Shown: positions 1 through 64,000 of the stretch, piece by piece
Position numbering within the stretch: the first letter of the stretch is position 1
Layout of the letters: every line of letters starts with the position of its first letter
Source: Nemertoderma westbladi
Taxonomy: Eukaryota; Animalia; Xenacoelomorpha
Assembly (NCBI GenBank): GCA_032718475.1
Contig: JAUCBJ010008112.1
Span: forward strand, 3,660-67,659
Direction of reading: 5' to 3'
DNA length: 64,000 bases
Notes under the pieces: model-generated
What the model was told of the DNA's origin: nothing
Database searches by the model: none
The model's input: only the letters and a program-made list of their open reading frames with translations
Program-made: the position numbers and the translations under genes

Positions 1-510
1 GAAACAGAGTGGAAGGGTTTACTGTGGAAGATCACCCATGTGTGGTGAACAGGCATTCCTTTAGGAAACAGAGTGGAAGGGTTTACTGTGGAAGATCACC
101 CATGGTGTTGGTGAACAGGCATTCCTTTAGGAAACAGAGTGGAAGGGTTTACTGTGGAAGATCACCCATGTGTGGTGAACAGGCATTCCTTTAGGAAACA
201 GAGTGGAAGGGTTTACTGTGGAAGATCACCCATGGTGGTGAACAGGCATTATTTTGGGAAACAGAGTAGAAGGGTTTACTGTGGAAGATCACCCATGGTG
301 GTGAACAGGCATTCCTTTAGGAAACAGAGTGGAAGGGTTTACTGTGGAAGATCACCCATGGTGGTGAACAGGCATTCCTTTAGGAACAGAGTGGAAGTGG
401 TTTACTGTGGAAGATCACCCAAGGTGTTGAACAGGCATTCCTTTAGGAAACAGAGTGGAAGGGTTTACTGTGTAAGATCACTCATGGTAGTGAACAGGTA
501 TTCCTTTCGA
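1..510. repeat. ~63-bp tandem satellite (GAAACAGAGTGGAAGGGTTTACTGTGGAAGATCACCCATGGTGGTGAACAGGCATTCCTTTAG), probably within a PKA intron
   Basis: About 8 tandem units are visible. The ORF track shows a 21-aa periodicity. The same unit recurs at 41456-42556. Confidence 0.95.
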
Positions 511-598
511 AGTCGAAGGATTTATTGTCAGAAATGTATAAATTATTTATATTATTTTCTTCAGAAAAACTTTATTTCTCATCATATAATTTTTCCAG

Positions 599-763
599 GT
601 TCGATTCCCGTCTCATTTCACCGCCGATCTCAAAGAGTTGCTTCGCAGTCTCCTCCAGGTCGACCTCACCAAGCGCTTCGGCAATCTTAAGAACGGCGTC
701 AATGACATCAAAAACCACAAATGGTTCCAAACCATTGATTGGATCAGTATCTATCAGAAGAAG
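599..763 (+). CDS. PRKACA: cAMP-dependent protein kinase catalytic subunit, penultimate coding exon
   Basis: TTTTCCAG acceptor and GTGAGT donor. Translates to [55 protein letters not shown], closely matching the PKA-C kinase C-lobe. Confidence 0.96.
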
Positions 764-1874
764 GTGAGTTATAGTTAATAAAGATCAATACCATGATGTT
801 CTATACAAAAATACTAAATGTATCGATCTGTGATTACATTATTAATTAAAATGGAACGGCTCAAACTATTACAACTTGATGAAATAGTTTATGGAACTAT
901 TGTCATATTTAAAATAAACCATAGCGTACATTATATTTGAACTACTATAAATTCCGTATGTAAGATTCTTGTGGGGCGAGCCATGAAGTTAGTTAGCGGA
1001 GCCTTAACGAACTGACACTGTTAAGGGTGTGGGTTAATTTTTGTCTTTGTCGTTGTCGTCGTCGTTACGATTTTGACATGCTAATAACTTTGTCGGATTT
1101 AAGGCTGTCGAGTAGAAACCACGTGGCATCAATATGACCAAAAGTTGAGATTTTTAGAGACTTTCACACACCATCAGTTCAACAGTTTCCCGCTAGAGGA
1201 CTACATGTCTAAACATTAAATATCCGCCCATTACTTTGATTTTAATCTGTCCAAGCTGAAACTATAGATATATATTATACCATTATCAGCTGTGTCTTTA
1301 AACTGAGGCTAATCCGAAGGCAGTTAGTCCCGCTGCCACCATTACGGCAACCGAACACATCCCCCTATGGGATTCCTTATATGACATGCATTGTGTTTTA
1401 TCATCGTATAATCTCTTTGTAAACCCACATTTTAGAATATATAATTAATTGCATTTCTTGTTTTTATTTAATAAATACCGGCTTGTCCGTGCTTGCTACT
1501 GGTAAAATATAGTTCAGTCGCGACATATTGATTGATATCTTAAAAGTGCCACTAACAATTATTTATCTTACAGTCCCATATAGCGAGCTGTATTATAGTG
1601 TACATTATAAACATAACTACGACATTATTACCAATTCCCTGTTCTATTTGAACAAATTTACATTCCTTTGTATTTCATATTCATAAAATTGCCTATCTGT
1701 TTGTCTCTTATTGACACAAGTTTCAGGATATAAGATCGCTCTTTAAATCCCGACGGGAGAAAAACTTAATGTTTTTTTCTTCATGTGATTTACATTTTTT
1801 CCAGAGAAAAGGTGCAGCGAAACCGTATAGCACATGGGACATTTTTATGTACCGGAATACTGCAGGCCAGTACA

Positions 1875-2432
1875 CGTACGTGGGGACTTCGCGCAGCACC
1901 AAGTCCAGATGAGCCTTTGCGTAGAGGTACAATTAGTGAACCTAGTCATTCGCCCCCTAGCGGCAGACATAGGAACTGTAAAAGTCTGTCTGTCAGCAGA
2001 ATTTATTTATTCAGCAATGCCCATAGGTTACTCCTACCAAATTGCAGATTAATCTGATGGTTGGTTCTAGAATTTTTTGTAAATTTATTTGGTTGAGTGA
2101 TTAATACCAGTACTTCATGTTATTTCGTTGTGCGAGCGCCCTGGTCACTAAGTATAGGCGCTATATAAATAACATATTATTATAATTACAGCTACTTTTA
2201 CGTTTATGTCAATTCGCCCCCTAGCGACAGACAGATTAAATACACAAGTCTGTCTCTCTGTAAAATTTTTAAATTTTTGTTAGACTACATGTGTACCAAG
2301 TTTAGTTCCATTTCATCCGAGATTGACTGATTTATTAGCGTTCAAAAATTTACAATGACGACGACGACAGACGGGTCCAATAATTATACCCGTTGGCTAA
2401 GGCTCACCTGGACTTACGTGGCTAGCCCCACA
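1875..2432. mobile_element. dispersed non-autonomous repeat (MITE-like) in the PKA intron
   Basis: An inverted homologous copy lies at ~53712-54105. Ends are imperfect inverted repeats (GTGGGG...AAGTCCAGATGAGCC / GGCTCACCTGGACTT...CCCCAC). Related ends occur at ~970 and ~52900-53005. Confidence 0.6.
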
Positions 2433-3039
2433 AACGACAGTCAGTGGCATCATGGAATAGGCTTCTACCTTCTACAGTAATTAATAGTAATCTGTGTAAT
2501 TTTATCAAACTGTCATTCATCAGACAATCACAGAATCATACTACTGGTTTATTTTATAGTGAATTACTCTTGCTTGTTAATTTATATTGGCCTAGCTAGC
2601 TGGTGTTCGGCAGGGAAAAAAGTTTTTTTATTTCTCGTGTAATTAATTAGTTATATCCTGCTTGGTCAACCAACTGGTTTTCAGGACTCGCTGATATCAA
2701 TCAGCACGTATTTCATAAAACCGTATCTCTTAAAAATTCATAAATATTTGTTCTTTCAACCGGAAACACTTCAGCTACGATATCGGAACTAAGGATTCAT
2801 TGGGATGGGAGGCGGCGGTGGGGGTGCGGGGGGGGGGGGGGGGTGTGGTAGTATTATTGTAAGGGGCTGTAATCAGAAATATACCCATTTATTTATTGTT
2901 GTTATTAATTAATTGCTATTACTCCTTTCCATTTTTAGCTGATTTTCTATTGTAGTTTTGCTTTGCGCAGCTCTCGTATTCACGATATGCCATAATTTTA
3001 CCTTTTCTTACATTCAAACAATACAAAAATCTGGAAGTT

Positions 3040-3846
3040 AGGACAATTCCAACCCGGACAATTCCGACCCGGACAATTCCGACCCGGGCATTCCGACGCG
3101 AACAATTCCGACCCACTCAGAGATCGAATTAAATTTTCATGGTCGGAATTGTCCGGGTCGGAATTTTTCTAGGTCGGAATTGTCCGGATCCAACTAAAAA
3201 AAATAATTAATATAAATTACCGGTAATAAATAACATAAAATATGTGTTCTAGAACACTAATATTTTTCTTAATTAATAGCTAATATATTTTAGAACATTT
3301 TAAAAAAAGTAGCAAAAACTAGTTTTAAAATTTTGGTGGGGGGTGTGCCCAAAACACACTACTAGTACCGATACGGAATTTATTCAATTCGAAAAATACT
3401 ATTCAACTATAAAATTACATAGCAAACATGTGTAGAACGAAGAATATCCATGCACACAGCAATCTTACGTTGAATAATAAAACAATATAATGTTACATGG
3501 AATTTTTATTTATTATTATTATTTTTATTTAATTATTTGGGTCGGAATTGTCCTATGCCGACCCGGACAATTCCGACCCAAGAAAATTTCATTTGATCTC
3601 TGAATGGGTCGGAATTGTCCGGGTCGCAATTTTCCGGGTCGGAATTGTCCGTGTCGGAATTGCCCGGGTCGGAATTGCCCTGGTCGGAATTGTCCGGGTC
3701 GGAATTGTCCGGGTCGCAATTTCCGGGTCGGAATTGTCCGGGTCGGAATTGTCCGTGTCGGAATTGTCCGGATCGCAATTGTCCGGATCGCAATTGTCCG
3801 GATCGCAATTGTCCGGATCGCAATTGTCCGGGTCGCAATTCTCCGT
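3040..3846. repeat. foldback-type element with inverted arms built of 15-bp subrepeats (CCGGGTCGGAATTGT)
   Basis: 3040-3190 is the reverse complement of ~3540-3690, including the unique spacer CAGAGATC...AAATTTTC. The right arm is expanded to ~16 15-mers. Confidence 0.8.
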
Positions 3847-3958
3847 ACACCAAAAATCTGCCCGCTTAGTGTGTTTCAAGGTTCAATTATTTTAGTACCC
3901 AAAGTTTACCAATATGCCCATTATTTACCACCAAGCACTTTACACGTTATCTCCCTAG

Positions 3959-4084
3959 GTTGAACCCCCGTTTGTACCGAAGACCAAAGGGCCCGGCGAC
4001 TCATCCAACTTCGACGACTACGAGGAAGAAGATCTCAGGATCTCGTCAAGCGAGAAATGCCCCCGAGAGTTTGGCGATTTCTAG
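3959..4084 (+). CDS. PRKACA: cAMP-dependent protein kinase catalytic subunit, last coding exon (AGC C-terminal tail)
   Basis: CTCCCTAG acceptor, phase 0. Translates to [41 protein letters not shown], with the NFDDYEEE and terminal FxxF motifs of PKA-C. Confidence 0.96.
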
Positions 4085-7000
4085 ACGTCGGGAGGCTTCC
4101 GCAGGGACTCAACACGAGGCGCGACACTATTGGACGCTGACCTATGTAGACCCACCCCATGGAACAGTGTTGCCTAGTAACGCGCGTGGTCCTTCGGTCA
4201 CGCGATCCTCATACCCCAGGTGTAGTCTGTCACTTATAATAGTTGAGTCTATATCGATATAGTTTGATAACCATTTAGTTTATATTTTGTATTATAAATA
4301 TATTATTATGTGACAATGCGTTCGACTAATAATATAGCTATACATACTAATGTTTGTTATATGCGAGCTGCTTTATATATCTCGTGTGTGCCCAATATAC
4401 TGTAGACTGTAGATCTAGTTCTCTAAATATTGATAGATACATTTTTCGTGCCTCTATATTTAATTCAGTCCGTTATCAACTAGTAATGAGTTTCATCATT
4501 ATTTTATATACAATCTGATATTATTATAGTGCTAATTGCTTCCTAAATTATTATTCTAGTATATCTAAAACATGTGTGGCTCGCACCTTCTTTCTACCGT
4601 GCGATCTCTTTATCCCTCTAAAACCGACAATCGCGTGGCTGTTTTCTGTCTGCTATATTTTTGTTTACTTTTAAGCGAGTTATATTTCTTTACGCTCGTT
4701 TGTATGTATTCCAAACACATAGGTTGACGTGTTGAAATTAATTTCGTATTTTGGAACAATCGGATTTTATGTTAATTTTTTACATTTTATGATTTTGTGG
4801 CAAATGTATACTGATGGGACACAGAATATTCTGACACTAAACGAAATGTTTCAACCTCTCATTGAATATCAGAATAAGTTATGGATAACCGTCTAACACA
4901 GATTTCTGCAGGAAATGTCACTCTCTTCGCTCGTTCATGTAAATATTCGCACTCCAGATAATAAACCTTACTTTACACTATAATGAATAGTTAATTGTTT
5001 ATATAAATATATTGCGTGTACATTCAGTTTGAGCTGATGAATATATTTGCCGAATATTAAACTGCGGATATGTAAATATTTTGAAATAATATATAACAGA
5101 ACAACCTTATTACCTTATACGTACAACCTTATACATAATCCTATTTCAAACAGGGTCAATCGATAATATTCCAGGGTCTAAAACATAATTCACGAGTTAA
5201 AGCGTTTTTATTAATTCAACGATTTTTTCCGGATCGTTTTATTGCAGACTGTCCTTTGATAACTCGAATAATAATATTTAAATGAAAGCTCTATGGGGTC
5301 GTAGTGAATTGTTTTCAATATCGCATCAAACGTATAACAATATCGACACGCATGGGTGTGAATTATTAGATGTACATAATATATTATTAACTTATGTGCT
5401 TAGTCCATTATTTATTGTGCCGTTTCTAATTGCGAAACGTTATTTTTCGTCTGTCAGTGTTACAGTAGAAATTCTTTGTTATGTTTTTTGGTTATTTAAA
5501 ACGAGGTCTCTGTTTTTTCTACTTTTAGGGATGTGGACTGATTGATAGCTTTGTATTTGAATCGCTTCGCTTTAATTTAAAAAATACACAAATTTTATTG
5601 GTCGTTTTATCGCAGATGAAAAAAAGCTAAATTATAAAAAATTAAATACAACCCTGATGATGTAAGATTGTCACTTTTGGTGACAATTTGAAGTTATACA
5701 ATTTTTAGTAAATCGGCCAGCCATACAAATATTAAAAAATTTACCTAACAAAAAATGTAGCAAACTAAAATCAATTTAAATTACTATTTTTCATGTTCTC
5801 TGATAGTAAACTATAGTCTCAAACTAGAGATACGACAATGATATAGTTTAAATTGTAAAAATAAACATTATGTTAGATACTTATTAATTAATAAATATGT
5901 CGGTAATAAAGATAATTTATATATATCAATTAATAATAATCTAACATTTAAGATGTTATAAAAATAATTCATTATTTGTATCTTAAATATATTGGTAGTC
6001 ATTTCATTAATCAGTGCATGTTTATACTTTATTTTCACTGGTTGTGTTTCAATAACAGGGATGTGTCTGGGTGTAGTATCATCATGTTTGTTATAATTTA
6101 ATTAATTACTGTCAGTTATAATTGATCAATACTAGAGAGACACTGTGAGACGCCTTTTTTCACCATCTGTAATTTTGTAATTGGTGCAATAGTTAAGCAT
6201 TTTTTGGTTATATTAGCGCTCACACCCATAGTATATAGTTACTCGCGCACCTAACTCACAACTGCTTTTATTGAATTACGTTTGCTATTTTGTTGGTTGT
6301 GGGACCGGTTTTCAGTTTGTTAGCTCACGTACTTAAATTTGTTCAATTTGTTAACCACCTGTGTAGCGCTAATAAATTAAATCTCATTTCAAAGTTCTTT
6401 TGGCCTCATTTCCGTCTATTTTATTTCAGCGCCACCCATGGGTCCCCGTGTGTAGGAGGTCTGGTTACAGAAAGTTCAAAATTAATTTCATTTTTAATTT
6501 ATACTCTAAATACTGGATTGTAAACCTCAATCTACTTTATTCCCGGTGTTACTGCTGGTTTATGGCAGATGGAAACAAACATACACACTCAGATATATAG
6601 ATACATACATAGGCCTACAGGTACCAAAACTTTTGATAAGGTTATGTTATAAAATATTCTATCATTTTTTATCGTAGTAGCTTTCTTTACACTCGCTCTT
6701 TACGTTCGTTCTTGTAATAAACCACTCGGATTTCGGATTAGATCAAAGTAAAGTATTACTTTATACTCCATATACATATAATAGTTACACCACATAGGGT
6801 AGAACCTGCAACCTGCCGTTTGTAGGTTGTTTTATAAGCCACATAAATCAATTAAAATTTTGTAATTTTATCGATAGTATATAATGGAGATAAAGTGAGT
6901 AAACCAATACAATGGTTGTTAATACGTAATTAATTAATACACTAATTTGGCCTTCGGATAAAGAAAATAAGTTCATTTATAATAATGGGTTAGACCCTTT

Positions 7001-7432
7001 TTAATCTCAACATAACTGTTGCAGAAGTCGTGATATAGCCTACATTGAGATGGACCCGTCATAAGTAATAGACTGATTATCTTAATAAAATAAAATAAAA
7101 ACGATTGCCCATTTATTGATCTTGCCAATAAGCAGATTTAATTAACTAACTGAGGATTCCATATTTAAGTTGTACGGATGAGTGAGTCATACTTTTCCTG
7201 CGTTCTGGGCAACTACACATATTGGAAAACAATTACAATCACTGGATTCTAATAATTATTATCATGAACTACATACATACCGGTACTGTAGTACTCTCTG
7301 TCGATAGTCGATAGTCACCCGATAAACTGAATTGATGCGTTTTCTCACATTTTATGAATAAACTAGAAAAGCCAGCAAGCTGTTGTAAACGAAACTGCCT
7401 AAACTTTAAATCGAAATTTAATATTAAACAAA

Positions 7433-7510
7433 AAGACCTCATCCAGGATCGAACCCACCACTTTCCCATCCGCTAAGTCCTGTGCTTTACGTAGTGAGCT
7501 AGCAGAGATA
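7433..7510 (-). mobile_element. tRNA-derived SINE head (Pol III A/B boxes)
   Basis: Minus strand reads TAGCTCACTACGTAAAGC...GGGTTCGATCC...TTTTT. No complete cloverleaf. Confidence 0.45.
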
Positions 7511-7545
7511 AATCATTGAAATAATCACCAGAACAACAAGTATTA

Positions 7546-9396
7546 CATACAAGATTTGTAGCAAAGATTGCTACAATGAACGCACGCACGCTGAAAGCAC
7601 TTACCAAACAGGGTGACATGGTCGCTCTGGCAATGGAATATAACATCGACATCATCTGCATCCAAGAACATCGGATTTGTCATGAAGACACTGCCATGAA
7701 GTACAATGACATTGGAAATGGATGGACGTTAGTAACAAGCTCAGCAGTAAGAAACTGCTAAGAATTATGCTAAGCCCATTTGTACTTAAGACCATAAACA
7801 ACATCGAATCTATAAATTCCAGGGTTATGATCGCAACATTTGATGGGAATCCCAAGGCAACAGTTATATGCTGCTACAGTCCAACCAATGCCTCAGAGCC
7901 AGAACAAGCAGTCAAGTTTTATGAAGAACTGACTGGACTTATTAAGTACATTCCGAAACACAATGTTAAAGTCATTTCTGGTGACCTGAATGCGCAAATT
8001 GGCCCAGAAGACATCAAGGGTTACACCTACTGTATAACACCAGTTCTAACAGAAATGGGTACTTACTTTTAGACCTAATGAAAGAATGTGAATTGATACC
8101 AACAAACAACATGGAACCAAAGCACAACTGGATTACATCCTTATAAACAAAAAGTGGAGAAACAGCATGATCAACTGCGAGGCATACAGCTCGTTCAACC
8201 TAATTGGTTCGGACCACAGAATTGTGACTGCAGAGATCAGACTCAGTTTGAGAACCAGCAAACCCAGGACAAGCAAGCAAATCAACTATGACTGGGAGAA
8301 ACTCAGAACTGACAATGCTGTAAAGGATGCTTATACAGTAGAAGTTCAAAACCGCTTTGAAGCACTTCAGTCAATGGATGAAGACCAATCCACCGATTCA
8401 ATATACCAGAATATAATAACAGCCCACAAGGAATCAGCTAAGAGGCATATCCCCCAGAAGCCCAAACGAAAACAGTATGTGCCATGGCAAAACTCTGAGG
8501 ATACTTGTAAGAGAGAAGATCTTAAGATAGCCTACAAAGTTAAAACCGAACAACCAACAACCGAAAACATTAACAAGGTTGAGAAAGCTAAGGACGATCT
8601 TAAATTGGCCTACAACATCAGCCAGGAAAAGTACATACGGGATAAAACTGAAGCAATTATTACAACTGCTCACATACAGCAACAATCAAGACTTACCTGG
8701 CAAACTGTAAATGAGGTATCTGGTCGGAAACGTTGTGCAAAGGGGCGCCTCAAAGCCGATAATCCTGAAGAACGTGTTAGGAAGAGGAAAAATCACTTCA
8801 GCAACTTGCTTGGGCATCCACCAAACATCGAGGTCAGCCCTACAAGGAAAATATATGACAAGACACTACCTATAGAAACAGGGGACTTCACACCTGCCGA
8901 ACTCCAAAGAAGCATTAAAAGCATGTCCAATAATAAAGCGAGTGGATTAGATGAAATCCCAACGGAGGTATGGAAAACCGGAGTGCTAAACAGACCATTA
9001 TTGAATGTTTGCAACCGGATGTTAAAAGGGGAAAAGCCACCACCAATTTGGACTAAAGGTCAACTAAAGCATCTCCCCAAGAAAGGAGACCTCGGCATAC
9101 CAACAAACTATCGAGGGATCTATCTGCTTGTGGTAGCTGCCAAAATATACAATAAAATGTATTGAGATAGAGGTAAAATGCTTGAAATCCTAAGAGCTTA
9201 TGGAATACCAGAAGTAATTGTTACTGGCATTGGATTGCTATATTGTGACACAGAAACGCAGGTACTCTCACCAGATGGTGAAACTGAGTTTTTCTCAATC
9301 CTGGCTGGCGTACTGCTAGGTGAAACATTAGCACCATTACTATTTGTAATTGTGCTGGATTACGCAATGAGGACGGCCACAAAGGGTGAAGATCTG
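7546..9396 (+). pseudogene. decayed non-LTR retrotransposon (APE endonuclease + RT, RTE-like), cut off by the LTR of element A
   Basis: APE motifs ATMNARTL, ICIQEHR, YSPT, SGDLNAQIG, SDHRIV. RT motifs KASGLDEIP, PKKGDL..NYRGI, GVLLGETLAPLLF. Stops, frameshifts and internal deletions are present. Confidence 0.9.
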
Positions 9397-10493
9397 TGTT
9401 CGCGCTTTCAGACCTTTAGCAGTTTAACCTGCCAATTTTAGTTGTCCTCTTGTTTATAAATCGACTTTAGCCCTTACCAATTACCTGGTGTACTGAAGTT
9501 ACATCTGCCGAAGCCAGTCCGTGCGCGGCGTATGACCCACGGTGTGGGAGACTGGATTCGGATTCCTTGGGAAGTATTGCAGTGTAGACCTACTGTATTA
9601 TTCGATTGATCGCTACTATATAATCTCTGACAACTATATTTACTTTCGGGGAAATATTAACAGTTCCTTTAGGACGTGGCGCTTTAAGTATAAAAACAGA
9701 GTTATGACTTATACTAATCACAACTAGATGGCCACAGAGTTTCGTAAATAGCGCATTCTTTAGGAGATGCTTTATTAACCTTCACACTACTTCACATGAC
9801 TTTACACTACTTCACACTAATTTGCCGACCGTCACTGAATTTGATCATATATAAGGAGGATTGCAACTGACACACGTAGGGATTATGAAATAGCATTTAA
9901 TTCACACAAAACCACTATAATTTAACTCGCAGTTGCTACCGGTAGACTCTATTCCTCTTACCTCAGTAATCAATAAGATTGAGGGGTTTATGATTATTTA
10001 TCGGTATTCTCCAAATATAACATCAACATCCATTAATATAACAACAATTAATACTATAAAACAGAAGTAAAATAGTGCGGTGAAATGAGTTAAGTAAGTA
10101 ATGTATACAAATGTGAGATGAAATACAGGTGACAAGTTAATAGATTTACGTTCTTATAACCAAGGCCATCAGATGTTCCTAGGCTAAAGTCTGAAACTTC
10201 CGTACAGAAGCACAGAATTCTGAGTTGGTTCTAATTCTCAGAAATAATAATAAAGACCATAATGCATTGCGAGTTTCTTAGATAGGGTTCTGTTAGCCGT
10301 AAAGTTAAAATTGCTCTGATTGGCTGAATAAGACAGAACAAAGAACTTCCAAGTACACAAAGAATCAGCTGACAGATTTCGTCATCCTGGTTCCAATTCC
10401 TTTCTGACGCATAGTTGAATAATTTTAGGGCTATTTTAGAGTATTCTGCGCATTGCGTAAAAATGACTTGTTATGTCCGCAAAAGCTTTTACA
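9397..10493 (-). repeat. 3' LTR of element A (~1.1 kb, TGT...ACA)
   Basis: The reverse complement aligns in blocks with 54551-55828. It starts TGTAAAAGCTT right after GGGAGCAG and ends GCGCGAACA exactly where the LINE frame (GEDL) is cut. Confidence 0.8.
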
Positions 10494-10571
10494 CTGCTCC
10501 CAGAAAATGGGATTTAAGTCTATAAAATATAAAAAATCACAGTTTCTAAAATACAAAAATACTCTAAACTA

Positions 10572-13463
10572 TTAGTCATTCTTTCGTGAACGGCATTTAC
10601 GAAGTTTTTTGAGGCTAGTAAGAGTCCTTTTCTCTTTGGGGCGAGCCACTTTACTAGGAGGGCTATAACTCCTGGGTGAGGGGTGCAATACAATTGCATC
10701 GGAAGGTTTCAGATTACAGTCGGTGTATCCGCCAGTCGAGGTACCCGGTTGATCGATATCAACCTCAGTGGAACGAGGTCGAACAACCTTTAGAGCGCGT
10801 TTCAGGACAGCAGCTCTTACTGGTCCCTGACGGGTCGTTTGCACGATAGCGGTAGGTTGACTGTGAGTAGTGAGAAATTTCCTTGGTTTGATGGTTCTTT
10901 CCAACTCGCGTTCTCTGGCTTTATATTCATATGGTCGTCTATGAACTTCTTGTAGCTCTGGATGCGAGTTTATGAACAAGTCACCGTATTCCGGATCCTG
11001 ACGGATGAAGTTGATCAAGTTATAGGAATTCAGGTTATTAGGATTAATATTCCTAAGATACTTGCGAACAAACTTAGTTGAAATATTCTCGCCAACACGC
11101 TTCATCAGCTCGTAGCTAGGAGTGCGAGATTTTTGCTCAATGGAAGCAAAGAGATATGGGTGAAATGCATAGATTCCTTCATATGCACGTCCAGGATAGT
11201 ATCGATGACGTGATTCGCAATGGAGATCCGCGTTAGCTTCCCAAGCTCTGATGTAACGCAGGGCAACCATTTTGTCTACGCTTTCTAGATCTCGGTTGAA
11301 AGGGCAATCGAAACTTGCGTGTCCTTTAAACTGACAATGATGACATTGAGTCATAAATTGAGGACAGACTGCGAAGATGTGTAGATTATTGAGTCTACAA
11401 TACGCACAATAAATCTCCATAGCAGGCTGTTCTTTAAAGTAGGAGCAGAGTGCGTTGGAGTCCGCCGGGGTAAAGTGATCTCGTGATGCACATAATTGGC
11501 AACGTTTCCTAGAAATATAATTGGCATGCCGATAATCGTATGCTGTGAGACATTGTGGACCTTGATACCATTCCAGCACATAATCATTGTCACTGCTCCT
11601 GGGCGCTGTGGATTGAATCTCCTCGGACTCCAAGCAAATTGGTTCGTCTTCCAATTGCATAGCTGAGGTAGGTGTAGCTGTTTCCTCAAGGGAACCCACT
11701 GTTTGAACTTCCACAATAGAATAACCTGTGGGAATTCGGGGTCTTTGTATGACAGATGAATGTAGGTTCTGTATACAAACGTCCTTAAAAATGGCGAATC
11801 CAGCGCTGTCCAACTTCTCAGCAGCCGAGTCTCTTAAGCTGAGCTTGGTCAGAGCGCGGTCCTTGAACTGACTATCAACGTTGCGGAACAGAGTCAGAAA
11901 GCGCCTAAAGCATTCGAATCGAATGAATTTATTGTGTTCATCTAGCTTGGCGAGTTTGGTTCCGAGCAGTAAGGGATGAGCGCGTATAGTACGACTGCAC
12001 ACATCGGCTAGCCAACCGGCAAGTGCGGCGTTCTCGAAGATAGTGTATATAGCTAATGAGGGACGGAGTGGAACACTCATAAAGCTATAGACGACGCCAG
12101 GTGCGGTTAATGGTCCGTCAAAATATAATCGAGAATAATGATCTCCATATATTTGTTGGTAGCTGACAGGGTTTCCGACTTTGAAATTCCATCCGTATTC
12201 TTGGAAGGAAAGATGTCCAATAGAGGTTCGTTGTACTTTATTGATTCCGCTTGATGTATTAGCATACATAGTTCGGAAGAAACCTCGGCCTTCTGCCCAG
12301 GGAGCAATCAGCTGGGTGTCTACGAAAGGATATGGGATATTCTCCATGTTTCTGAAGTCATTTTGGAGATCTCCATAGATAGCTGAGCCGATTTTAAGGA
12401 TTCTCTCGTCAAACAGCATCTCGAGCACTGGCTGGGGTAGCATATATCCATCTATACCCATGGCCGGTTTGCGCTCGGTATCAGTAACATAACGCTGCGC
12501 GAGTTCGAATTGTCCATGTCGGAGTTTCTTTTGTATCTCGGTGAGAGTCTCAAAAGAATAATCGATCACGTCGCAACACGCTCGAGTAAACACAAGGGTA
12601 GAACCAGCTAGTCCTCTTATGTGTATCATTCGCGTAGTTCCCAGTTCTCCAACCGGAACGCTACCTTCGTTATCGTAAGTAACAACTCCATACATTTCGA
12701 TAATGTTAAGAGTTTCATTCCACTCTTTAGTGGCGTTTTCTATGCTCATACCCACCGGATGCCATAAGGTTGCGCATTCGCTTGCGTTAGGTAAATCGCT
12801 ATACTTCAGATAATGTGTAGTATGAGTCTCTGCATCTCCGTATTGCTGTATTCTCTCTTCCTCGAACAATACATTGAGATTCCAATGGACTAATCGAGTT
12901 TTAATAAATCCATCGAGATTATACGGAAGTATTATGTCCTTTTCTATTCTTGAAACATTATAAGGTTTTCTGAATGAGTTTACCTTAACCAATTGGTCTA
13001 AATGTTTCTGTAGTTGTTCGAGTTCAACAAGATCAAGGGGATTTATCAATGGTAGAAACTTTAAACTGTATGTAGGATCTTCAGGTTTCACCATATAATA
13101 TTGAGTTAAATTGACATAATAGGGGTGGTCTTTGATCCCATAAAATGAGTTCGGTAAAGGTCTAGCGCGTAGGTTGACCTCGTGTACCATATGACGGACA
13201 AGATCCGCCCGATTGTCCGGAGGTTCAACGAGTATACCGTCGACACGAGCGGCCTCGATTGGCGGACGTTGTAACATAGGAGCGTCAGCGATAAGATCTC
13301 TAGATCTTAAGTTGATATCAACCGTTTGGGGTTGTACCATGGCGAAGAGTTTGTCTCCGAAATGGGGAACCATCGAAGGATGAATGATGGTTTTGGAATA
13401 GAGATCAGTCATAAGGATTTTAGCTTCTGGCTGGGCTAAAGCCGCTTCTTCTCTTTCATCCAT
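10572..13463 (-). CDS. Element A ORF2, main open segment: DEDDy-like 3'-5' exonuclease + three Zn knuckles
   Basis: ExoI VTYDNEG, ExoII LFDERILKIGSAIYGD, FVDTQ, ExoIII-like PLRPSLAIYTIFE. Knuckles CQLCASRDH, CAYCRLNNLHIFAVC, CHHCQFKGHASFDC. Homologous to the C-terminus of element B's polyprotein. Confidence 0.75.
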   Translation of the reverse strand: MDEREEAALAQPEAKILMTDLYSKTIIHPSMVPHFGDKLFAMVQPQTVDINLRSRDLIADAPMLQRPPIEAARVDGILVEPPDNRADLVRHMVHEVNLRARPLPNSFYGIKDHPYYVNLTQYYMVKPEDPTYSLKFLPLINPLDLVELEQLQKHLDQLVKVNSFRKPYNVSRIEKDIILPYNLDGFIKTRLVHWNLNVLFEEERIQQYGDAETHTTHYLKYSDLPNASECATLWHPVGMSIENATKEWNETLNIIEMYGVVTYDNEGSVPVGELGTTRMIHIRGLAGSTLVFTRACCDVIDYSFETLTEIQKKLRHGQFELAQRYVTDTERKPAMGIDGYMLPQPVLEMLFDERILKIGSAIYGDLQNDFRNMENIPYPFVDTQLIAPWAEGRGFFRTMYANTSSGINKVQRTSIGHLSFQEYGWNFKVGNPVSYQQIYGDHYSRLYFDGPLTAPGVVYSFMSVPLRPSLAIYTIFENAALAGWLADVCSRTIRAHPLLLGTKLAKLDEHNKFIRFECFRRFLTLFRNVDSQFKDRALTKLSLRDSAAEKLDSAGFAIFKDVCIQNLHSSVIQRPRIPTGYSIVEVQTVGSLEETATPTSAMQLEDEPICLESEEIQSTAPRSSDNDYVLEWYQGPQCLTAYDYRHANYISRKRCQLCASRDHFTPADSNALCSYFKEQPAMEIYCAYCRLNNLHIFAVCPQFMTQCHHCQFKGHASFDCPFNRDLESVDKMVALRYIRAWEANADLHCESRHRYYPGRAYEGIYAFHPYLFASIEQKSRTPSYELMKRVGENISTKFVRKYLRNINPNNLNSYNLINFIRQDPEYGDLFINSHPELQEVHRRPYEYKARERELERTIKPRKFLTTHSQPTAIVQTTRQGPVRAAVLKRALKVVRPRSTEVDIDQPGTSTGGYTDCNLKPSDAIVLHPSPRSYSPPSKVARPKEKRTLTSLKKLRKCRSRKND

Positions 13464-14832
13464 TTCGATGTGCTTCTCCTCGAGCTGATTTTCCTCCGCT
13501 TCTCATTGGAAGCGTTCGTCCAAAAACTCTTGTAGAGAGTATGTTCGTCCAAGTTCGATATCTTCTTCGAGATTCTGGATTTCCCGATCGAACTGGGGTA
13601 AAGCCAATTCCTTTACCGCTTGGACTTGCTGCTGCAATTTACGTTTATCTAAACAATCGTAGGTTCCTTTTCAGATCTTTTTTCGAATAGCGTCTAACGC
13701 ATTTCGTACAACGCTCTCCTCCACTTCGGTGACAGGTTGTATCGGAGTTAACCCGGGACGATTATATGGGTTGAATGGCGATATTAGATGTCCGTGTCCC
13801 AATCCGGCTAGGTAGGATGGGCGAATATCTAGAGAGCCCACAACCGGAGTGCCACCGAATAATTGTTCAGGTAACACTAGATCTTTGAACAATGAATACA
13901 ACTCAGGAGGATCCGTCATACTATTAGGATCAAGAGCCCGAGGTCTCACCAGGGAATGAGGAGGTCTGACCGAGTATTCTGGAACTCTGATCATAGGTTT
14001 ATTTAAGGATCGTTTGAGTCGAGCGAGCGTAGGTGATACGTCGAACAAGTTTCGCTCGAAACTCCCATAAGTGTAGCTAGTAAAACTGTGTTTAGCGCAA
14101 CGTCTCCGCGGATGTTTATGTCTTTCCGTTTGTTGGTTGGGTCTAGGGCATTCATCGCAGTAATACCAAAGACGCATGTCTTGTAGGGGAAACGCTGGTG
14201 ATCTTTCTCCAGTTTTATAATATTCCTCCATCTGTTCGAAGCTATCCGGTACAACAGGTAGCGGTTGATCGGCGGTAAGATACATCATAGTGAAATAGAG
14301 TCATTTGATTTCTATCATAGGGTTATGATGTATACCTTGAGGATATCGAGTTTCTAGATTTTGTTGACTGGCTACATTGAGATATGTTTCTCTCAAGAAT
14401 TCCAAATATTCGTTGAAGTCACTGCGTTTATCCGGCTCTTCAACATTCAACATCTTCTCTTTCGAGTCGGTTTCGAATATAATTTTCATGTTCGATTCTC
14501 AGTTTATCATTCCGACTCCGCTGGGTATGATACTTAAATAGAATCATTTCCATTTCGGTGTCTACATCGTCCGTATCATGTAAATCGATAGGATGACCAG
14601 TAGTTAAGAAGTCCATATACGTACCATTACGATGCGTATAGCGAGCGGTGAATTTTCTATAGTCCAATTCACGCTGGAGCTGTTCCTTTGACATTGGCGG
14701 TTCGATATAGCGGCCATCGTCTTCCGTAGTATGTTGACTAGCGTCGCCGCTTATTAAGCTATCAACAAACGCTTGCAATGGTGGGGTATATCGCTCCCTG
14801 ATACCAAGATCATCTTCTATCAACTCAGTCAT
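13464..14832 (-). pseudogene. Element A ORF2, disrupted N-terminal part
   Basis: 14489 to 10572 is one reading frame broken by three TGA codons, plus one frameshift near 14470. K*LYFTMMYLTADQPLPVVPDSF aligns with B's SRLYHTMQYLKAHEPMPAVRDEF, and a CxxC...CxxH motif is shared. Confidence 0.75.
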
Positions 14833-15945
14833 AGCTGCTATATGAGTTTATCGATATTATAATTGATAATAATTAGGCCAGCGGTCGTTGCTGCCTCCCC
14901 CTCAGTGCCCCCGGACAGCGCAAGATCCTCAGCGCTGATGCACTGTCGTCGCTGTGCCTCTCGCCAACGTAGTAGCTACACAACGACAACAATAACCAGC
15001 GCGAGTCACTCCACTGTCCGTCCCAAGGGCTTAGATATACTGGAGGTACTTGCTATAGAGGCAGGGTAACTTTCACAACTGCGACTCGCTACTGTAAACA
15101 CACTTTAGTAGTAACATTCACCTATAAATACACAAATTCCACATTCCTGTCACAATTTGTACAAATTCGGGCCATTTGTCCGTTAGTCAAATGCCTTCCA
15201 GAATGCCACGTTATTATTATGTATCCCTGGATACTAGCAAGGTGCTATTTATTCCGCATTCTATTCAATGGGGCAAGCTTTCTATTGTTCTTTTAACTCA
15301 CTTCTAATTCTAGCGTGGTTGTTGCTATGGTGACATTATGGAAAGCTAGCGGTAGAATTAGAGTAATTCTCATGCATACAGATCTGGGATGCTATTTAAT
15401 AGTGATTCTTTAATTGTCATTATTCCCTTTATACATGATTTTATGAATTTTATCGGCTATTGACTGTACACTGGAGATTCTCTCACACTAATATACTTAA
15501 TAGGGTGAATCTCTGCTCCCATGATCTATTAATTAATGGAATTTTGGGAATGTTATAAATTGTATAAAATGACAATTTATCAAATTCATGAGAGGATATG
15601 AATTTAAAATTTATTCCCGTGAATTTTATTATTTGATATTAAAATAGATACAATTTTATTCCAGAACATAGCTGGGAACTAGGATCCTTAATTCCAGAAA
15701 TTTGTCTTTTAAGAGTATCGGTAAGTACTACGATACCTTAATCGACTAGAATTTTAGAGGATCGAAATTTTTAACAGATTTTGATTTATAAATTTTCTAG
15801 AGTCAATTTGTTAGCATTTCCTCTATTTTAACATTTGTTTTAACAAACGTAATAAATATTTATTACATATTTAATATTTAAGATGGGCACCGATTTATTC
15901 CAGAACATGTCTGGGGACGTTAACCACTGATTCTAGAATTTTGTC

Positions 15946-17876
15946 TATAGAATTATATTCCCTAAATGCCGTGGATTTTCAAAATTTTATTTTATTCGGA
16001 TTAACTTTTGTAAAGATTGCTTTAAGTTCTCATTCGTATTGGTTCTATCATTTGTACATCTATCGGTCAAGTGGTTCAGTAGCTCAGTTGGTAGAGCGTT
16101 GGAAATTATATGTGTAGTAGGTATCGAGTTCGAATCCTAGTAAGTGCGAATTATTTTTTGTACAGAATTTCAACTCATTTAAATTAACCGCTACAAATTA
16201 ATTGCATTCGTCTGTACCAATGAGGCTGTAGTTATTTGATTGTAACCAATGTCGTGCAAGTTATATATTAGCTGGACCAATAGCTATCTTTAAAACCCCG
16301 TTAGAACCCATAGAACAATCGAGAATTTTCTCGATTGATTGCGGCACAAATTTGCTATATAAAGGTGCGATTTGTTCATTAGTTATCAATCTACACTACT
16401 TCAATATTCTCTCAGTTATTTAGTTATCTGATATTTGTTTATTCTGTGCTTAGTTTATTCTCAGATTACATTGTATTATAATTGTATCTTCTGTAATAAA
16501 GTCAGAATATTCTCTCAGCTTTTCTATCTGTTTTACTATGGATTCACTACGGTGAACAAACTCAGGGACAGGATGGCCGGCTAGAGATCGGGCCGCAGCA
16601 ATGAACGGGAACATCACGGGAATGTAGACGAGAGACAACCCGCAATACCATCTAGAGTTATTCGCCCATCGCCTGAAAGGTTAGACAGCGTTCGATCCTT
16701 GCTACCTAAGTATAAGACCAAAAGATCAAAAGGTAGACGTAGTGACACGCTGTAAGCCCAAAATTACATCATAGGGACTGTACTGTCTTGATTCAGGAAA
16801 ACCCACAGTAGACCTTCACATTCCTACGGGGGAGGGAGAGCGCAGGCAGATACTAGTACGCAGATAGGACGTAGGCACACCGGTACAAGGCATACACATT
16901 GGTTAGGGTGCAGCAAACTGTACGCTTAACTCTTGCTAAGTACAGGTGCGCGTGCGACTATTTGCAGTACGACAGTGTCCATTGCATTAGAACTTGTAGG
17001 CTAGGGGGGTTGCTGTGTTTTCACCTGAATTGGGATTGTACCGTTCAGGCGGTAGGGCAGTTTACGTACTAGGCGCAAATAAATTGAGGCTATCAGGGAT
17101 ACTAACATCTACCGTGTCCCCGCCAACGCCCTAATAGGAAGTTACCCGGACTACCTGGGTGACTAAAATTCTAGATAGGAGCCAGGATAGCTATTAGTAC
17201 CTGTACGCCTACAGTAGTAAACTAACACATCTCTTCTTAGTATCAGGGACCTGGTACCTAAAATTGCCGAATTCTGGGCGTAGTATTAACCTTATGCCTG
17301 AATTTGAGTCCTGGAAATACGCAAGAGGGGAAGGAACCTTATCATTCGTGAGTATTGGACCTACAAGTTACAAAATTAGAATATTCGTAAATGCACACCG
17401 TACCCAGTAATTATATATGTGAAGGAGCAAAACTGTTTTGACCGTTCAGAATTAACACACGCGCGTTAGAAATTATTTACACCTCGAAATATATAAAATT
17501 AACTTTGTCCGTACTGTGCTTTGCCCGCTAGTTAGACATCTCCAAATCTCTGCCTGTACCTAGCTAGCGTCCCTTTGCCCAACCATATAAATCACACCGC
17601 GGCAAAGTATACGAGCCCCTTAGTCCGTCAGTGAGTCAGCCTGATTTTAGGATTCGCTGTGCGGGATTTTGTTTTATCGAAGTTTGTCTGCTCGTAGACT
17701 GTTTTCTGCCTCACCGGTTATAAGAGATCAATACTGCAATATATTCGCTTACTTAGAGTTTACTGTTTTGGTGAGAAGGTCGGATTTATGATTTGATTTA
17801 CAAACTTTACAGTAAGATATTGCAGGTATTGTTACCGTCTCTTCCAATAGTAGGAATAGGCGTATCTCTTCAATTA
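15946..17876 (+). repeat. 5' LTR of element B
   Basis: Matches 30100-32030 at offset 14154, with only three substitutions noticed by eye. CCAAT boxes at ~16217-16281 and TATATAAA at ~16357. Confidence 0.95.
16072..16160 (+). ncRNA. tRNA-like Pol III cassette inside the LTR (second copy ~30226-30314)
   Basis: A box TAGCTCAGTTGGTAGAGC, B box GAGTTCGAATCC, then a T6 run. Acceptor and anticodon stems do not form convincingly. Confidence 0.6.
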
Positions 17877-17887
17877 GTAGGAATGTG
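17877..17887 (+). promoter_or_regulatory. putative self-priming PBS of element B (GTAGGAATGTG)
   Basis: Abuts the 5' LTR, lacks TGG, and is the exact reverse complement of CACATTCCTAC at 16817-16827. Confidence 0.55.
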
Positions 17888-18683
17888 TTTTACTGAACTA
17901 CGGTTCGGTAGGACTAAAGTTATTTGAAAATTTTGTATTTTGAGGTAAAAATTTGTATTTGATTAGCTAAGTGCTAATTTTAAAATAAAATTTGATTTGA
18001 ACCGCGTGTAAAATATTTTTGGAATTGAATACCGGTGTTTAAAAGGGTTTAAATACCATATTGTACCGGTACAAAATTTTCGTAAAGTAAAACCTAACTC
18101 TTTTGTTTTTTCAGGATTCAGAACTCATTTCTAGACTGTAACGGGAGCAAGACCGTGTTTAGCAAGTTTGGGAGATAGATAACTCAACAACTTTGGTTGG
18201 GAAAATCGCGTTTCGTCCGCAACGTTAAAAACGGAAAGGTTCACGTTCGGTTTGTATCTGGGAATCTGTTTTTCTGGAGAATTATTGGAGTGGGTGAGTT
18301 CGAAAAGTTGCATAAATAAGTTAGGCATTACCGTATTAGTTAAAATTATTGTGGGTTCCACTGTCTCAAGTATTTATGCATTCCGTATGATTTCTTTGTT
18401 CATTGCTGAATTAGTCCGTATTATTGTATTTAATTTACCTTTTGATAACGCATATCGTTATCCGATTTATTTGTTATAAAATTGGCTGCTAGGCTAATTT
18501 TATTATATACTTATTCCGTGACATTTATTTGCTGTAAAATTGGCCGTTTAGGCTAATTTTATCCATCTGCTATAAAATCGGCCGGTAGGCTAATTTTATA
18601 AGACTGTAATTAGTACCGTTTTGTATAAATACGGTAAAACTCGATACTTTGACACTCACTTTACTTGACTTACAACTACCGAA

Positions 18684-21600
18684 ATGAGTGACAAACAAGA
18701 CTATACGAAAAATACACAAACCGACTATGACTCATGTGACGCGGATAAGTCAGCAGCGGAAGGACAACAGGGGAAGACTCGCGAGCCTACCGAACCTACA
18801 CCGTGTGCGTCACCAGTACATCCAACGGGAGTACCGGATGCCGTAGTACGAGGCGACGGCAGGACCGAGGACTTTCTAACTGTTCCGCAACCTAGATACA
18901 GGGAAACGGACATGGTAAGTTCAGCAGGAAGCACAGAAAGTGTGGTTAGAAGCGTCGGAGGTTACATGGCGCATATAACCAGGAGTATTGGAGAAGGCCA
19001 ACGCATATTAGACGGGTTGACCGCTCCGATGTCTCGATTCGAGTTCTACACCCTCCAGGTTAGAGTACAGAGTAAAGTATATAAGTCCGTAGATAATCTA
19101 GTTGGCCTACAAGATCTAGCTAGACAGAGACAGGACATGGATACTCAACTTAGAATCCTCGAGAAACTAATGATCACTAGAGAGAAACTGATTCAGTTTA
19201 AGTCGACGATTAGACAGATACAACAGGAACAAGCGGACCAGTTGTTAGGTGAGTCAGTTTCGGACGAATTATTACAACCCGAGGAAGAACAGGAACTGTA
19301 CCGACTGGATGGACAATTAAAACACCTGACGGACCACTTACGTATGTGCGGCGAAGACGTCGGAGATTGGGAAACCGTGCCGGAATATACGAAGGAAACT
19401 TCACCCGTACGAATTGAATCGGCACCGGGAATACTGGACCAATCGTTGGTAAGTATTCGTAGCGAAATCTGCGAGGGAAGTATAGTCACGTCAGAAGTTG
19501 CTCGACAACAGCAAGAATTCCACCGACAACGACAAGAAATGGAAGAACAAGCTCAACTTCTAGTGATGCAAGCAGCAGTAGAGGAAGAGAAGCTACGCGT
19601 TGCGAATATAGCAAGAATCTCTCATCTACAGGAACAAGCTGAATTAGAAGCAGCTGAAGTAGAAAGGTTAGAAGTAGACATTGCCCGACAAGCGGCAGCG
19701 GCAGCGGCCGAGGTAGAGCGACGAGCGGCAGCGGCCGAGTTAGAGCGACGAAACGCAGCGGCCGAGTTGGAGCGACAAACGGCAGCGGCAGAATTACAAC
19801 GAGAAAGGTTAGTTTCGGAAGCGCGGGCCGAAATGAAAACACGGCAAATAAAAGCTCAATCCGCTATACGACAAGCGGAGTTTGAGGCGCAACGACAACA
19901 AACGGAACAACGAGAGAAGACAGTGAAACTTCATTTCGAACTCGAGAAGAAGGCGAGAGAATTAGCGAACGCCGAGGAAGATTTGGATCAAAAGGCCCGC
20001 GATAGATCGATGAGATCTCGTGACGGACATGATTTGGACCAGTTAGAGGTAAGACATCGCCAAATTCAGGAACGGAAGAAGGAAGGAAGCGTAGGAGCAC
20101 CCGGACGGGAACGACAATTAGTAAAAGACGTGTGTCAACGATTCCCACAGGTAACTCATATGTTTGCACCGGTTACGAGTAAGGAACCTGTTTCGATTGC
20201 GGGTAGTAGTGATATTTCTCCTATCCATGGTGCGACGGAACACAGGTTTGTTATTCCGGACGAGTTTACACCGCCAAGAGCAACGTCGTCGCCCATTCCG
20301 AAAGTCAAGGTAAGTAACCCACCGATTACGGATCGTAGTAGTTTATTGACCGGACCTGCGCTACTGACGACAAAACAGGTGAGTCCACCGTCGACACCTA
20401 AACCCGTTACACACTACGCTTACCCAATGACGTTTCGACCAACAAGGCCTTTGGATTCAAATGCTGTCATTCGCCCACCGAACCAGTTTACATCGCAATC
20501 TACGACTTCGAGGAAGACTTGTGAGCCTACCGAACAACGGAGAACAGAGACGCGACCATTCAACCATTTTACATCGCAATCTACGACTTCGAGGAAGACT
20601 TGTGAGCCTACCGAACAACGGAGAACAGAGACGCGACCATTCAACCAGTTTACATCGCAATCTACGACTTCGAGGAAGACTTGTGAGCCTACCGAACAAC
20701 GGAGATCAGTGGACGATGTTCCGAAACGAAACGTGAGAATTCGTACGACGCAACGAACGCGAGCACGTCGACCACCATATCCGGATGATAGTAGTACTTC
20801 GAGCGAATCGGATTACCCGAAACGCGAGGTATTTAGAACAGGGGCGGCCGATGAATATAAACGCGAGCGTTCAGACAACTCCTTTGCAGACAATCCTCCA
20901 CAGAATACACCAACACAGAAGGCGTTACAACCAACGGACGCAATTAGTACACAACAGTTCGCCGACATCCTGCGACCAGTTGTTAACAAGTTGGCTCAGA
21001 TCGAGGAACGTCTGGAGGAAGGTTACACCGACAGTTCGAGAAATTCCGAATTCGAACACAATAGACACCCGAAGGAACCACAAAGACCGGTACCTTCAAA
21101 CCCCACATCGTATCAGGGAAAAGCGCCAAGAAGGGATATCAACCAAGTTACCAACCAAGGACGCGAAACTCTGAACGTTGCCGAGGAGATAGCGAAATTC
21201 GCAGCCAGACAGGGATTGCCGGTACAACAACCACCGAAGTTCTCCGGTAGCTCAAAACACTGGCATACCTTCGTAGACTATATCGAATCCCAGATCGCCG
21301 TGTGCGCCTTTACATCACGGGAGAAGTTCAATTACTTGCTCCAAACGTTGTCAGGAGAACCTAAACGTTTGGCGGAGACTTTCGTCGGTGTACCGGACGC
21401 TTTCGAACTAGCGTACGATCGTTTAACTTCGATATACGGAGGTACAGTGAGCATGGCCAGGTCAGTAATAGAGGAACTCTGTAAGGGAGGGGCTATCACT
21501 AAACCCGTCGACTTACTAAAACTAGCTGACGAGATCAAGAACGCTATCACTACCTTAAGATCAATTGGACAACTTGATTACGGGAATACCCCTACAGTCC

Positions 21601-24600
21601 TATTAAAGATAATAGGACGACTCCACCATCGACTTCGTCGGGAGTGGAGGAAGGTCGAATACCAGCGAGAGGAGCGGGGAGGATTCTTAAAATTAGAAGA
21701 TGTGTACCTTTTAATATCCAGGGAGGCGGTAGTAGAAACTCGATCTAACTACACCGACCAGCACATCGTGGCAGAAGGAATCACACTGCCATCCTCTAAC
21801 CGACAAAAACCCCAGACAACATCCACTAAGACGGCCACTTACGCCACACCGACGGAATCACGACAATTCTCAGACGGTAATAGAGTATCTGCGCCCATTG
21901 GGACGAAACAGACGAGACAGCAACTCAGCACCGACTTCAGTGGCTGCCAATACTGCGAGCATCTAGGTAAGCGGTATATCGGTCACAAGTTACGAGGTTG
22001 TCGACAATTTCGCGAGTTGAACTCGGAAGAACGACGGCTGCAAATACGGCCACTGGACTCTTGTTGGCGGTGTACGCGACACGGACACGTCCGTAAAGAC
22101 TGCCCAAATACCGACACTTGTCCATCCTGTGGACGCAATCACGACGGTCTGCTCCACACAGACAGCCACACGCCGACGAAACGCTTCGCCAGGGAACACC
22201 CGGAAGCAGCAGCGAGATGTGATGCGGCTTACCAAAAACGAGAATCAAAAACGACTCCAACCTTCGTGACCCATATTGAGGATTGCTTCTCAGAACAATC
22301 CGGATCGTCGGATGAAGAATCAGAAGACGACGATGAATATTCCAATGGAGACGAACAACCGTCGATCGCGCTCCTGACTACTGATCAACTGAAGGGATTC
22401 AGTGTAATCCCGATTAAGGTTACTGGCACAAAGGGGAGCAAGAGGATCTATGCGATTCTAGATTCAGCCTCATCCCATAGCTACGTGGACGAAAAGATAG
22501 CTGACGTCGTGACGGATCTAAAACAAGGTAAGCACGTCAGTTATACAGTAAGTAGTATGCACGGACAGCGTGCAATACCAGTGACACGAGTCAAGTTAAA
22601 CTTAGACTCTCTTCTTCCAAAATCGCAACACAGCGAGAGGGAGAGGTCTTTGTTGCCCTTTAGAGATCTAACCTTTGCGGCTACGAAGGACTTTAGTAAC
22701 CTACTAGGTCCAGTACCGGAACAATCTCTAGAGGACCGTAAGTATTTCAGACACCTTGGTGTACCCGAATGTCCTGTCAATTATAGATCGGTAGCAATGC
22801 TGATCGGGACAGACCAATTCAACCTACATCAGGTGTGGGAAACCAGACCATCGGCAGTTGTAGCGGGAAACGCATACGCCTGCAGAACGCCGATAGGGTG
22901 GTATACTCGAGCGCCTGTGCGCACACTAGACGTAAGTGACGAGGAAGACGATGTACAGAGTACATGTAGTTTATTAACTACAAATTCAATTCATTCCTTT
23001 TCACACGACGTGAACCATACTACACTACAGTCGACAAAACACGACAGACGTGTAACTAGTATGATAAGTCACAAGGAGCAGCTAACCCACAAGGTGAGTT
23101 TAGAACTTGGGGAGAAGACGAGTCAGCTGGAGATTCCATCGACGACAGATGATAGGCTTGCGAGTCTACCTACCCCAATAACCTCAACAGTGCCCGTCGA
23201 TATCGATGATGACGCGTTGAGAAATCATCAGTTGGAACAAGCCGCCTTGGACAAAGAATTAACGGAGAAGACTATCAGGTGGTTAGAACAAGATACAGCT
23301 GAACCTGGTAGCTACGAACCTTGTATGTCGGAACAGGAGAAACAATCTCTGAAGATCATGGAAGATACTATCCGCCAGACGAAAGACGGACATTATGAGG
23401 TAGGGATGTTATGGCGTAGCCAAAGTCCTAAACTTATAAACAACTATCCACTGGCTTTAAGACGTCTACACTCAATACGGCAACGTCTATTGAAGGACGA
23501 GAAAGCCCATCTGCAGTATAACACTCAGATGGAGACGTATTTGACAAAGGGATACGCTATCCGAATGACTAACCCGGAGCGAGTGACCGACCAGACGTAC
23601 TACTTGCCACATCACTACGTGAGACACCCCGACAAACCAGACAAAGTACGTGTAGTCAATGACTGTGCGGCTCTGTTTGAGGGAATGTCCCTCAATAGTG
23701 AGTTGATGGATGGACCGAACATGAATAATTATCTTATGGGGGTGATTATGCGCTTCCGTCAGCGTCAAGTAGCCTTTACTTGCGACGTTGAAGCGATGTT
23801 TCACCAAGTAAAAGCGTTAGAGCGAGACAGAGACAGTTTGCGGTTCCTCTGGTATCCGGAAGGAGACTTAAGCCTACCACCAGCGACTTACCAAATGCAA
23901 GTTCGCGTTTTCGGTGCCAGAGACAGCCCAAATTGTACGATGTACGCCCTAAAGCAAGCCGCTAGGGATCAGAAACATCTATATGACCCAGAGATAATTA
24001 GAATTGTGGAGCGTGACTTTTACGTTGATGACGGATTACAGAGTTGCGACACAGTAGAACGTGCTACAACAGTAGCACATCAATTACGGGACTGCTTGGC
24101 GGGCGGAGGTTTTAACCTCACCAAATTCGCCTCAAACAGTGCCGAATTAGTAGACTCATTCGGAACTACTGAGCGTGGAGGTGGTGACATAGACCTAGAG
24201 TTCGAACCACTACCGACGACTAAGGTGTTAGGGCTCTTTTGGGACCCAAACACAGACAACTTTCGAGTGAAGGTGAGACTGGACAGTCAAGGGAACACAC
24301 TGACAAAGAGATCATGCTTGTCAAAATTGAGCCGATTGTTCGATCCGTTAGGATTCATCAGTCCAGTGATACTGCAAGCCCGCATTTATATGCGCAGTAT
24401 CTGGAAGGATGGACTAACATGGGACGAGCCGATCTCATCAGACCAAGTGGACTTATGGAAGACCTGGGAGGCGGAATTATCTTCGCTAGAGGATTATTTC
24501 ATACCCAGGGTTTACTTTCCATTGCAAAGTACATTTCCTGACAACTTGGAACTACACTGTTTTTCTGACGCCAGTGACAACGGTTTTGGTGTGGCAGCGT

Positions 24601-27600
24601 ACTTACGCAGACAAGTAGAATCAGACGAGTTCGATGTTTCGCTCATTACTTCTAAGGCTAAGACCATGCCTACTAAGTATATGACGACACCACGAGCCGA
24701 GCTACAAGCCGCAACCCTGTCAACCACCATCGTGAACCTCATACAGACAGAACTACAGTCGAGTTTACAGATATTTTATTGGACTGACGCGACGTTGGTT
24801 TTATTTTACATAAACAACGACACACTCGAATTCAAGACATTCGTTGCTAACCGTCGCGCGGAAATTCTAGACCGTTCAATAAAAGGGGATTGGCGACATT
24901 GTCCCGGACCACAAAACCCAGCTGATATTGCGTCGCGAGGAATGATGCCTGAGGAATTCTGTAAACCGGAGAACAAAGAGTTTTGGCAACACGGACCCCA
25001 GTTCTTGCAGAAATCGACACAAGATTGGCCTCCGTTATACGACAACAAGTCCAACACTATTCCCAAGGACGCCGAAATCAAGAAACCAAAAAAGGGGAAG
25101 ACAAAGAAAAAGACGACGGCGGCGAAACTCAAGAAAAAACCGAAGGCGAAATGGAAAGATATAACTTCAAAGGTCAAGAGAGGAAGACTTGCGAGCCTTT
25201 CTACACCAGACATATCGCCAGACGGTCAACCAGACACGTTACCAGACGGTCAACCAGACATGTTACTAGACAGCCAACCAGACATTTTGCCAGACATATC
25301 ACAAAATGTTCCACCAGACGCTAGTAACACACTGACAAACAGTAAAGCCGCAGTTTCCCTATTGGAGCGGCCTTCTATTGACAAACAACCAGATACGTTA
25401 CTAGACGTATCGCCAGACACATTACTAGACAGTCGACTAGACACTAGTAATGTATTGACTAACAATAAAGCCGCAGTTTCCCTATTGGAGCGGCCTTGTA
25501 TTGACAAACTACCAATTTTGACACACTTGAGCAACCATAAGCACGGTGAAACCTCATGTATTACAGATGTTAACTACACCCTAATTATGGAGAAAGGGAT
25601 ACAAGGAGAGCCGAGATGGGGATATGATATCCAAGAGGAGGCAGCAGCACCATTCGAAAGATTTGGAGCCAAGGATTATACTATATTCGGTATAAAAGAA
25701 TTATCGGAAAGTACAGCGAAACTCGCGAGAACTAAATATGACTCGAATGTATTAAAGAGAAGGCAAAACGCATTGAACGAAAGAATCGAAAGTTTGCGCC
25801 AAACCTTCAACGAACTTTACCCGTACGATGCTTTGTGTGATACGGGAGACATTAGCGAAGACCCCGATACTGAAATTAGTCGTTTGTATCATACCATGCA
25901 ATACCTAAAGGCGCACGAACCTATGCCCGCGGTACGCGATGAATTCGATGGAATGCATCTTTACAGACGAACTCGAGGGGACGATAGAGAAACCAAGGAA
26001 GCATTTTCAGTTTATAAACTTTATTATCAATGCGGTTCTTGTATGCGCGAACAACGAAATGCGATTCCGATGCGTTTGAATAAGGAAAATCCCGAACCGA
26101 TATTGGCGAGGTGTTCGAATCATCAACAACTACGCTACCAGGAAGGAGGGTATCCTTTATCGAATCCATATCATTCATTTGCTATGACCGGACCAAAGGC
26201 GGGAGAAACTGTCATTTACCCACCTAAGGTTGTTGAACCCGATGTATTTGAACTTACGCTGGACGAGGCGAATCAGTCAACCCGCGAAAAGAAAGAAGCT
26301 CTTAGCCTATACAGAGCCTACAAGGCTTTCGAGAAAGGTGAGATGGAAGAATGGGGTGGAAGACTCGCGAGCCTACCTTGCCATTGGACGTCACACGATC
26401 AAACTTCAGCTAAGGAGATGACACCGGAAGTTTTCGAGAGCATAAACTTTGCTCAAAACGTTATTCAGAGACTACAGATTGCATCCCCGGAGAGGCCAAG
26501 AGAAATGCAACCGTATAGTACTTCAACTACGAAACCATTGAGTACGACACTCAATTTCCCTATTAGTATACCAGTCCGACAGGATACGACGTACGAAATA
26601 CCCATCGTGGATCATCCAGAAATCATTTCAAACTTGGAGTTTCTTCCTGCAGTTGTTTTCAGCGATATGAGTAAGATATATGATTTACGTAGACATATTA
26701 CTCAAAAGGTCGTGCACAACGTTCCACCTCATATTCAAGATTTCAAGGAACTGGATAGAGCTGGTGCCGACATAGCTCCGAGTAATCTGAAAGGATATCT
26801 AACCAAGACGATTCGTTTATGGATTGGAACCGGAACCTTCGAGTCGGATACAGATATTGCCGCAGATTGGCGAGGTAAGGTTATTCGTTTCGATGAGGAT
26901 AAGGATATAGAGAAGATTTGGCAACCTTCGGAAGAATTGTTGGATGAATGGACTAGGACGTTTAGATCGTTTCAGGAAAACGGTTATATGTTTTACGATA
27001 ACGAGGGCGGCAGTCATCAGCAGAGTTTGACTTCTAAGACTATACAGATTAGAGCGGCGGACGGAGTCCTGCACGTTTTCAGTAGACAGAGGAGCGACAA
27101 ACGAATGCCGATACCTCCAGCGAATACAAAGCGACACCATCTTATCACCGATATAGTAAAGAAGATGGACCAAGCTTGTAATATTGACGCTAGAATGCTA
27201 CCGAAGATGGTAAGAAACATGATTTTAGATAAAACTGTTGTAAAGGTTGGATCAGGAGTAAGGGAGGATTTAATTAGCGACTTCGCCGGCATGACGGACA
27301 GCGATGACCGACTACCGACACCATACGTCGACACTCGACCTCTTATTCTGTGGTCTATAGAACAGGGATATTTTCGTGAGTATAATACTCAGAAGACTGG
27401 AACTGGATACATTTCCTACCTGTTATTCAATTGGGATTATAAGGAAGGTAAAAGAAACAAGTATATTGAAACTTATGGAGAAGGTGATACTCCAGATATG
27501 AGTGAGTTTGAATCACAGCTTAAATGGAGAGGATGCGTGTATTGGGCTATTACGTCACCTCCAAGAGCGGTCTTACAATATTATTTAGCAATAGAGTCGT

Positions 27601-27722
27601 CAGTGAATGTTTGCCTAATCGCCGACATCGTGTCTCGGACTCTCAAAAGACATCCACTTTGTCTCGGAGAAGATCATACGTTCTACATGGAAGGGAGAAT
27701 TCGTACCGACGTGTTTAGATGA
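18684..27722 (+). CDS. Element B polyprotein: Gag - aspartic protease - RT - RNase H - novel region - DEDDy-like exonuclease (no integrase)
   Basis: Gag PPKFSG..W..F and EKFNYL, Bel/Pao knuckles CWRCTRHGHVRKDC and CPSCGRNHDGLLH. PR ILDSAS. RT YYLPHH, CDVEAMFHQV, FYVDD. RH FSDAS, PRAEL, WTDA, NPADIASRG. Then FYDNEG, ILDKTVVKVGSGVRED, YVDTR, YYLAIE. Confidence 0.92.
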   Translation: MSDKQDYTKNTQTDYDSCDADKSAAEGQQGKTREPTEPTPCASPVHPTGVPDAVVRGDGRTEDFLTVPQPRYRETDMVSSAGSTESVVRSVGGYMAHITRSIGEGQRILDGLTAPMSRFEFYTLQVRVQSKVYKSVDNLVGLQDLARQRQDMDTQLRILEKLMITREKLIQFKSTIRQIQQEQADQLLGESVSDELLQPEEEQELYRLDGQLKHLTDHLRMCGEDVGDWETVPEYTKETSPVRIESAPGILDQSLVSIRSEICEGSIVTSEVARQQQEFHRQRQEMEEQAQLLVMQAAVEEEKLRVANIARISHLQEQAELEAAEVERLEVDIARQAAAAAAEVERRAAAAELERRNAAAELERQTAAAELQRERLVSEARAEMKTRQIKAQSAIRQAEFEAQRQQTEQREKTVKLHFELEKKARELANAEEDLDQKARDRSMRSRDGHDLDQLEVRHRQIQERKKEGSVGAPGRERQLVKDVCQRFPQVTHMFAPVTSKEPVSIAGSSDISPIHGATEHRFVIPDEFTPPRATSSPIPKVKVSNPPITDRSSLLTGPALLTTKQVSPPSTPKPVTHYAYPMTFRPTRPLDSNAVIRPPNQFTSQSTTSRKTCEPTEQRRTETRPFNHFTSQSTTSRKTCEPTEQRRTETRPFNQFTSQSTTSRKTCEPTEQRRSVDDVPKRNVRIRTTQRTRARRPPYPDDSSTSSESDYPKREVFRTGAADEYKRERSDNSFADNPPQNTPTQKALQPTDAISTQQFADILRPVVNKLAQIEERLEEGYTDSSRNSEFEHNRHPKEPQRPVPSNPTSYQGKAPRRDINQVTNQGRETLNVAEEIAKFAARQGLPVQQPPKFSGSSKHWHTFVDYIESQIAVCAFTSREKFNYLLQTLSGEPKRLAETFVGVPDAFELAYDRLTSIYGGTVSMARSVIEELCKGGAITKPVDLLKLADEIKNAITTLRSIGQLDYGNTPTVLLKIIGRLHHRLRREWRKVEYQREERGGFLKLEDVYLLISREAVVETRSNYTDQHIVAEGITLPSSNRQKPQTTSTKTATYATPTESRQFSDGNRVSAPIGTKQTRQQLSTDFSGCQYCEHLGKRYIGHKLRGCRQFRELNSEERRLQIRPLDSCWRCTRHGHVRKDCPNTDTCPSCGRNHDGLLHTDSHTPTKRFAREHPEAAARCDAAYQKRESKTTPTFVTHIEDCFSEQSGSSDEESEDDDEYSNGDEQPSIALLTTDQLKGFSVIPIKVTGTKGSKRIYAILDSASSHSYVDEKIADVVTDLKQGKHVSYTVSSMHGQRAIPVTRVKLNLDSLLPKSQHSERERSLLPFRDLTFAATKDFSNLLGPVPEQSLEDRKYFRHLGVPECPVNYRSVAMLIGTDQFNLHQVWETRPSAVVAGNAYACRTPIGWYTRAPVRTLDVSDEEDDVQSTCSLLTTNSIHSFSHDVNHTTLQSTKHDRRVTSMISHKEQLTHKVSLELGEKTSQLEIPSTTDDRLASLPTPITSTVPVDIDDDALRNHQLEQAALDKELTEKTIRWLEQDTAEPGSYEPCMSEQEKQSLKIMEDTIRQTKDGHYEVGMLWRSQSPKLINNYPLALRRLHSIRQRLLKDEKAHLQYNTQMETYLTKGYAIRMTNPERVTDQTYYLPHHYVRHPDKPDKVRVVNDCAALFEGMSLNSELMDGPNMNNYLMGVIMRFRQRQVAFTCDVEAMFHQVKALERDRDSLRFLWYPEGDLSLPPATYQMQVRVFGARDSPNCTMYALKQAARDQKHLYDPEIIRIVERDFYVDDGLQSCDTVERATTVAHQLRDCLAGGGFNLTKFASNSAELVDSFGTTERGGGDIDLEFEPLPTTKVLGLFWDPNTDNFRVKVRLDSQGNTLTKRSCLSKLSRLFDPLGFISPVILQARIYMRSIWKDGLTWDEPISSDQVDLWKTWEAELSSLEDYFIPRVYFPLQSTFPDNLELHCFSDASDNGFGVAAYLRRQVESDEFDVSLITSKAKTMPTKYMTTPRAELQAATLSTTIVNLIQTELQSSLQIFYWTDATLVLFYINNDTLEFKTFVANRRAEILDRSIKGDWRHCPGPQNPADIASRGMMPEEFCKPENKEFWQHGPQFLQKSTQDWPPLYDNKSNTIPKDAEIKKPKKGKTKKKTTAAKLKKKPKAKWKDITSKVKRGRLASLSTPDISPDGQPDTLPDGQPDMLLDSQPDILPDISQNVPPDASNTLTNSKAAVSLLERPSIDKQPDTLLDVSPDTLLDSRLDTSNVLTNNKAAVSLLERPCIDKLPILTHLSNHKHGETSCITDVNYTLIMEKGIQGEPRWGYDIQEEAAAPFERFGAKDYTIFGIKELSESTAKLARTKYDSNVLKRRQNALNERIESLRQTFNELYPYDALCDTGDISEDPDTEISRLYHTMQYLKAHEPMPAVRDEFDGMHLYRRTRGDDRETKEAFSVYKLYYQCGSCMREQRNAIPMRLNKENPEPILARCSNHQQLRYQEGGYPLSNPYHSFAMTGPKAGETVIYPPKVVEPDVFELTLDEANQSTREKKEALSLYRAYKAFEKGEMEEWGGRLASLPCHWTSHDQTSAKEMTPEVFESINFAQNVIQRLQIASPERPREMQPYSTSTTKPLSTTLNFPISIPVRQDTTYEIPIVDHPEIISNLEFLPAVVFSDMSKIYDLRRHITQKVVHNVPPHIQDFKELDRAGADIAPSNLKGYLTKTIRLWIGTGTFESDTDIAADWRGKVIRFDEDKDIEKIWQPSEELLDEWTRTFRSFQENGYMFYDNEGGSHQQSLTSKTIQIRAADGVLHVFSRQRSDKRMPIPPANTKRHHLITDIVKKMDQACNIDARMLPKMVRNMILDKTVVKVGSGVREDLISDFAGMTDSDDRLPTPYVDTRPLILWSIEQGYFREYNTQKTGTGYISYLLFNWDYKEGKRNKYIETYGEGDTPDMSEFESQLKWRGCVYWAITSPPRAVLQYYLAIESSVNVCLIADIVSRTLKRHPLCLGEDHTFYMEGRIRTDVFR
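20481..20706 (+). repeat. 81-bp in-frame tandem repeat (~2.8 copies) in element B gag
   Basis: NQFTSQSTTSRKTCEPTEQRRTETRPF units start at 20481, 20562 and 20643. Confidence 0.9.
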
Positions 27723-29312
27723 TTCCTTGAACCCTTCTACAACTCTGACGCTCAGTGTAATGCCTTTACTCGAGCAGGATTTAGTATATTTCGAGACGTG
27801 TATCTTCGCTGTGCGGGATCTCTTATCGAAAGACCATCTATGTTTACATTGTTACCCTATGAAGGAGAACGTATCGTGGAGATTACGGAAGAATCACGGC
27901 AGACGCGCGCGCCTATCGGTCACCTTGGTGATGAATTCGAAGTAACTACTACGATCGCCGACGATCCTTTAGAGGAACTTCTTGAGATAGAAAGGAACCT
28001 CCCGAAGAAATCTCAGACGGAGATTCGACAACTTGAAGCAACAGATGCTATAGTTTGTATACAACCTTCAGAAACCTACCAACCCATAGACCCAGATGAT
28101 TATGATTATAGTATGGGAGGAAGCGCTCGACCGATTGGAGATCTTATATACGAACGAGTGTGGTACCCTGCCAATACGATGTGTAGTAAATGTGGCGTCG
28201 CTGGACATCATATGGCAAAGTGCAGTGGAAAGCACATTACTACGACTCAGCTAATCTGTGGATGGTGTGGGGATCAAGGGTCTCATACCTTTTATACTTG
28301 CTGGAGATTTATGGCTCAATGTACTTACTGCAATATAAAGGGACATCGAGCATCTGAATGCCAACTGAGAGACATACCTTATGAACACGAATCTGTAAAA
28401 CTCGTGAGGAAGTTATTTGATGAGTGGGAAGATTTAGCCGACGAACATGTATCGGCACAGAGAAGACGGTTTCCGATGAGAGCGCATCTCGGATTTTGGG
28501 CGGTAAATCCCCAGACGATGATGTCGGAAGGATATATCTCCGCTATGCCCCAATACGACGAACTTATCGAGGTTGTCGATATTTTGCCCCACGACAGCGG
28601 ATTCCGAGTGGTGCGCGAGTATCTGTTACAAATTCACCCGGATAACAAAAACACGTGGAATTTTCAGAAAGTCGTTAATCGGATTACGTATGGTGAATTC
28701 GATCGTTTCCGAACTGAAAAACGGAATAAAGGAGCTTGGTTAACCGTCGCATGGGCGTACCGAGCCGCGTTTTACCACAAACGTATACGAGCGAGCGTAT
28801 TCGAGGAAGAGGAGGTCCTAGAGGCGACAAATATATCAGCCACTCCGGTTGCGCCGTCTGCACGTCACCCTCGGGAGGACGGGCAGGGTAGGATCATACG
28901 GGTCCAGAAGGTGGGCCAACAATTAAAGAAAATTATTAATGTAGAAGAACGCAAGGGAGTTGAGCCGACTATTCGAGTTACTCGGGATACGGTATCACTT
29001 CCAAGAGAACCAGTAGGAGGATCGGGACATACACCAGCTGATCAACAGGGGGCGCAAGCTACTCTTGGGTCTGCGTCGTCCACTTCTCGCGCGTTCCCAG
29101 ACGTTCTACCAACTGTAGTGACAACTGATCGGTCACGAGGAATCGGTCGAGGTTTTGGGATGCTAAATAAACGAATTTGCGAGGAAATAGTCGCACCATC
29201 TCTCAACGTCCCAAGTAAACCAGTGACTCGCCCCACAAGTCCCATATCGCGAGCAAAGTCACCTGTGCGCAGTTTTCGAGGACGCGGCAGGGCTCGATCC
29301 ACTAAGCGATAA
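27723..29312 (+). CDS. in-frame continuation of the element B polyprotein (three Zn knuckles, basic tail) after a single TGA
   Basis: Same frame as 18684. VFR*FLEPF aligns with A's CFRRFLTLF. Contains CSKCGVAGHHMAKC, CGWCGDQGSHTFYTC and CTYCNIKGHRASEC. Confidence 0.8.
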   Translation, partial: FLEPFYNSDAQCNAFTRAGFSIFRDVYLRCAGSLIERPSMFTLLPYEGERIVEITEESRQTRAPIGHLGDEFEVTTTIADDPLEELLEIERNLPKKSQTEIRQLEATDAIVCIQPSETYQPIDPDDYDYSMGGSARPIGDLIYERVWYPANTMCSKCGVAGHHMAKCSGKHITTTQLICGWCGDQGSHTFYTCWRFMAQCTYCNIKGHRASECQLRDIPYEHESVKLVRKLFDEWEDLADEHVSAQRRRFPMRAHLGFWAVNPQTMMSEGYISAMPQYDELIEVVDILPHDSGFRVVREYLLQIHPDNKNTWNFQKVVNRITYGEFDRFRTEKRNKGAWLTVAWAYRAAFYHKRIRASVFEEEEVLEATNISATPVAPSARHPREDGQGRIIRVQKVGQQLKKIINVEERKGVEPTIRVTRDTVSLPREPVGGSGHTPADQQGAQATLGSASSTSRAFPDVLPTVVTTDRSRGIGRGFGMLNKRICEEIVAPSLNVPSKPVTRPTSPISRAKSPVRSFRGRGRARSTKR

Positions 29313-30099
29313 AAGGGAGGGCAAGGGTGGACGGAAGACTCGTGGGCCTTTCTTATGATTTTGTGATTTATTTGAATTTATATTTATATTTGTGTTTATT
29401 CCGAACTTATGCAATTTATATTATTCCGAACTTATGCAATTTGTATTGTTCCGAATTTATGAAATTTAGAAATAAGAACTTATATTTAGTAAAACTTATA
29501 TTTAGTAAGAATTTATATTTTATATTTACGTGATTATTTCGAACCTATGCAATTTATATTATTCCGAACTTATGCAATTTATATTGTTCCGAATATTATG
29601 CAATTTATATTTTATAAGCAGTATTTGTATTTACAGTGAAATAGAAAGTTTTATAGATAGAAAATTTTGTGCTCAGAAAGACTCATATTTGTAATTATTC
29701 CAAACTTATGCAATCTACATTTAGGTAAGAAAGTATTTGTAATTACTTGAATTTATGCAATATTTGGGATGCAATAGTAGATGGAAGACTCGCGAGCCTT
29801 TCTTATTGTTTTCATTTATTTGTATTTGTAATTGTTTGAATTTATGCAATATCTGAGATGCAATAGATTTATATTGGTGAATTTAATTTAGATTTATATT
29901 GTACTTACTTAGTAAAGCCTTAAATACGTAAAGTTTGAATTTGTAATTATTTTTGTATCGAATCATTACGTAGAAAGGAAGTATTGTTTGAAATTTAATT
30001 GTAAATATGTAAGTACGCCCTAAGTATTCTATAGTTTAATTGATTATTGGTGAAAACCGTATATTTTATGCACGATAATATCCTGTTTTCATGGAGCGG

Positions 30100-32030
30100 T
30101 ATAGAATTATATTCCCTAAATGCCGTGGATTTTCAAAATTTTATTTTATTCGGATTAACTTTTGTAAAGATTGCTTTAAGTTCTCATTCGTATTGGTTCT
30201 ATCATTTGTACATCTATCGGTCAAGTGGTTCAGTAGCTCAGTTGGTAGAGCGTTGGAAATTATATGTGTAGTAGGTATCGAGATCGAATCCTAGTAAGTG
30301 CGAATTATTTTTTGTACAGAATTTCAACTCATTTAAATTAACCGCTACAAATTAATTGCATTCGTCTGTACCAATGAGGCTGTAGTTATTTGATTGTAAC
30401 CAATGTCGTGCAAGTTATATATTAGCTGGACCAATAGCTATCTTTAAAACCCCGTTAGAACCCATAGAACAATCGAGAATTTTCTCGATTGATTGCGGCA
30501 CAAATTTGCTATATAAAGGTGCGATTTGTTCATTAGTTATCAATCTACACTACTTCAATATTCTCTCAGTTATTTAGTTATCTGATATTTGTTTATTCTG
30601 TGCTTAGTTTATTCTCAGATTACATTGTATTATAATTGTATCTTCTGTAATAAAGTCAGAATATTCTCTCAGCTTTTCTATCTGTTTTACTATGGATTCA
30701 CTACGGTGAACAAACTCAGGGACAGGATGGCCGGCTAGAGATCGGGCCGCAGCAATGAACGGGAACATCACGGGAATGTAGACGAGAGACAACCCGCAAT
30801 ACCATCTAGAGTTATTCGCCCATCGCCTGAAAGGTTAGACAGCGTTCGATCCTTGCTACCTAAGTATAAGACCAAAAGATCAAAAGGTAGACGTAGTGAC
30901 ACGCTGTAAGCCCAAAATTACATCATAGGGACTGTACTGTCTTGATTCAGGAAAACCCACAGTAGACCTTCACATTCCTACGGGGGAGGGAGAGCGCAAG
31001 CAGATACTAGTACGCAGATAGGACGTAGGCACACCGGTACAAGGCATACACATTGGTTAGGGTGCAGCAAACTGTACGCTTAACTCTTGCTAAGTACAGG
31101 TGCGCGTGCGACTATTTGCAGTACGACAGTGTCCATTGCATTAGAACTTGTAGGCTAGGGGGGTTGCTGTGTTTTCACCTGAATTGGGATTGTACCGTTC
31201 AGGCGGTAGGGCAGTTTACGTACTAGGCGCAAATAAATTGAGGCTATCAGGGATACTAACATCTACCGTGTCCCCGCCAACGCCCTAATAGGAAGTTACC
31301 CGGACTACCTGGGTGACTAAAATTCTAGATAGGAGCCAGGATAGCTATTAGTACCTGTACGCCTACAGTAGTAAACTAACACATCTCTTCTTAGTATCAG
31401 GGACCTGGTACCTAAAATTGCCGAATTCTGGGCGTAGTATTAACCTTATGCCTGAATTTGAGTCCTGGAAATACGCAAGAGGGGAAGGAACCTTATCATT
31501 CGTGAGTATTGGACCTACAAGTTACAAAATTAGAATATTCGTAAATGCACACCGTACCCAGTAATTATATATGTGAAGGAGCAAAACTGTTTTGACCGTT
31601 CAGAATTAACACACGCGCGTTAGAAATTATTTACACCTCGAAATATATAAAATTAACTTTGTCCGTACTGTGCTTTGCCCGCTAGTTAGACATCTCCAAA
31701 TCTCTGCCTGTACCTAGCTAGCGTCCCTTTGCCCAACCATATAAATCACACCGCGGCAAAGTATACGAGCCCCTTAGTCCGTCAGTGAGTCAGCCTGATT
31801 TTAGGATTCGCTGCGCGGGATTTTGTTTTATCGAAGTTTGTCTGCTCGTAGACTGTTTTCTGCCTCACCGGTTATAAGAGATCAATACTGCAATATATTC
31901 GCTTACTTAGAGTTTACTGTTTTGGTGAGAAGGTCGGATTTATGATTTGATTTACAAACTTTACAGTAAGATATTGCAGGTATTGTTACCGTCTCTTCCA
32001 ATAGTAGGAATAGGCGTATCTCTTCAATTA
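30100..32030 (+). repeat. 3' LTR of element B
   Basis: Direct repeat of 15946-17876, preceded by a short purine-rich GGAGCGG (PPT-like) and followed by the TSD. Confidence 0.95.
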
Positions 32031-32674
32031 TTGTCTTTCAAGTATATCGGTGGGTGCCGTGATATCTTAATCGACAAGAATTTCAGATGGTCAAAGGGTT
32101 CAACAGATTTATTTAATAGATTTCATTAATACTATTAATATTTGTTAATATTTTGAGCTTCAATACTACTGTTAAATGGACATCATTCTACTATATGTAT
32201 TATTTAATATACGGTATGAGAGCAATATTGCAAGAAGCAATGTCAGTGAGAAGAGGCAAGTCGTTTCCAAGGTCTACCCAGAGCTTGGTATAGCCGAGAC
32301 ACGAGGATCTGAACTTTGCATTCCTAATACTCCACTTACCAATAATACTTGAGTATAGTAGGGGCGGTATATTGTACTTTTAATAAGTATGGACATTTCA
32401 TCTTACTGTAGTCACGTATTTATAGTATGATACGGACAGTAAGGAAAGAGAAAATGAATTATTTCTCGCCGTTAAACGAAATATATTATACTAAGTAATT
32501 AAGTAATAAAACACGAATATATTGCACTAATCTACTGAATAATCTCTAAAATATTATTCTACTAAATAAAACTAAAGAAAACGATTATATAATAAAATTA
32601 CATAATAATACATACATAAATATAAAAATAAAAATAAATAAAATAATGCAGTCACACACCCACTCCTAACACTG

Positions 32675-35600
32675 TTACGTTGGGGAGTCCCTAGATGTTT
32701 GTTGGATTAGGGAGGTGGTCGTGGGAAGAGTCTCTTGCCTTCCATAGTTACCAGACAACTCTCGGTCTCTTTCCAGTAAACATAAACGACCAACTGGGCG
32801 ATTAAGTTGTTGTGTTTCGAATACAATTCCAGGTTTCTTAAAGTTACGTCGCATGACGATGAGTTCTATCGATCGCACTAAACCATCATCGGATATATGA
32901 GTCTCGATGATACGACCTGTCTGCCACCTCTTACGTGGAAGATCTGATTCCACGATAAGAACCATGTCTCCGGCGCTGACGTTTTCTTGCTGCGCAAACC
33001 ACTTTGTTCGAAGTTGTAGCTTAGGAAGATAATGTTTTTCGAAATGGTCAGCGAAACAACAGGATAATAACTGCATAAGTTGCCAAGTTTGTCGGCAGTA
33101 TTCATCTCCGTCCGTGATTTCCGATTGCGGGAGCATGGCTACAGGTTTCTTTAGTAGGAAATGCGCTGGTGTTAGCGCTTCTAGGGAGTCGGGACTCGAT
33201 GAGACTGGCATAAGCGGTCTCTCGTTAAGATAGGCGGCGATTTCTTCCATTAACGTCCGCAAAAGTTCGTCGGTGAGATACGCGCGGCACGGCACTATAA
33301 AGTGAAATGCGGTCTTCACGCTTCGTATTAGTCTCTCCCAACTTCCTCCCCACCAAGGGGCGTTGGCGGCGTTGAAGGTCCAGCTAGATGCTGTTACCCT
33401 TAGCTGATCGTCCACCTGTCTTTGGTTCCAATCTTTCACGTAAGCTTTGATCTCATTATTGGCGCCAATGAAGTTTGTTCCTTTGTCGGATCTTATAGTG
33501 TTGCTAGTTCCAAAACGAGCGATCTGTCGGCGTAAACTCAGTATGAAGCTGTTGGTAGATAGATTGTTCACCATATCTAGATGAATCGCTCTACAAGTCA
33601 TACAGACAAAGATGACACACCATCGCTTGACTATAGTCCTAGCACGATATACTTCAATAGGGCCAAATAAATCCACACCAGTATTAGTAAAGGGTGGTTC
33701 ATAGAAGCTTACTCGTTCCCTAGGTAATTCTGCCTCGCGCTGTGTTAAAGGCCTACTAAATGCTTTCCTGCAGGGTATACAGTTCCTAAGAACTTGGTTT
33801 AGAGCTCTACAGGGCTTATGGAAATAATAGCGAGTTCGAATTTCGCTAAGAACTCGTTCTCTACCAGCATGGTAAAGTCTACTGTGAACATCTACAATCA
33901 TCTTGATTTGTATTTCAAGATTTCTAATGAGTATGGGAAACTTAGTGTCAAAGGACAATGGAGCATTAGTTAATCTCCCTCCGACACGTATTAATACATC
34001 TATCATTGTGCTAGAGAAACGATCCCTTAAGCGCATCTGTGGATTTCTCAACAACAGGAAATACTTATCGGAATCTTCATAGCATTGCAGGGGTCTCAGT
34101 ATCTGCTTATTGGTATCATCATGTTCTTGGTAACTGATCTTCTCAGTCAGAAACCTATCAGACACTCTGTAAACGGGAAGGTCTTTAATAGCATGGACCT
34201 TTTCAGATACTATTGGAGCAGTATCACTAGCGATCTTCGTCCTGGAATAGTGATGATGGAAACATCTTTTCAGGTACACAACGGCCTTGCAAAGCCGATT
34301 CCAGGAGCTATAATGATCTATTGCTCTTTGTAGGAGAGGGGAGACGTCTGGTGTTCCAGATTTCCAGTCTCTTTCCCTGATCTCTATAACGGATTTATTC
34401 GTATTTCTCGTAACATCCGTGGGTATGTTTAGATCTATGGCGTCGTCACCAGAGGCGTGTAGTACAGACAGATCTATCACGGGTTTAAATAACTTTGATT
34501 TACTCGTCCGGGTTTTAGGTTTGACTTTCTCCGCTCCCTTGGCTTGTCTAATCTCTGCGGTAGTGAGATGAGGGAGCCATTCCTCCTCTTCTTTACTCAG
34601 GAAGTCGGGTCCACCTAACCAGTCTGAAGTATCTATCAACTCTTGAGGAGTTGCTCCTCTGGAAGCGAGGTCAGCTGGATTAATCGTCCCAGGGCAATGT
34701 CTCCATTGATCCGTATTAGAGCGACTAAGTGTAATGGCTACTCTTTTGGTAATGAAGACGCTGAACTGACAGACTTCATTTGTTATATACTCCAGAACGA
34801 GTAAAGCATCAGTCCAATAGACAGTTTTCTCAAGTGGATAGTCGATCTGTTCTGTTACATTCCGGCCGATGGCTGTAGCGTATAGATCCGCCTTTAACTC
34901 CGCTCTAGGAACTCGTAGTTTGTTGTTTATTAGGGCCTTAGAGGCGACCAATGCAACCTTAATTCCATCCGGAGTTTCAACCCTCAGGTAGGCTACTATA
35001 CCTATTCCCAAATCGCTGGCGTCTCCAAACACATGGAGTTGATAGGCATATGTGGGGAGAACGTGACCAAAATATGAACGGGAAATCTTAAAGTTCTCGA
35101 TGGATGGTAGATAATCTTCCCATTTCATCCACTTCTTTAGCAGTTCTCCCTTAAGTGGATCATCCCACGAGTGTTTTTCGAGCCACATTTGTTGTACTAA
35201 GCTCCGAGCAACTAATATGACTGGGCTAATATATCCCAATGGATCGAAATAAGTGCTCAGGATACTTAAACAAATCCATTTAGTTCTAACTGGATTATCT
35301 CGTTGTTTTAACTGAAAGAATAGAATGTCTCTCTCCGTGTCCCATTTTAATCCAAGAGTCTTGGTTTCTGGAAGATCGTCCTTAATGAGGTCCAGGTCTT
35401 TTAACACTTCGGTCTTCTACTGGTATCAATTCCCGGAACTCACGGGAGGTACTAGTGAATTTGGTTAGGCGAAATCCACCTCGTCGTAAGCACTCAACCG
35501 TTCCATTATCAACATTTATCGCTTCTTCCACCGATGGAAGGGACTTTAAATTGTCATCCATGTAAATATCCCGTTTGATGTTGTCGATAACCGCTTTAGA

Positions 35601-38600
35601 GAAGGCATCTCGATTGTCATCGGCAGTGGTACGCAGTACCGAACAAGCGTTCGAGGGGCTCGACATGATCCCGAAAGCCTGGATTGTCCTTCAGTACTCC
35701 ACCGGTTTTAGGTTGAGGTCTCCTTCAGGCCACCACAGAAATCGTAGGCTGTCTCGCTCCCTATCCAACGCCTTTACTTGTAGGAACATGCTTTCGATGT
35801 CCGAAGCGAACGCGATCGAATATTGCCGCAGTCTTAGTAATATTCCCAACAAAGATTGGAGTAAGTTGGGTCCCGGCAACAGTTCAGTATTCAGGGATTG
35901 ACCCATGTAAAGGGCGGAGCCGTCAAACACTACCCGGACTTCGTTGGGTTTACCGTGCTTGGGAACGTAATGATGTGTTAGATAATACGTTCTCTCCGTT
36001 ATGGGTGTTTCTTCCGGAACTCGCTCCGCGTATCCCTTATCTATAAATTTCTTCAGTTGGGTTTTATACATTTCCCTGGCTTGAATGTTAGACGTCAGAC
36101 GCCGATGTAGTTGAGCGATTCTTTTTTCCGCTAAAGGTCGGTTATTTACGAAGCTGGGTTCTCTCCGTCGGAACGGAAGACCAATCTCATAGCGACCTTC
36201 TTCCTTCAGATAACATGTAGTCGTTTCCGGAATCTGCTTGGCTCTCTCTTCCTCGACAGACAAGGCTTTGTCGTAGGAATTAGGCTCTACGGCTTCTTGA
36301 GTAAAGAATCGTACGGCGTGTTCATCGCGGATTTTGTTATTATATCGATCTATCACTTCGTTTAATTCATCGTTATAGGTAAATTGTTCACCATGTTGGT
36401 TGATAAGGTGACATAGGTTGACTTGGTTTAGCCAAGTTTGGTTCGCAGTGAGGAGATCAATGGTATTTTCCTCGTCGTAGAGGTTGCTTATGTCGTCGTT
36501 ATCTGAGGAGTATGGGGTTTCATCAGCTGGGATTTCTTCTTCACTTATATCTTCCTGCCATTCACTCACCTGGTGGACTCGTTCACTTGGGAGTCTTTCC
36601 AGTAAGGTCCTATGGGAAGGTCCAGTGAAGTACCAACCTACTCTTGTTCTTCCCGCATACGTCTGGAGTGGTCGCGGTCGAGCAGGCCATTTTTCTAATG
36701 TCTCAAGCGCCTCGTGCGCATTTTGGCCGAGTAAAATCTGTACCCCTGGATAATCGGTCCTGAATCTAGGTATGTTGTGTTGCTTTGTAAAATGATCTTC
36801 ATCCCAGTTGTAAGGCTCCACTTGGCTAGTAGCAAAGTTCTTTATCGCCACCATCTTGACCGACCTTACACTATTTTCTCCTAGTTCATCCTGGGGAGTG
36901 CACAACGCTCCCACGTAGTAATCTGTGGCTACTGTGGATTTCCAAACCTGCATAATTCCAGAAAGATTCTGTTTGGTTCGGAACTTTGGTTGACCATCAA
37001 AGATGTCTTCGGCTAGATCCTTGTCGATGAAGGCGCCTGTACTGCCGGAGTCAAGGAGGGCGTTTACTATCAAGCTCTTCCCTATCCCATGGACCCTCAG
37101 TTGCATCACCGGGAATTCTCGGATACCTACAGATGAAGTTGGCGCTTTACCAGAGAGCGGTCTTTCTGGAATAGGCAGTAGAGGATCTTCTCCATCTGTT
37201 TCTGTCTCGTATGTAAGTGCTCGATACACAGCTGTGTTGATCATATAACAGGATTCATTTTCGTCGGAGAATTCATCCATGTAGAATCCTTCCATCTCCG
37301 AACTATGGTCAGTGTCGTTCACATCACTGAATTGGACATTCGGGCTCACTTACCTGACTCGTACAGGTTCTGTCAAATTCGGTGTGCAGCAAGATATGAT
37401 GTTTCGCGCCGCACTTCGCACACCTTGCGTCCGAATAACAGGTCCGTCGTTGATGTCCTCGTCTGAGGCAATTATAACACAACCGCTTATCCCACATGAC
37501 GTCACGCCTATCCTTCAGGGATTTCTTTAAGAATTCATCACACCCACTCAAGCCATGTGGCCCGTCGCACAATACACATTTAGGTTTGATGTTACTTACC
37601 TTAACCTGCGTTGTGTTGTGCACACTTGTTCTTTCTTCAGGCTTTCTTCCATGAATTCTCTTAGGAGACATAGGGGGAGTTGTTACCTGTTCTCTCCTGC
37701 CACTGGTTTGAGACTTAGATTTACTTACGTCTTTCCTAACTTTATTGACATAATAAGATCTTTCGGTGTCCGTATAACACACTGGTGTTACCTCTTTCAT
37801 AGTAACGGCTTTTTCACTTACCTTACTTTCCAGAGTCTTCTCTCTAGACTGTTTTAGGAGTTGTAATCTTACCTCTCTGTTTAAGAATGACAGAAGGTCC
37901 GCCATGGTTGGATCTCTATGTTGTTGGTCCATCAGATAGAGAACCTTTTTGTCCCAGCGAGTACCTACTCCACCCTTTGGCAAAGTTGATGCTACAGCTC
38001 CTACAACCATAGAATTCTGGTATTCATGAGACTTACCCAACCAGTCTAGCTGTTTACAGATCTCCTGAATCTCATCGGAAAACTCTATAATCCCGCTGCT
38101 AAGAAACTTTCTGGGCGCCATTAATTTCGCATAAAGATATCTAGCTATGTTTGTCCTATTACCATACCTGATGTTTAGTGTATCCCAAACTTGTCTTAAT
38201 CCGTCTGGATGTCCAATAAACTTTAACGCCATTAACTTGGGAGGTCCTTCCAAGCACTTGATGAGGAATCGAAGTTTCTCTCCGTTAGATAGTACAGAGT
38301 TCTGTATGATATCTTTATAATATTCATTAAAAAGTAACCATTTCATCTCATCTCCATTGAACTTGACGACCTCTCCTACCTTTACTGCTTGACGGGCTTC
38401 CGTTCTAGCCATCTGACGTGTAAAACTTTCTTGAGCCATCGTATTATTTAATATCGAATTATCGGTATATAAATTTCTCGGATTATGATCAGATCTGTAT
38501 GGGATATCATTATCAACAGTCTTATAATTACCCTTAATAGGGTTTACTATAGGAGTTTCTACTTCGCTAGCAGTATAGATGTGTGTAGGCTCCACACCTT

Positions 38601-40134
38601 GCGCATGAAATACTTCAGACCTAATGGGCTGACACATTGTTACATGGGGTGGTGGTATACCCATTTGCATATTTACTAATTTATCGCGCTCTAAAGCGAT
38701 ACTTTGTTGTACTTCTTGCAGCTCTAACCTACTCTCTCTTACTGTTCCCTTTAACAGTTGAACAGTCCCTTCCAATTCTCGGACTTGCTCGGAAGATTTG
38801 TTTTTGTTACCTTCCAGCTGCCCGAGCAGCCATTCCATCCCCCGTCGTCCCTCGTCCACCCACTCAACCGCGGAGGCGGGAGATGCCAACTTAGTAGCTG
38901 GATGGCACATCGGGACGACGGGAGACAGTTTGTTGATAATGTCTTGTTCGGCGTCTAGGACTGTTTGGGATTCCGTCAGTTGTCTACTGGGCACAGGTAG
39001 TTTAGTACTGTGCAAAGGGAATTTAGAGTTAGGTTCTGGAAGTACAGGGGTCTCTATCATAGGAGTGGCTTCGCTAACAGGCCTAATTATTTCGGGCTCA
39101 TCTACTATAGTAAGGAGTCTTTCTACTCTAATAATTTGGTCTGTAGGTTCTTGATGACTTAAGTCTGCATTAGCTAGTTGCCTTCTCACCACAGGAGGCA
39201 AATTAGGTACTTCTGCCGGTGTGGCGCTCTTCTACATCCACTTGAACGAGATTTATTACCTTTACCCTCGGGATCCGTTGTATCACCTTCATCAGAGGAG
39301 GTAAATCCCTGTCTTCTGGGAGTAGATCGACTCAGTAGTTGCATCTGAGTAGCTGCTCTCTGTTTATTTAAGTAATCTTGTTTCGCCTGAAGATTCTCCA
39401 ACTCTAGTTGGGTTGTCGCTTCAGATGCTCATCGTTCTGCTTCTGCCACTGCCGCTGCTGCTACCGCTTTTCTTTCGGCCTCTGCCACTGCCGCTGCCGC
39501 TGCCGCCGCTGCTGCTAACTTTCGATCTTCTATTTGCCTTTTCTTTATTTGTTCTTCTTGGTCCATTACGATGAGGATGCTTTCAGCAAATTTAGCCTCC
39601 TCCGCAGCTAATATTTCCGCATCTAAAGAGTCCAACCCGAATTTGGCTCCCTCACTATTGGGATGAATTCCAGCTAGCCGTCTTCTTAGCTCTTTGTCAC
39701 CTATAAATCGTTGATAATCCGACAGATAGATGTCAATAGCATCCTTCTTTTGAGGTTTTCCGGATATCGCTTCGCCTTCCACATGAGAAAAGGTGGCATC
39801 TGTTGATTCTCCGTGGGTAGCTCGTTCAGTTAGCTGAACCCTCCATTGTGTTGTTCCCTGGACTTTAACATTCACTCGTTGGAACCAAGTCTTTACAGCC
39901 ACTTGCAACGACGTGTCTTGGCTTCTCTTCGAGGCTTCCTCAAAGGCTGAAAGGATTAATCTGATCCGCAAGATACGTTCTCGCACTTGATAAAGCAGCT
40001 CTCCCTGCTCTTGAGGTCCTTTTGGTTGTTGGAATAAATGCTCTTCTAGTCGTTCCAAGGAGTTGAAGAATCCCTGGACATATCCTGCTGCTGACCTCTA
40101 AGTCGTCTAATAGTGTCTGACAGGAACGAAGCAC
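32675..40134 (-). pseudogene. Element A gag-pol with integrase, frameshifted
   Basis: Gag KFNGDEMKW, CYNCLRRGHQRRTC. PR LLDSGS. RT SDIESMFLQV, IYMDD. RH FGDAS, NPADLASRG. IN HSRLYH..CIPC, GVDLFGP, RSDKGTNF, WERLIRSVK. Frameshifts near 39200, 37340 and 35400, plus two in-frame TGA codons. Confidence 0.93.
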
Positions 40135-40370
40135 ACCATCGAGCTAAAATTATATACAACGGGGTCTAATAGTGTCTGACAGGAACGAAGCACACCATCG
40201 AGCTAAAATTATATACAACGGGGTCTAATAGTGTCTGACAGGAACGAAGCACACCATCGAGCTAAAATTATATACAACGGGGTCTAATAGTGTCTGACAG
40301 GAACGAAGCACACCATCGAGCTAAAATTATATACAACGGGGTCTAATAGTGTCTGACAGGAACGAAGCAC
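40106..40370. repeat. 59-bp tandem repeat (~4.5 copies) at the 5' truncation point of element A
   Basis: TCTAATAGTGTCTGACAGGAACGAAGCAC... starts at 40106, 40165, 40224, 40283 and 40342. Confidence 0.92.
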
Positions 40371-41455
40371 GGTAGATTGGCAGACAGATATTCAATGATA
40401 ACTCAAGAACTAAAGGTGATCTCTTTAATTAAGCCGTTTTCAGATTTGAAATTCTCATTAAATTATACTATAAATGCAATAAAAATCAACTTTCTGAAAT
40501 TTAGAACCTTAGAACCAGAGGGCTACCCCCCCCCCCCCCCCCCCCCTAACTTAAAATACATTTGTAATCATGTTATATTCCGCATTGCGTATTTATTCTA
40601 GAACACTATTTATCTTACGACAGATGTTTTACATAGTAACAACAATAAATTAACATTCAGAGGTTTGAGATACTGGTCAATATAAGTAAGGAAAATCTAA
40701 GATAGAAACAATTTTTGTAATTTATTGAAAATAAGTATTATGTTTGCAGTAGCCTAAGGAATGGGTTACTAATTTTGTAACATTGTACGTGTCGTGTTAT
40801 TGCACATGCACACACTGTTACTGGTAATACATGCATAGCTCGTAGTGCATTTGGAGTACACTGTGGTGGACTCGTAGTGGTGGCTCACTCGTAGTGGACT
40901 GTGGCCAAGTAATGCACCGATATAGGCCTACCTCTCTCACCTCAGGAATACATTCTACCAGCTAGCTAACATTCTCTAGAATTTGTCCTCAATTAGCCGC
41001 AGAAGTGAGTTCGAATGTGGACGTCGTGGCCGTTGCATTTAGGACCCTGCAGTGGTCACCCAAACTTATATTTTACATTTGCATTAATCAGTTTCAGTTT
41101 TATTTTGATAATATATTACTTTACACGCTATTGCAGGCCTTGTCCGCACACTTGCAATACAAATTGCAACGTAGGCTGTAGGCTATACAGTAGTGGTGGC
41201 TGAATATTGTCTGTGCAGTAGCTCTCCCATACGTTTGCAAACATTATACGCTCTTCTTACACCATGTCCTGCAATATAGTGTCCTAATTCAGTGACATGG
41301 AAAATGTTTTTCGACAAATCTTAAGGAGGGTGTGCTTGTTGTGTTGTTAATGGTTTTGTGCTTTCTTGGTGCTAGATAGAATATTCACAGACATTCTTAC
41401 TTATTATCTCAGAATGACATTTTTTCATTTTTAAAACACTACCGGTACTCCTCAT

Positions 41456-42556
41456 TAGATCACTCATGGTGGTGAACAGGCATTACTTTAGGAAACAGAG
41501 TGGAGGGGTTTACTGTGGAAGATCACCCATGGTGGTGAACAGGCATTATTTTGGGAAGCAGAGTGGAAGGGTTCCACCTTGGTGTAGTGGTCGCATTGAA
41601 TTCACATCTCCCGTAGGTCGTGGGTTCGATCCTCACATGGGCCAGGGTAGTTTTCGTTTCGGCACGAATGCTTTAAAGGGACCAGCCAGGGCGCTTCTCT
41701 GCCTTGCATCTTTAATTGGTAGCTAAATGAGTACTGGAGTTTCCTCTGGGGAGTAAAGTTCTGGGGGGACCGCACTGGAAATAAGTCGTCAGACTTTGTG
41801 CGTAATCCCTGGCCTAGCGGCCGAAGAAAATTTACTTGTTTGAATGGTTTACTGTGGAAGATCACCCATGCTGGTGAACAGGCATTCCTTTAGAAACAGA
41901 GTGGACGGGTTTACTGTGGAAGATAATCCATGGTGGTGAACAGGCATTCCTTTGGAAAACAGAGTGGAAGGGTTTACTGTAGAAGATCACCCATGCTGGT
42001 GAACAGGCATTCCTTTAGAAACAGAGTGGAAGGGTTTACTGTAGAAGATCACCCACGCTGGTGAACAGGCATTCCTTTAGAAACAGAGTGGACGGGTTTA
42101 CTGTGGAAGATAATCCATGGTGGTGAACAGGCATTCCTTTGGAAAACAGAGTGGAAGGGTTTACTGTAGAAGATCACCCATGCTGGTGAACAGGCATTCC
42201 TTTGGAAACAGAGTGGAAGGGTTTACTGTGGAAGATCATCCATGGTGGTGAACAGGAATTCCTTTGGAAAATAGAGTGGAAGGGTTTACTGTATCACCCA
42301 TGGTGGTGAACAGACATTCCTTTAGAAACAGAGTGGAAGGGTTTACTCTGGAAAATCACCCATGGTGGTGAACAGGCATTCCTTTGGAAAACAGAGTGGA
42401 AGGGTTTACTGTAGAAGATCACCTATGGTGGTGAACAGGCATTCCATTACAGACTGAGTGGAATGGATTACGGTGGAAGATCACCCATGGTGGTGTGGTG
42501 AACAGGCATTCCTTTGAGAAACAGAGTGGAAGGGTTTACTGTGGAAGATCACCCAT
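41456..42556. repeat. second array of the ~63-bp satellite
   Basis: Same unit and orientation as 1-510, about 13 units, interrupted by a SINE. Confidence 0.95.
41574..41845 (+). mobile_element. tRNA-derived SINE inserted in the satellite
   Basis: A box TGGTGTAGTGG, B box GGGTTCGATCC, ~270-bp body. Splits one satellite unit at GAAGGGTT|...|GGTTTACTG. Confidence 0.8.
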
Positions 42557-45500
42557 TCCTTGCAGCATTGCATTCCTTGGCTTAACGAGCAGAAAAGCTT
42601 CTCCCATTCATATAGATATACTATTTTTAAGTCTAGTCCCGCCGTGCTCCCAACAAAGTGCGAGGGTTACAGTACTCCCATGCACAGAGCTGTAAGTCCG
42701 ATGGGCTCATAATTAAGAGACATGATGAGGTTCAGTAGGTTTTTTGGGACCTCTTGGTAGACCAGTACAGGGTAATAAATAATTATTGTGACAAAACAAT
42801 AGAATGAATAGACAAAACTACATTTTTGTAGTGCACAATCGTCCACGTACATGTGCGAAGGAAACTACTAGAAATTCTAGAACGTAGTTATATTGTTAGG
42901 AACCAAGAAGTTCTAAGTAGGCCAAGACGCCGGAATTTACTAGCTAACTTTGCACTTTTTCACTTTACGAGATAGCCCCAGACTTCCTAAACTATTGTTT
43001 TTGACGCCTTGGGATATACCCCTGTAATTTTTTCCTGCTACTTAGTTTTTTATATATTTTAGACTCGAATTTTTCTATGTCGCGTTATCTATTTATTTTA
43101 AAAGATATTGTTGTTTTAGGATTAATTAATAATTGTAACAGTTCCGTATAGCATTACATTTTTATAACATAAATGATTGTTACCATGGTAACATTATTGA
43201 GTTCTAGAACAAAATATATATAATAAACACTATTCTAGAACATAAATAATATAAAAAATATAATGTTCTAGAACATATAGCTATTTATTTTTCAAATTTA
43301 AAATAGCTAGTAATAGAAAAAAAATATTTATTTATATTATTTACCGGTATTTAGGCCTATTAAAAATGTATCTACCAAATTGTATATTTTTTTAAATTTA
43401 CAGTACTAGCTATATTAAAATTAATGATAATAATAATTAATAATAATAAATTAATAATTAATAATTAATAAATTAATGATAATTAATTATGACCCACTGT
43501 GTGTGTGAATTCTATGGCCAGAGTGAGGGGTAGGCTACTTTGTATTATTCGATTGATTCGCAAAGTGAAAATCGCGCTGATTGGCCAAAATACAAACTCT
43601 ACGCATAAAGAAACAGCTGGCAAGTTTCGTCATGTTAGTTCTGGATTAAGACAGACGCGTAGTTGCATAAGTTTATACTTCATCCAACACCTTAAAACAA
43701 TGTTGGCCTTTTTTTAGAGTAGTTCGCGAATTGCACAAAAACGACACATTTATGCCGCAAAAGTTTCAACAATATACCTAGTTATTTTTCAAATTTAGAA
43801 TAGTTAGCGGTAGTAATACAAATTTTTATTTATTTATATTATTTATTGTTAAAATTAACATTATTTACCGCTCAGCCATTGGCGGTAAATAAGATTTGCA
43901 TTATTTACCTAGGTAAGTGGGGATTATTGCTCTTCAATCAGTCAACTTTGTACTGTAATACATACCATTCTGGGGCATTTTAATTATTTAATGAGTAGCT
44001 ACGACTAGTAAAATGACATTAATTAATAATCTTCAAATAAATAATATGTTCCAGAATATTGTGTATTAGATATAATAAATGGTCTGCCCTGCAGGCGGCC
44101 TGTATCGGATGCAAATACCTGCACATTTTGGAACGGCCATTCTCAACTATTTCTCAACGACATTTACATTTATTTACAAATTTGGAATCCTTGCAACGAA
44201 ACTTTTCCCTTGGTGTCAACAAATCAAAATAAGGACGAAGAATAACTGCGGTGTGACTGGTGCAATGTTTAATTACTTATTAAACAATAATATCTTTTAA
44301 TAATTATAATAATAAAGGGGTGAATTTAACGATACAATTACATATTGTAGGATAAATAAAACACGTTATTAACCTTTTCGCCCCTCGATCTGACTTATTT
44401 AGTACGGTACTAGTGAGTTTTGTGCACAGCCCCCCTCAAATTTTTTTTTATACTAGCTAGTGTTTGTTACTTTTTTTTTTAAGTTCTAAAACATACAGTA
44501 TAGCCTAATCTATTCATTTAATTCTATCCATTCATACTCCCCCCCCCCCCCCCCCCCATGAACCTTTTTTTAAAATGGCTGTCAATTAGTCTTAAATGAT
44601 AATATTGCTATTTTGTTATGGTCAACCACAGTATGGAAGGCCAAATAGCCTTTATAGTAAAATTTGAAAATTTGTAGCCTCCCCCTAGCGGCTGGCAGCG
44701 GAATTAAAGATTTCACTAAAATTGCTACTAGTCCCTCAATTTTGGTCCAAATTTCTTGCAACCAACTTTTTCGTACTCAGCGTGATCAACTCTACAAAAG
44801 TTATCTTGTAGAATTTTTAATTAGCCAATTTTATTTTAATTAATTAATTTAATTAATTAATTATCATATTTTTAATTAAAAATGGCTAATTATAAAAAAT
44901 GGTAATATTTATCAAAATTCCATAAGATAACTTTTAAAGAGCTACCAAAGCTCGTTTGAATGAGCCATAAACTAAGAAAATTAGTTGAAAAATGACGGAG
45001 GAGTAGTAATTCGAAAATGAAAAATGTCATTCCGAGAAAATGCCCTTCAAAGTTTAAACCGTCCCGCCAAAATTGGCTGTCTGTGTTCTGGTTGGTTAAT
45101 TATTTCTGGCACGAATGATGCACTTCAACGAGCTAAAATGTTCATTACTGGGGTTTTCGGGGTCGCTGATTTTATTTCCGATGTCAGTTTTAATTTTTGG
45201 TGGAATCTAGTCTATCTGTCTGTCTGTCGGTCTTCTGTCTCTCTTACAATTTGACGGACAGACCGTCATACGGAAAAAAGGTGATAACTCGAGAACCGAA
45301 AGAAGTCTCACTAAGCAGTTTTCAGATTTGTAATCCTCATTAAATTCTACTCTAGGTGAAATAAAGAAACAATAATTTGAAAATTTTACCTGTGGGGGGT
45401 ATACACCCCCCCCCCCCCCCCTTAATATAAAAATGTTGTTATAGAACAATTATATTTTTTGTTCTAGAACAAAAAATAGAAAAAAACAAGCTAATTTGTT

Positions 45501-45699
45501 CATCTTTTAAATTTTTTATCGTATGTTATCTTTGTATAAATTTATTTAAACTAGCTAGTTTTTGTTTCCTTTTTAAAAAAAGGTTCTAGGTACTAGTGTG
45601 TTTTGTGCACACACCCCCTCAAATATTTTATACTAGCTAGTTTTCGTTACTTTTTTAATGTTCTAGAACATATTGTTTATTCATTTTTTTTATTAATTT

Positions 45700-45800
45700 T
45701 GTTCTAGAACAAATAATTGTTGTTCTAGAACAAATAATTGTTGTTCTAGAACAAATAATTGTTGTTCTAGAACAAATAATTGTTGTTCTAGAACAAAATT
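45700..45800. repeat. ~22-bp tandem repeat containing TTCTAGAA
   Basis: GTTCTAGAACAAATAATTGTT repeated about 4 times. Confidence 0.8.
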
Positions 45801-46976
45801 AATTAATTAGGTATTTTTGAAGTTATCAAAGCTATTTTTTTTTTCTCAAATGTTCTAGAACATTTCGTCTATTTATTTTTGTAAAAAGTTGTAAAATGTT
45901 CTAGAACAAATATTTTTTGTTCTACAGTAGGACATTTAAAAAAATGTTATTTTGTGGTGTTTTTATTTGATTAGTAAGTGTTAAAAAGAATTACTAACAA
46001 CTACTAATTTTCATTGTAGTTAGTGATTTTTATTACATATGTGATACAAAGATAACATAGAATAAAAAATTATCAAAATTTACAAATTTATATATTTAAT
46101 GAATAGATAATATGCAAAATGAAAATGTTGGCACGGGCGGAACTCTAGCCATAAGTTGGAAGGGGTGTGCCCAAAACAGAGTAGTATCGAAAACATCTCC
46201 ACTATATGTTCAGTATCTTATCTTAATTTATTCAATTTTAAGTACTGTAAAGTATACCTGTAGTTGCCATTTCAATTATAAATGGATACATTGTTTTGAT
46301 GTACCGGTAACTAACTTATGCAAGTGTCATAGCGACATGGATAGTCTGTCCTGTAAATGCAACGATAACGAAACGATTAATGAAACGATTTATCTTGCCA
46401 TGACGACATGATTGTCCTACAGTTATTACGGCATCATCAACAACAATTACAGTGAGTTTTGCACATGTCGAGCCTTCATATTCTTGAATATAATGTCTTT
46501 ATTGTTATCTGACGTTTCCATAACAACCTGGACAGCATCGAATGTAGTGTGGTAATTTGACCACGTAACCTATCATGTTTTATGGTTTCTTTAATACTCT
46601 ATAATATATTTCATTCTTTCAAAAATGTTGATCCGTATAATTAAATGCAGAGGAGCCCTGTCTGTATTTGTTTTATGTATGTTATGTATGCTATGTTGCT
46701 TAGCTTTTATCACCTTTACTACTGCAGCTGAGATAATCGAGCTTTATATTTCTATTGCCAACAGAATCCTACAGGAACGCAACCTGAAACCCTCAGACTG
46801 ACCGCAGTATGACCGAACCGTCGACCTCGAGGTGTTTAATTGTATTCGCTAACCAGTCGCTGAACTAATATGAAAATATTAGTTTTTTTTTAAATAATTA
46901 ATAATAAATATTAGTTGTTTTTTATACTTTAATTATGTGTTATTTTGTTCAAAACTATTAAGAATTATTACATATA

Positions 46977-49142
46977 CACCATGACCCGTAATATAGTGTC
47001 ATTTTCTGATGACACGGACCCCCCCCCCCCCCCCAAATTTTTCTTCAAATCTTTATCATATTGCTTGAAATTTGAAACACAACTAGTTCAACTCACCGTG
47101 GTTGTTACCATGAAACCGGAATTTTCGATTTCGCCTTTAAATTTTATTTATAAGCGTTTTAAAAAAGTGTCTTTTGCGAAATCGCACCCTCCTGTATCAT
47201 TGCCATTCTTCACTTCAGTCGTATTTTTTTCATATCAATAAAAAGCTTGCGTTGCAAGGATTCCAAATATGTAACAATGTCTGAATTTCGTTGAGAAACA
47301 GCTGAGATATAGGCGTTCAAAGATTGCAAGAATTATTGTTCACTGCAGGCCATTTATTCTATTTAATAAATACACAATATTCTGGAACAATTTGTTTATG
47401 TATGATTAGCTACGCAATATAGATATTGTATAGGCATACCGCTGTTGCCTACCAACTCATAAAATAAATAACACGTTCTAGAATTTTGTGTATTTATTAA
47501 ATAGAATAAATGGCTTGCAGCGAACAATAATTCTTGCAATCTTTGAACGCCTATTTCTCAGCTGTTTCTCAATGAAATTCAGATATTGCTACATATTTGG
47601 AATCCTTTCAACGCAAGCTTTCTATTGATGTGAAAAAATTACGACTAAAGTGAAGAATGGCAATGATACAGAGGGTGCGATTTCGCAAAAGACACTTTTT
47701 TAAAACGCTTATAAATAAAATTTAAAGGCGAAATCGAAAATTCCGGCTTCATGGTAACAACCACGGTGAGTTGAACTAGTTGTGTTTCAAATTTCAAGCA
47801 ATATGATAAAGATTTGTAGAAAAATTTGGGGGGGGGGGGGGGGGGTCCGTGTCATCAGAAAATGACACTATATTACGGATAATTGAATGTACCGACATAC
47901 TGGTGATGTATATATTAACTTTAAGGTAAACACTAGAGTCTTACACCCTTTAACTACAAAAAAAATATAGAATCAGGACATTAAGCCCAAAATACCTTCC
48001 AGACCCTAAGGCCATCAAGGAACACAAAACAAAACAAACAAAAAACACAAACACAAGTATAGTATCAGGACATTAAGCCCAAAATACCTTCCAGACCCTA
48101 AGGCCATCAAGGAACACAAAACAAAACAAACAAAAAACACAAACAAAATATATTATACCATGCTCCACATACAAGTATGTATCGCAACCCTAACCCTAAA
48201 ACCTAGCCGCCATACACTAAATGATACCGGTATTAAACTGCACAAAAGCTAAGCCTATATTCTATAAGAAAATATATGACATTTTTGTCGCCGTGAAAGA
48301 GGTATGACTAAAACAAAATAATTAATTTGTTAAAAATATGGTTGCGTTTCGGCGTCTACGACCAGTACGCGCTAATCCTCGACACCTCATCAGCTGGACA
48401 GGGAATTAGCCAAGCCTAACTATATTGCACCATTGACCTAAATTAATCGCACCATCAACTCAGTTACCACTCAGCCCAAACAGACTTCAGACCTCAGAAC
48501 ATTGGAACACTATAGGCCTACAGTAAGTAAACATGTAACCAATGGAAAACTGGTAGTTTGCTAGAGCAAACACACAGCACAAAAATTATATAAGATTTAA
48601 CAACATGCAGTGATGCCGGAGTTCTGCTCTATCCCAGTAAAAATTTGGGATATTCATATGTGATAATTGAATGTACCGACATACTGACTAACAGGGGGTT
48701 GTGATGTATATATTAACTTTAAGGTAAACACTAGAGTCTTACACCCTTTAACTACAAAAAAAATATAGAATATATATGTGGAGCATGGTATAATATATTT
48801 TGTTTGTGTTTTTTGTTTGTTTTGTTTTGTGTTTCTTGATGGCCTTAGGGTCTGGAAGGTATTTTGGGCTTAATGTCCTGATACTATACTTTTGTTTGTG
48901 TTTTTTGTTTGTTTTGTTTTGTGTTTCTTGATGGCCTTAGGGTCTGGAAGGTATTTTGGGCTTAATGTCCTGATACTATACTTTTGTTTGTGTTTTTTGT
49001 TTGTTTTGTTTTGTGTTCCTTGATGGCCTTAGGGTCTGGAAGGTATTTTGGGCTTAATGTCCTGATTCTATATTTTTTTTGTAGTTAAAGGGTGTAAGAC
49101 TCTAGTGTTTACCTTAAAGTTACTATATTACGGGTCATGGTG
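46977..49142. mobile_element. palindromic MITE with ~400-bp inverted arms and TA-flanked CACC...GGTG ends, right end interrupted by an insertion
   Basis: 46977-47380 is the reverse complement of ~47490-47878 plus 49134-49142. TATA flanks both ends. Confidence 0.85.
47879..49121. mobile_element. non-coding insertion with 12-bp TSD, direct and inverted 92-bp repeats and a hammerhead-like core (Penelope-like remnant or retrozyme candidate)
   Basis: ACTATATTACGG is duplicated at 47867-47878 and 49122-49133. The start is repeated at ~48662 and inverted at the end. Minus strand has CTGATGA-GGTGTC...GACGCC-GAAAC. Confidence 0.55.
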
Positions 49143-49399
49143 TATATCAAATAATTATTGAATGATTAAATTTAATTTTAAAATAGTGTTATAAGTTATC
49201 AAATGCTTTAATCAAATATGAAGCTTTATCTTAAACCCAAGATATGCGAGAGATTTAAGGATGAACTACTGTATCCCTATCAGGATGAACTTGTTTCACA
49301 ATATTTTGCGGGCATCCCCATACTACTAGGATCGGCATGCTGCATTGCAGCTGCATTTTTAAGAATGCTGTGCCGGCTTATCGACAAAATTGCACCGCC

Positions 49400-51170
49400 A
49401 CAACTCCCTATCACCCATGACATTTGCTAGATCATCCGCATCTTCAAGGCCAGTGTCCTTTAAGATGCGTCTCAAGAAAGTCATGGGCTAGCCACCATGC
49501 TTATTCACTCCATGAGGCTGCTAAAGTACAAGATTATGCACTGGCTGGTCCTCACGGGGAAAGCAATGTCCTGCAAAGCGGAGGCGATTTTGTTCTAGTG
49601 TCAAGCTTGGGGGAACCAATGAGACACCTCCAATGTTATATAGTGTCTGGTTGGAGATGTGTGCATTGAACTTGACACAATGAACCCGGCGTAGCATTCT
49701 TGTGAATGTGCCGTCCAGAGATTTGGTGTCCTCAGCAGTTAGAGCCCAGCATGGACTCCCATAGAGGAGTACTGGAACTACTGCTGCTCTAAATAACCGG
49801 ACCTTAAGTTTCCGATTAATTCTTGGTGACTTCCAAATCCTGGAAAGCCTATTCAAGGCTGCCCATGCCTTTCCCTTACGTATTCGAAGGTCCTCACCTG
49901 ACTTCCGGATCCATGATCCCAGGTAACAGAAGTCATCCACATGCTCAAGCATACCATCTTTTGAGCTTATGCTCATCCGATCAGAGACTTGCTGAGGACT
50001 TTCAAAGTTAACTGTCAAAATTTTGGTCTTTCTCGAGTTAATAAAAAGACCAACACTAGAAGCAGCATGTTCTAATGAGCTGAGGAGCCGTTGGGCTCCC
50101 TCTAGTGATTCTGAGAGTACTCCTAAGTCATCAGCAAAGTCTAGATCAGTTAGGTACTTGGCAGGATTTCCTCGACTTCTGGAGCAAGTAGGTGGAGTTA
50201 TCATCACCCCATCATCATTATGATGATCTAAGGATATGCGTAGAACATAGTCAACAACAATTATGAACAAGAATGGTGCAAGTGTGTCTCCCTGGAGGAC
50301 GCCCCATAACACTTCAAATGGTTCTGTGTCACCGTCAACAGTAGACACAAATGTTGTCGAACCATCGTATACTGATCTGATTGCTGCAATAATTTCATCA
50401 GGAATCCCATATAATGAAAGTATGCTGAACATACGTGAGCGAGAGACTGAATCAAAGGCCTTGAAGAAGTCAACAAAGATAACAGCCAGATGCCTGTCTT
50501 TCTTTTTTGATAACTCTTCAATTATCCTTCTAAGTGCCAAAATGGGCTCCATGGTCCCACGACCTTTACGGAACCCATTCTGATTTCCACGGAGCAGTCT
50601 CTCAATGGGATCCCTGATGCGATTTAATAGAATTCTATTGTATAGCTTTGCAGCAATCGAGATCAATGACATTCCCCGAAAAGAACCATAGAGTGTTAGG
50701 TTGCCCTTCTTGGGAACTGGCACCAACTTATTTGTTTTCATTTCTTGTGGGACTCTTGTTGTACGGTACATGTCTACTATGATGGGGTAGATGAGCTTTA
50801 AACACTCAGGTATTTTAAGACCTCAGGGGGAACACCATCTACTCCACTGGCACGATTGGTCTTAATGCTCTTTGCAGCAGCCTTCACTTCTGCAAAGGAG
50901 ATATCACCAATGGGAATATCTGGGAGTACAGACTCAGACACTTTTACTTCTATAAAGTTATCAGGCAATACCCTGTCATTATTGAGGAGCTTTTCAAAGT
51001 GGGCCTTCCAACCATTGAGGCGATCGGCTGGTGATTCAGCCTTAACCTTGGTGGTTGGTTGGCTTCTTCGACCAGCAAGCAAGTTGATCGATCTCCATGC
51101 CTGGGATGATTGCCTGCTGTCGTCAGCATCCCCCATAAGGAACTTTGTTGCGGCAACCCATGACCTACAA
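49400..51170 (-). pseudogene. 5'-truncated LINE (RTE-like) reverse transcriptase
   Basis: RASGVDGVP, VPKKG, NQNGFRKGR, FVDFFKAFDSV, GVLQGDTLAPFLF, LDFADD, FCYLGS, VLLYGS. Frameshift near 50790. Confidence 0.92.
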
Positions 51171-54100
51171 TAATACGGCCTGAAAATCTGCAGCAGCAGC
51201 CACTTTATTTTTATATCTTTAACAATTTAATCTAAAAATGTAGTAGCCGACTTTGTTTTTACTTTCAACTGTTGGTTAACCGCATTTTTAATACAATTGC
51301 AAGTAATGAAATGCCTAATATTGTAGCGTAGCGACTAGCGAGCGATATACAACTGCAGCAGTTCGCGCAGCGATGAACCGGGTGGACCGACTTCGTGGGT
51401 CGTATTCTCAATCACAGCGATCAGTGTATTGGTAGCGCTGCTGGGCTGCTACTGTACAGACTGCGGCTTCGGGGTGTTTAGAGGGGCTGCGGGAATCGAT
51501 CCCACGTTGACCGACAAGGAAGTCGCGTTTGTAAGAGCGCACTCGCGAGTGGAGAAAGCTGTGGAAGACTTGAGACACGAAATACTCGAAATGGAACGTT
51601 CTCTTGGTAAGTTTAATACAGTTGCAACGTTTCTATTAGGGCCTACTGTGTGAGTGAAATATAGTCATCATATTATAGTTGGCATGTTATTTTACTTGCA
51701 CTTAACGTTCGTGGGGCCATCGCGCAGGACGAGGCTCAGTCAGATTAAAATTGAGCGACTGTATCACAAAATCAGGTTTTGAGAAATTTACCCACACCAC
51801 CAATCAATCAAAGAAAGGGGGACAGTACGTGTTCATCTCTTTTAATCTGCACGCCCCCCCCCCCCCCCTTCCTACCAACCAATACATAACCGCGACATCT
51901 ACCACCCAAGGGGCGGAAGGGTAGCACAAACTTATTTGCAATCACACGTTCAATATGCGAAGCCATGTGGTTTATAGGAAATATCGAGAATTCTAGAAAA
52001 TCGAGAATACGAGAAACTTGATCGAAATACCTGCTCATCCCAGTATCCGTCCGTAGTCACCGGACAGCTGCGGTTTATTCCCGTAGAACAGTAGAATTCC
52101 CGCAGCTTCCGATCCAATTCGACAACGAATTCGCCTCACACTTTCGCATGGCAGAGAACATAATCTGGTACGATACACGTCTGCCTGACTTTCAACAATT
52201 TCCCCCAGGCGATCCCAGGATCCGGCTGTCCGGGCCGCCGCTTAACCCAAATCGCAATCCTCGTCGATTCGTCCAGTCGTCGACGTAAGTCGGACTCTTC
52301 CCACCGCACTCCAAGGTGGGTGGCCTGAGTGAGGCATGATGAACTTGGCAGTGGCCCGCATTACGATCCGACCGACCGCCGTATTCCCAGTGTAGTAAAT
52401 AGAATCTTACTGACAAGCAAGCAATTCCGTAGTATTTATTCCTCAGTTAATCGCATCTTGATGCCACTCGGCTGCTCGGGTCCAGATACATCGGACTGTC
52501 GGAAGCTGTTGAGATGAAGAAGTTGTTTAGATGGCCTTGCCAACGACCAACGACCTGAAGACGGTACCGGTAACTCTGTACCACTGTAACAGTTAACAGT
52601 ACCGGTACCGTACTGTAATCCTGTAGTCTCCTAGCAACCAGCTGATGCCAAGCCTAATGATTTTTGGGTAGATTAATTTATTATAACCGTATGCTGTACG
52701 AAGACCCCACGCAAATTCAATTTGGAAAATTTCTAAACTTTGGCCAGACTACATGTGTACCAAGTTTAGTTAAATTTCATTAACATTTGGCTGAGTTATT
52801 AACGTTTAAAATTGGACACGACAGAACGACAGAACAACAGATCGACAGAACAACAGATGAACAGAGCAACAGACACACCGATTGAGTTAGTGGTACCTGT
52901 ATGCTAAGCTCGCTTACTTTCGTCGCTCGCCCCACAACAGACACACCGATTGAGTTAGTGGTACCTGTATGCTAAGGTCGCTTAATTTCGTCGCTCGCCC
53001 CACAAAATAATGCTTGTTTTGTAATGTTTCTTTATGTATATATATTCTGTTATTCTGTATATATTACCATTTTATTGTTTAGGTTAAAAGTAAATCCCGC
53101 ATCTTTAATCTTCTCCTTTTCCTCAATTTGTAAGACACAGTTTATTGTTTTGGTTAGTAAATCCCGCATCTGTAATTTAATAATCCTTTTCCACAATTTG
53201 TAAAAAAACCGTTTAGAATTATTCGGTTAACACCTGCTCTGCTAGGGTCTAAAAGAGTCTCTATCACTAGGGATATAATATTAGTTTTATTAATAATATT
53301 ATGTTAATTACATAATATTATTAACTAGTAGCTGTATTATATAGGTCCCTACTATAAATTATAAACTGTAAATTAGCCATACAACTGTAGGCTGTGTTGT
53401 ATACTGTATACGCGTAGGCCTACACATTTAATAGTACCGAGTGTAATTTTATAGCCGGAGTAACAGACAGAAATACGAAATACAACCAGCAACACGTAAT
53501 AAATTCAGGTTGTAGAGTGAGCACCCAACAGACTGCCACGTGCTACGTTGAATACTGTTTGTGTACGACTCAAACCGAGGATAAGAAGAATTGTTAGTTT
53601 ATGTGCAGTGCGCACACAAATAACGAATTATATCAAAGTTAGCTAATCTTAATAAAAGGTTGGCGTAAAATAATTCCAGTACTTGTGCCGTCCTGGGTAC
53701 TACTGTACGGCCGTATGGGGTATAATTAGTGGACCCGTCTATCGTCGTTTGAACGCTAATAAGTCAGTCAATCTCGGATGAAATGGAACCAAACTTGGTA
53801 CACATGTAGTCTGTCAAAGGGTTAGAAATTGTACAGAGAGACTGTGTATTTGTCTGCCGCTAGGGGACGAATTTAGAAACGAGAAAGTAGCTGTATTTAT
53901 AGAACCAACCTTCAGATTGATCAGAAATTTGGTAGGAGTGACATACGGGCATTGCTGAATAAAAAAAATCTGCTCACAGATAGACTGTTCGTCTTGTACA
54001 GTTCTTCTATCTGCCGCTAAGGGGAGAATGACTAGGTTCACTAATTGTACCTCTACGCAAAGGCTCATCTGGACTTACGTGCTGCGCGAAGTCCCCACAT

Positions 54101-54550
54101 ACGTGTCTATTCTGTATACATCAGGTTCCTAAATGAATTGTTCCACGTTCCCACAAATAATGTTCAAAAGTACAATCTCATGGCATACTTGTAGTATCTT
54201 AATTCAGTGGCCTGAACCATCTGATATTAATCCTCAACGCTATTCAGATGTTTTACAGAATTAGGATCCTTGTGGGCGAATCATCGCGGCCCATCTGTAC
54301 AAATAATTACGGTAACAAAAACGGCTCAAATTAGTGGCGGTGTTAATGGTGCAATATTGGTACGTTTAATAGTGAGATATATTTTCAATCACTTGTATCA
54401 AAAGTCTGAAAGCGAAAATAGTATTCCAGGAGTTGGGACTTTTGGTAATATTATTTCAGTTGTTTTATTGCAGTTTGGCCCCAATTATATTCTAGCGGTA
54501 TTGGAGAGGTAATAAGCCAGCGATGCACACTACCCGGAGTCCGTTGCCAC

Positions 54551-55828
54551 TGTAAAAGCTTCTGTGGGATGCAACTGGTCCTTCGCCCCGCGATCCAGTT
54601 TTTCCCCCATACGCTGAAATACTCTGAAACCTGCTGTAAAAGCGTTTACAGATATAATTGGATCCCCTAGCCCTCGGGGTGCTGTATAAGTGTTTTTAAC
54701 GGACATAAAATAGATTCTTCTGAATGTGTGCTTTATGCGGACGTAGCAGGGTACACAACCCGCAATGCGGCATTTCACTGTCACTATGTCAAGGGAAGGA
54801 TTCTGATTACGACATCTCCCAGCTGGATGATGACGTGGAGGGAGCTCTCATTGGACTCCTGGTTCCTTTGTTTTGGTCTAACAACCAATCAGGGTGATTT
54901 GCGTTTTCCTTGAAGAGATACCTACAGCAGCTCCCAAACTCAGTGTTTATGTCGTTCCATACTGCCTGAAGATCGGCTGGAATGACGCAATGTTTCTGCC
55001 TTTTTATAAGAACATTAGTAGGCTAAATTATAGAAAGCATAGCTATTATCGATTCGATCCGATTCGATTCGACACGATTCCAATTTATAACTTAACGATT
55101 CAATGCAATCTAATTATATCTTAACCTACCGTCATACTGCTTTTACTGTTTGTAATTTTGTATCAGTATAATTGGATGTTATTAGTTGAAGAATATCAAT
55201 AATCAACCCACATTTTCCCAATATCTTTGATACACTACAGGTTAGAGAGAAAGGTTATGTACAACAATTGCGACTTTATTATTGTGTTTGTAGTGAATCT
55301 AATGTTGTTTGACAGACACTACCTGAGTCCAGTGCATATCTCTTTATACCTGATCAAAGTCAGTAACTGTCGGCATATCAGTGAGCAGTGTTGTGCGTTA
55401 CCGGTAGCGTGCGTGATTGTAAAGTGATTGGATCTGATAATAAAGCATTCCTAAAGAATGCGCCCTATGCTTGAAATTTAAGCCATATCGTTGTGTGTAG
55501 TATCAGTCATAACTCTGTTTACATAGGTAGAGCGCCACGTCCTAAAAGGAACTGCTAATATTTCCCGAAAGTGAATAATATTTGTCAGAGATTATATATT
55601 AGTAATCAATCGAATAATACAGTAGGCTTGACCGCAAATAAATTTAAGCCCACGAATCCAGTCTCCCGGTGTTATAAACGGGTCATTTGGACGCGCATGG
55701 ACTGGCTTCGGCTAATGTTTTTGGTTTGTTTTGTATTAAATCTTATCATCTTACAAAAGGCAGATTATCAATAAAGACATATAAATTTCGGCAGGTTAAA
55801 CTGCTGAAGGTCTATAAAAGCGCGTACA
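54551..55828 (+). repeat. 5' LTR of element C (TGT...ACA)
   Basis: Begins TGTAAAAGCTT and ends GCGCGTACA like A's LTR. CCAATCAG (~54885) and TTATAAGAAC (~55004) are conserved with A. Confidence 0.75.
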
Positions 55829-55839
55829 ATAATAGCTAT
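55829..55839 (+). promoter_or_regulatory. putative self-priming PBS of element C (ATAATAGCTAT)
   Basis: Abuts the LTR, lacks TGG, and is the exact reverse complement of ATAGCTATTAT at 55039-55049, 34 nt downstream of TATAAG. Confidence 0.55.
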
Positions 55840-57823
55840 CGATCTTATTTGCGGTAAGCAATAAGATTGAAAATACCGGTACTACTACCGTAGGTCCGTA
55901 GGCCCAACTGTCATAACCGGTACTGCTGTGCAAGTACATTAGTATTATTTCGATTGTGATCTATTGTATATTGTGGGCTGCCAGGGGAATAGGGATTGAT
56001 CACCCCTCATTCTTTTGTATAGTTTACTTATTTCTGTCGGTTTTATTTACTAGTAAGTTAATATTGAGCCGAAGACGTGTAAGTCTGCTCAGATTGTTCA
56101 GATCATTGTAGGCTGGACTGTTGTCTGACGGTTGTTAGGCTTGAAGATTACAGCGTGTGTAGAGAGTCTGATAGGTGCCAGTTAGTAAGTTGGGGCAACT
56201 CGTAAGTTGTAAGGTCAACCCCTATAAAGAATAAGCCGCGCTACCTTATTAGCACGCATACTCACTAACAAGTTTCGGAATCTGCATATACTGTGGTTAT
56301 TTAGGCTTGATAGTAGTCCGTCAGCGTTTATCCTGTATTGTTTGTATAGTCTGTTCAGATACCGTAATATTATTCAGATATTTTGTGGGCTGGATTGTTG
56401 CCTAGCTGTTGTTGGGTCTGAAGGAATTGCTACGTGTGTAGAGTAAGTCTGATAAAGTGCCGTTAGTAAGTTGGGGCAGCCATCGCTGTAAGGACAATCC
56501 CCTCTTAAAGAATAAGTCGTACTACCGTATTAGCACGCATACTAACTAACAGTTTCAGAATCTGCACATACAGTAGTTTGTTTAGGCTTAGTGGTAGTCT
56601 GTCAGCATTTTAGTTTGTATTTTATTTGAGTATTCTGTACGGGTAGCGTAATATTTATTATTCAGAGTTTATGCAATTACTCGCAACATTCATGTCCCCA
56701 AGTTTATTCCTACAGTAATTGTGTTTGTTATACATACCGTTATAGTTAAATTAACCCCAGTACTACACGGGCTGCTTGGCGTAGGTAAAGACTGGTGACT
56801 TAGTGCCCCGGTCACTCCAGCAGATGCTGTGGTTCTTTTAACTGTTCAAGTATATTTAACTACTGGTTATCTGTTTTACAAGTACCTGTACCTAATTTAG
56901 GGTTTAGTGTACAGTGCTGTCCGAGAGTAATTAGTGTAGGCATTATTGTGTTGTAAAGTAGTTAATAGGCACGCTCGTTCTGGTAGACGGCGGTAATTAA
57001 CTTCTAGGTAGGAACACTCCGTAGATACATAACGTTGTACCTATAGCGCTACGGCTGTAGGTCGTCAGGCGGTGGTATTTTCCTATCTAGACAACGCAAT
57101 ATTTACTTCTGCTTATTATTTTCAAATACCGTAGTATCCTGTCCGTTGAAATAACCAGGAGATCTAACCCTTTGTTAGACTGGTTAGTAGTTTCCCTGTA
57201 AAATTGCCCTAAAAATCTGTACGTACCGTTTTTGTGTGTTTATTAGAGATTGTAATCTCACCAATAGTAAGTAACTAGTAAATAAGTAACGTAGGCCAGT
57301 AGAATTATTCTGTTTAGTGTCCCATAAGTAGCACTTCACTGAAAGCGCACAGCTTCTGTGTAGTGGTATTTTACCGGAAATAGTAACACCTATTTCAATC
57401 TTGTAACAAATCCCTTATCAGGGTATATATATATTATAAATCAACTCCAAAGATTTATAAATCAGTAGGCCTGTCATACAACAAGTAGGTCTCAATATCA
57501 GTTGGACTACTGCTTACATAACGGTAACAGAGTAAACTCAAGTAACTAAGTAACCTTATAATTTCAGAAATTCAATTATCCTAAATAATTGATATACCGG
57601 TATCTATAATAGGCTTAATATATATTTGTATATATTTGTACTGAAATTATATACCGGTACTCTGTGACAAACCTAGTCTGCAATAATTATATATACTGTG
57701 GGTGTATACCGGTATCCTAATATATCGTAATTAATTACCGGTACTAGGCCAACAGTCCTACTGAATTACTGGACTTGCTTTAACTGTAACTATAGCAGTA
57801 GGCATTCAACTGTATAACTAAAC

Positions 57824-60800
57824 ATGGCTGACATAAAGAAAACTCTGTCAGATAGTCTTTTAGAAACAACAGCCTGTTTCTCAGATCAAAGTGTAGAGAA
57901 TCCTAGACCGAGATCTGAGACCCCTCCTACTGTAAGAAGGGCAACCCCTGCAGTAGTTGTGTCAGAACCTAGGTTGGTAGAAGCGATTTCGCAATTTGCT
58001 AAGTTAGTGAAGCGCCGTAGGTCTGCCATAGGCACTCGGGCCCAAGTCAAACGGAACCCAGAGGAAGCTGTCCTATCGCAGCAACATCCTGATCACGAAC
58101 CTAGTCCCCAGCGACCCGATAGCTCCAGTAGTTCGGAGACTGTTGAGCGGACACCCGAACGCGGAGCGAAAATGGTGGATACGGCTTGTGATGAGCGGCC
58201 AACCTTTGAAGAATCAACCGACGCCCCTTCTTCTCAAGTAGAAAGCGAAGTGGAAAGCGAAGTGGAAAGCGAAGTGGAAAGCGAAGTGGAAAGCGAATTA
58301 ACACCAGAAGGACCACAAAAGAGAGATGCAATTGATACCTATTTGTCAGATTATCAGCGATTCATAGGAGACAAGGAGTTGAGAAGAAGACTGCATGGAT
58401 TTACACCTAATAGTGCAGGGGCTAAGCGTGTATTGGACGAACTCGATGCTGAGATGTTAGCTAAAGATCAAGCTAAATTTGATGAGGAAAGACGCATCGC
58501 TAGAGCCCAGGAAACACAAGTCCAGAAAAAACAAATAGAAGATCGAAAGGCAGCAGCAGCGGCAGAGGCAGAGGCAGCAAGAAAGTTAGCAGCGGCAGAG
58601 GCAGAGGCAGCAAGCAAGCTAGCAGCGGCAGAGGCAGCAAGCAAGCTAGCAGCGGCAGAGGCAGAGGCAGAAAGAAAATTGACAGAAGCGGAAAAGAGAG
58701 CTTCTGACGAGATCGCCCAACTAGAGTTGGCAAATCTGCAAGAGACACATGATTACATCAATAAACGCGACACAGAAAGTCGAATGAAGATACTGAGTCG
58801 ATCTACTTCGAAACGCCAAGGTTTTACATCCTCAGAAGAAGGAGACACTACCGACACTGAAGGTGGAAGAAATAGATCCCGTCTCAGTAGGCGTAAAAGA
58901 ATGTCTCCACGTCAGAAATTGCCTGATTTGCCTCCAGCTGTTAAGAGACAACTAGCTAGCATAGCAGTAGATAGTACAGAACCCACAGACCAAACTATTA
59001 CCATTACCAGACTCCCTACTATAGTAGATGAGCCGGAAATAATTAGGCCTGTTCTAGAAAACACCCCTTCGGTGAGAGAGACCCCTGTACTCCCCAAATC
59101 TACTACCAAACTCCCTTTACACAGTACTATTAAATTAACGGCACCTGGTGGAGCAGCCCAAGTCCCGGTTCTGGAGACTGAGAGAGACATACAAGATCTG
59201 TCTCCCGTCGCCCCGATACGGCCCGCTACAACGTTGGCGACTCCCGCTTCGGCGGTCGAGTGGGTTGAGAAGGGACGGCGGGAGATGAGTCTCTTGCTCG
59301 GTCAAATGCGAGAACAGCGAGACTGTTCCTCGCAACAGATCCGGGACTTAGAAGGGACTGTCTACCAACTCAAGGGAACCGTAAGGGATAGTAGGATAGA
59401 GCTGCAAGAAGTGCAGCAAAATATCGCTCTCGAGCGCGACAAATTAGTCAATATACAAAGGGGAATACCAACACCCCCTGTAACCCTGTGTCAACCTGCT
59501 AGGTCGGAAGTGTATCATGCGCGAGGTGTGTCGCCTACACGCATATATACTGCTAGCAAAGTAGAAACACCCCCTATAACCCTGAGTCAACCTGTTAGGT
59601 CTGAAGTACATCATGCGCAAGGTGTGTCGCCTATACGCATATATACTGCTAGCGAAGTAGAAACTCCTATAGTAAACCCTATTACGGGAGACTACAAACC
59701 TGTGAATAATGATATTCCCTATAGACCTGATAATGATCTGAAAAATTTATATACCGATAATTCGATATTAAATAACACGATGGCCCAAGAAAGCTTTACG
59801 CGTCAGATGGCTAGAACAGAAGCCCGCCAAGCGGTCAAAGTGGGAGAAATTGTCAAATTCAACGGTGATGAGATGAAATGGTTACCTTTTAAAGAATATT
59901 ATGAAGATAGCATACAGAACTCTGTACTATCTAGCGGAGAGAAACTGAGATTCCTCATCAAATGTTTGGAAGGACCTCCCAAGTTAATGGCGTTGAAGTT
60001 TATTGGACATCCAAATGGATTAAGACAAGTCTGGGATACATTAAACACCAGGTATGGTAATAAAGATAATATCGCTAAGTATTTGTATGCAAAACTGGTA
60101 GCCCCTCGAAAGTTCCTTAGTAACGAGATTATAGAGTTTTCCGATGAGATTCAAGAAATCTGCCGACAATTGGATTGGTTAGGTAAGTCCCATGAATATC
60201 AGAGCTCCATGGTCATCGGAGCCATAGTCTCTACTTTGCCAAAGGGTGGAGTATGTACACGTTGGGACAAGAAGGTGTTGCATATGATGGAGCAACAACG
60301 ACGGAGCCCCACCATGGTGGATCTCATGTCATTCCTAGACCGTGAGGTCAAACTACAACTAATAAAGCAATCCAGGGAAAAAACATCGGAAAATCAGGTA
60401 AGTGAAAAACCCGTTTCTAGGAAAAGAATAATACCCGTATGTTATACTGACGACGGCGAAAGCCAGACCTCCCATGAAGAAGACAGCGGGAAAGACACAG
60501 CAAGATCCTACGATGACCACAAAACCCCGAGAGACGTAAGTAAATACCAGCCTCGAACCAATGATAGGAGAGACAAGCTTACCAAGACCCCTCCTCAGTC
60601 TCCCAAAGGAATTCAGGTAAGCAAGCCCGAAGAACGAGCGAAAGTGCACAGCATTGCCCAAGTTAAAGTGAGTAACATCAAACCAAAATGTGCGCTGTGC
60701 GACGGGCCCCACCGTTTGAGTGCGTGTGCGGAATTCCAAAAGAAATCCCTGGCAGATAGACGTGGAGTCCTGTGGGATAAGCGGTTGTGTTATAACTGTC

Positions 60801-62122
60801 TCAGACGCGGACACCAGCGGCGAACCTGTTACTCTGACGCAAGGTGTGCTAAGTGCGGCGCGAAACATCATAGCTTATTGCACACAGAATTCGAACGAAA
60901 CCACCCGAGTCAGGTAAGTGAGCCCAAATCACATGTCCAATTCAGTGATGTGAACGACACTGACCAAAGTTCTGAGTGGGAAGGATTCTATACTGACGAA
61001 TTCTCTGATGCCAACGAATCCTGTTATCTAATAAACACCGCAGTGTATCGAGCACTTACGTACGAAAAGGATAACGACACGGAGTTTCCATCAACCTCCT
61101 TGGACAAGCAACCATCTCGGAAAACTCCAACATCCAACATAGGAATACGAGAATTTCCGGTAGTCCAGGTAAGAGTTCACGGTCCCAACAAAAGTTACAT
61201 AGTGAACGCCCTCCTTGACTCAGGTAGCACCGGAACATTCATCGACAAGGAGTTAGCCGAGGATATTTTTGCTGGACAACCCAAATTCCGAACTAAGTTA
61301 AATATGTCCGGAATTATGCAGGTTTGGAAATCTACCTTAATGGCAGATTATTATATCGGCGCATTGTCCACTCCACAGGATAAATTAGGGGAACAAAGTA
61401 TAGAGTCAGTAAAAATGGTGGCAATAAAGAACTTCGCTACTACTCAAGTAGAACCTTATGACTGGGACGAGGACGAGAACATCCAACATTTGGGAATACC
61501 TCGATTCCAAACTGATTATCCTGGAGTACAAATCCTTATCGGCCAAAACGCGCATGAGGCGCTCGAGACGTTAGAGAAACGGCCTGCTCAACCGCAGCCA
61601 TTACAACCTTATGCGGTAAGAACTCGAGTAGGTTGGTACTTCACTGGCCCTTCCCGCAGAACCCTTGAAGAAAGACTGCCACAAGACCGGATACTTCAAG
61701 TAAAAGCTTGGGAAGAGGAGAGCAGTGAGGTGGACGAAGCCACTGAGGGAACAACATACTCCTCAGATAGCGACGATATCAACTCCAATGTAGATCAATG
61801 GAGACATCGACCCGAGACGATTAATCTAGCCGACATCGCTTCCAGAGGAGTAACTCCTCAAGAACGGATAGATACTCCCGGCTGGTTGGGTGGACCCGAC
61901 TCCCTAAGTAAAGAAGAAGAAGAATGGCCTCCTCGTCTTGCCGCGGCGGAGATTAGACAGGCCAAGGGAGCGGAGGAAATATCACGACGGCCTAATCGCC
62001 CAGCTGGTCGTTTAGGTTTACCGGGAAGAGACCGAAAACTGTCCGGAAACCATGGAAGGCAAGATACTCTTCCTACGACCACTTCCCTAATTCGACAAAT
62101 ATCTAGGGACTCCATCACGTAA
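57824..62122 (+). CDS. Element C Gag-protease ORF (1432 aa) with in-frame loss of RT/RH and IN
   Basis: Gag, three knuckles and LLDSGS are present. Then SSDSDDIN|SNVDQWRH..NLADIASRG (end of RH) and GAEE|..NRPAGRL..TTTSLIRQISRD (end of IN). Confidence 0.88.
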   Translation: MADIKKTLSDSLLETTACFSDQSVENPRPRSETPPTVRRATPAVVVSEPRLVEAISQFAKLVKRRRSAIGTRAQVKRNPEEAVLSQQHPDHEPSPQRPDSSSSSETVERTPERGAKMVDTACDERPTFEESTDAPSSQVESEVESEVESEVESEVESELTPEGPQKRDAIDTYLSDYQRFIGDKELRRRLHGFTPNSAGAKRVLDELDAEMLAKDQAKFDEERRIARAQETQVQKKQIEDRKAAAAAEAEAARKLAAAEAEAASKLAAAEAASKLAAAEAEAERKLTEAEKRASDEIAQLELANLQETHDYINKRDTESRMKILSRSTSKRQGFTSSEEGDTTDTEGGRNRSRLSRRKRMSPRQKLPDLPPAVKRQLASIAVDSTEPTDQTITITRLPTIVDEPEIIRPVLENTPSVRETPVLPKSTTKLPLHSTIKLTAPGGAAQVPVLETERDIQDLSPVAPIRPATTLATPASAVEWVEKGRREMSLLLGQMREQRDCSSQQIRDLEGTVYQLKGTVRDSRIELQEVQQNIALERDKLVNIQRGIPTPPVTLCQPARSEVYHARGVSPTRIYTASKVETPPITLSQPVRSEVHHAQGVSPIRIYTASEVETPIVNPITGDYKPVNNDIPYRPDNDLKNLYTDNSILNNTMAQESFTRQMARTEARQAVKVGEIVKFNGDEMKWLPFKEYYEDSIQNSVLSSGEKLRFLIKCLEGPPKLMALKFIGHPNGLRQVWDTLNTRYGNKDNIAKYLYAKLVAPRKFLSNEIIEFSDEIQEICRQLDWLGKSHEYQSSMVIGAIVSTLPKGGVCTRWDKKVLHMMEQQRRSPTMVDLMSFLDREVKLQLIKQSREKTSENQVSEKPVSRKRIIPVCYTDDGESQTSHEEDSGKDTARSYDDHKTPRDVSKYQPRTNDRRDKLTKTPPQSPKGIQVSKPEERAKVHSIAQVKVSNIKPKCALCDGPHRLSACAEFQKKSLADRRGVLWDKRLCYNCLRRGHQRRTCYSDARCAKCGAKHHSLLHTEFERNHPSQVSEPKSHVQFSDVNDTDQSSEWEGFYTDEFSDANESCYLINTAVYRALTYEKDNDTEFPSTSLDKQPSRKTPTSNIGIREFPVVQVRVHGPNKSYIVNALLDSGSTGTFIDKELAEDIFAGQPKFRTKLNMSGIMQVWKSTLMADYYIGALSTPQDKLGEQSIESVKMVAIKNFATTQVEPYDWDEDENIQHLGIPRFQTDYPGVQILIGQNAHEALETLEKRPAQPQPLQPYAVRTRVGWYFTGPSRRTLEERLPQDRILQVKAWEEESSEVDEATEGTTYSSDSDDINSNVDQWRHRPETINLADIASRGVTPQERIDTPGWLGGPDSLSKEEEEWPPRLAAAEIRQAKGAEEISRRPNRPAGRLGLPGRDRKLSGNHGRQDTLPTTTSLIRQISRDSIT

Positions 62123-62292
62123 TAATATATGGAGTGGGTGTGTGACTATATTATTTTATATTTGTTTTTATTTTATATTTATGTATGTATTACTATGTAT
62201 TTTATTATAATCGTTTTATTTAATTTTATTTAGTAGAGTGTTATTTTAGATTATTTAGTAGATTAGTGCAATATATTAGTGTTTATTACGTA

Positions 62293-64000
62293 ATAACGAA
62301 CCTGTCTTTAGACTGGGTAGTTTTTGTCTAAAGCTGAGGCCGGCAAAAACACGATGGATATATATATTTATATATTTACCTATATCACTATATATGTCAC
62401 TATGTATGTTCACCAAATGGCTTGAAACCACTTGCATGCATTGTAAAATTGTAAACGCAAGTATTTATTAATTGTTGTCTAGTTGTTGAATAAAAAAGTT
62501 GGGAACGATTCGAAGTGCGATATTCGAAATATTTGCATATTTTCAACATTATTGAACGCGAAATTAAATACCCACAACTCCCTTGCTTGAAATGTTTTTC
62601 AGGTGATTGATATTTAGCAATTATTATGAGGTTACTTACTACTGAAATCTGACAGAATGCCAAACGTATTATTATAGTTCTATCTCTATTCAGCCAGTTA
62701 GTGTAATGTCAAGCAGTACATCATTTATATATCGTATGTATCTATAGGGCCTAATTGTCATCGTTATAATACTGTCATCAACTTAGGCTAAGCTCAATTG
62801 GAATGCAAAGGCTTAGAAGGGTTTTGTATATCTGGGACGTTTACAACAGCTGTCGATTAAACTAACAAAACCATAAAACTGAACCAGGGTGGCTGCCAGC
62901 CGGGTACCAACGGCTGTTGGGTAGACTTAAGGGAACATTTCACAAACTTTCATAGGAGGCATGTACATGTACATTATATTGGTTGCTCCGATGTTTTTAT
63001 TAGGCTAACTGAGAATGTATCAGGTATAAATACTGTAATTATAGTGTTCTTTATTTTATTTATCTAATACAGAAAAGACCCCTCCGCAGAATAAACTGCT
63101 CTTTTGGGCCGTTTCTCAGGTTGCGGATATGGATACCATTTCACACATCGTAGTAATTGTGATTATGATTTGTTTGCCTAGGCGAATGTGTATTACATTA
63201 GATGGGAGGCAGTTTTTTGGTTGATGCAAGTCATTCTTGGTTGCATCTTCCAATCCCATCTGTTTCTTGGAGTCTGTGTAAGACAGGTTCGTTTAAAGCC
63301 ATCTTGATGGCGTTCTAGTTTATAACGAACCTGTCTTTAGACTGGGTAGTTTTTGTCTAAAGCTGAGGCCGGCAAAAACACGATGGATATATATATTTAT
63401 ATATTTACCTATATCACTACATATGTCACTATGTATGTTCACCAAATGGCTTGAAACCACTTGCATGCATTGTAAAATTGTAAACGCAAGTATTTATCAA
63501 TTGTTGTCTAGTTGTTGAATAAAAAAGTTGGGAACGATTCGAAGTGCGATATTCGAAATATTTGCATATTTTCAACATTATTGAACGCGAAATTAAATAC
63601 CCACAACTCCCTTGCTTGAAATGTTTTTCAGGTGATTGATATTTAGCAATTATTATGAGGTTACTTACTACTGAAATCTGACAGAATGCCAAACGTATTA
63701 TTATAGTTCTATCTCTATTCAGCCAGTTAGTGTAATGTCAAGCAGTACATCATTTATATATCGTATGTATCTATAGGGCCTAATTGTCATCGTTATAATA
63801 CTGTCATCAACTTAGGCTAAGCTCAATTGTAATGCAAAGGCTTAGTAGGTTTTGTATATCTGGGACGTTTACAACAGCTGTCGATTAAACTAACAAAACC
63901 ATAAAACTGAACCAGGGTGGCTGCCAGCCGGGTACCAACGGCTGTTGGGTAGACTTAAGGGAACATTTCACAAACTTTCATAGGATGCTTGTACATGTAC
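62293..64000. repeat. 1029-bp near-identical tandem duplication running off the window
   Basis: ATAACGAACCTGTC starts at 62293 and 63322. Identical 87-aa ORFs lie at offset 1029. Confidence 0.93.

Follow-up and report, generated by a model that had tools for sequence, protein, structure and literature searches.

Two nested Bel/Pao retrotransposons of Nemertoderma westbladi carry a third gene for a predicted DEDDy exonuclease with triple knuckles

We describe two Bel/Pao retrotransposons, A and B, that lie nested in a 64,000-nucleotide stretch of Nemertoderma westbladi DNA (contig JAUCBJ010008112.1; hereafter the window), and that each carry a third gene, ORF3. Our reading, which is tentative and to which we give somewhat less than an even chance, is that ORF3 is a DEDDy exonuclease-triple-knuckle third gene of two Bel/Pao families, selected in at least the B family, whose product would likely act as an RNA-trimming accessory against small-RNA silencing.

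The initial annotation had proposed two diverged Bel/Pao elements, and the Bel/Pao identity of A and B was borne out by Pfam matches above the cut-offs to Peptidase_A17 and DUF1759 in both. Their parts, in window coordinates, are the following.

9393-10540, minus strand: 3' LTR of A (approximate limits), recognised by homology to the sequence upstream of a sister element, C
10572-14832, minus strand: A ORF3, broken, spanning about 1420 codons, with 976 aa in its longest uninterrupted frame
32675-40097, minus strand: A gag-protease-RT-RNase H-integrase, in several broken frames
15946-32030, plus strand: element B, with paired LTRs and a 5-bp target duplication
15941-15945 and 32031-32035, plus strand: left and right copies of the 5-bp target-site duplication of B
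15946-17876, plus strand: 5' LTR of B, 1931 bp, termini TA...TA
18684-25586, plus strand: B gag-protease-RT-RNase H and a Lys-rich repetitive linker, lacking integrase by Pfam
25570-25571, plus strand: B-family breakpoint, 16 nt upstream of the ORF3 ATG
25587-29312, plus strand: B ORF3, ATG at 25587, 1241 codons, one premature stop
30100-32030, plus strand: 3' LTR of B, delimited by LTR comparison

B is inserted within A, where it separates the pol of A from its ORF3, and the empty insertion site (joint 15939 to 32031) was recovered in four of four public runs. Direct LTRs and a short target-site duplication are both present in B, and the LTR pair has three differences over 1931 nt. TG...CA termini are the usual rule for LTRs and are applied to Bel/Pao, but those of B run TA...TA. 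In A, ORF3 is followed by an LTR resembling the sequence upstream of C (55141-55828; 68% over 706 nt, E 4e-78); A showed no near-identical 5' LTR, and a piece at 43560-43770 has 67-75% similarity to the start of the 3' LTR. A matches Integrase_H2C2, DUF5641, Peptidase_A17, and DUF1759, and keeps the PR-RT-RH-IN order, though its frames are broken. In the B polyprotein, DUF1759 covers aa 858-995 and Peptidase_A17 aa 1879-2040. The RNase H regions of A and B share 44% identity, and in a tree with five other Bel/Pao elements the two fall together (support 87/86, not starred). ARAGORN and Rfam returned no match. A and B resemble standard Bel/Pao elements in the DUF1759 Gag, the Peptidase_A17 RNase H region, the gene order of A, and LTR lengths inside published limits (up to 2427 bp; PMC3118150, in the portion available), and differ from them by an extra gene of 3.7-4.3 kb, and B also by its missing integrase and TA...TA ends.

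The extra protein, put at about 1300-1400 aa in the initial annotation, proved real, though the B gene is shorter than this. ORF3 of A stands as a separate 3' gene but not as the single open frame first described, since the frame shifts once near 14440 and is interrupted by stops near 14303, 13673, and 13505. Both window copies of ORF3 are broken, with the premature stop of B (27720-27722) lying between the exonuclease domain and the knuckles. Since contigs from runs X1, X2, and X4 (11, 2, and 2 contigs, respectively) have another reading here at all depth, this stop is private to the window copy. The predicted layout of the two proteins is given below.

13674-14300, minus strand: A N-terminal block, LYxTMxYL and CxxC...CxxH, common to B
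about 25884-26130, plus strand: B counterpart of this N-terminal block, common to A
11958-12785, minus strand: A predicted DEDDy-type exonuclease domain, from motifs, profile, and fold searches
12674 (D) and 12668 (E), 12371 (D), 12047 (Y) and 12035 (E), minus strand: A putative catalytic sites of ExoI, ExoII, and ExoIII, respectively
26907-27674, plus strand: B predicted DEDDy-type exonuclease domain, from motif alignment
26997 (D) and 27003 (E), 27267 (D), 27582 (Y) and 27594 (E), plus strand: B putative catalytic sites of ExoI, ExoII, and ExoIII, respectively
11304-11501, minus strand: A triple tandem Cys/His knuckles (Cx2Cx4Hx9C, Cx2Cx5Hx4C, Cx2Cx4Hx4C)
28182-28361, plus strand: B triple tandem CCHC knuckles (Cx2Cx4Hx4C, Cx2Cx5Hx4C, Cx2Cx4Hx4C)

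Aligned over about 690 aa, the A and B proteins are 27% identical (E 8e-61) and score 216 bits, where none of 100 shuffles passed 27.7 bits, while at the DNA level blastn found no match between the two genes (best E 0.16). The shared blocks reported at the outset were all recovered, namely LYxTMxYL, CxxC...CxxH, YDNEG, KxGSx4D, PxVDT, Yx3E, the three knuckles, and a basic tail (over the final 60 residues, K+R number 14 in A and 16 in B). Moreover, a block 3' of the B knuckles is conserved with A, and a linker of about 150 residues separates exonuclease and knuckles. The N-terminal block has no match in Pfam or the PDB. An origin of ORF3 as a Gag duplicate was rejected, as the third ORF3 knuckle is CCHC and the B Gag ends in CCHH, with no match between Gag and ORF3.

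Several lines, each weak alone, agree on a predicted DEDDy exonuclease domain closest to EXD2, WRN, Nibbler, and RNase D, as the initial annotation had proposed from motifs. A profile was built from four sequences, those of A, B, and two metagenome proteins, P0001 and P0002, which are known as proteins alone and have the same domain order of exonuclease and triple knuckle. This gave EXD2 as its single match among 177,635 PDB entries (E 0.011), with ExoI and ExoII in register; a two-sequence profile placed EXD2 at E 1.6 together with a spurious designed TIM barrel, and a single-sequence PDB search gave nothing relevant. NCBIfam returned RNase D (E 0.0025), and PF01612 clusters made up 24 of 30 ESM Atlas matches (best score 0.92), where the top match was a hypothetical protein with 153 shared features against the usual 170. 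Pfam did not call an exonuclease domain in A or B, and PHROGs gave no match. The AlphaFold model of the domain, whose size suits an assay, has a mean pLDDT of 50.1 and a pTM of 0.52, with 64-79 in the core blocks and about 34-50 in the ExoIII region; a first model from two sequences (pLDDT 30.7) was discarded. Judged by title, DEDD nucleases or DEDD-domain proteins account for 39 of the 41 rows listed by Foldseek, none of which reached E 0.001 or better, and for 49 of the 50 listed by VIA. The best structural alignment was to EXD2 (Z 8.6, rmsd 3.5, 101 aligned), and the predicted model thus has the DnaQ/RNase D-like fold that the earlier proposal called for. Overall, the best profile and fold matches are EXD2, WRN, Nibbler/MUT-7, EXD1, and Egalitarian, in which ExoI and ExoII align, but ORF3 departs from this cellular family in its low structural-alignment identity (9-19%), its large insertions, and its ExoIII glutamate.

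The ExoI DxE, the ExoII Asp, and the ExoIII Tyr are invariant in all four members at 22-33% identity, and the fourth site is acidic throughout. The E-for-D change at ExoIII noted earlier in both window copies was seen again (Yx3E), and extends to P0001, with canonical Yx3D only in P0002. Because of this, we regard ORF3 as a DEDDy-fold variant rather than a canonical member, and the window proteins may be weak or dead enzymes; our literature search turned up nothing published on what a D to E change does at ExoIII. Accordingly weighed as an alternative, though an unlikely one, is that ORF3 encodes an RNA-binding pseudo-nuclease with little or no cutting, for transport, packaging, or decoy of element RNA or silencing factors, by analogy with EXD1, Maelstrom, and Egalitarian. 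Besides the three Yx3E members, the presence of Egalitarian and EXD1 among the fold matches, the large size of the protein, its extra N-terminal Cys/His block, and the conserved block 3' of the knuckles would suit such a role, as would the description of EXD1 and Maelstrom in the PMC5408684 text as inactive DEDD derivatives that still bind RNA. The invariant sites, the acidic fourth position, and the complete canonical set of P0002 argue against it.

Genes of this kind have precedents. DEDDy third genes are already known from the bdelloid rotifer LTR retrotransposons Juno and Vesta and from the Athena/Terminon elements, so the rotifer precedent named at the outset was correct (PMC5408684, as far as its text was available). 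Here, the likeness is in an RNase D-like gene behind pol, in env position, with one altered acidic residue, but the rotifer motif is DEED and that of A and B is D-E-D-E. Compared by description, the rotifer elements are not presented as Bel/Pao in the available text, which also reports neither a triple knuckle nor a 1200-1400-aa size. The separate ORF behind pol is found in A, whereas the fusion in B is probably secondary. Dada DNA transposons likewise carry a DEDDy exonuclease, albeit within a DDE transposase and with all four catalytic residues intact, and they are not retroelements (PMC3706591, in part). Like ORF3, the trypanosome RNase D TbRND has tandem CCHC knuckles after its DEDD exonuclease and lacks an HRDC domain, and its knuckles raise RNA binding and cleavage (PMC7797062, available portion). 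It is, however, a host enzyme of the mitochondrion; its domains extend only to near residue 375, and it has four knuckles and a 28-residue linker, in contrast to the transposon-borne ORF3 with its three knuckles, longer linker, and long N-terminal part. TbRND was among the fold matches and gave no sequence match in the PDB searches.

That ORF3 instead encodes a replication helper, packaged with element RNA, that trims 3' ends ahead of integration, whether of tRNA primer, genomic RNA, or cDNA, strikes us as improbable. Its knuckles are similar to those of retroviral nucleocapsids, 3'-end processing has been proposed for the rotifer and Dada domains (PMC5408684, PMC3706591; both in part), and the TA...TA ends of B are unusual. 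Yet none of five ordinary Bel/Pao loci from metagenomes has an ORF3-type exonuclease domain, so the core Bel/Pao cycle does without it, and the A gene is separate from Pol.

In the window copy of B, Pol and ORF3 are joined in frame, as was first noted, but our results do not support reading this join as designed: integrase is missing from B, and the copies break at the very point of fusion. The match of A Pol to B is confined to residues 7-282, the RNase H part, and for want of integrase B is classed as a non-autonomous derivative. In contigs from the public runs, differing sequence follows 25570 and differing sequence precedes 25571/25579, with loose ends behind 25570 in X4 and X5 (one contig each; the RNA nature of X5 is a guess) and before 25571/25579 in X1, X2, and X4 (one to two contigs each). 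Run X4 also has a joint from 25202 to 25571. Because the contigs diverge here, the fusion is probably a deletion joint, and this deletion probably removed the integrase and brought ORF3 in frame with Pol. An RT proofreader permitting a 16-18 kb genome, in the manner of nidovirus ExoN, which is linked to genome growth, is very unlikely. It would gain from the in-frame link to RT-RNase H and from element lengths roughly double the Bel/Pao median (7.4 kb), but Bel/Pao elements up to 22.8 kb are recorded (PMC3118150, same portion), much of the extra length is ORF3 plus the long LTRs, and the A nuclease is a separate gene.

Purifying selection on ORF3 is supported for the B family at least, in line with what had been presumed from motif conservation. 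Among the 40 best-supported of 91 variants, in non-independent contigs of the B family only, synonymous changes account for 18 of the 24 listed in ORF3, where 24-31% would be expected (p between about 1e-5 and 2e-7; omega roughly 0.11-0.15), for 4 of 12 in the adjacent linker, which serves as a control, and for 4 of 4 in RNase H. As for relatives, a search of 1.84 billion representatives, a library poor in animal genes, gave no close cellular homologue. The best Atlas match of P0001 was a euglenozoan exonuclease-CCHC cluster (0.86), which is a lead only. Word-based protein searches yielded no relative among 5719 and 2014 candidates, and among 5535 only P0002, itself a query member. No relative was confirmed in viral contigs, metagenome contigs, or prokaryote genomes, and these blank locus scans say little, as the collections contain little animal DNA. 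Our searches found neither a DEDDy third gene in Bel/Pao nor one with the exonuclease and triple-knuckle layout. Chance capture of a host gene that has since been a passive passenger is hardly credible, despite two broken window copies and the lack of a known genomic context for P0001 and P0002, given a gene common to two families with no DNA similarity remaining, mostly silent variants in the B family, and no close cellular homologue in that animal-poor library.

We return to the RNA-trimming accessory, for which a counter-silencing role is our best guess, by analogy with the arenavirus exonuclease as a precedent for counter-defence (PMC7968707, in part). ORF3 would normally be a separate ORF in env position behind pol, as in A. 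Its knuckles and basic tail may hold on to single-stranded RNA and pass 3' ends into the active site, much as suggested by the CCHC knuckles of TbRND. The protein would act in trans, because copies without the nuclease domain exist (joints 25726 to 27759 and 25746 to 27871), and B itself, after the probable loss of its integrase, was likely mobilised by integrase supplied in trans. The host's silencing RNAs may be the target, or RNA bound to these. DEDDy enzymes take RNA or DNA as substrates, so that the target cannot be read from the fold. Rodriguez et al. saw no clear relation between ORF3 and how many copies an element has, and held that a MUT-7-like role would restrain the element itself, and the ORF3s sequenced in that study were env- and GDSL-type only, and neutral (PMC5408684, portion available). 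A stronger version, which we consider doubtful, is that ORF3 of A and B forms, with P0001 and P0002, an old and hitherto unrecognised transposon-borne nuclease family of constant exonuclease and triple-knuckle design, and is an active D-E-D-E destroyer of piRNA/siRNA that would be the first Bel/Pao counter-silencing enzyme and would aid high copy number.

Exonuclease capture by LTR retrotransposons, seen before in rotifer elements, thus reaches Bel/Pao, here with a larger protein that bears direct marks of purifying selection. If the enzyme attacks small RNAs, these would be rare animal transposons with their own counter-defence against silencing; should it prove inactive, or a replication helper, it would still be a repeated, selected use of the DEDD fold by retroelements.

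Three Bel/Pao elements are present in the window, namely A and B, two diverged elements of which B is nested in A, and C, a sister of A, laid out as follows:

15946-32030, plus strand: element B, 16,085 bp, inserted into A
LTRs of B: 1931 bp each, with 3 differences between them, TA...TA ends and a flanking 5-bp duplication
~40097-32675, minus strand: gag-PR-RT-RH-IN of A, followed by a non-coding stretch that B interrupts
14832-10572, minus strand: ORF3 of A, the extra third gene, beyond the B-split non-coding stretch
~10540-9393, minus strand: 3' LTR of A, after ORF3 in A's order
57818-62122: element C, sister of A, with Gag and protease 68-71% identical

In B, the tie between ORF3 and the element is direct. 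As A's own 5' LTR was looked for in the window and not found, ORF3 is assigned to A by strand, order, and the 3' LTR, which itself shares 68% identity over 706 nt (E 4e-78) with sequence upstream of C. The empty site of B, seen as contigs joining 15939 to 32031, was recovered in all four public sequencing runs compared (14, 4, 1, and 1 contigs). Here, a 239-bp duplication with diverged units lies in A's non-coding stretch, and B is inserted into one of them (15630-15946 plus 32031-32123). In runs X1 and X2, the non-coding stretch (15000-15900, 32000-33000) shows a summed contig depth some ten times that of the B interior, suggesting that it comes from a far more abundant family, contig depth not being copy number. 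The LTR termini of B (15946-15947 and 32029-32030) read TA...TA and not TG...CA despite the clean 5-bp duplication, and the integrase that moved B may have had an unusual end specificity. Moreover, at 16073-16146 and at the corresponding position of the 3' LTR there is a stretch that resembles a tRNA and has motifs like an A box and a B box; neither ARAGORN nor Rfam called it, and it recalls the tRNA-like LTRs outlined for Helenus (PMC10886601).

C is a single open frame of 1434 codons in which RT is missing and both RNase H and integrase are mostly absent. Any ORF3 would fall outside the window; at 62293-64000, C is followed by a tandem duplication of 1029 bp. A remnant at 43560-43770 shows 67-75% similarity to the initial 250 nt of the A 3' LTR, with a CCAAT-box block common to both. 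Other repeats include the same 62-63-bp tandem repeat in two arrays 41 kb apart (1-533 and 41441-42599), a perfect 59-bp array just upstream of A gag (40105-40370), non-LTR retrotransposon fragments at 7710-9165 and 49521-50822 (the latter with RVT_1 and DUF6451), and, at 47019-49128, near-perfect inverted repeats that are nested, contain 92-bp tandem units, and resemble a foldback element or MITE.

The initial annotation held that A and B encode the same extra protein. When translated straight through, with X at every break, ORF3 spans 1420 codons in A and 1241 in B, and the two proteins share 27% identity over ~690 aa (E 8e-61, 216 bits; the best of 100 shuffles gave 27.7 bits) and, in an N-terminal block, 29% identity (E 5e-10). 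A search for DNA similarity between the two ORF3s found none. All of the motifs named at the outset were located in both proteins. Both copies are broken, A by one frameshift and three stops, and B by one stop between the nuclease and the knuckles; since all contig depth in X1, X2, and X4 reads otherwise at the B stop codon, this stop is private to the window copy.

The exonuclease domain of A and B received no Pfam call. A profile of both, searched against 1.84 billion representatives, matched two metagenome proteins at E ≤0.001, P0001 (648 aa, E 3.6e-8) and P0002 (558 aa, E 9e-4), each with one ENA record (contigs of 9449 and 7460 bp). Past the searched part, both continue with an acidic linker and then three Cys/His knuckles, as in A and B; the long N-terminal part of ORF3 is absent from them. 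A four-sequence domain profile matched a single entry, EXD2, among 177,635 PDB sequences (E 0.011; the ExoI and ExoII motifs align), and the A domain alone matched ribonuclease D in NCBIfam (E 0.0025). In the ESM Atlas, PF01612 clusters made up 24 of 30 matches (best 0.92; the top match, 0.93, is unnamed). The AlphaFold model built from the four sequences has a mean pLDDT of 50.1 and a pTM of 0.52 (core blocks 64-79), with the ExoIII part at low confidence. With this model, Foldseek gave no match at E 0.001, and 39 of the 41 rows listed are DEDD nucleases by title, with EXD2, Nibbler, Egalitarian, and WRN at the top. An independent VIA search of 48,161 chains placed EXD2 first (Z 7.6, rmsd 4.6, 108 aligned), 49 of 50 rows being DEDD nucleases or proteins containing such a domain, judged by title, and re-alignment with EXD2 gave a Z of 8.6 and an rmsd of 3.5 with 101 aligned. 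Among viruses, the matches (best E 1.6e-3) were 3'-5' exonucleases of Pithovirus and Pandoravirus. The profile, language-model, and fold matches are each weak but agree with one another and with the DEDDy assignment made initially; a DEDDy fold is predicted for the domain.

Selection, first read from motif conservation, was borne out for the B family. Among the best-supported 40 of 91 variants in 24700-27700, 24 fall in ORF3, and 18 of these are synonymous (24-31% expected; rough omega 0.11-0.15), with p values of 2e-7 to 1e-5 that serve as a guide only, because variant sites are not independent and only the best 40 of 91 were used. Within these same 40, synonymous changes account for 12 of 16 in the nuclease stretch, 4 of 4 in RNase H, and 4 of 12 in the linker just upstream of ORF3, the last being the neutral expectation. 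Purifying selection acts on ORF3 in B's family. No catalytic codon is hit by any of the 40 best-supported of the 91 variants.

In the window copy, ORF3 of B is in frame with Pol, as originally reported, but this is not a new fused design: neither Pfam nor protein comparison with A Pol found an integrase in B, and there is a breakpoint at 25570/25571. When contigs of four runs were compared with 24700-27700, some diverged from the window sequence after 25570 (X4, X5), and others with different sequence upstream joined it at 25571 or 25579 (X1, X2, X4), at most 16 nt upstream of the B ORF3 ATG (25587). This evidence amounts to one or two contigs per run among the loose ends listed, 139 further ones lying beyond that list, and contig counts give no share per form. 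On the simplest reading, an internal deletion took the integrase out and put the Pol linker in frame with ORF3. Further derivatives in X1, X2, and X4 skip ~2.0-2.1 kb of ORF3 within 25726-27871, with joints from 25726 to 27759 and from 25746 to 27871, and are thus B-family copies without the nuclease domain, whose existence fits an action of ORF3 in trans.

Five metagenome Bel/Pao loci (contigs of 5.7-6.4 kb) carry RT-RH-IN, and an ORF3-type domain was found in none of the five, though these contigs end shortly past the integrase, where a distant ORF3 could be missed. The RNase H of B is 44% identical to that of A and 31-34% to those of the five loci, and a tree of these sequences joins A with B (support 87/86, not starred); a single old acquisition is plausible. 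The rotifer precedent given in the initial annotation is real, DEDDy ORF3s being described in Juno, Vesta, and Terminon elements (PMC5408684; PMC6431247), and DEDDy domains are likewise mentioned for Dada transposons (PMC3706591). Recorded Bel/Pao lengths have a median of 7382 bp and a maximum of 22,762 bp (PMC3118150). Across titles and abstract beginnings in a literature collection with few subscription journals, no Bel/Pao element with an exonuclease gene was found.

ORF3 is a gene inside the element and common to two divergent families. Nibbler, EXD1, and MUT-7 have roles in small-RNA pathways, those of MUT-7 and EXD1 being described also in PMC5408684, and the ORF3 knuckles resemble those of nucleocapsid and AIR2. 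From the tandem knuckles and the RNA-acting relatives, we infer that the substrate would be RNA; the CCHC domain of TbRND increases RNA binding and cleavage (PMC7797062). Tentatively, ORF3 is a predicted counter-silencing factor that would trim the 3' ends of host small RNAs or degrade them. This reading, the leading one at somewhat under even chances, is preferred because ORF3 lies separately from Pol, it is not needed by ordinary Bel/Pao elements, copies lacking the nuclease persist, and Nibbler, EXD1, and MUT-7 offer precedent. An RNA-binding pseudo-nuclease is rather unlikely; the last acidic residue of ExoIII is indeed E in A and B, as initially noticed, and also in P0001, P0002 having the canonical D, and the ExoI D and E, the ExoII D, and the ExoIII Y are invariant in all four. 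A replication helper is slightly less probable still, and a proofreader or passive cargo would each be very surprising. Taken as a whole, ORF3 is a real, selected gene, accessory to the Bel/Pao elements that carry it; a DEDDy fold is predicted for it, it has a triple knuckle, and it is apparently undescribed.

Follow-up and report, generated by a model that had tools for sequence, protein, structure and literature searches.

Self-priming and the Bel/Pao lineage

Self-priming of reverse transcription is known from Tf1 and Tf2 of S. pombe, Tj1 of S. japonicus and the Tf1/sushi and Tcn1 groups of Ty3/gypsy (PMC7175516, PMC4600332, PMC6317226) and, in Ty1/copia, from TAR/Houba/Osr-1 (PMC6317226, PMC4600332). 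In Tf1, the primer consists of the RNA's initial 11 bases and is released by an RNase H cut between bases 11 and 12 (PMC7175516).

Bel/Pao elements are described by the ICTV as primed by host tRNA, with an 18-nt primer-binding site (PBS) that complements the 3' end of tRNA-Arg or tRNA-Gly. The profile gives them an integrase, genomes of 4.2-10 kb and LTRs measuring 0.2-1.2 kb, and considers their replication poorly understood (PMC8742986). No report of self-priming in Bel/Pao was found in our literature search, whose coverage left out most subscription papers and Repbase reports. The search found nothing on a self-encoded tRNA in a nematode Cer element, and PMC3118150 contains no mention of PBS, primer or tRNA.

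Here, we analyzed a 64,000-nt window of the Nemertoderma westbladi genome containing an LTR retrotransposon, element B (15946-32030, + strand; 16,085 nt), of the Bel/Pao lineage and without integrase. As in Tf1, the PBS of B lies next to the LTR and is complementary to the element's own LTR over 11 nt (PMC7175516). Unlike Tf1/sushi, which have a Ty3/gypsy reverse transcriptase (RT), B carries Bel/Pao domains, so that a Tf1-like mode would here operate outside that clade. It also differs from known self-primers in the position of its candidate primer: 871 of the 1931 nt of the LTR precede it, with the best promoter about 430 nt upstream, and the distance to the PBS is 1,060 nt. With Belpaoviridae, B shares Peptidase_A17, DUF1759 and the order gag-PR-RT-RH, but it departs from the ICTV description in its 11-nt self-complementary PBS, 1.9-kb TA...TA LTRs, length of 16.1 kb and lack of integrase (PMC8742986).

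Boundaries, age and affiliation of element B

The 5' LTR (15946..17876, +; 1931 nt, TA...TA termini) and the 3' LTR (30100..32030, +) differ at three of 1931 nt, which identifies B as a young, recently inserted element. It is flanked by the target-site duplication (TSD) TTGTC at 15941..15945 and 32031..32035 (both +). Loose ends at 15941/15946 in the DNA runs X1 and X3 represent empty-site alleles and confirm the insertion point; loose ends before 15946 were also seen in runs X4 and X5. The LTR end at 17876 is thus fixed independently of any pairing, by the LTR-LTR comparison, the TTGTC flanks and the empty-site alleles. The short purine-rich tract at 30090..30099 (+) is a candidate polypurine tract, with GGAGCGG adjoining the 3' LTR; its counterpart in element A is GGGAGCAG, and the polypurine tract of Belpaoviridae is about 10 nt long. 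The end of U5 consists of a diverged 27-nt tandem duplication (17823..17876, +), in which 17850-17857 is a further copy of the 8 nt that open the PBS.

Element B is nested within element A, a Bel/Pao element on the - strand consisting of gag-pol-integrase pieces (40097-32675), pieces of an extra ORF (14847-10572) and a 3' LTR (10493-9397). Element A (40097-9397) is broken and has a long spacer where B inserted. Its exonuclease-like and zinc-knuckle sequences form a separate ORF at the position of env, and the window yielded no 5' LTR of A. The target of B was a diverged tandem repeat in this spacer (15670-15945, 32031-32060) with units of about 120 and 240 nt.

A single ORF of B (18684..27722, +; in-frame stop at 27720-27722) encodes Gag, protease, RT and RNase H, followed by an extension and no integrase. 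RNase H motifs are present, and the Gag/Pol domains include PF05380 (E 2e-41) and PF03564 (Peptidase_A17, DUF1759). The nearest relatives of the RT-RNase H region bear Peptidase_A17 and are 36-43% identical (best 120 of 426 matches); the named ones among these 120 belong mostly to marine invertebrates, with some from vertebrates. By domains and nearest relatives, B is assigned to Bel/Pao. Integrase had no Pfam match in B, and a tblastn search of B with the integrase region of A gave nothing at E<1; in terms of its gene content, B is therefore classed as an integrase-less Bel/Pao derivative rather than a canonical member of the Belpaoviridae. A metagenome search with the RT-RNase H region yielded one locus of 1,276 nt without LTRs from 36 candidates. 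Troyka and the Kuafuorterviruses were considered and rejected as not being of B's lineage; the passages on them have no PBS content.

Within U3, a segment at 16066-16145 is tRNA-like, with look-alikes of the RNA polymerase III A box and B box recognized by eye, although ARAGORN and Rfam made no call. Its B box contains one of the three LTR differences (16129/30283). Contigs about 81% alike over 16032-16342 suggest that the segment may be a SINE or a part common to another family.

Pairing between the LTR and the primer-binding site

The first-pass annotation, made from the sequence alone, had claimed that the 11 nt directly after the TSD-defined LTR end are the exact reverse complement of a stretch within the LTR, and this was confirmed. 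The PBS GTAGGAATGTG (17877..17887, +) follows the LTR with zero spacing and contains no TGG, and the candidate self-primer CACATTCCTAC (16817..16827, +) matches it perfectly, the match ending at 11 nt on both sides. The polarity is what priming requires. The 3' C of the primer is paired to the base that directly follows the LTR; extension would therefore start on the last base of the LTR.

The expected chance count of such a match is 0.0004-0.0006 under Markov models of orders 0-3, in agreement with the figure of about 0.0005 given in the annotation, and among 20,000 shuffled LTRs, 12 equaled the pairing at offset 0 and 36 did so at offsets 0-3. Chance complementarity without any role nevertheless has to be weighed, since the match was noticed post hoc and complements of at least 11 nt in the LTR exist for 11 of 12,183 internal positions and for six of the 1,550 non-coding ones (the observed PBS counted). 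However, the match sits at one position defined in advance, and it does so in two elements (12 and, for element C described below, 26 of 20,000 shuffles), and we regard chance as very improbable.

No TGG occurs from 17870 to 17906, an interval that begins 7 nt ahead of the LTR end and extends about 30 nt beyond it; an ordinary tRNA 3' end is thereby excluded as the primer. ARAGORN found no tRNA genes in the window, and an Rfam search of 15000-19000 gave a single match, a chance one. A primer formed at a splice junction was also considered and rejected: no GT-AG joint in the LTR of B complements the PBS over 8 nt or more, and in the DNA the primer forms one uninterrupted stretch.

Next to the primer, a purine-rich stretch (16831..16843, +) may form an inner stem with the U5 end at 17860-17871 (-15.3 kcal/mol). 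None of 1825 non-overlapping LTR windows was as good, and when partners for the final 25 nt of U5 were compared, the 25 nt that follow the primer surpassed each of 1825 other windows in the LTR. The whole-RNA minimum-energy fold omits this stem and prefers other partners, and element C has no such stem. Being of low complexity and noticed post hoc, the inner stem is retained as weak evidence.

A second pairing in element C

Element C, which we take to be the element so named in the first-pass annotation, is a deleted relative of element A. Its 5' LTR (54635..55828, +; TG...CA) has a TATAAG at 55005, and its end at 55828 was set by homology to the 3' LTR of A and by the TG..CA ends rather than by a TSD. 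The C PBS ATAATAGCTAT (55829..55839, +) again has zero spacing and no TGG, and is complementary over 11 nt to 55039..55049 (+). This candidate primer lies 34 nt after the TATAAG, close to a normal start position; it has no initiator, and its helix probability is only about 0.3.

The pairings of B and C had been called independent and unrelated in sequence. The letters are indeed unrelated, as similarity of the LTR plus leader of B to C and A was not significant (best E 1.5), so independence holds for sequence; it does not hold for origin, as both elements are Bel/Pao.

Taken together, the geometry of the pairing, its statistics, the lack of TGG near the LTR end and the second case in C support self-priming, which we consider probable in some form. 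It is also conceivable that a host tRNA fragment or another small RNA primes at the PBS, with the LTR-PBS helix masking the site as a structure for regulation or packaging, and copia lineages with priming by half-tRNAs are known (PMC6317226). The PBS letters of B and C are unrelated, each matched by its own LTR over exactly 11 nt up to the LTR edge, and this explanation would therefore need two host primers and two co-evolved decoys; we find it unlikely.

Other features of the two relatives concern their LTRs and coding regions. Donor-like sites occur at an aligned LTR position in A and C (~9961, 55241), that of C lying downstream of its primer. A hairpin near the U5 end is common to C (55788-55811) and A (~9441-9418), with C-G in C and T-A in A (by eye). 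Within 57818-64000, C has an open ORF from which two internal deletions, as compared with A, have removed RT and integrase; behind the ORF lies a tandem repeat of 1029 nt (62293, 63322) without relation to the 5' LTR of C.

Predicted RNA start sites and folding, and likely splicing

A CCAAT/TATA cluster with a transcription start near 16385 had been pointed out previously. The cluster (16217..16392, +) is real, with CCAAT at 16217, 16246 and 16277, TATAWAWR at 16356 and an initiator whose +1 is at 16388. Motif prediction marks 16388 as the mRNA start of the strongest promoter in the LTR. A second initiator (YYANWYY, 16816..16822, +) has its +1 at 16818, directly at the 5' end of the primer, and is a predicted start of genomic RNA. 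This motif is weak and was spotted after the fact: the LTR holds 18 initiator motifs in 1931 nt, giving about a 3% chance of one within 1 nt of the primer end. There is no TATA about 30 nt before 16817, the nearest TATAAG being 106 nt upstream.

The predicted probability of the helix between primer and PBS is 0.89-1.0 for each pair in an RNA of 16817-17900 and 0 in an RNA of 16388-17900. Folding the RNA had been proposed as a check, and the outcome depended on the start: the helix was present in the minimum-energy fold for seven of seven starts at 16700-16817 and for none of three starts at 16385-16600; minimum-energy folds of 1-1.5 kb are unreliable, and a gap of 4-6 kcal/mol is small.

A GT-AG intron of 1435 nt (16680..18114, +; AAG/GTTAGA ... 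TTTTTCAG/G) would contain the primer site, U5 and the PBS. The joint of 16679 to 18115 is found in a single contig of run X4, with a depth of 250, a shorter side of 25 nt and good splice sites, and is not listed for runs X1, X3 and X5. With one contig and a short side of 25 nt as moderate evidence, the intron is likely. Although labelled 'DNA?', X4 is probably an RNA run, as judged from this splice-site joint and from 39 A>G places, compared with 16, 14 and 3 in the other runs. Since assembled contigs cannot reveal RNA ends, contig depths were left out of expression ranking and start finding. Splicing from 16679 to 18115 would result in an mRNA without both the primer site and the PBS, for which the literature search found no clear precedent.

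Three further observations concern X4 and the leader. Of the 93 differences in an X4 contig over 17007-17706, those listed are mostly A>G (+), pointing to possible ADAR hyper-editing of LTR RNA or a diverged copy. Loose ends of two X4 contigs start exactly at the donor 16679 and enter unrelated sequence, possibly from splicing of the LTR into neighbouring host sequence. Six short upstream ORFs of 1-30 codons (16538-16625, 18376-18390) precede the ATG at 18684 in the leader of the predicted spliced RNA.

The annotation had suggested that the primer may be internal and need processing. Such internal self-priming would use unspliced RNA from 16388, the helix forming in the particle with a Gag chaperone, an endonucleolytic cut after 16827 producing a primer of about 440 nt, and splicing alone separating mRNA from genomic RNA. 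Upstream of the primer, 16356/16388 is the sole combination of a TATA with an initiator. In an RNA from 16385, the helix can be forced at a cost of only 4.0 kcal/mol, and priming needs only a 3'-OH. The helix probability of 0 from 16388 as against about 1 from 16817 stands against it, as do the initiator at the primer 5' end and the joining of the upstream promoter's donor to 18115, by which both sites are lost. It also leaves unexplained why the complementarity is exactly 11 nt long and stops, in B, at an initiator and, in C, about 34 nt past a TATA-like box. We do not favour this arrangement and consider it rather unlikely.

Proposed replication of element B

The reading that we prefer, tentatively and with confidence falling just short of even, is that B primes reverse transcription with its own LTR stretch in the manner of Tf1, on an RNA from about 16817-16818, beside a separate spliced mRNA from 16388. 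Genomic RNA would start at about 16817-16818, and its first 11 nt are predicted to pair, over a distance of about 1,060 nt, with the PBS. On the model of Tf1, RNase H of the element would cut after nt 11 and RT would extend the new 3' end from the last LTR base. The strong-stop DNA would then jump to the 3' LTR via an R overlap. An AATAAA downstream of the primer site (17078..17083, +), through its copy in the 3' LTR, would provide this overlap for strand transfer; use of 17078 and not of another AATAAA at 16495 would be required. The upstream promoter at 16388 would likely give a separate mRNA, spliced from 16679 to 18115 and without primer and PBS, that serves translation only. Judging from the 5-bp TSD, integrase may be supplied in trans by a relative.

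The nearest precedent for two starts is Tf2, in which only one of the alternative start sites yields an RNA that can be reverse transcribed (PMC5341516); unlike in Tf2, the non-replicating RNA of B would have the longer 5' end and be spliced. Separate RNA pools for translation and reverse transcription, as proposed for B, are also described for BARE1 of barley, with two TATA-linked starts (PMC3735527). BARE1, however, is a plant element in which splicing makes a Gag-only RNA (PMC3735527), whereas the intron of B would remove primer and PBS from the leader. Homology-based, integrase-independent insertion of the Tf1 type (PMC11042837) was considered for B and set aside, as the 5-bp TSD would fit integrase better.

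If self-priming holds, it would be present in all three classical LTR superfamilies, and such elements would be expected to escape tRNA-fragment silencing. Its occurrence in Bel/Pao would bear on whether self-priming preceded tRNA priming, as has been suggested (PMC3601003). The arrangement of two starts with the sites spliced out yields exact predictions of where the RNA begins and of which primer should be attached.

Variation among copies of element B

In runs X1 and X3, 22 substitution rows (21 places) at a frequency of at least 4% fall within 16760-17940, none in the primer or PBS, and no indel affects either site among the 12 of 17 rows listed for this interval. This invariance is weak evidence, as it is expected by chance: with 21 places per 1181 nt, about two-thirds of 22-nt samples are invariant. 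Compensatory changes among copies of the B family, a further check that had been proposed, were not seen among the X1 and X3 variants. A variant at 16841, with about one-third of the depth, breaks one pair of the inner stem, and there is no matching change at 17862. Run X5 has no cover over the primer site or PBS and was left out as evidence.

The PBS region is also found behind two other U5 ends. Two X1 contigs lack one 27-nt unit and go from 17857 to letters of 17885-17893, and one contig each in X1 and X3 has 17787-17875 replaced ahead of the PBS region. X4 has loose ends at 17849, in the 27-nt tandem duplication of U5.

An exonuclease-like domain in place of integrase

The extension after RNase H is homologous to the extra ORF of A (E 4e-59). 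It contains a likely DEDDy/WRN-like exonuclease domain with a YDNEG motif (26898..27665, +), in frame with RT-RNase H, and beyond the stop the same frame continues with zinc knuckles (27723..29312, +), also homologous to the extra ORF of A. The exonuclease-like and zinc-knuckle extension is thus fused to RNase H where integrase would be (25030-29312), despite the youth of B, its 5-bp TSD and its unusual TA...TA ends.

The domain of A is unbroken (12770-11931). The exonuclease domains of B and A are 34% identical and have in common D-x-E (YDNEG), a G-x4-DL-x2-D block and Y-x3-E (by eye); the DEDDy pattern comprises ExoI D-x-E, ExoII D and ExoIII Y-x3-D. In the Atlas, both fall near clusters of the WRN-like 3'-5' exonuclease PF01612 (B 0.93, with the family on 38% of members; A 0.92, with 50%). 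Pfam and protein searches of the region gave no match, the PDB search gave a weak one to EXD2 (E 1.8), and AlphaFold models of the region were unusable (pLDDT 31.7 and 30.9). On these sequence features, the extension likely holds a DEDDy-type 3'-5' exonuclease domain. A similar 3'-5' exonuclease-like DEDDy ORF3 with a variant acidic motif follows pol in Juno and Vesta of bdelloid rotifers (PMC5408684); there it is a separate ORF, whereas the domain of B, fused to RNase H, occupies the place of integrase and is followed by zinc knuckles.

The speculation in the first-pass annotation that the element's own exonuclease could trim the primer describes something possible but unsupported, nothing tying the domain to priming. 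For a 3'-5' enzyme, the primer could come only from the 3' end of an RNA, for example one carrying the second copy of the primer sequence in the 3' LTR (30971-30981). The 3' end of element RNA with this copy would then anneal to the PBS, and the DEDDy-like domain would trim the overhang to the helix edge. The likely domain lies in frame with RT-RNase H and before the stop, and would thus be packaged together with them; element A, which is of the LTR family of C, carries the homologue mentioned above, and the pairing ends sharply at the 3' side of the primer. However, Tf1 needs no such enzyme (PMC7175516), and trimming would strip R from the molecule concerned, so that strand transfer would depend on a second RNA. 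A search of the paper on the DEDDy ORF3 for PBS or priming found nothing (PMC5408684), and the domain is itself a prediction with models at pLDDT 31-32. We consider this origin of the primer improbable.

Equally doubtful in our estimation is the wider proposal of a Bel/Pao lineage without tRNA priming, with two RNAs per LTR and a fused 3'-5' exonuclease that finishes the primer 3' end inside the particle. A primer finished by an exonuclease would, if true, be a priming route undescribed for any LTR element in the literature searched, and would offer exonuclease domains in retrotransposons a first testable role.

Other features of the window

Apart from elements A, B and C, the window contains a 62-63-nt minisatellite at two places (1-533 and 41457-42556), nested long inverted repeats (46986-49128) and two fragments of non-LTR retrotransposons (7710-9165 and 49521-50822).

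Follow-up and report, generated by a model that had tools for sequence, protein, structure and literature searches.

The window analysed here, 64,000 nt of Nemertoderma westbladi DNA, is of animal type and rich in repeats. It holds three Bel/Pao elements of interest, referred to as A, B, and C, with the following main features:

54551 to 55828, plus strand: 5' LTR of element C, 1278 bp, with TGTA...TACA ends placed by homology to the 3' LTR of A
57818 to 62122, plus strand: single ORF of C, encoding Gag (DUF1759, zinc knuckles) and protease, followed by scraps of the RNase H end and the integrase end
9397 to 10493, minus strand: 3' LTR of element A, a close relative of C; the 5' LTR and PBS of A lie outside the window
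32675 to 40097, minus strand: broken gag-pol of A, split into four ORF pieces that encode RT, RNase H, and integrase of Bel/Pao type
15946 to 17876, plus strand: 5' LTR of element B, 1931 bp, with TA...TA ends
30100 to 32030, plus strand: 3' LTR of B
18669 to 27722, plus strand: ORF of B, Gag-protease-RT-RNase H fused in frame to an extra domain/ORF

Element C has only one LTR inside the window and no 3' LTR; its own target duplication is thus out of view. Both ends of this LTR were compared with public contigs. A purine-rich loose end abuts position 54551 (run X4), and the joint between LTR and PBS is bridged by record 29 of run X5, with 0 differences, and by record 16 of run X3. The element is deleted for RT, RNase H, and integrase, and is left with gag and protease only. 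One open frame of 1434 codons is retained across the two large deletions. Contigs identical to the C LTR have word depths in the thousands, compared with 22–29 for unique flank, which is a weak hint of a large family. In run X4 the depth is high over 54558–55150 and low past 55260; the type of this run was guessed, and no inference was drawn from the pattern.

C and A share 68–76% protein identity across most of the ORF, and the domain order in A is Peptidase_A17, Integrase_H2C2, DUF5641. The 3' half of the LTR (55265–55718 in C, 9935–9501 in A) is 72% identical between the two and far better conserved than the promoter half. Element B (15946–32030) is inserted within A. It has a 5-bp target duplication, a purine tract, and paired LTRs, and the 3 differences in 1931 bp between these LTRs indicate that it is young. 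No integrase was detected in B, which would need the integrase of another element. A tRNA-like stretch was spotted by eye in the B LTR, upstream of the promoter (16067–16150 and 30221–30304), and received no call from ARAGORN or Rfam. No tRNA genes and no Rfam matches were found anywhere in the window. Other features include an ORF with RVT_1 and DUF6451 on the minus strand (49521–50822), which is a separate RT of non-LTR type, a 63-bp tandem array at two places (1–533 and 41457–42556), a long palindrome (46986–47878), and a near-identical 680-bp pair downstream of C (62293–62972 and 63322–64000).

Elements A and B have in common an extra 3' ORF (10575–13502 on the minus strand in A, 26631–29312 on the plus strand in B; 28% identity, E = 4e-32). 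It contains zinc knuckles and a region resembling EXD/DEDD 3'–5' exonucleases, with an Atlas score of 0.87 to an exonuclease-CCHC cluster. The top fold hits were Egalitarian, EXD2, and oligoribonucleases, none with an E value of 0.001 or better, and the model was poor (mean pLDDT of 40). No homologue of near length was found; HMMER gave four weak hits, and there was none among the sequences of solved structures. That this exonuclease-like product might trim a primer end in A and B is a long shot.

The nearest database proteins of the three elements are all Bel/Pao, at 36–44% identity, and those with names come mostly from echinoderms, cnidarians, and molluscs. No relatives closer than 44% to A, B, or C were found in the protein database searches. 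By their predicted proteins, A, B, and C classify as Bel/Pao (Belpaoviridae). They resemble this family in the order of Gag, protease, RT, RNase H, and integrase and in their Pfam families, and also in having LTRs, a polypurine tract, and, as in some members, an extra 3' ORF (PMC8742986). The expected LTRs, polypurine tract, and target duplication are all displayed by B. The LTRs of C and B, at 1.3 and 1.9 kb, exceed the 0.2–1.2 kb stated for the family (PMC8742986). In the ICTV profile, the PBS of Belpaoviridae is 18 nt long and complementary to the 3' end of a host tRNA (tRNA-Arg or tRNA-Gly), which serves as the primer, and Bel/Pao replication is called poorly understood (PMC8742986). C, B, and 20 of the 21 related elements described below depart from this description, as the first 7 nt beyond their LTRs hold no TGG. 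A and B come out as a single long-branch pair in each of two trees (support of 0.997 and 1.0), for which long-branch attraction is possible; these trees contained no reference elements of the named clades Sinbad, Suzu, Sailor, Dan, and Flow.

The region where element C would be transcribed and primed contains the following features:

54885 to 54892, plus strand: CCAAT box, a predicted part of the promoter, common to the LTR of A
55005 to 55013, plus strand: TATA-like TATAAGAAC, common to A; from spacing it predicts a start near 55035–55039
55039 to 55049, plus strand: candidate self-primer of C, 11 nt
55439 to 55444, plus strand: nearest AATAAA downstream of the primer, within a block conserved in A; as a predicted poly(A) signal it would put the primer in R
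55829 to 55839, plus strand: PBS of C, adjoining the LTR

A preliminary description of this DNA claimed that C carries a Tf1-like self-priming signature, and its account of the pairing is correct in both coordinates and letters. The sequence at 55829–55839 is the exact reverse complement of 55039–55049, about 780 nt away, and the match ends at 11 nt on both sides. Each 11-mer occurs once in the window. The absence of a TGG after the C LTR is likewise borne out, as is a TATAAG conserved with A, which begins at 55005, 34 nt ahead of 55039. Such a distance lies toward the upper limit of what is usual between TATA and start. Both TATAAGAAC and the upstream CCAATCAG are present in the LTR of A. Another TATA-like word, at 55029, lacks conservation in A; if used, it would start the C RNA downstream of the 11-mer. 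The 11-mer sits at the predicted start, 390 nt ahead of the next AATAAA. Among the variants listed from public contigs, none falls inside either 11-mer, which is uninformative on covariation.

We estimated how often such a match arises by chance. Of 20,000 dinucleotide shuffles in each case, 19 reached it with C and 9 with B, which in this strict test corresponds to about 0.001 and 0.0005. When the comparison was slid along the real window, 850 of 62,712 positions matched with repeats included, and 100 of 62,622 matched once longer inverted repeats were removed. Eight of the 11 nucleotides in C form a palindrome of which the window contains 8 copies where about 1.8 would be expected. Moving the PBS of C by one base also gives it a complement of 11 nt at 17186, in the B LTR. 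Because of this common palindrome and the match on the B LTR, a single 11-nt match is weak when taken alone, in agreement with the earlier caution that the C 11-mer by itself could be chance. The primer helix of C is AT-rich (−10.6 kcal mol−1). The palindrome present in both the C and the B motifs can pair with itself at −8.5 to −8.7 kcal mol−1.

Element B also shows a match between the sequence adjoining its LTR and the LTR itself:

16817 to 16827, plus strand: 11-mer of B that may serve as self-primer, some 460 nt downstream of a TATA at 16356 and beyond the first AATAAA, at 16495
17877 to 17887, plus strand: PBS of B, without TGG, pairing with 16817–16827 over 11 nt

The match lies at offset 0, as in C, and its letters are unrelated to those of C. 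B had been said to show the same pattern with a different sequence. This holds for the pairing and fails for the position near the start, since the CCAAT boxes and the TATA of B predict a start near 16385 and the 11-mer lies about 430 nt downstream. B is therefore not a case of priming by the first 11 nt. In folds that begin at the predicted start, the B 11-mer is unpaired, at a cost of 11.5 kcal mol−1, and flanking duplexes in B were not significant compared with shuffles. For B, a strict cis scheme of the Tf1 kind would call for use of a later AATAAA, at 17078, or else for a primer supplied by a second RNA. We also looked for a primer extended by splicing in C or B; the best spliced match was 8 nt, which is not above background.

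Tf1 requires a central duplex between primer and PBS and two further duplexes between PBS-adjacent sequence and the LTR downstream of the primer (PMC10085805). In C, two candidate stems flank the PBS:

55626 to 55641, plus strand: LTR arm of the outer (U5-leader) stem, pairing with 55845–55859 through 11 perfect pairs and 4 more after a bulge
55845 to 55859, plus strand: leader arm of the outer stem, with an alternative local hairpin at 55840–55872
55691 to 55702, plus strand: LTR arm of the inner (U5-end) stem, pairing with 55810–55825 in the minimum-energy fold
55810 to 55825, plus strand: U5-end arm of the inner stem

The two stems are nested, and the PBS lies between them. Each flanking duplex was equalled in 8 of 200 shuffles, and a separate test gave 2 of 60 and 0 of 60. 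For the perfect 11-nt core of the outer stem, 0.07 matches are expected. One matched pair change between A and C was read by eye in the inner stem. Of 15 RNA segments that were folded, 9 have the primer helix in their minimum-energy structure; the 6 that reach position 56000 or beyond lose it, at a cost of 4.5–6.1 kcal mol−1. In these computed folds, the C RNA can form a three-duplex "pretzel" like that required by Tf1. Both flanking stems were found only in C among 19 elements, and this result (1/19) rules out the pretzel as a general trait of the relatives.

To place the match of C among its relatives, loci were collected by a profile search: the best 80 of 513 confirmed metagenome loci and 23 genome-bin loci, 103 in all. 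The set was picked by likeness to the RT of B and has no bearing on the Bel, Pao, and Tas elements of insects or nematodes. The count covers the 21 loci in which a second copy of the LTR allowed the end of the 5' LTR to be set; the other 82 are outside the count, and 8 of them were scanned separately. These comparators were chosen by eye, the ends of three were moved by 1–6 nt, and two ends (L033 and L034) are uncertain. We searched for complements to each element's own LTR, contiguous or across a GT/GC–AG intron, starting 0–5 nt after the LTR. The bins are prokaryotic, and the Bel/Pao elements in these loci (L081–L103) are most simply explained as contamination from a host animal. Some LTR ends are non-canonical: L101 (6020–12925) has TA...AA ends with a 5-bp duplication, and L062 and L065 have TG...TA. 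No related loci were found in viral contigs, and the loci searched yielded no additional member of the A/B/C lineage.

Seventeen of the 21 comparators match their own LTR by 10–15 nt, 5 contiguously and 12 at a splice junction (L004, L018, L024, L062, L063, L066, L069, L070, L081, L082, L092, and L101). In these 12 the complement exists only across an intron, which is GT–AG, 67–511 nt long, and within the LTR. When five sister pairs are collapsed, 13 of 16 distinct families match. In controls with the same search, none of 19 3' flanks reached 10 nt; among pairs with a foreign LTR, 14 of 496 reached 10 nt and 6 of 496 reached at least 11 nt, one of these six being the C PBS on the B LTR. Two of the misses come close when read by eye: L075 has 12 nt with one G–U pair, and L083 has 10 of 11 with one mismatch. 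L034 has a self-match score of 6. The remaining miss, L039, is the sole comparator with a TGG and has a self-match score of 4. In the exploratory scan of the 8 further loci, in which LTR ends were not independently fixed, the top candidate was an intron-spanning match in 7; two of the loci are the same element.

All positive comparators have a match that begins at an offset of 0–4 nt beyond the LTR. In 14 of the 17 it ends 1–94 nt ahead of a poly(A) signal, and it often lies more than 100 nt after the TATA. The letters of the PBS vary between families and track each family's own LTR, which a shared host primer does not predict. In the sisters L081 and L082, three letters of the PBS and three of its partner have changed together. 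The positives are spread across the tree of relatives. The signature therefore extends over a broad and mostly marine Bel/Pao branch and is not confined to the A/B/C lineage. The earlier proposal of independent self-priming in this lineage is partly supported: self-priming is the likeliest interpretation, with an origin other than that of Tf1, and its restriction to the lineage does not hold.

We conclude that element C is probably a non-autonomous Bel/Pao LTR retrotransposon primed by its own RNA and not by a tRNA, in a scheme like that of Tf1. Priming by its own RNA is supported by the flanking stems in C together with the own-LTR matching in 17 of 21 relatives. In the scheme we propose, the C RNA would begin at 55039 or a few bases upstream of it. 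The PBS would lie in a loop presented by the two stems and would pair there with the 5' 11-mer. A cut after 55049 would then yield a 3'-OH; because C has no RNase H, this cut is likely to be made by that of an A-type helper. RT would copy U5 and the rest of R, and some 400 nt of R would remain available for strand transfer. For most relatives, a primer built by splicing of an intron inside R is predicted, and C and B would carry an uninterrupted form. For the group as a whole, we lean toward a reading in which self-priming is normal in a large, mostly marine branch of Bel/Pao, mostly through intron splicing in R. The C family would have an intron-free primer at the start of its RNA and would have converged on the full Tf1 pretzel, with an origin separate from both Tf1/sushi and the TAR copia elements.

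The own-RNA primer may instead come from the 3' copy of R or from a second packaged RNA, and be cut or trimmed to the duplex, so that it does not consist of the first 11 bases. This would fit B, whose position is unfit for a cis scheme, and the relatives better, as the matches of 14 of the 17 positives end near the poly(A) signal and hence near the 3' end of the RNA. The exonuclease-like extra ORF of A and B offers a further lead in its direction. In C, however, the motif is at the predicted start and far ahead of the next AATAAA, and every flanking stem belongs to the 5' region. The extra ORF was also matched in none of the 103 fetched Bel/Pao loci, so it cannot be a general requirement. We consider this origin of the primer in C unlikely.

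The pairing could also act as a structural switch, in packaging, dimerisation, or masking of a site, with the real primer being some host RNA, for instance a fragment of a tRNA. Priming by half-tRNAs is known in copia lineages (PMC6317226), the palindrome in both motifs can pair with itself, and the C leader has two possible folds. A switch of this kind leaves unexplained why the PBS letters are specific to each family and follow its own LTR, why the matches start just where the 3' end of a primer is required, and why the element that does bear a TGG lacks a self-match. It seems quite improbable to us. A coincidence in C, aided by the AT-rich palindrome, gains from the over-representation of this palindrome in the window and from the foreign pairs that reach at least 11 nt under the loose search, the C PBS on the B LTR among them. 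The strict test speaks against coincidence for both C and B. Coincidence would also leave unexplained that the 11-mer lies where the RNA is predicted to start, that two more stems can form, and that own-LTR matches occur in 17 of 21 relatives and in none of 19 flanks. We regard it as very improbable indeed.

Self-priming is a described property of Tf1, and it has been predicted for Tj1 and other Tf1/sushi elements (PMC7175516, PMC4600332, and PMC10085805), as well as for Tcn1 and the TAR lineage of copia (PMC6317226). Tf1 and Tf2 of Schizosaccharomyces pombe, Tj1, Tosmo1–3, Tf1/sushi, and Tcn1 are Ty3/gypsy chromoviruses; like C, they have no tRNA site and have an 11-nt complement of the PBS in the 5' part of R (PMC7175516, PMC4600332, and PMC10085805). 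C shares with Tf1/sushi a PBS beside the LTR that is complementary to about 11 nt of its own LTR and, as computed, the three-duplex pretzel. The promoter spacing predicted from sequence fits a self-primer located at the RNA's 5' end in C and not in B. C differs from the Tf1-type elements in superfamily and in having no RT or RNase H of its own. No chromodomain was hit in A, B, or C, the Pfam families of which are those of Bel/Pao. C is thus not a member of Tf1/sushi and at most works like one, and its Bel/Pao placement implies an origin of self-priming separate from that of Tf1. Unlike in Tf1, the match in B and in many relatives is internal. The primer cut is demonstrated for Tf1, whereas for C it is inferred. 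In the TAR Ty1/copia elements of plants (Houba, Osr-1), self-priming was predicted from sequence by a complement of at least 10 bp starting 0–5 bp after the LTR, and C and B have such a complement. TAR belongs to another superfamily and other hosts, and no intron-built primer is mentioned for it in the available sections of that paper (PMC6317226).

Term look-up in the available text of four Bel/Pao surveys (PMC3118150, PMC554778, PMC6238403, and PMC8556966) returned no mention of a PBS or tRNA, and the available parts of PMC3601003, PMC8220671, PMC6934838, and PMC5443660 report no self-priming in Bel/Pao. No report of it was found in the literature searched, a scope without Repbase, GyDB, Dfam, and most subscription journals, and an earlier report may exist. 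C is likely a Bel/Pao variant of a kind of self-priming that is already known and was previously predicted outside Tf1/sushi in copia.

Element C offers sharp predictions, namely a start at 55039, a cut after 55049, and two stems. If a wide branch does prime itself, the description of Bel/Pao as tRNA-primed would be wrong for many animal elements, and annotation that seeks a tRNA site would miss or misjudge them. The elements may also be freed from control through tRNA fragments. A solution like that of Tf1 would then be shown able to arise again in another superfamily.
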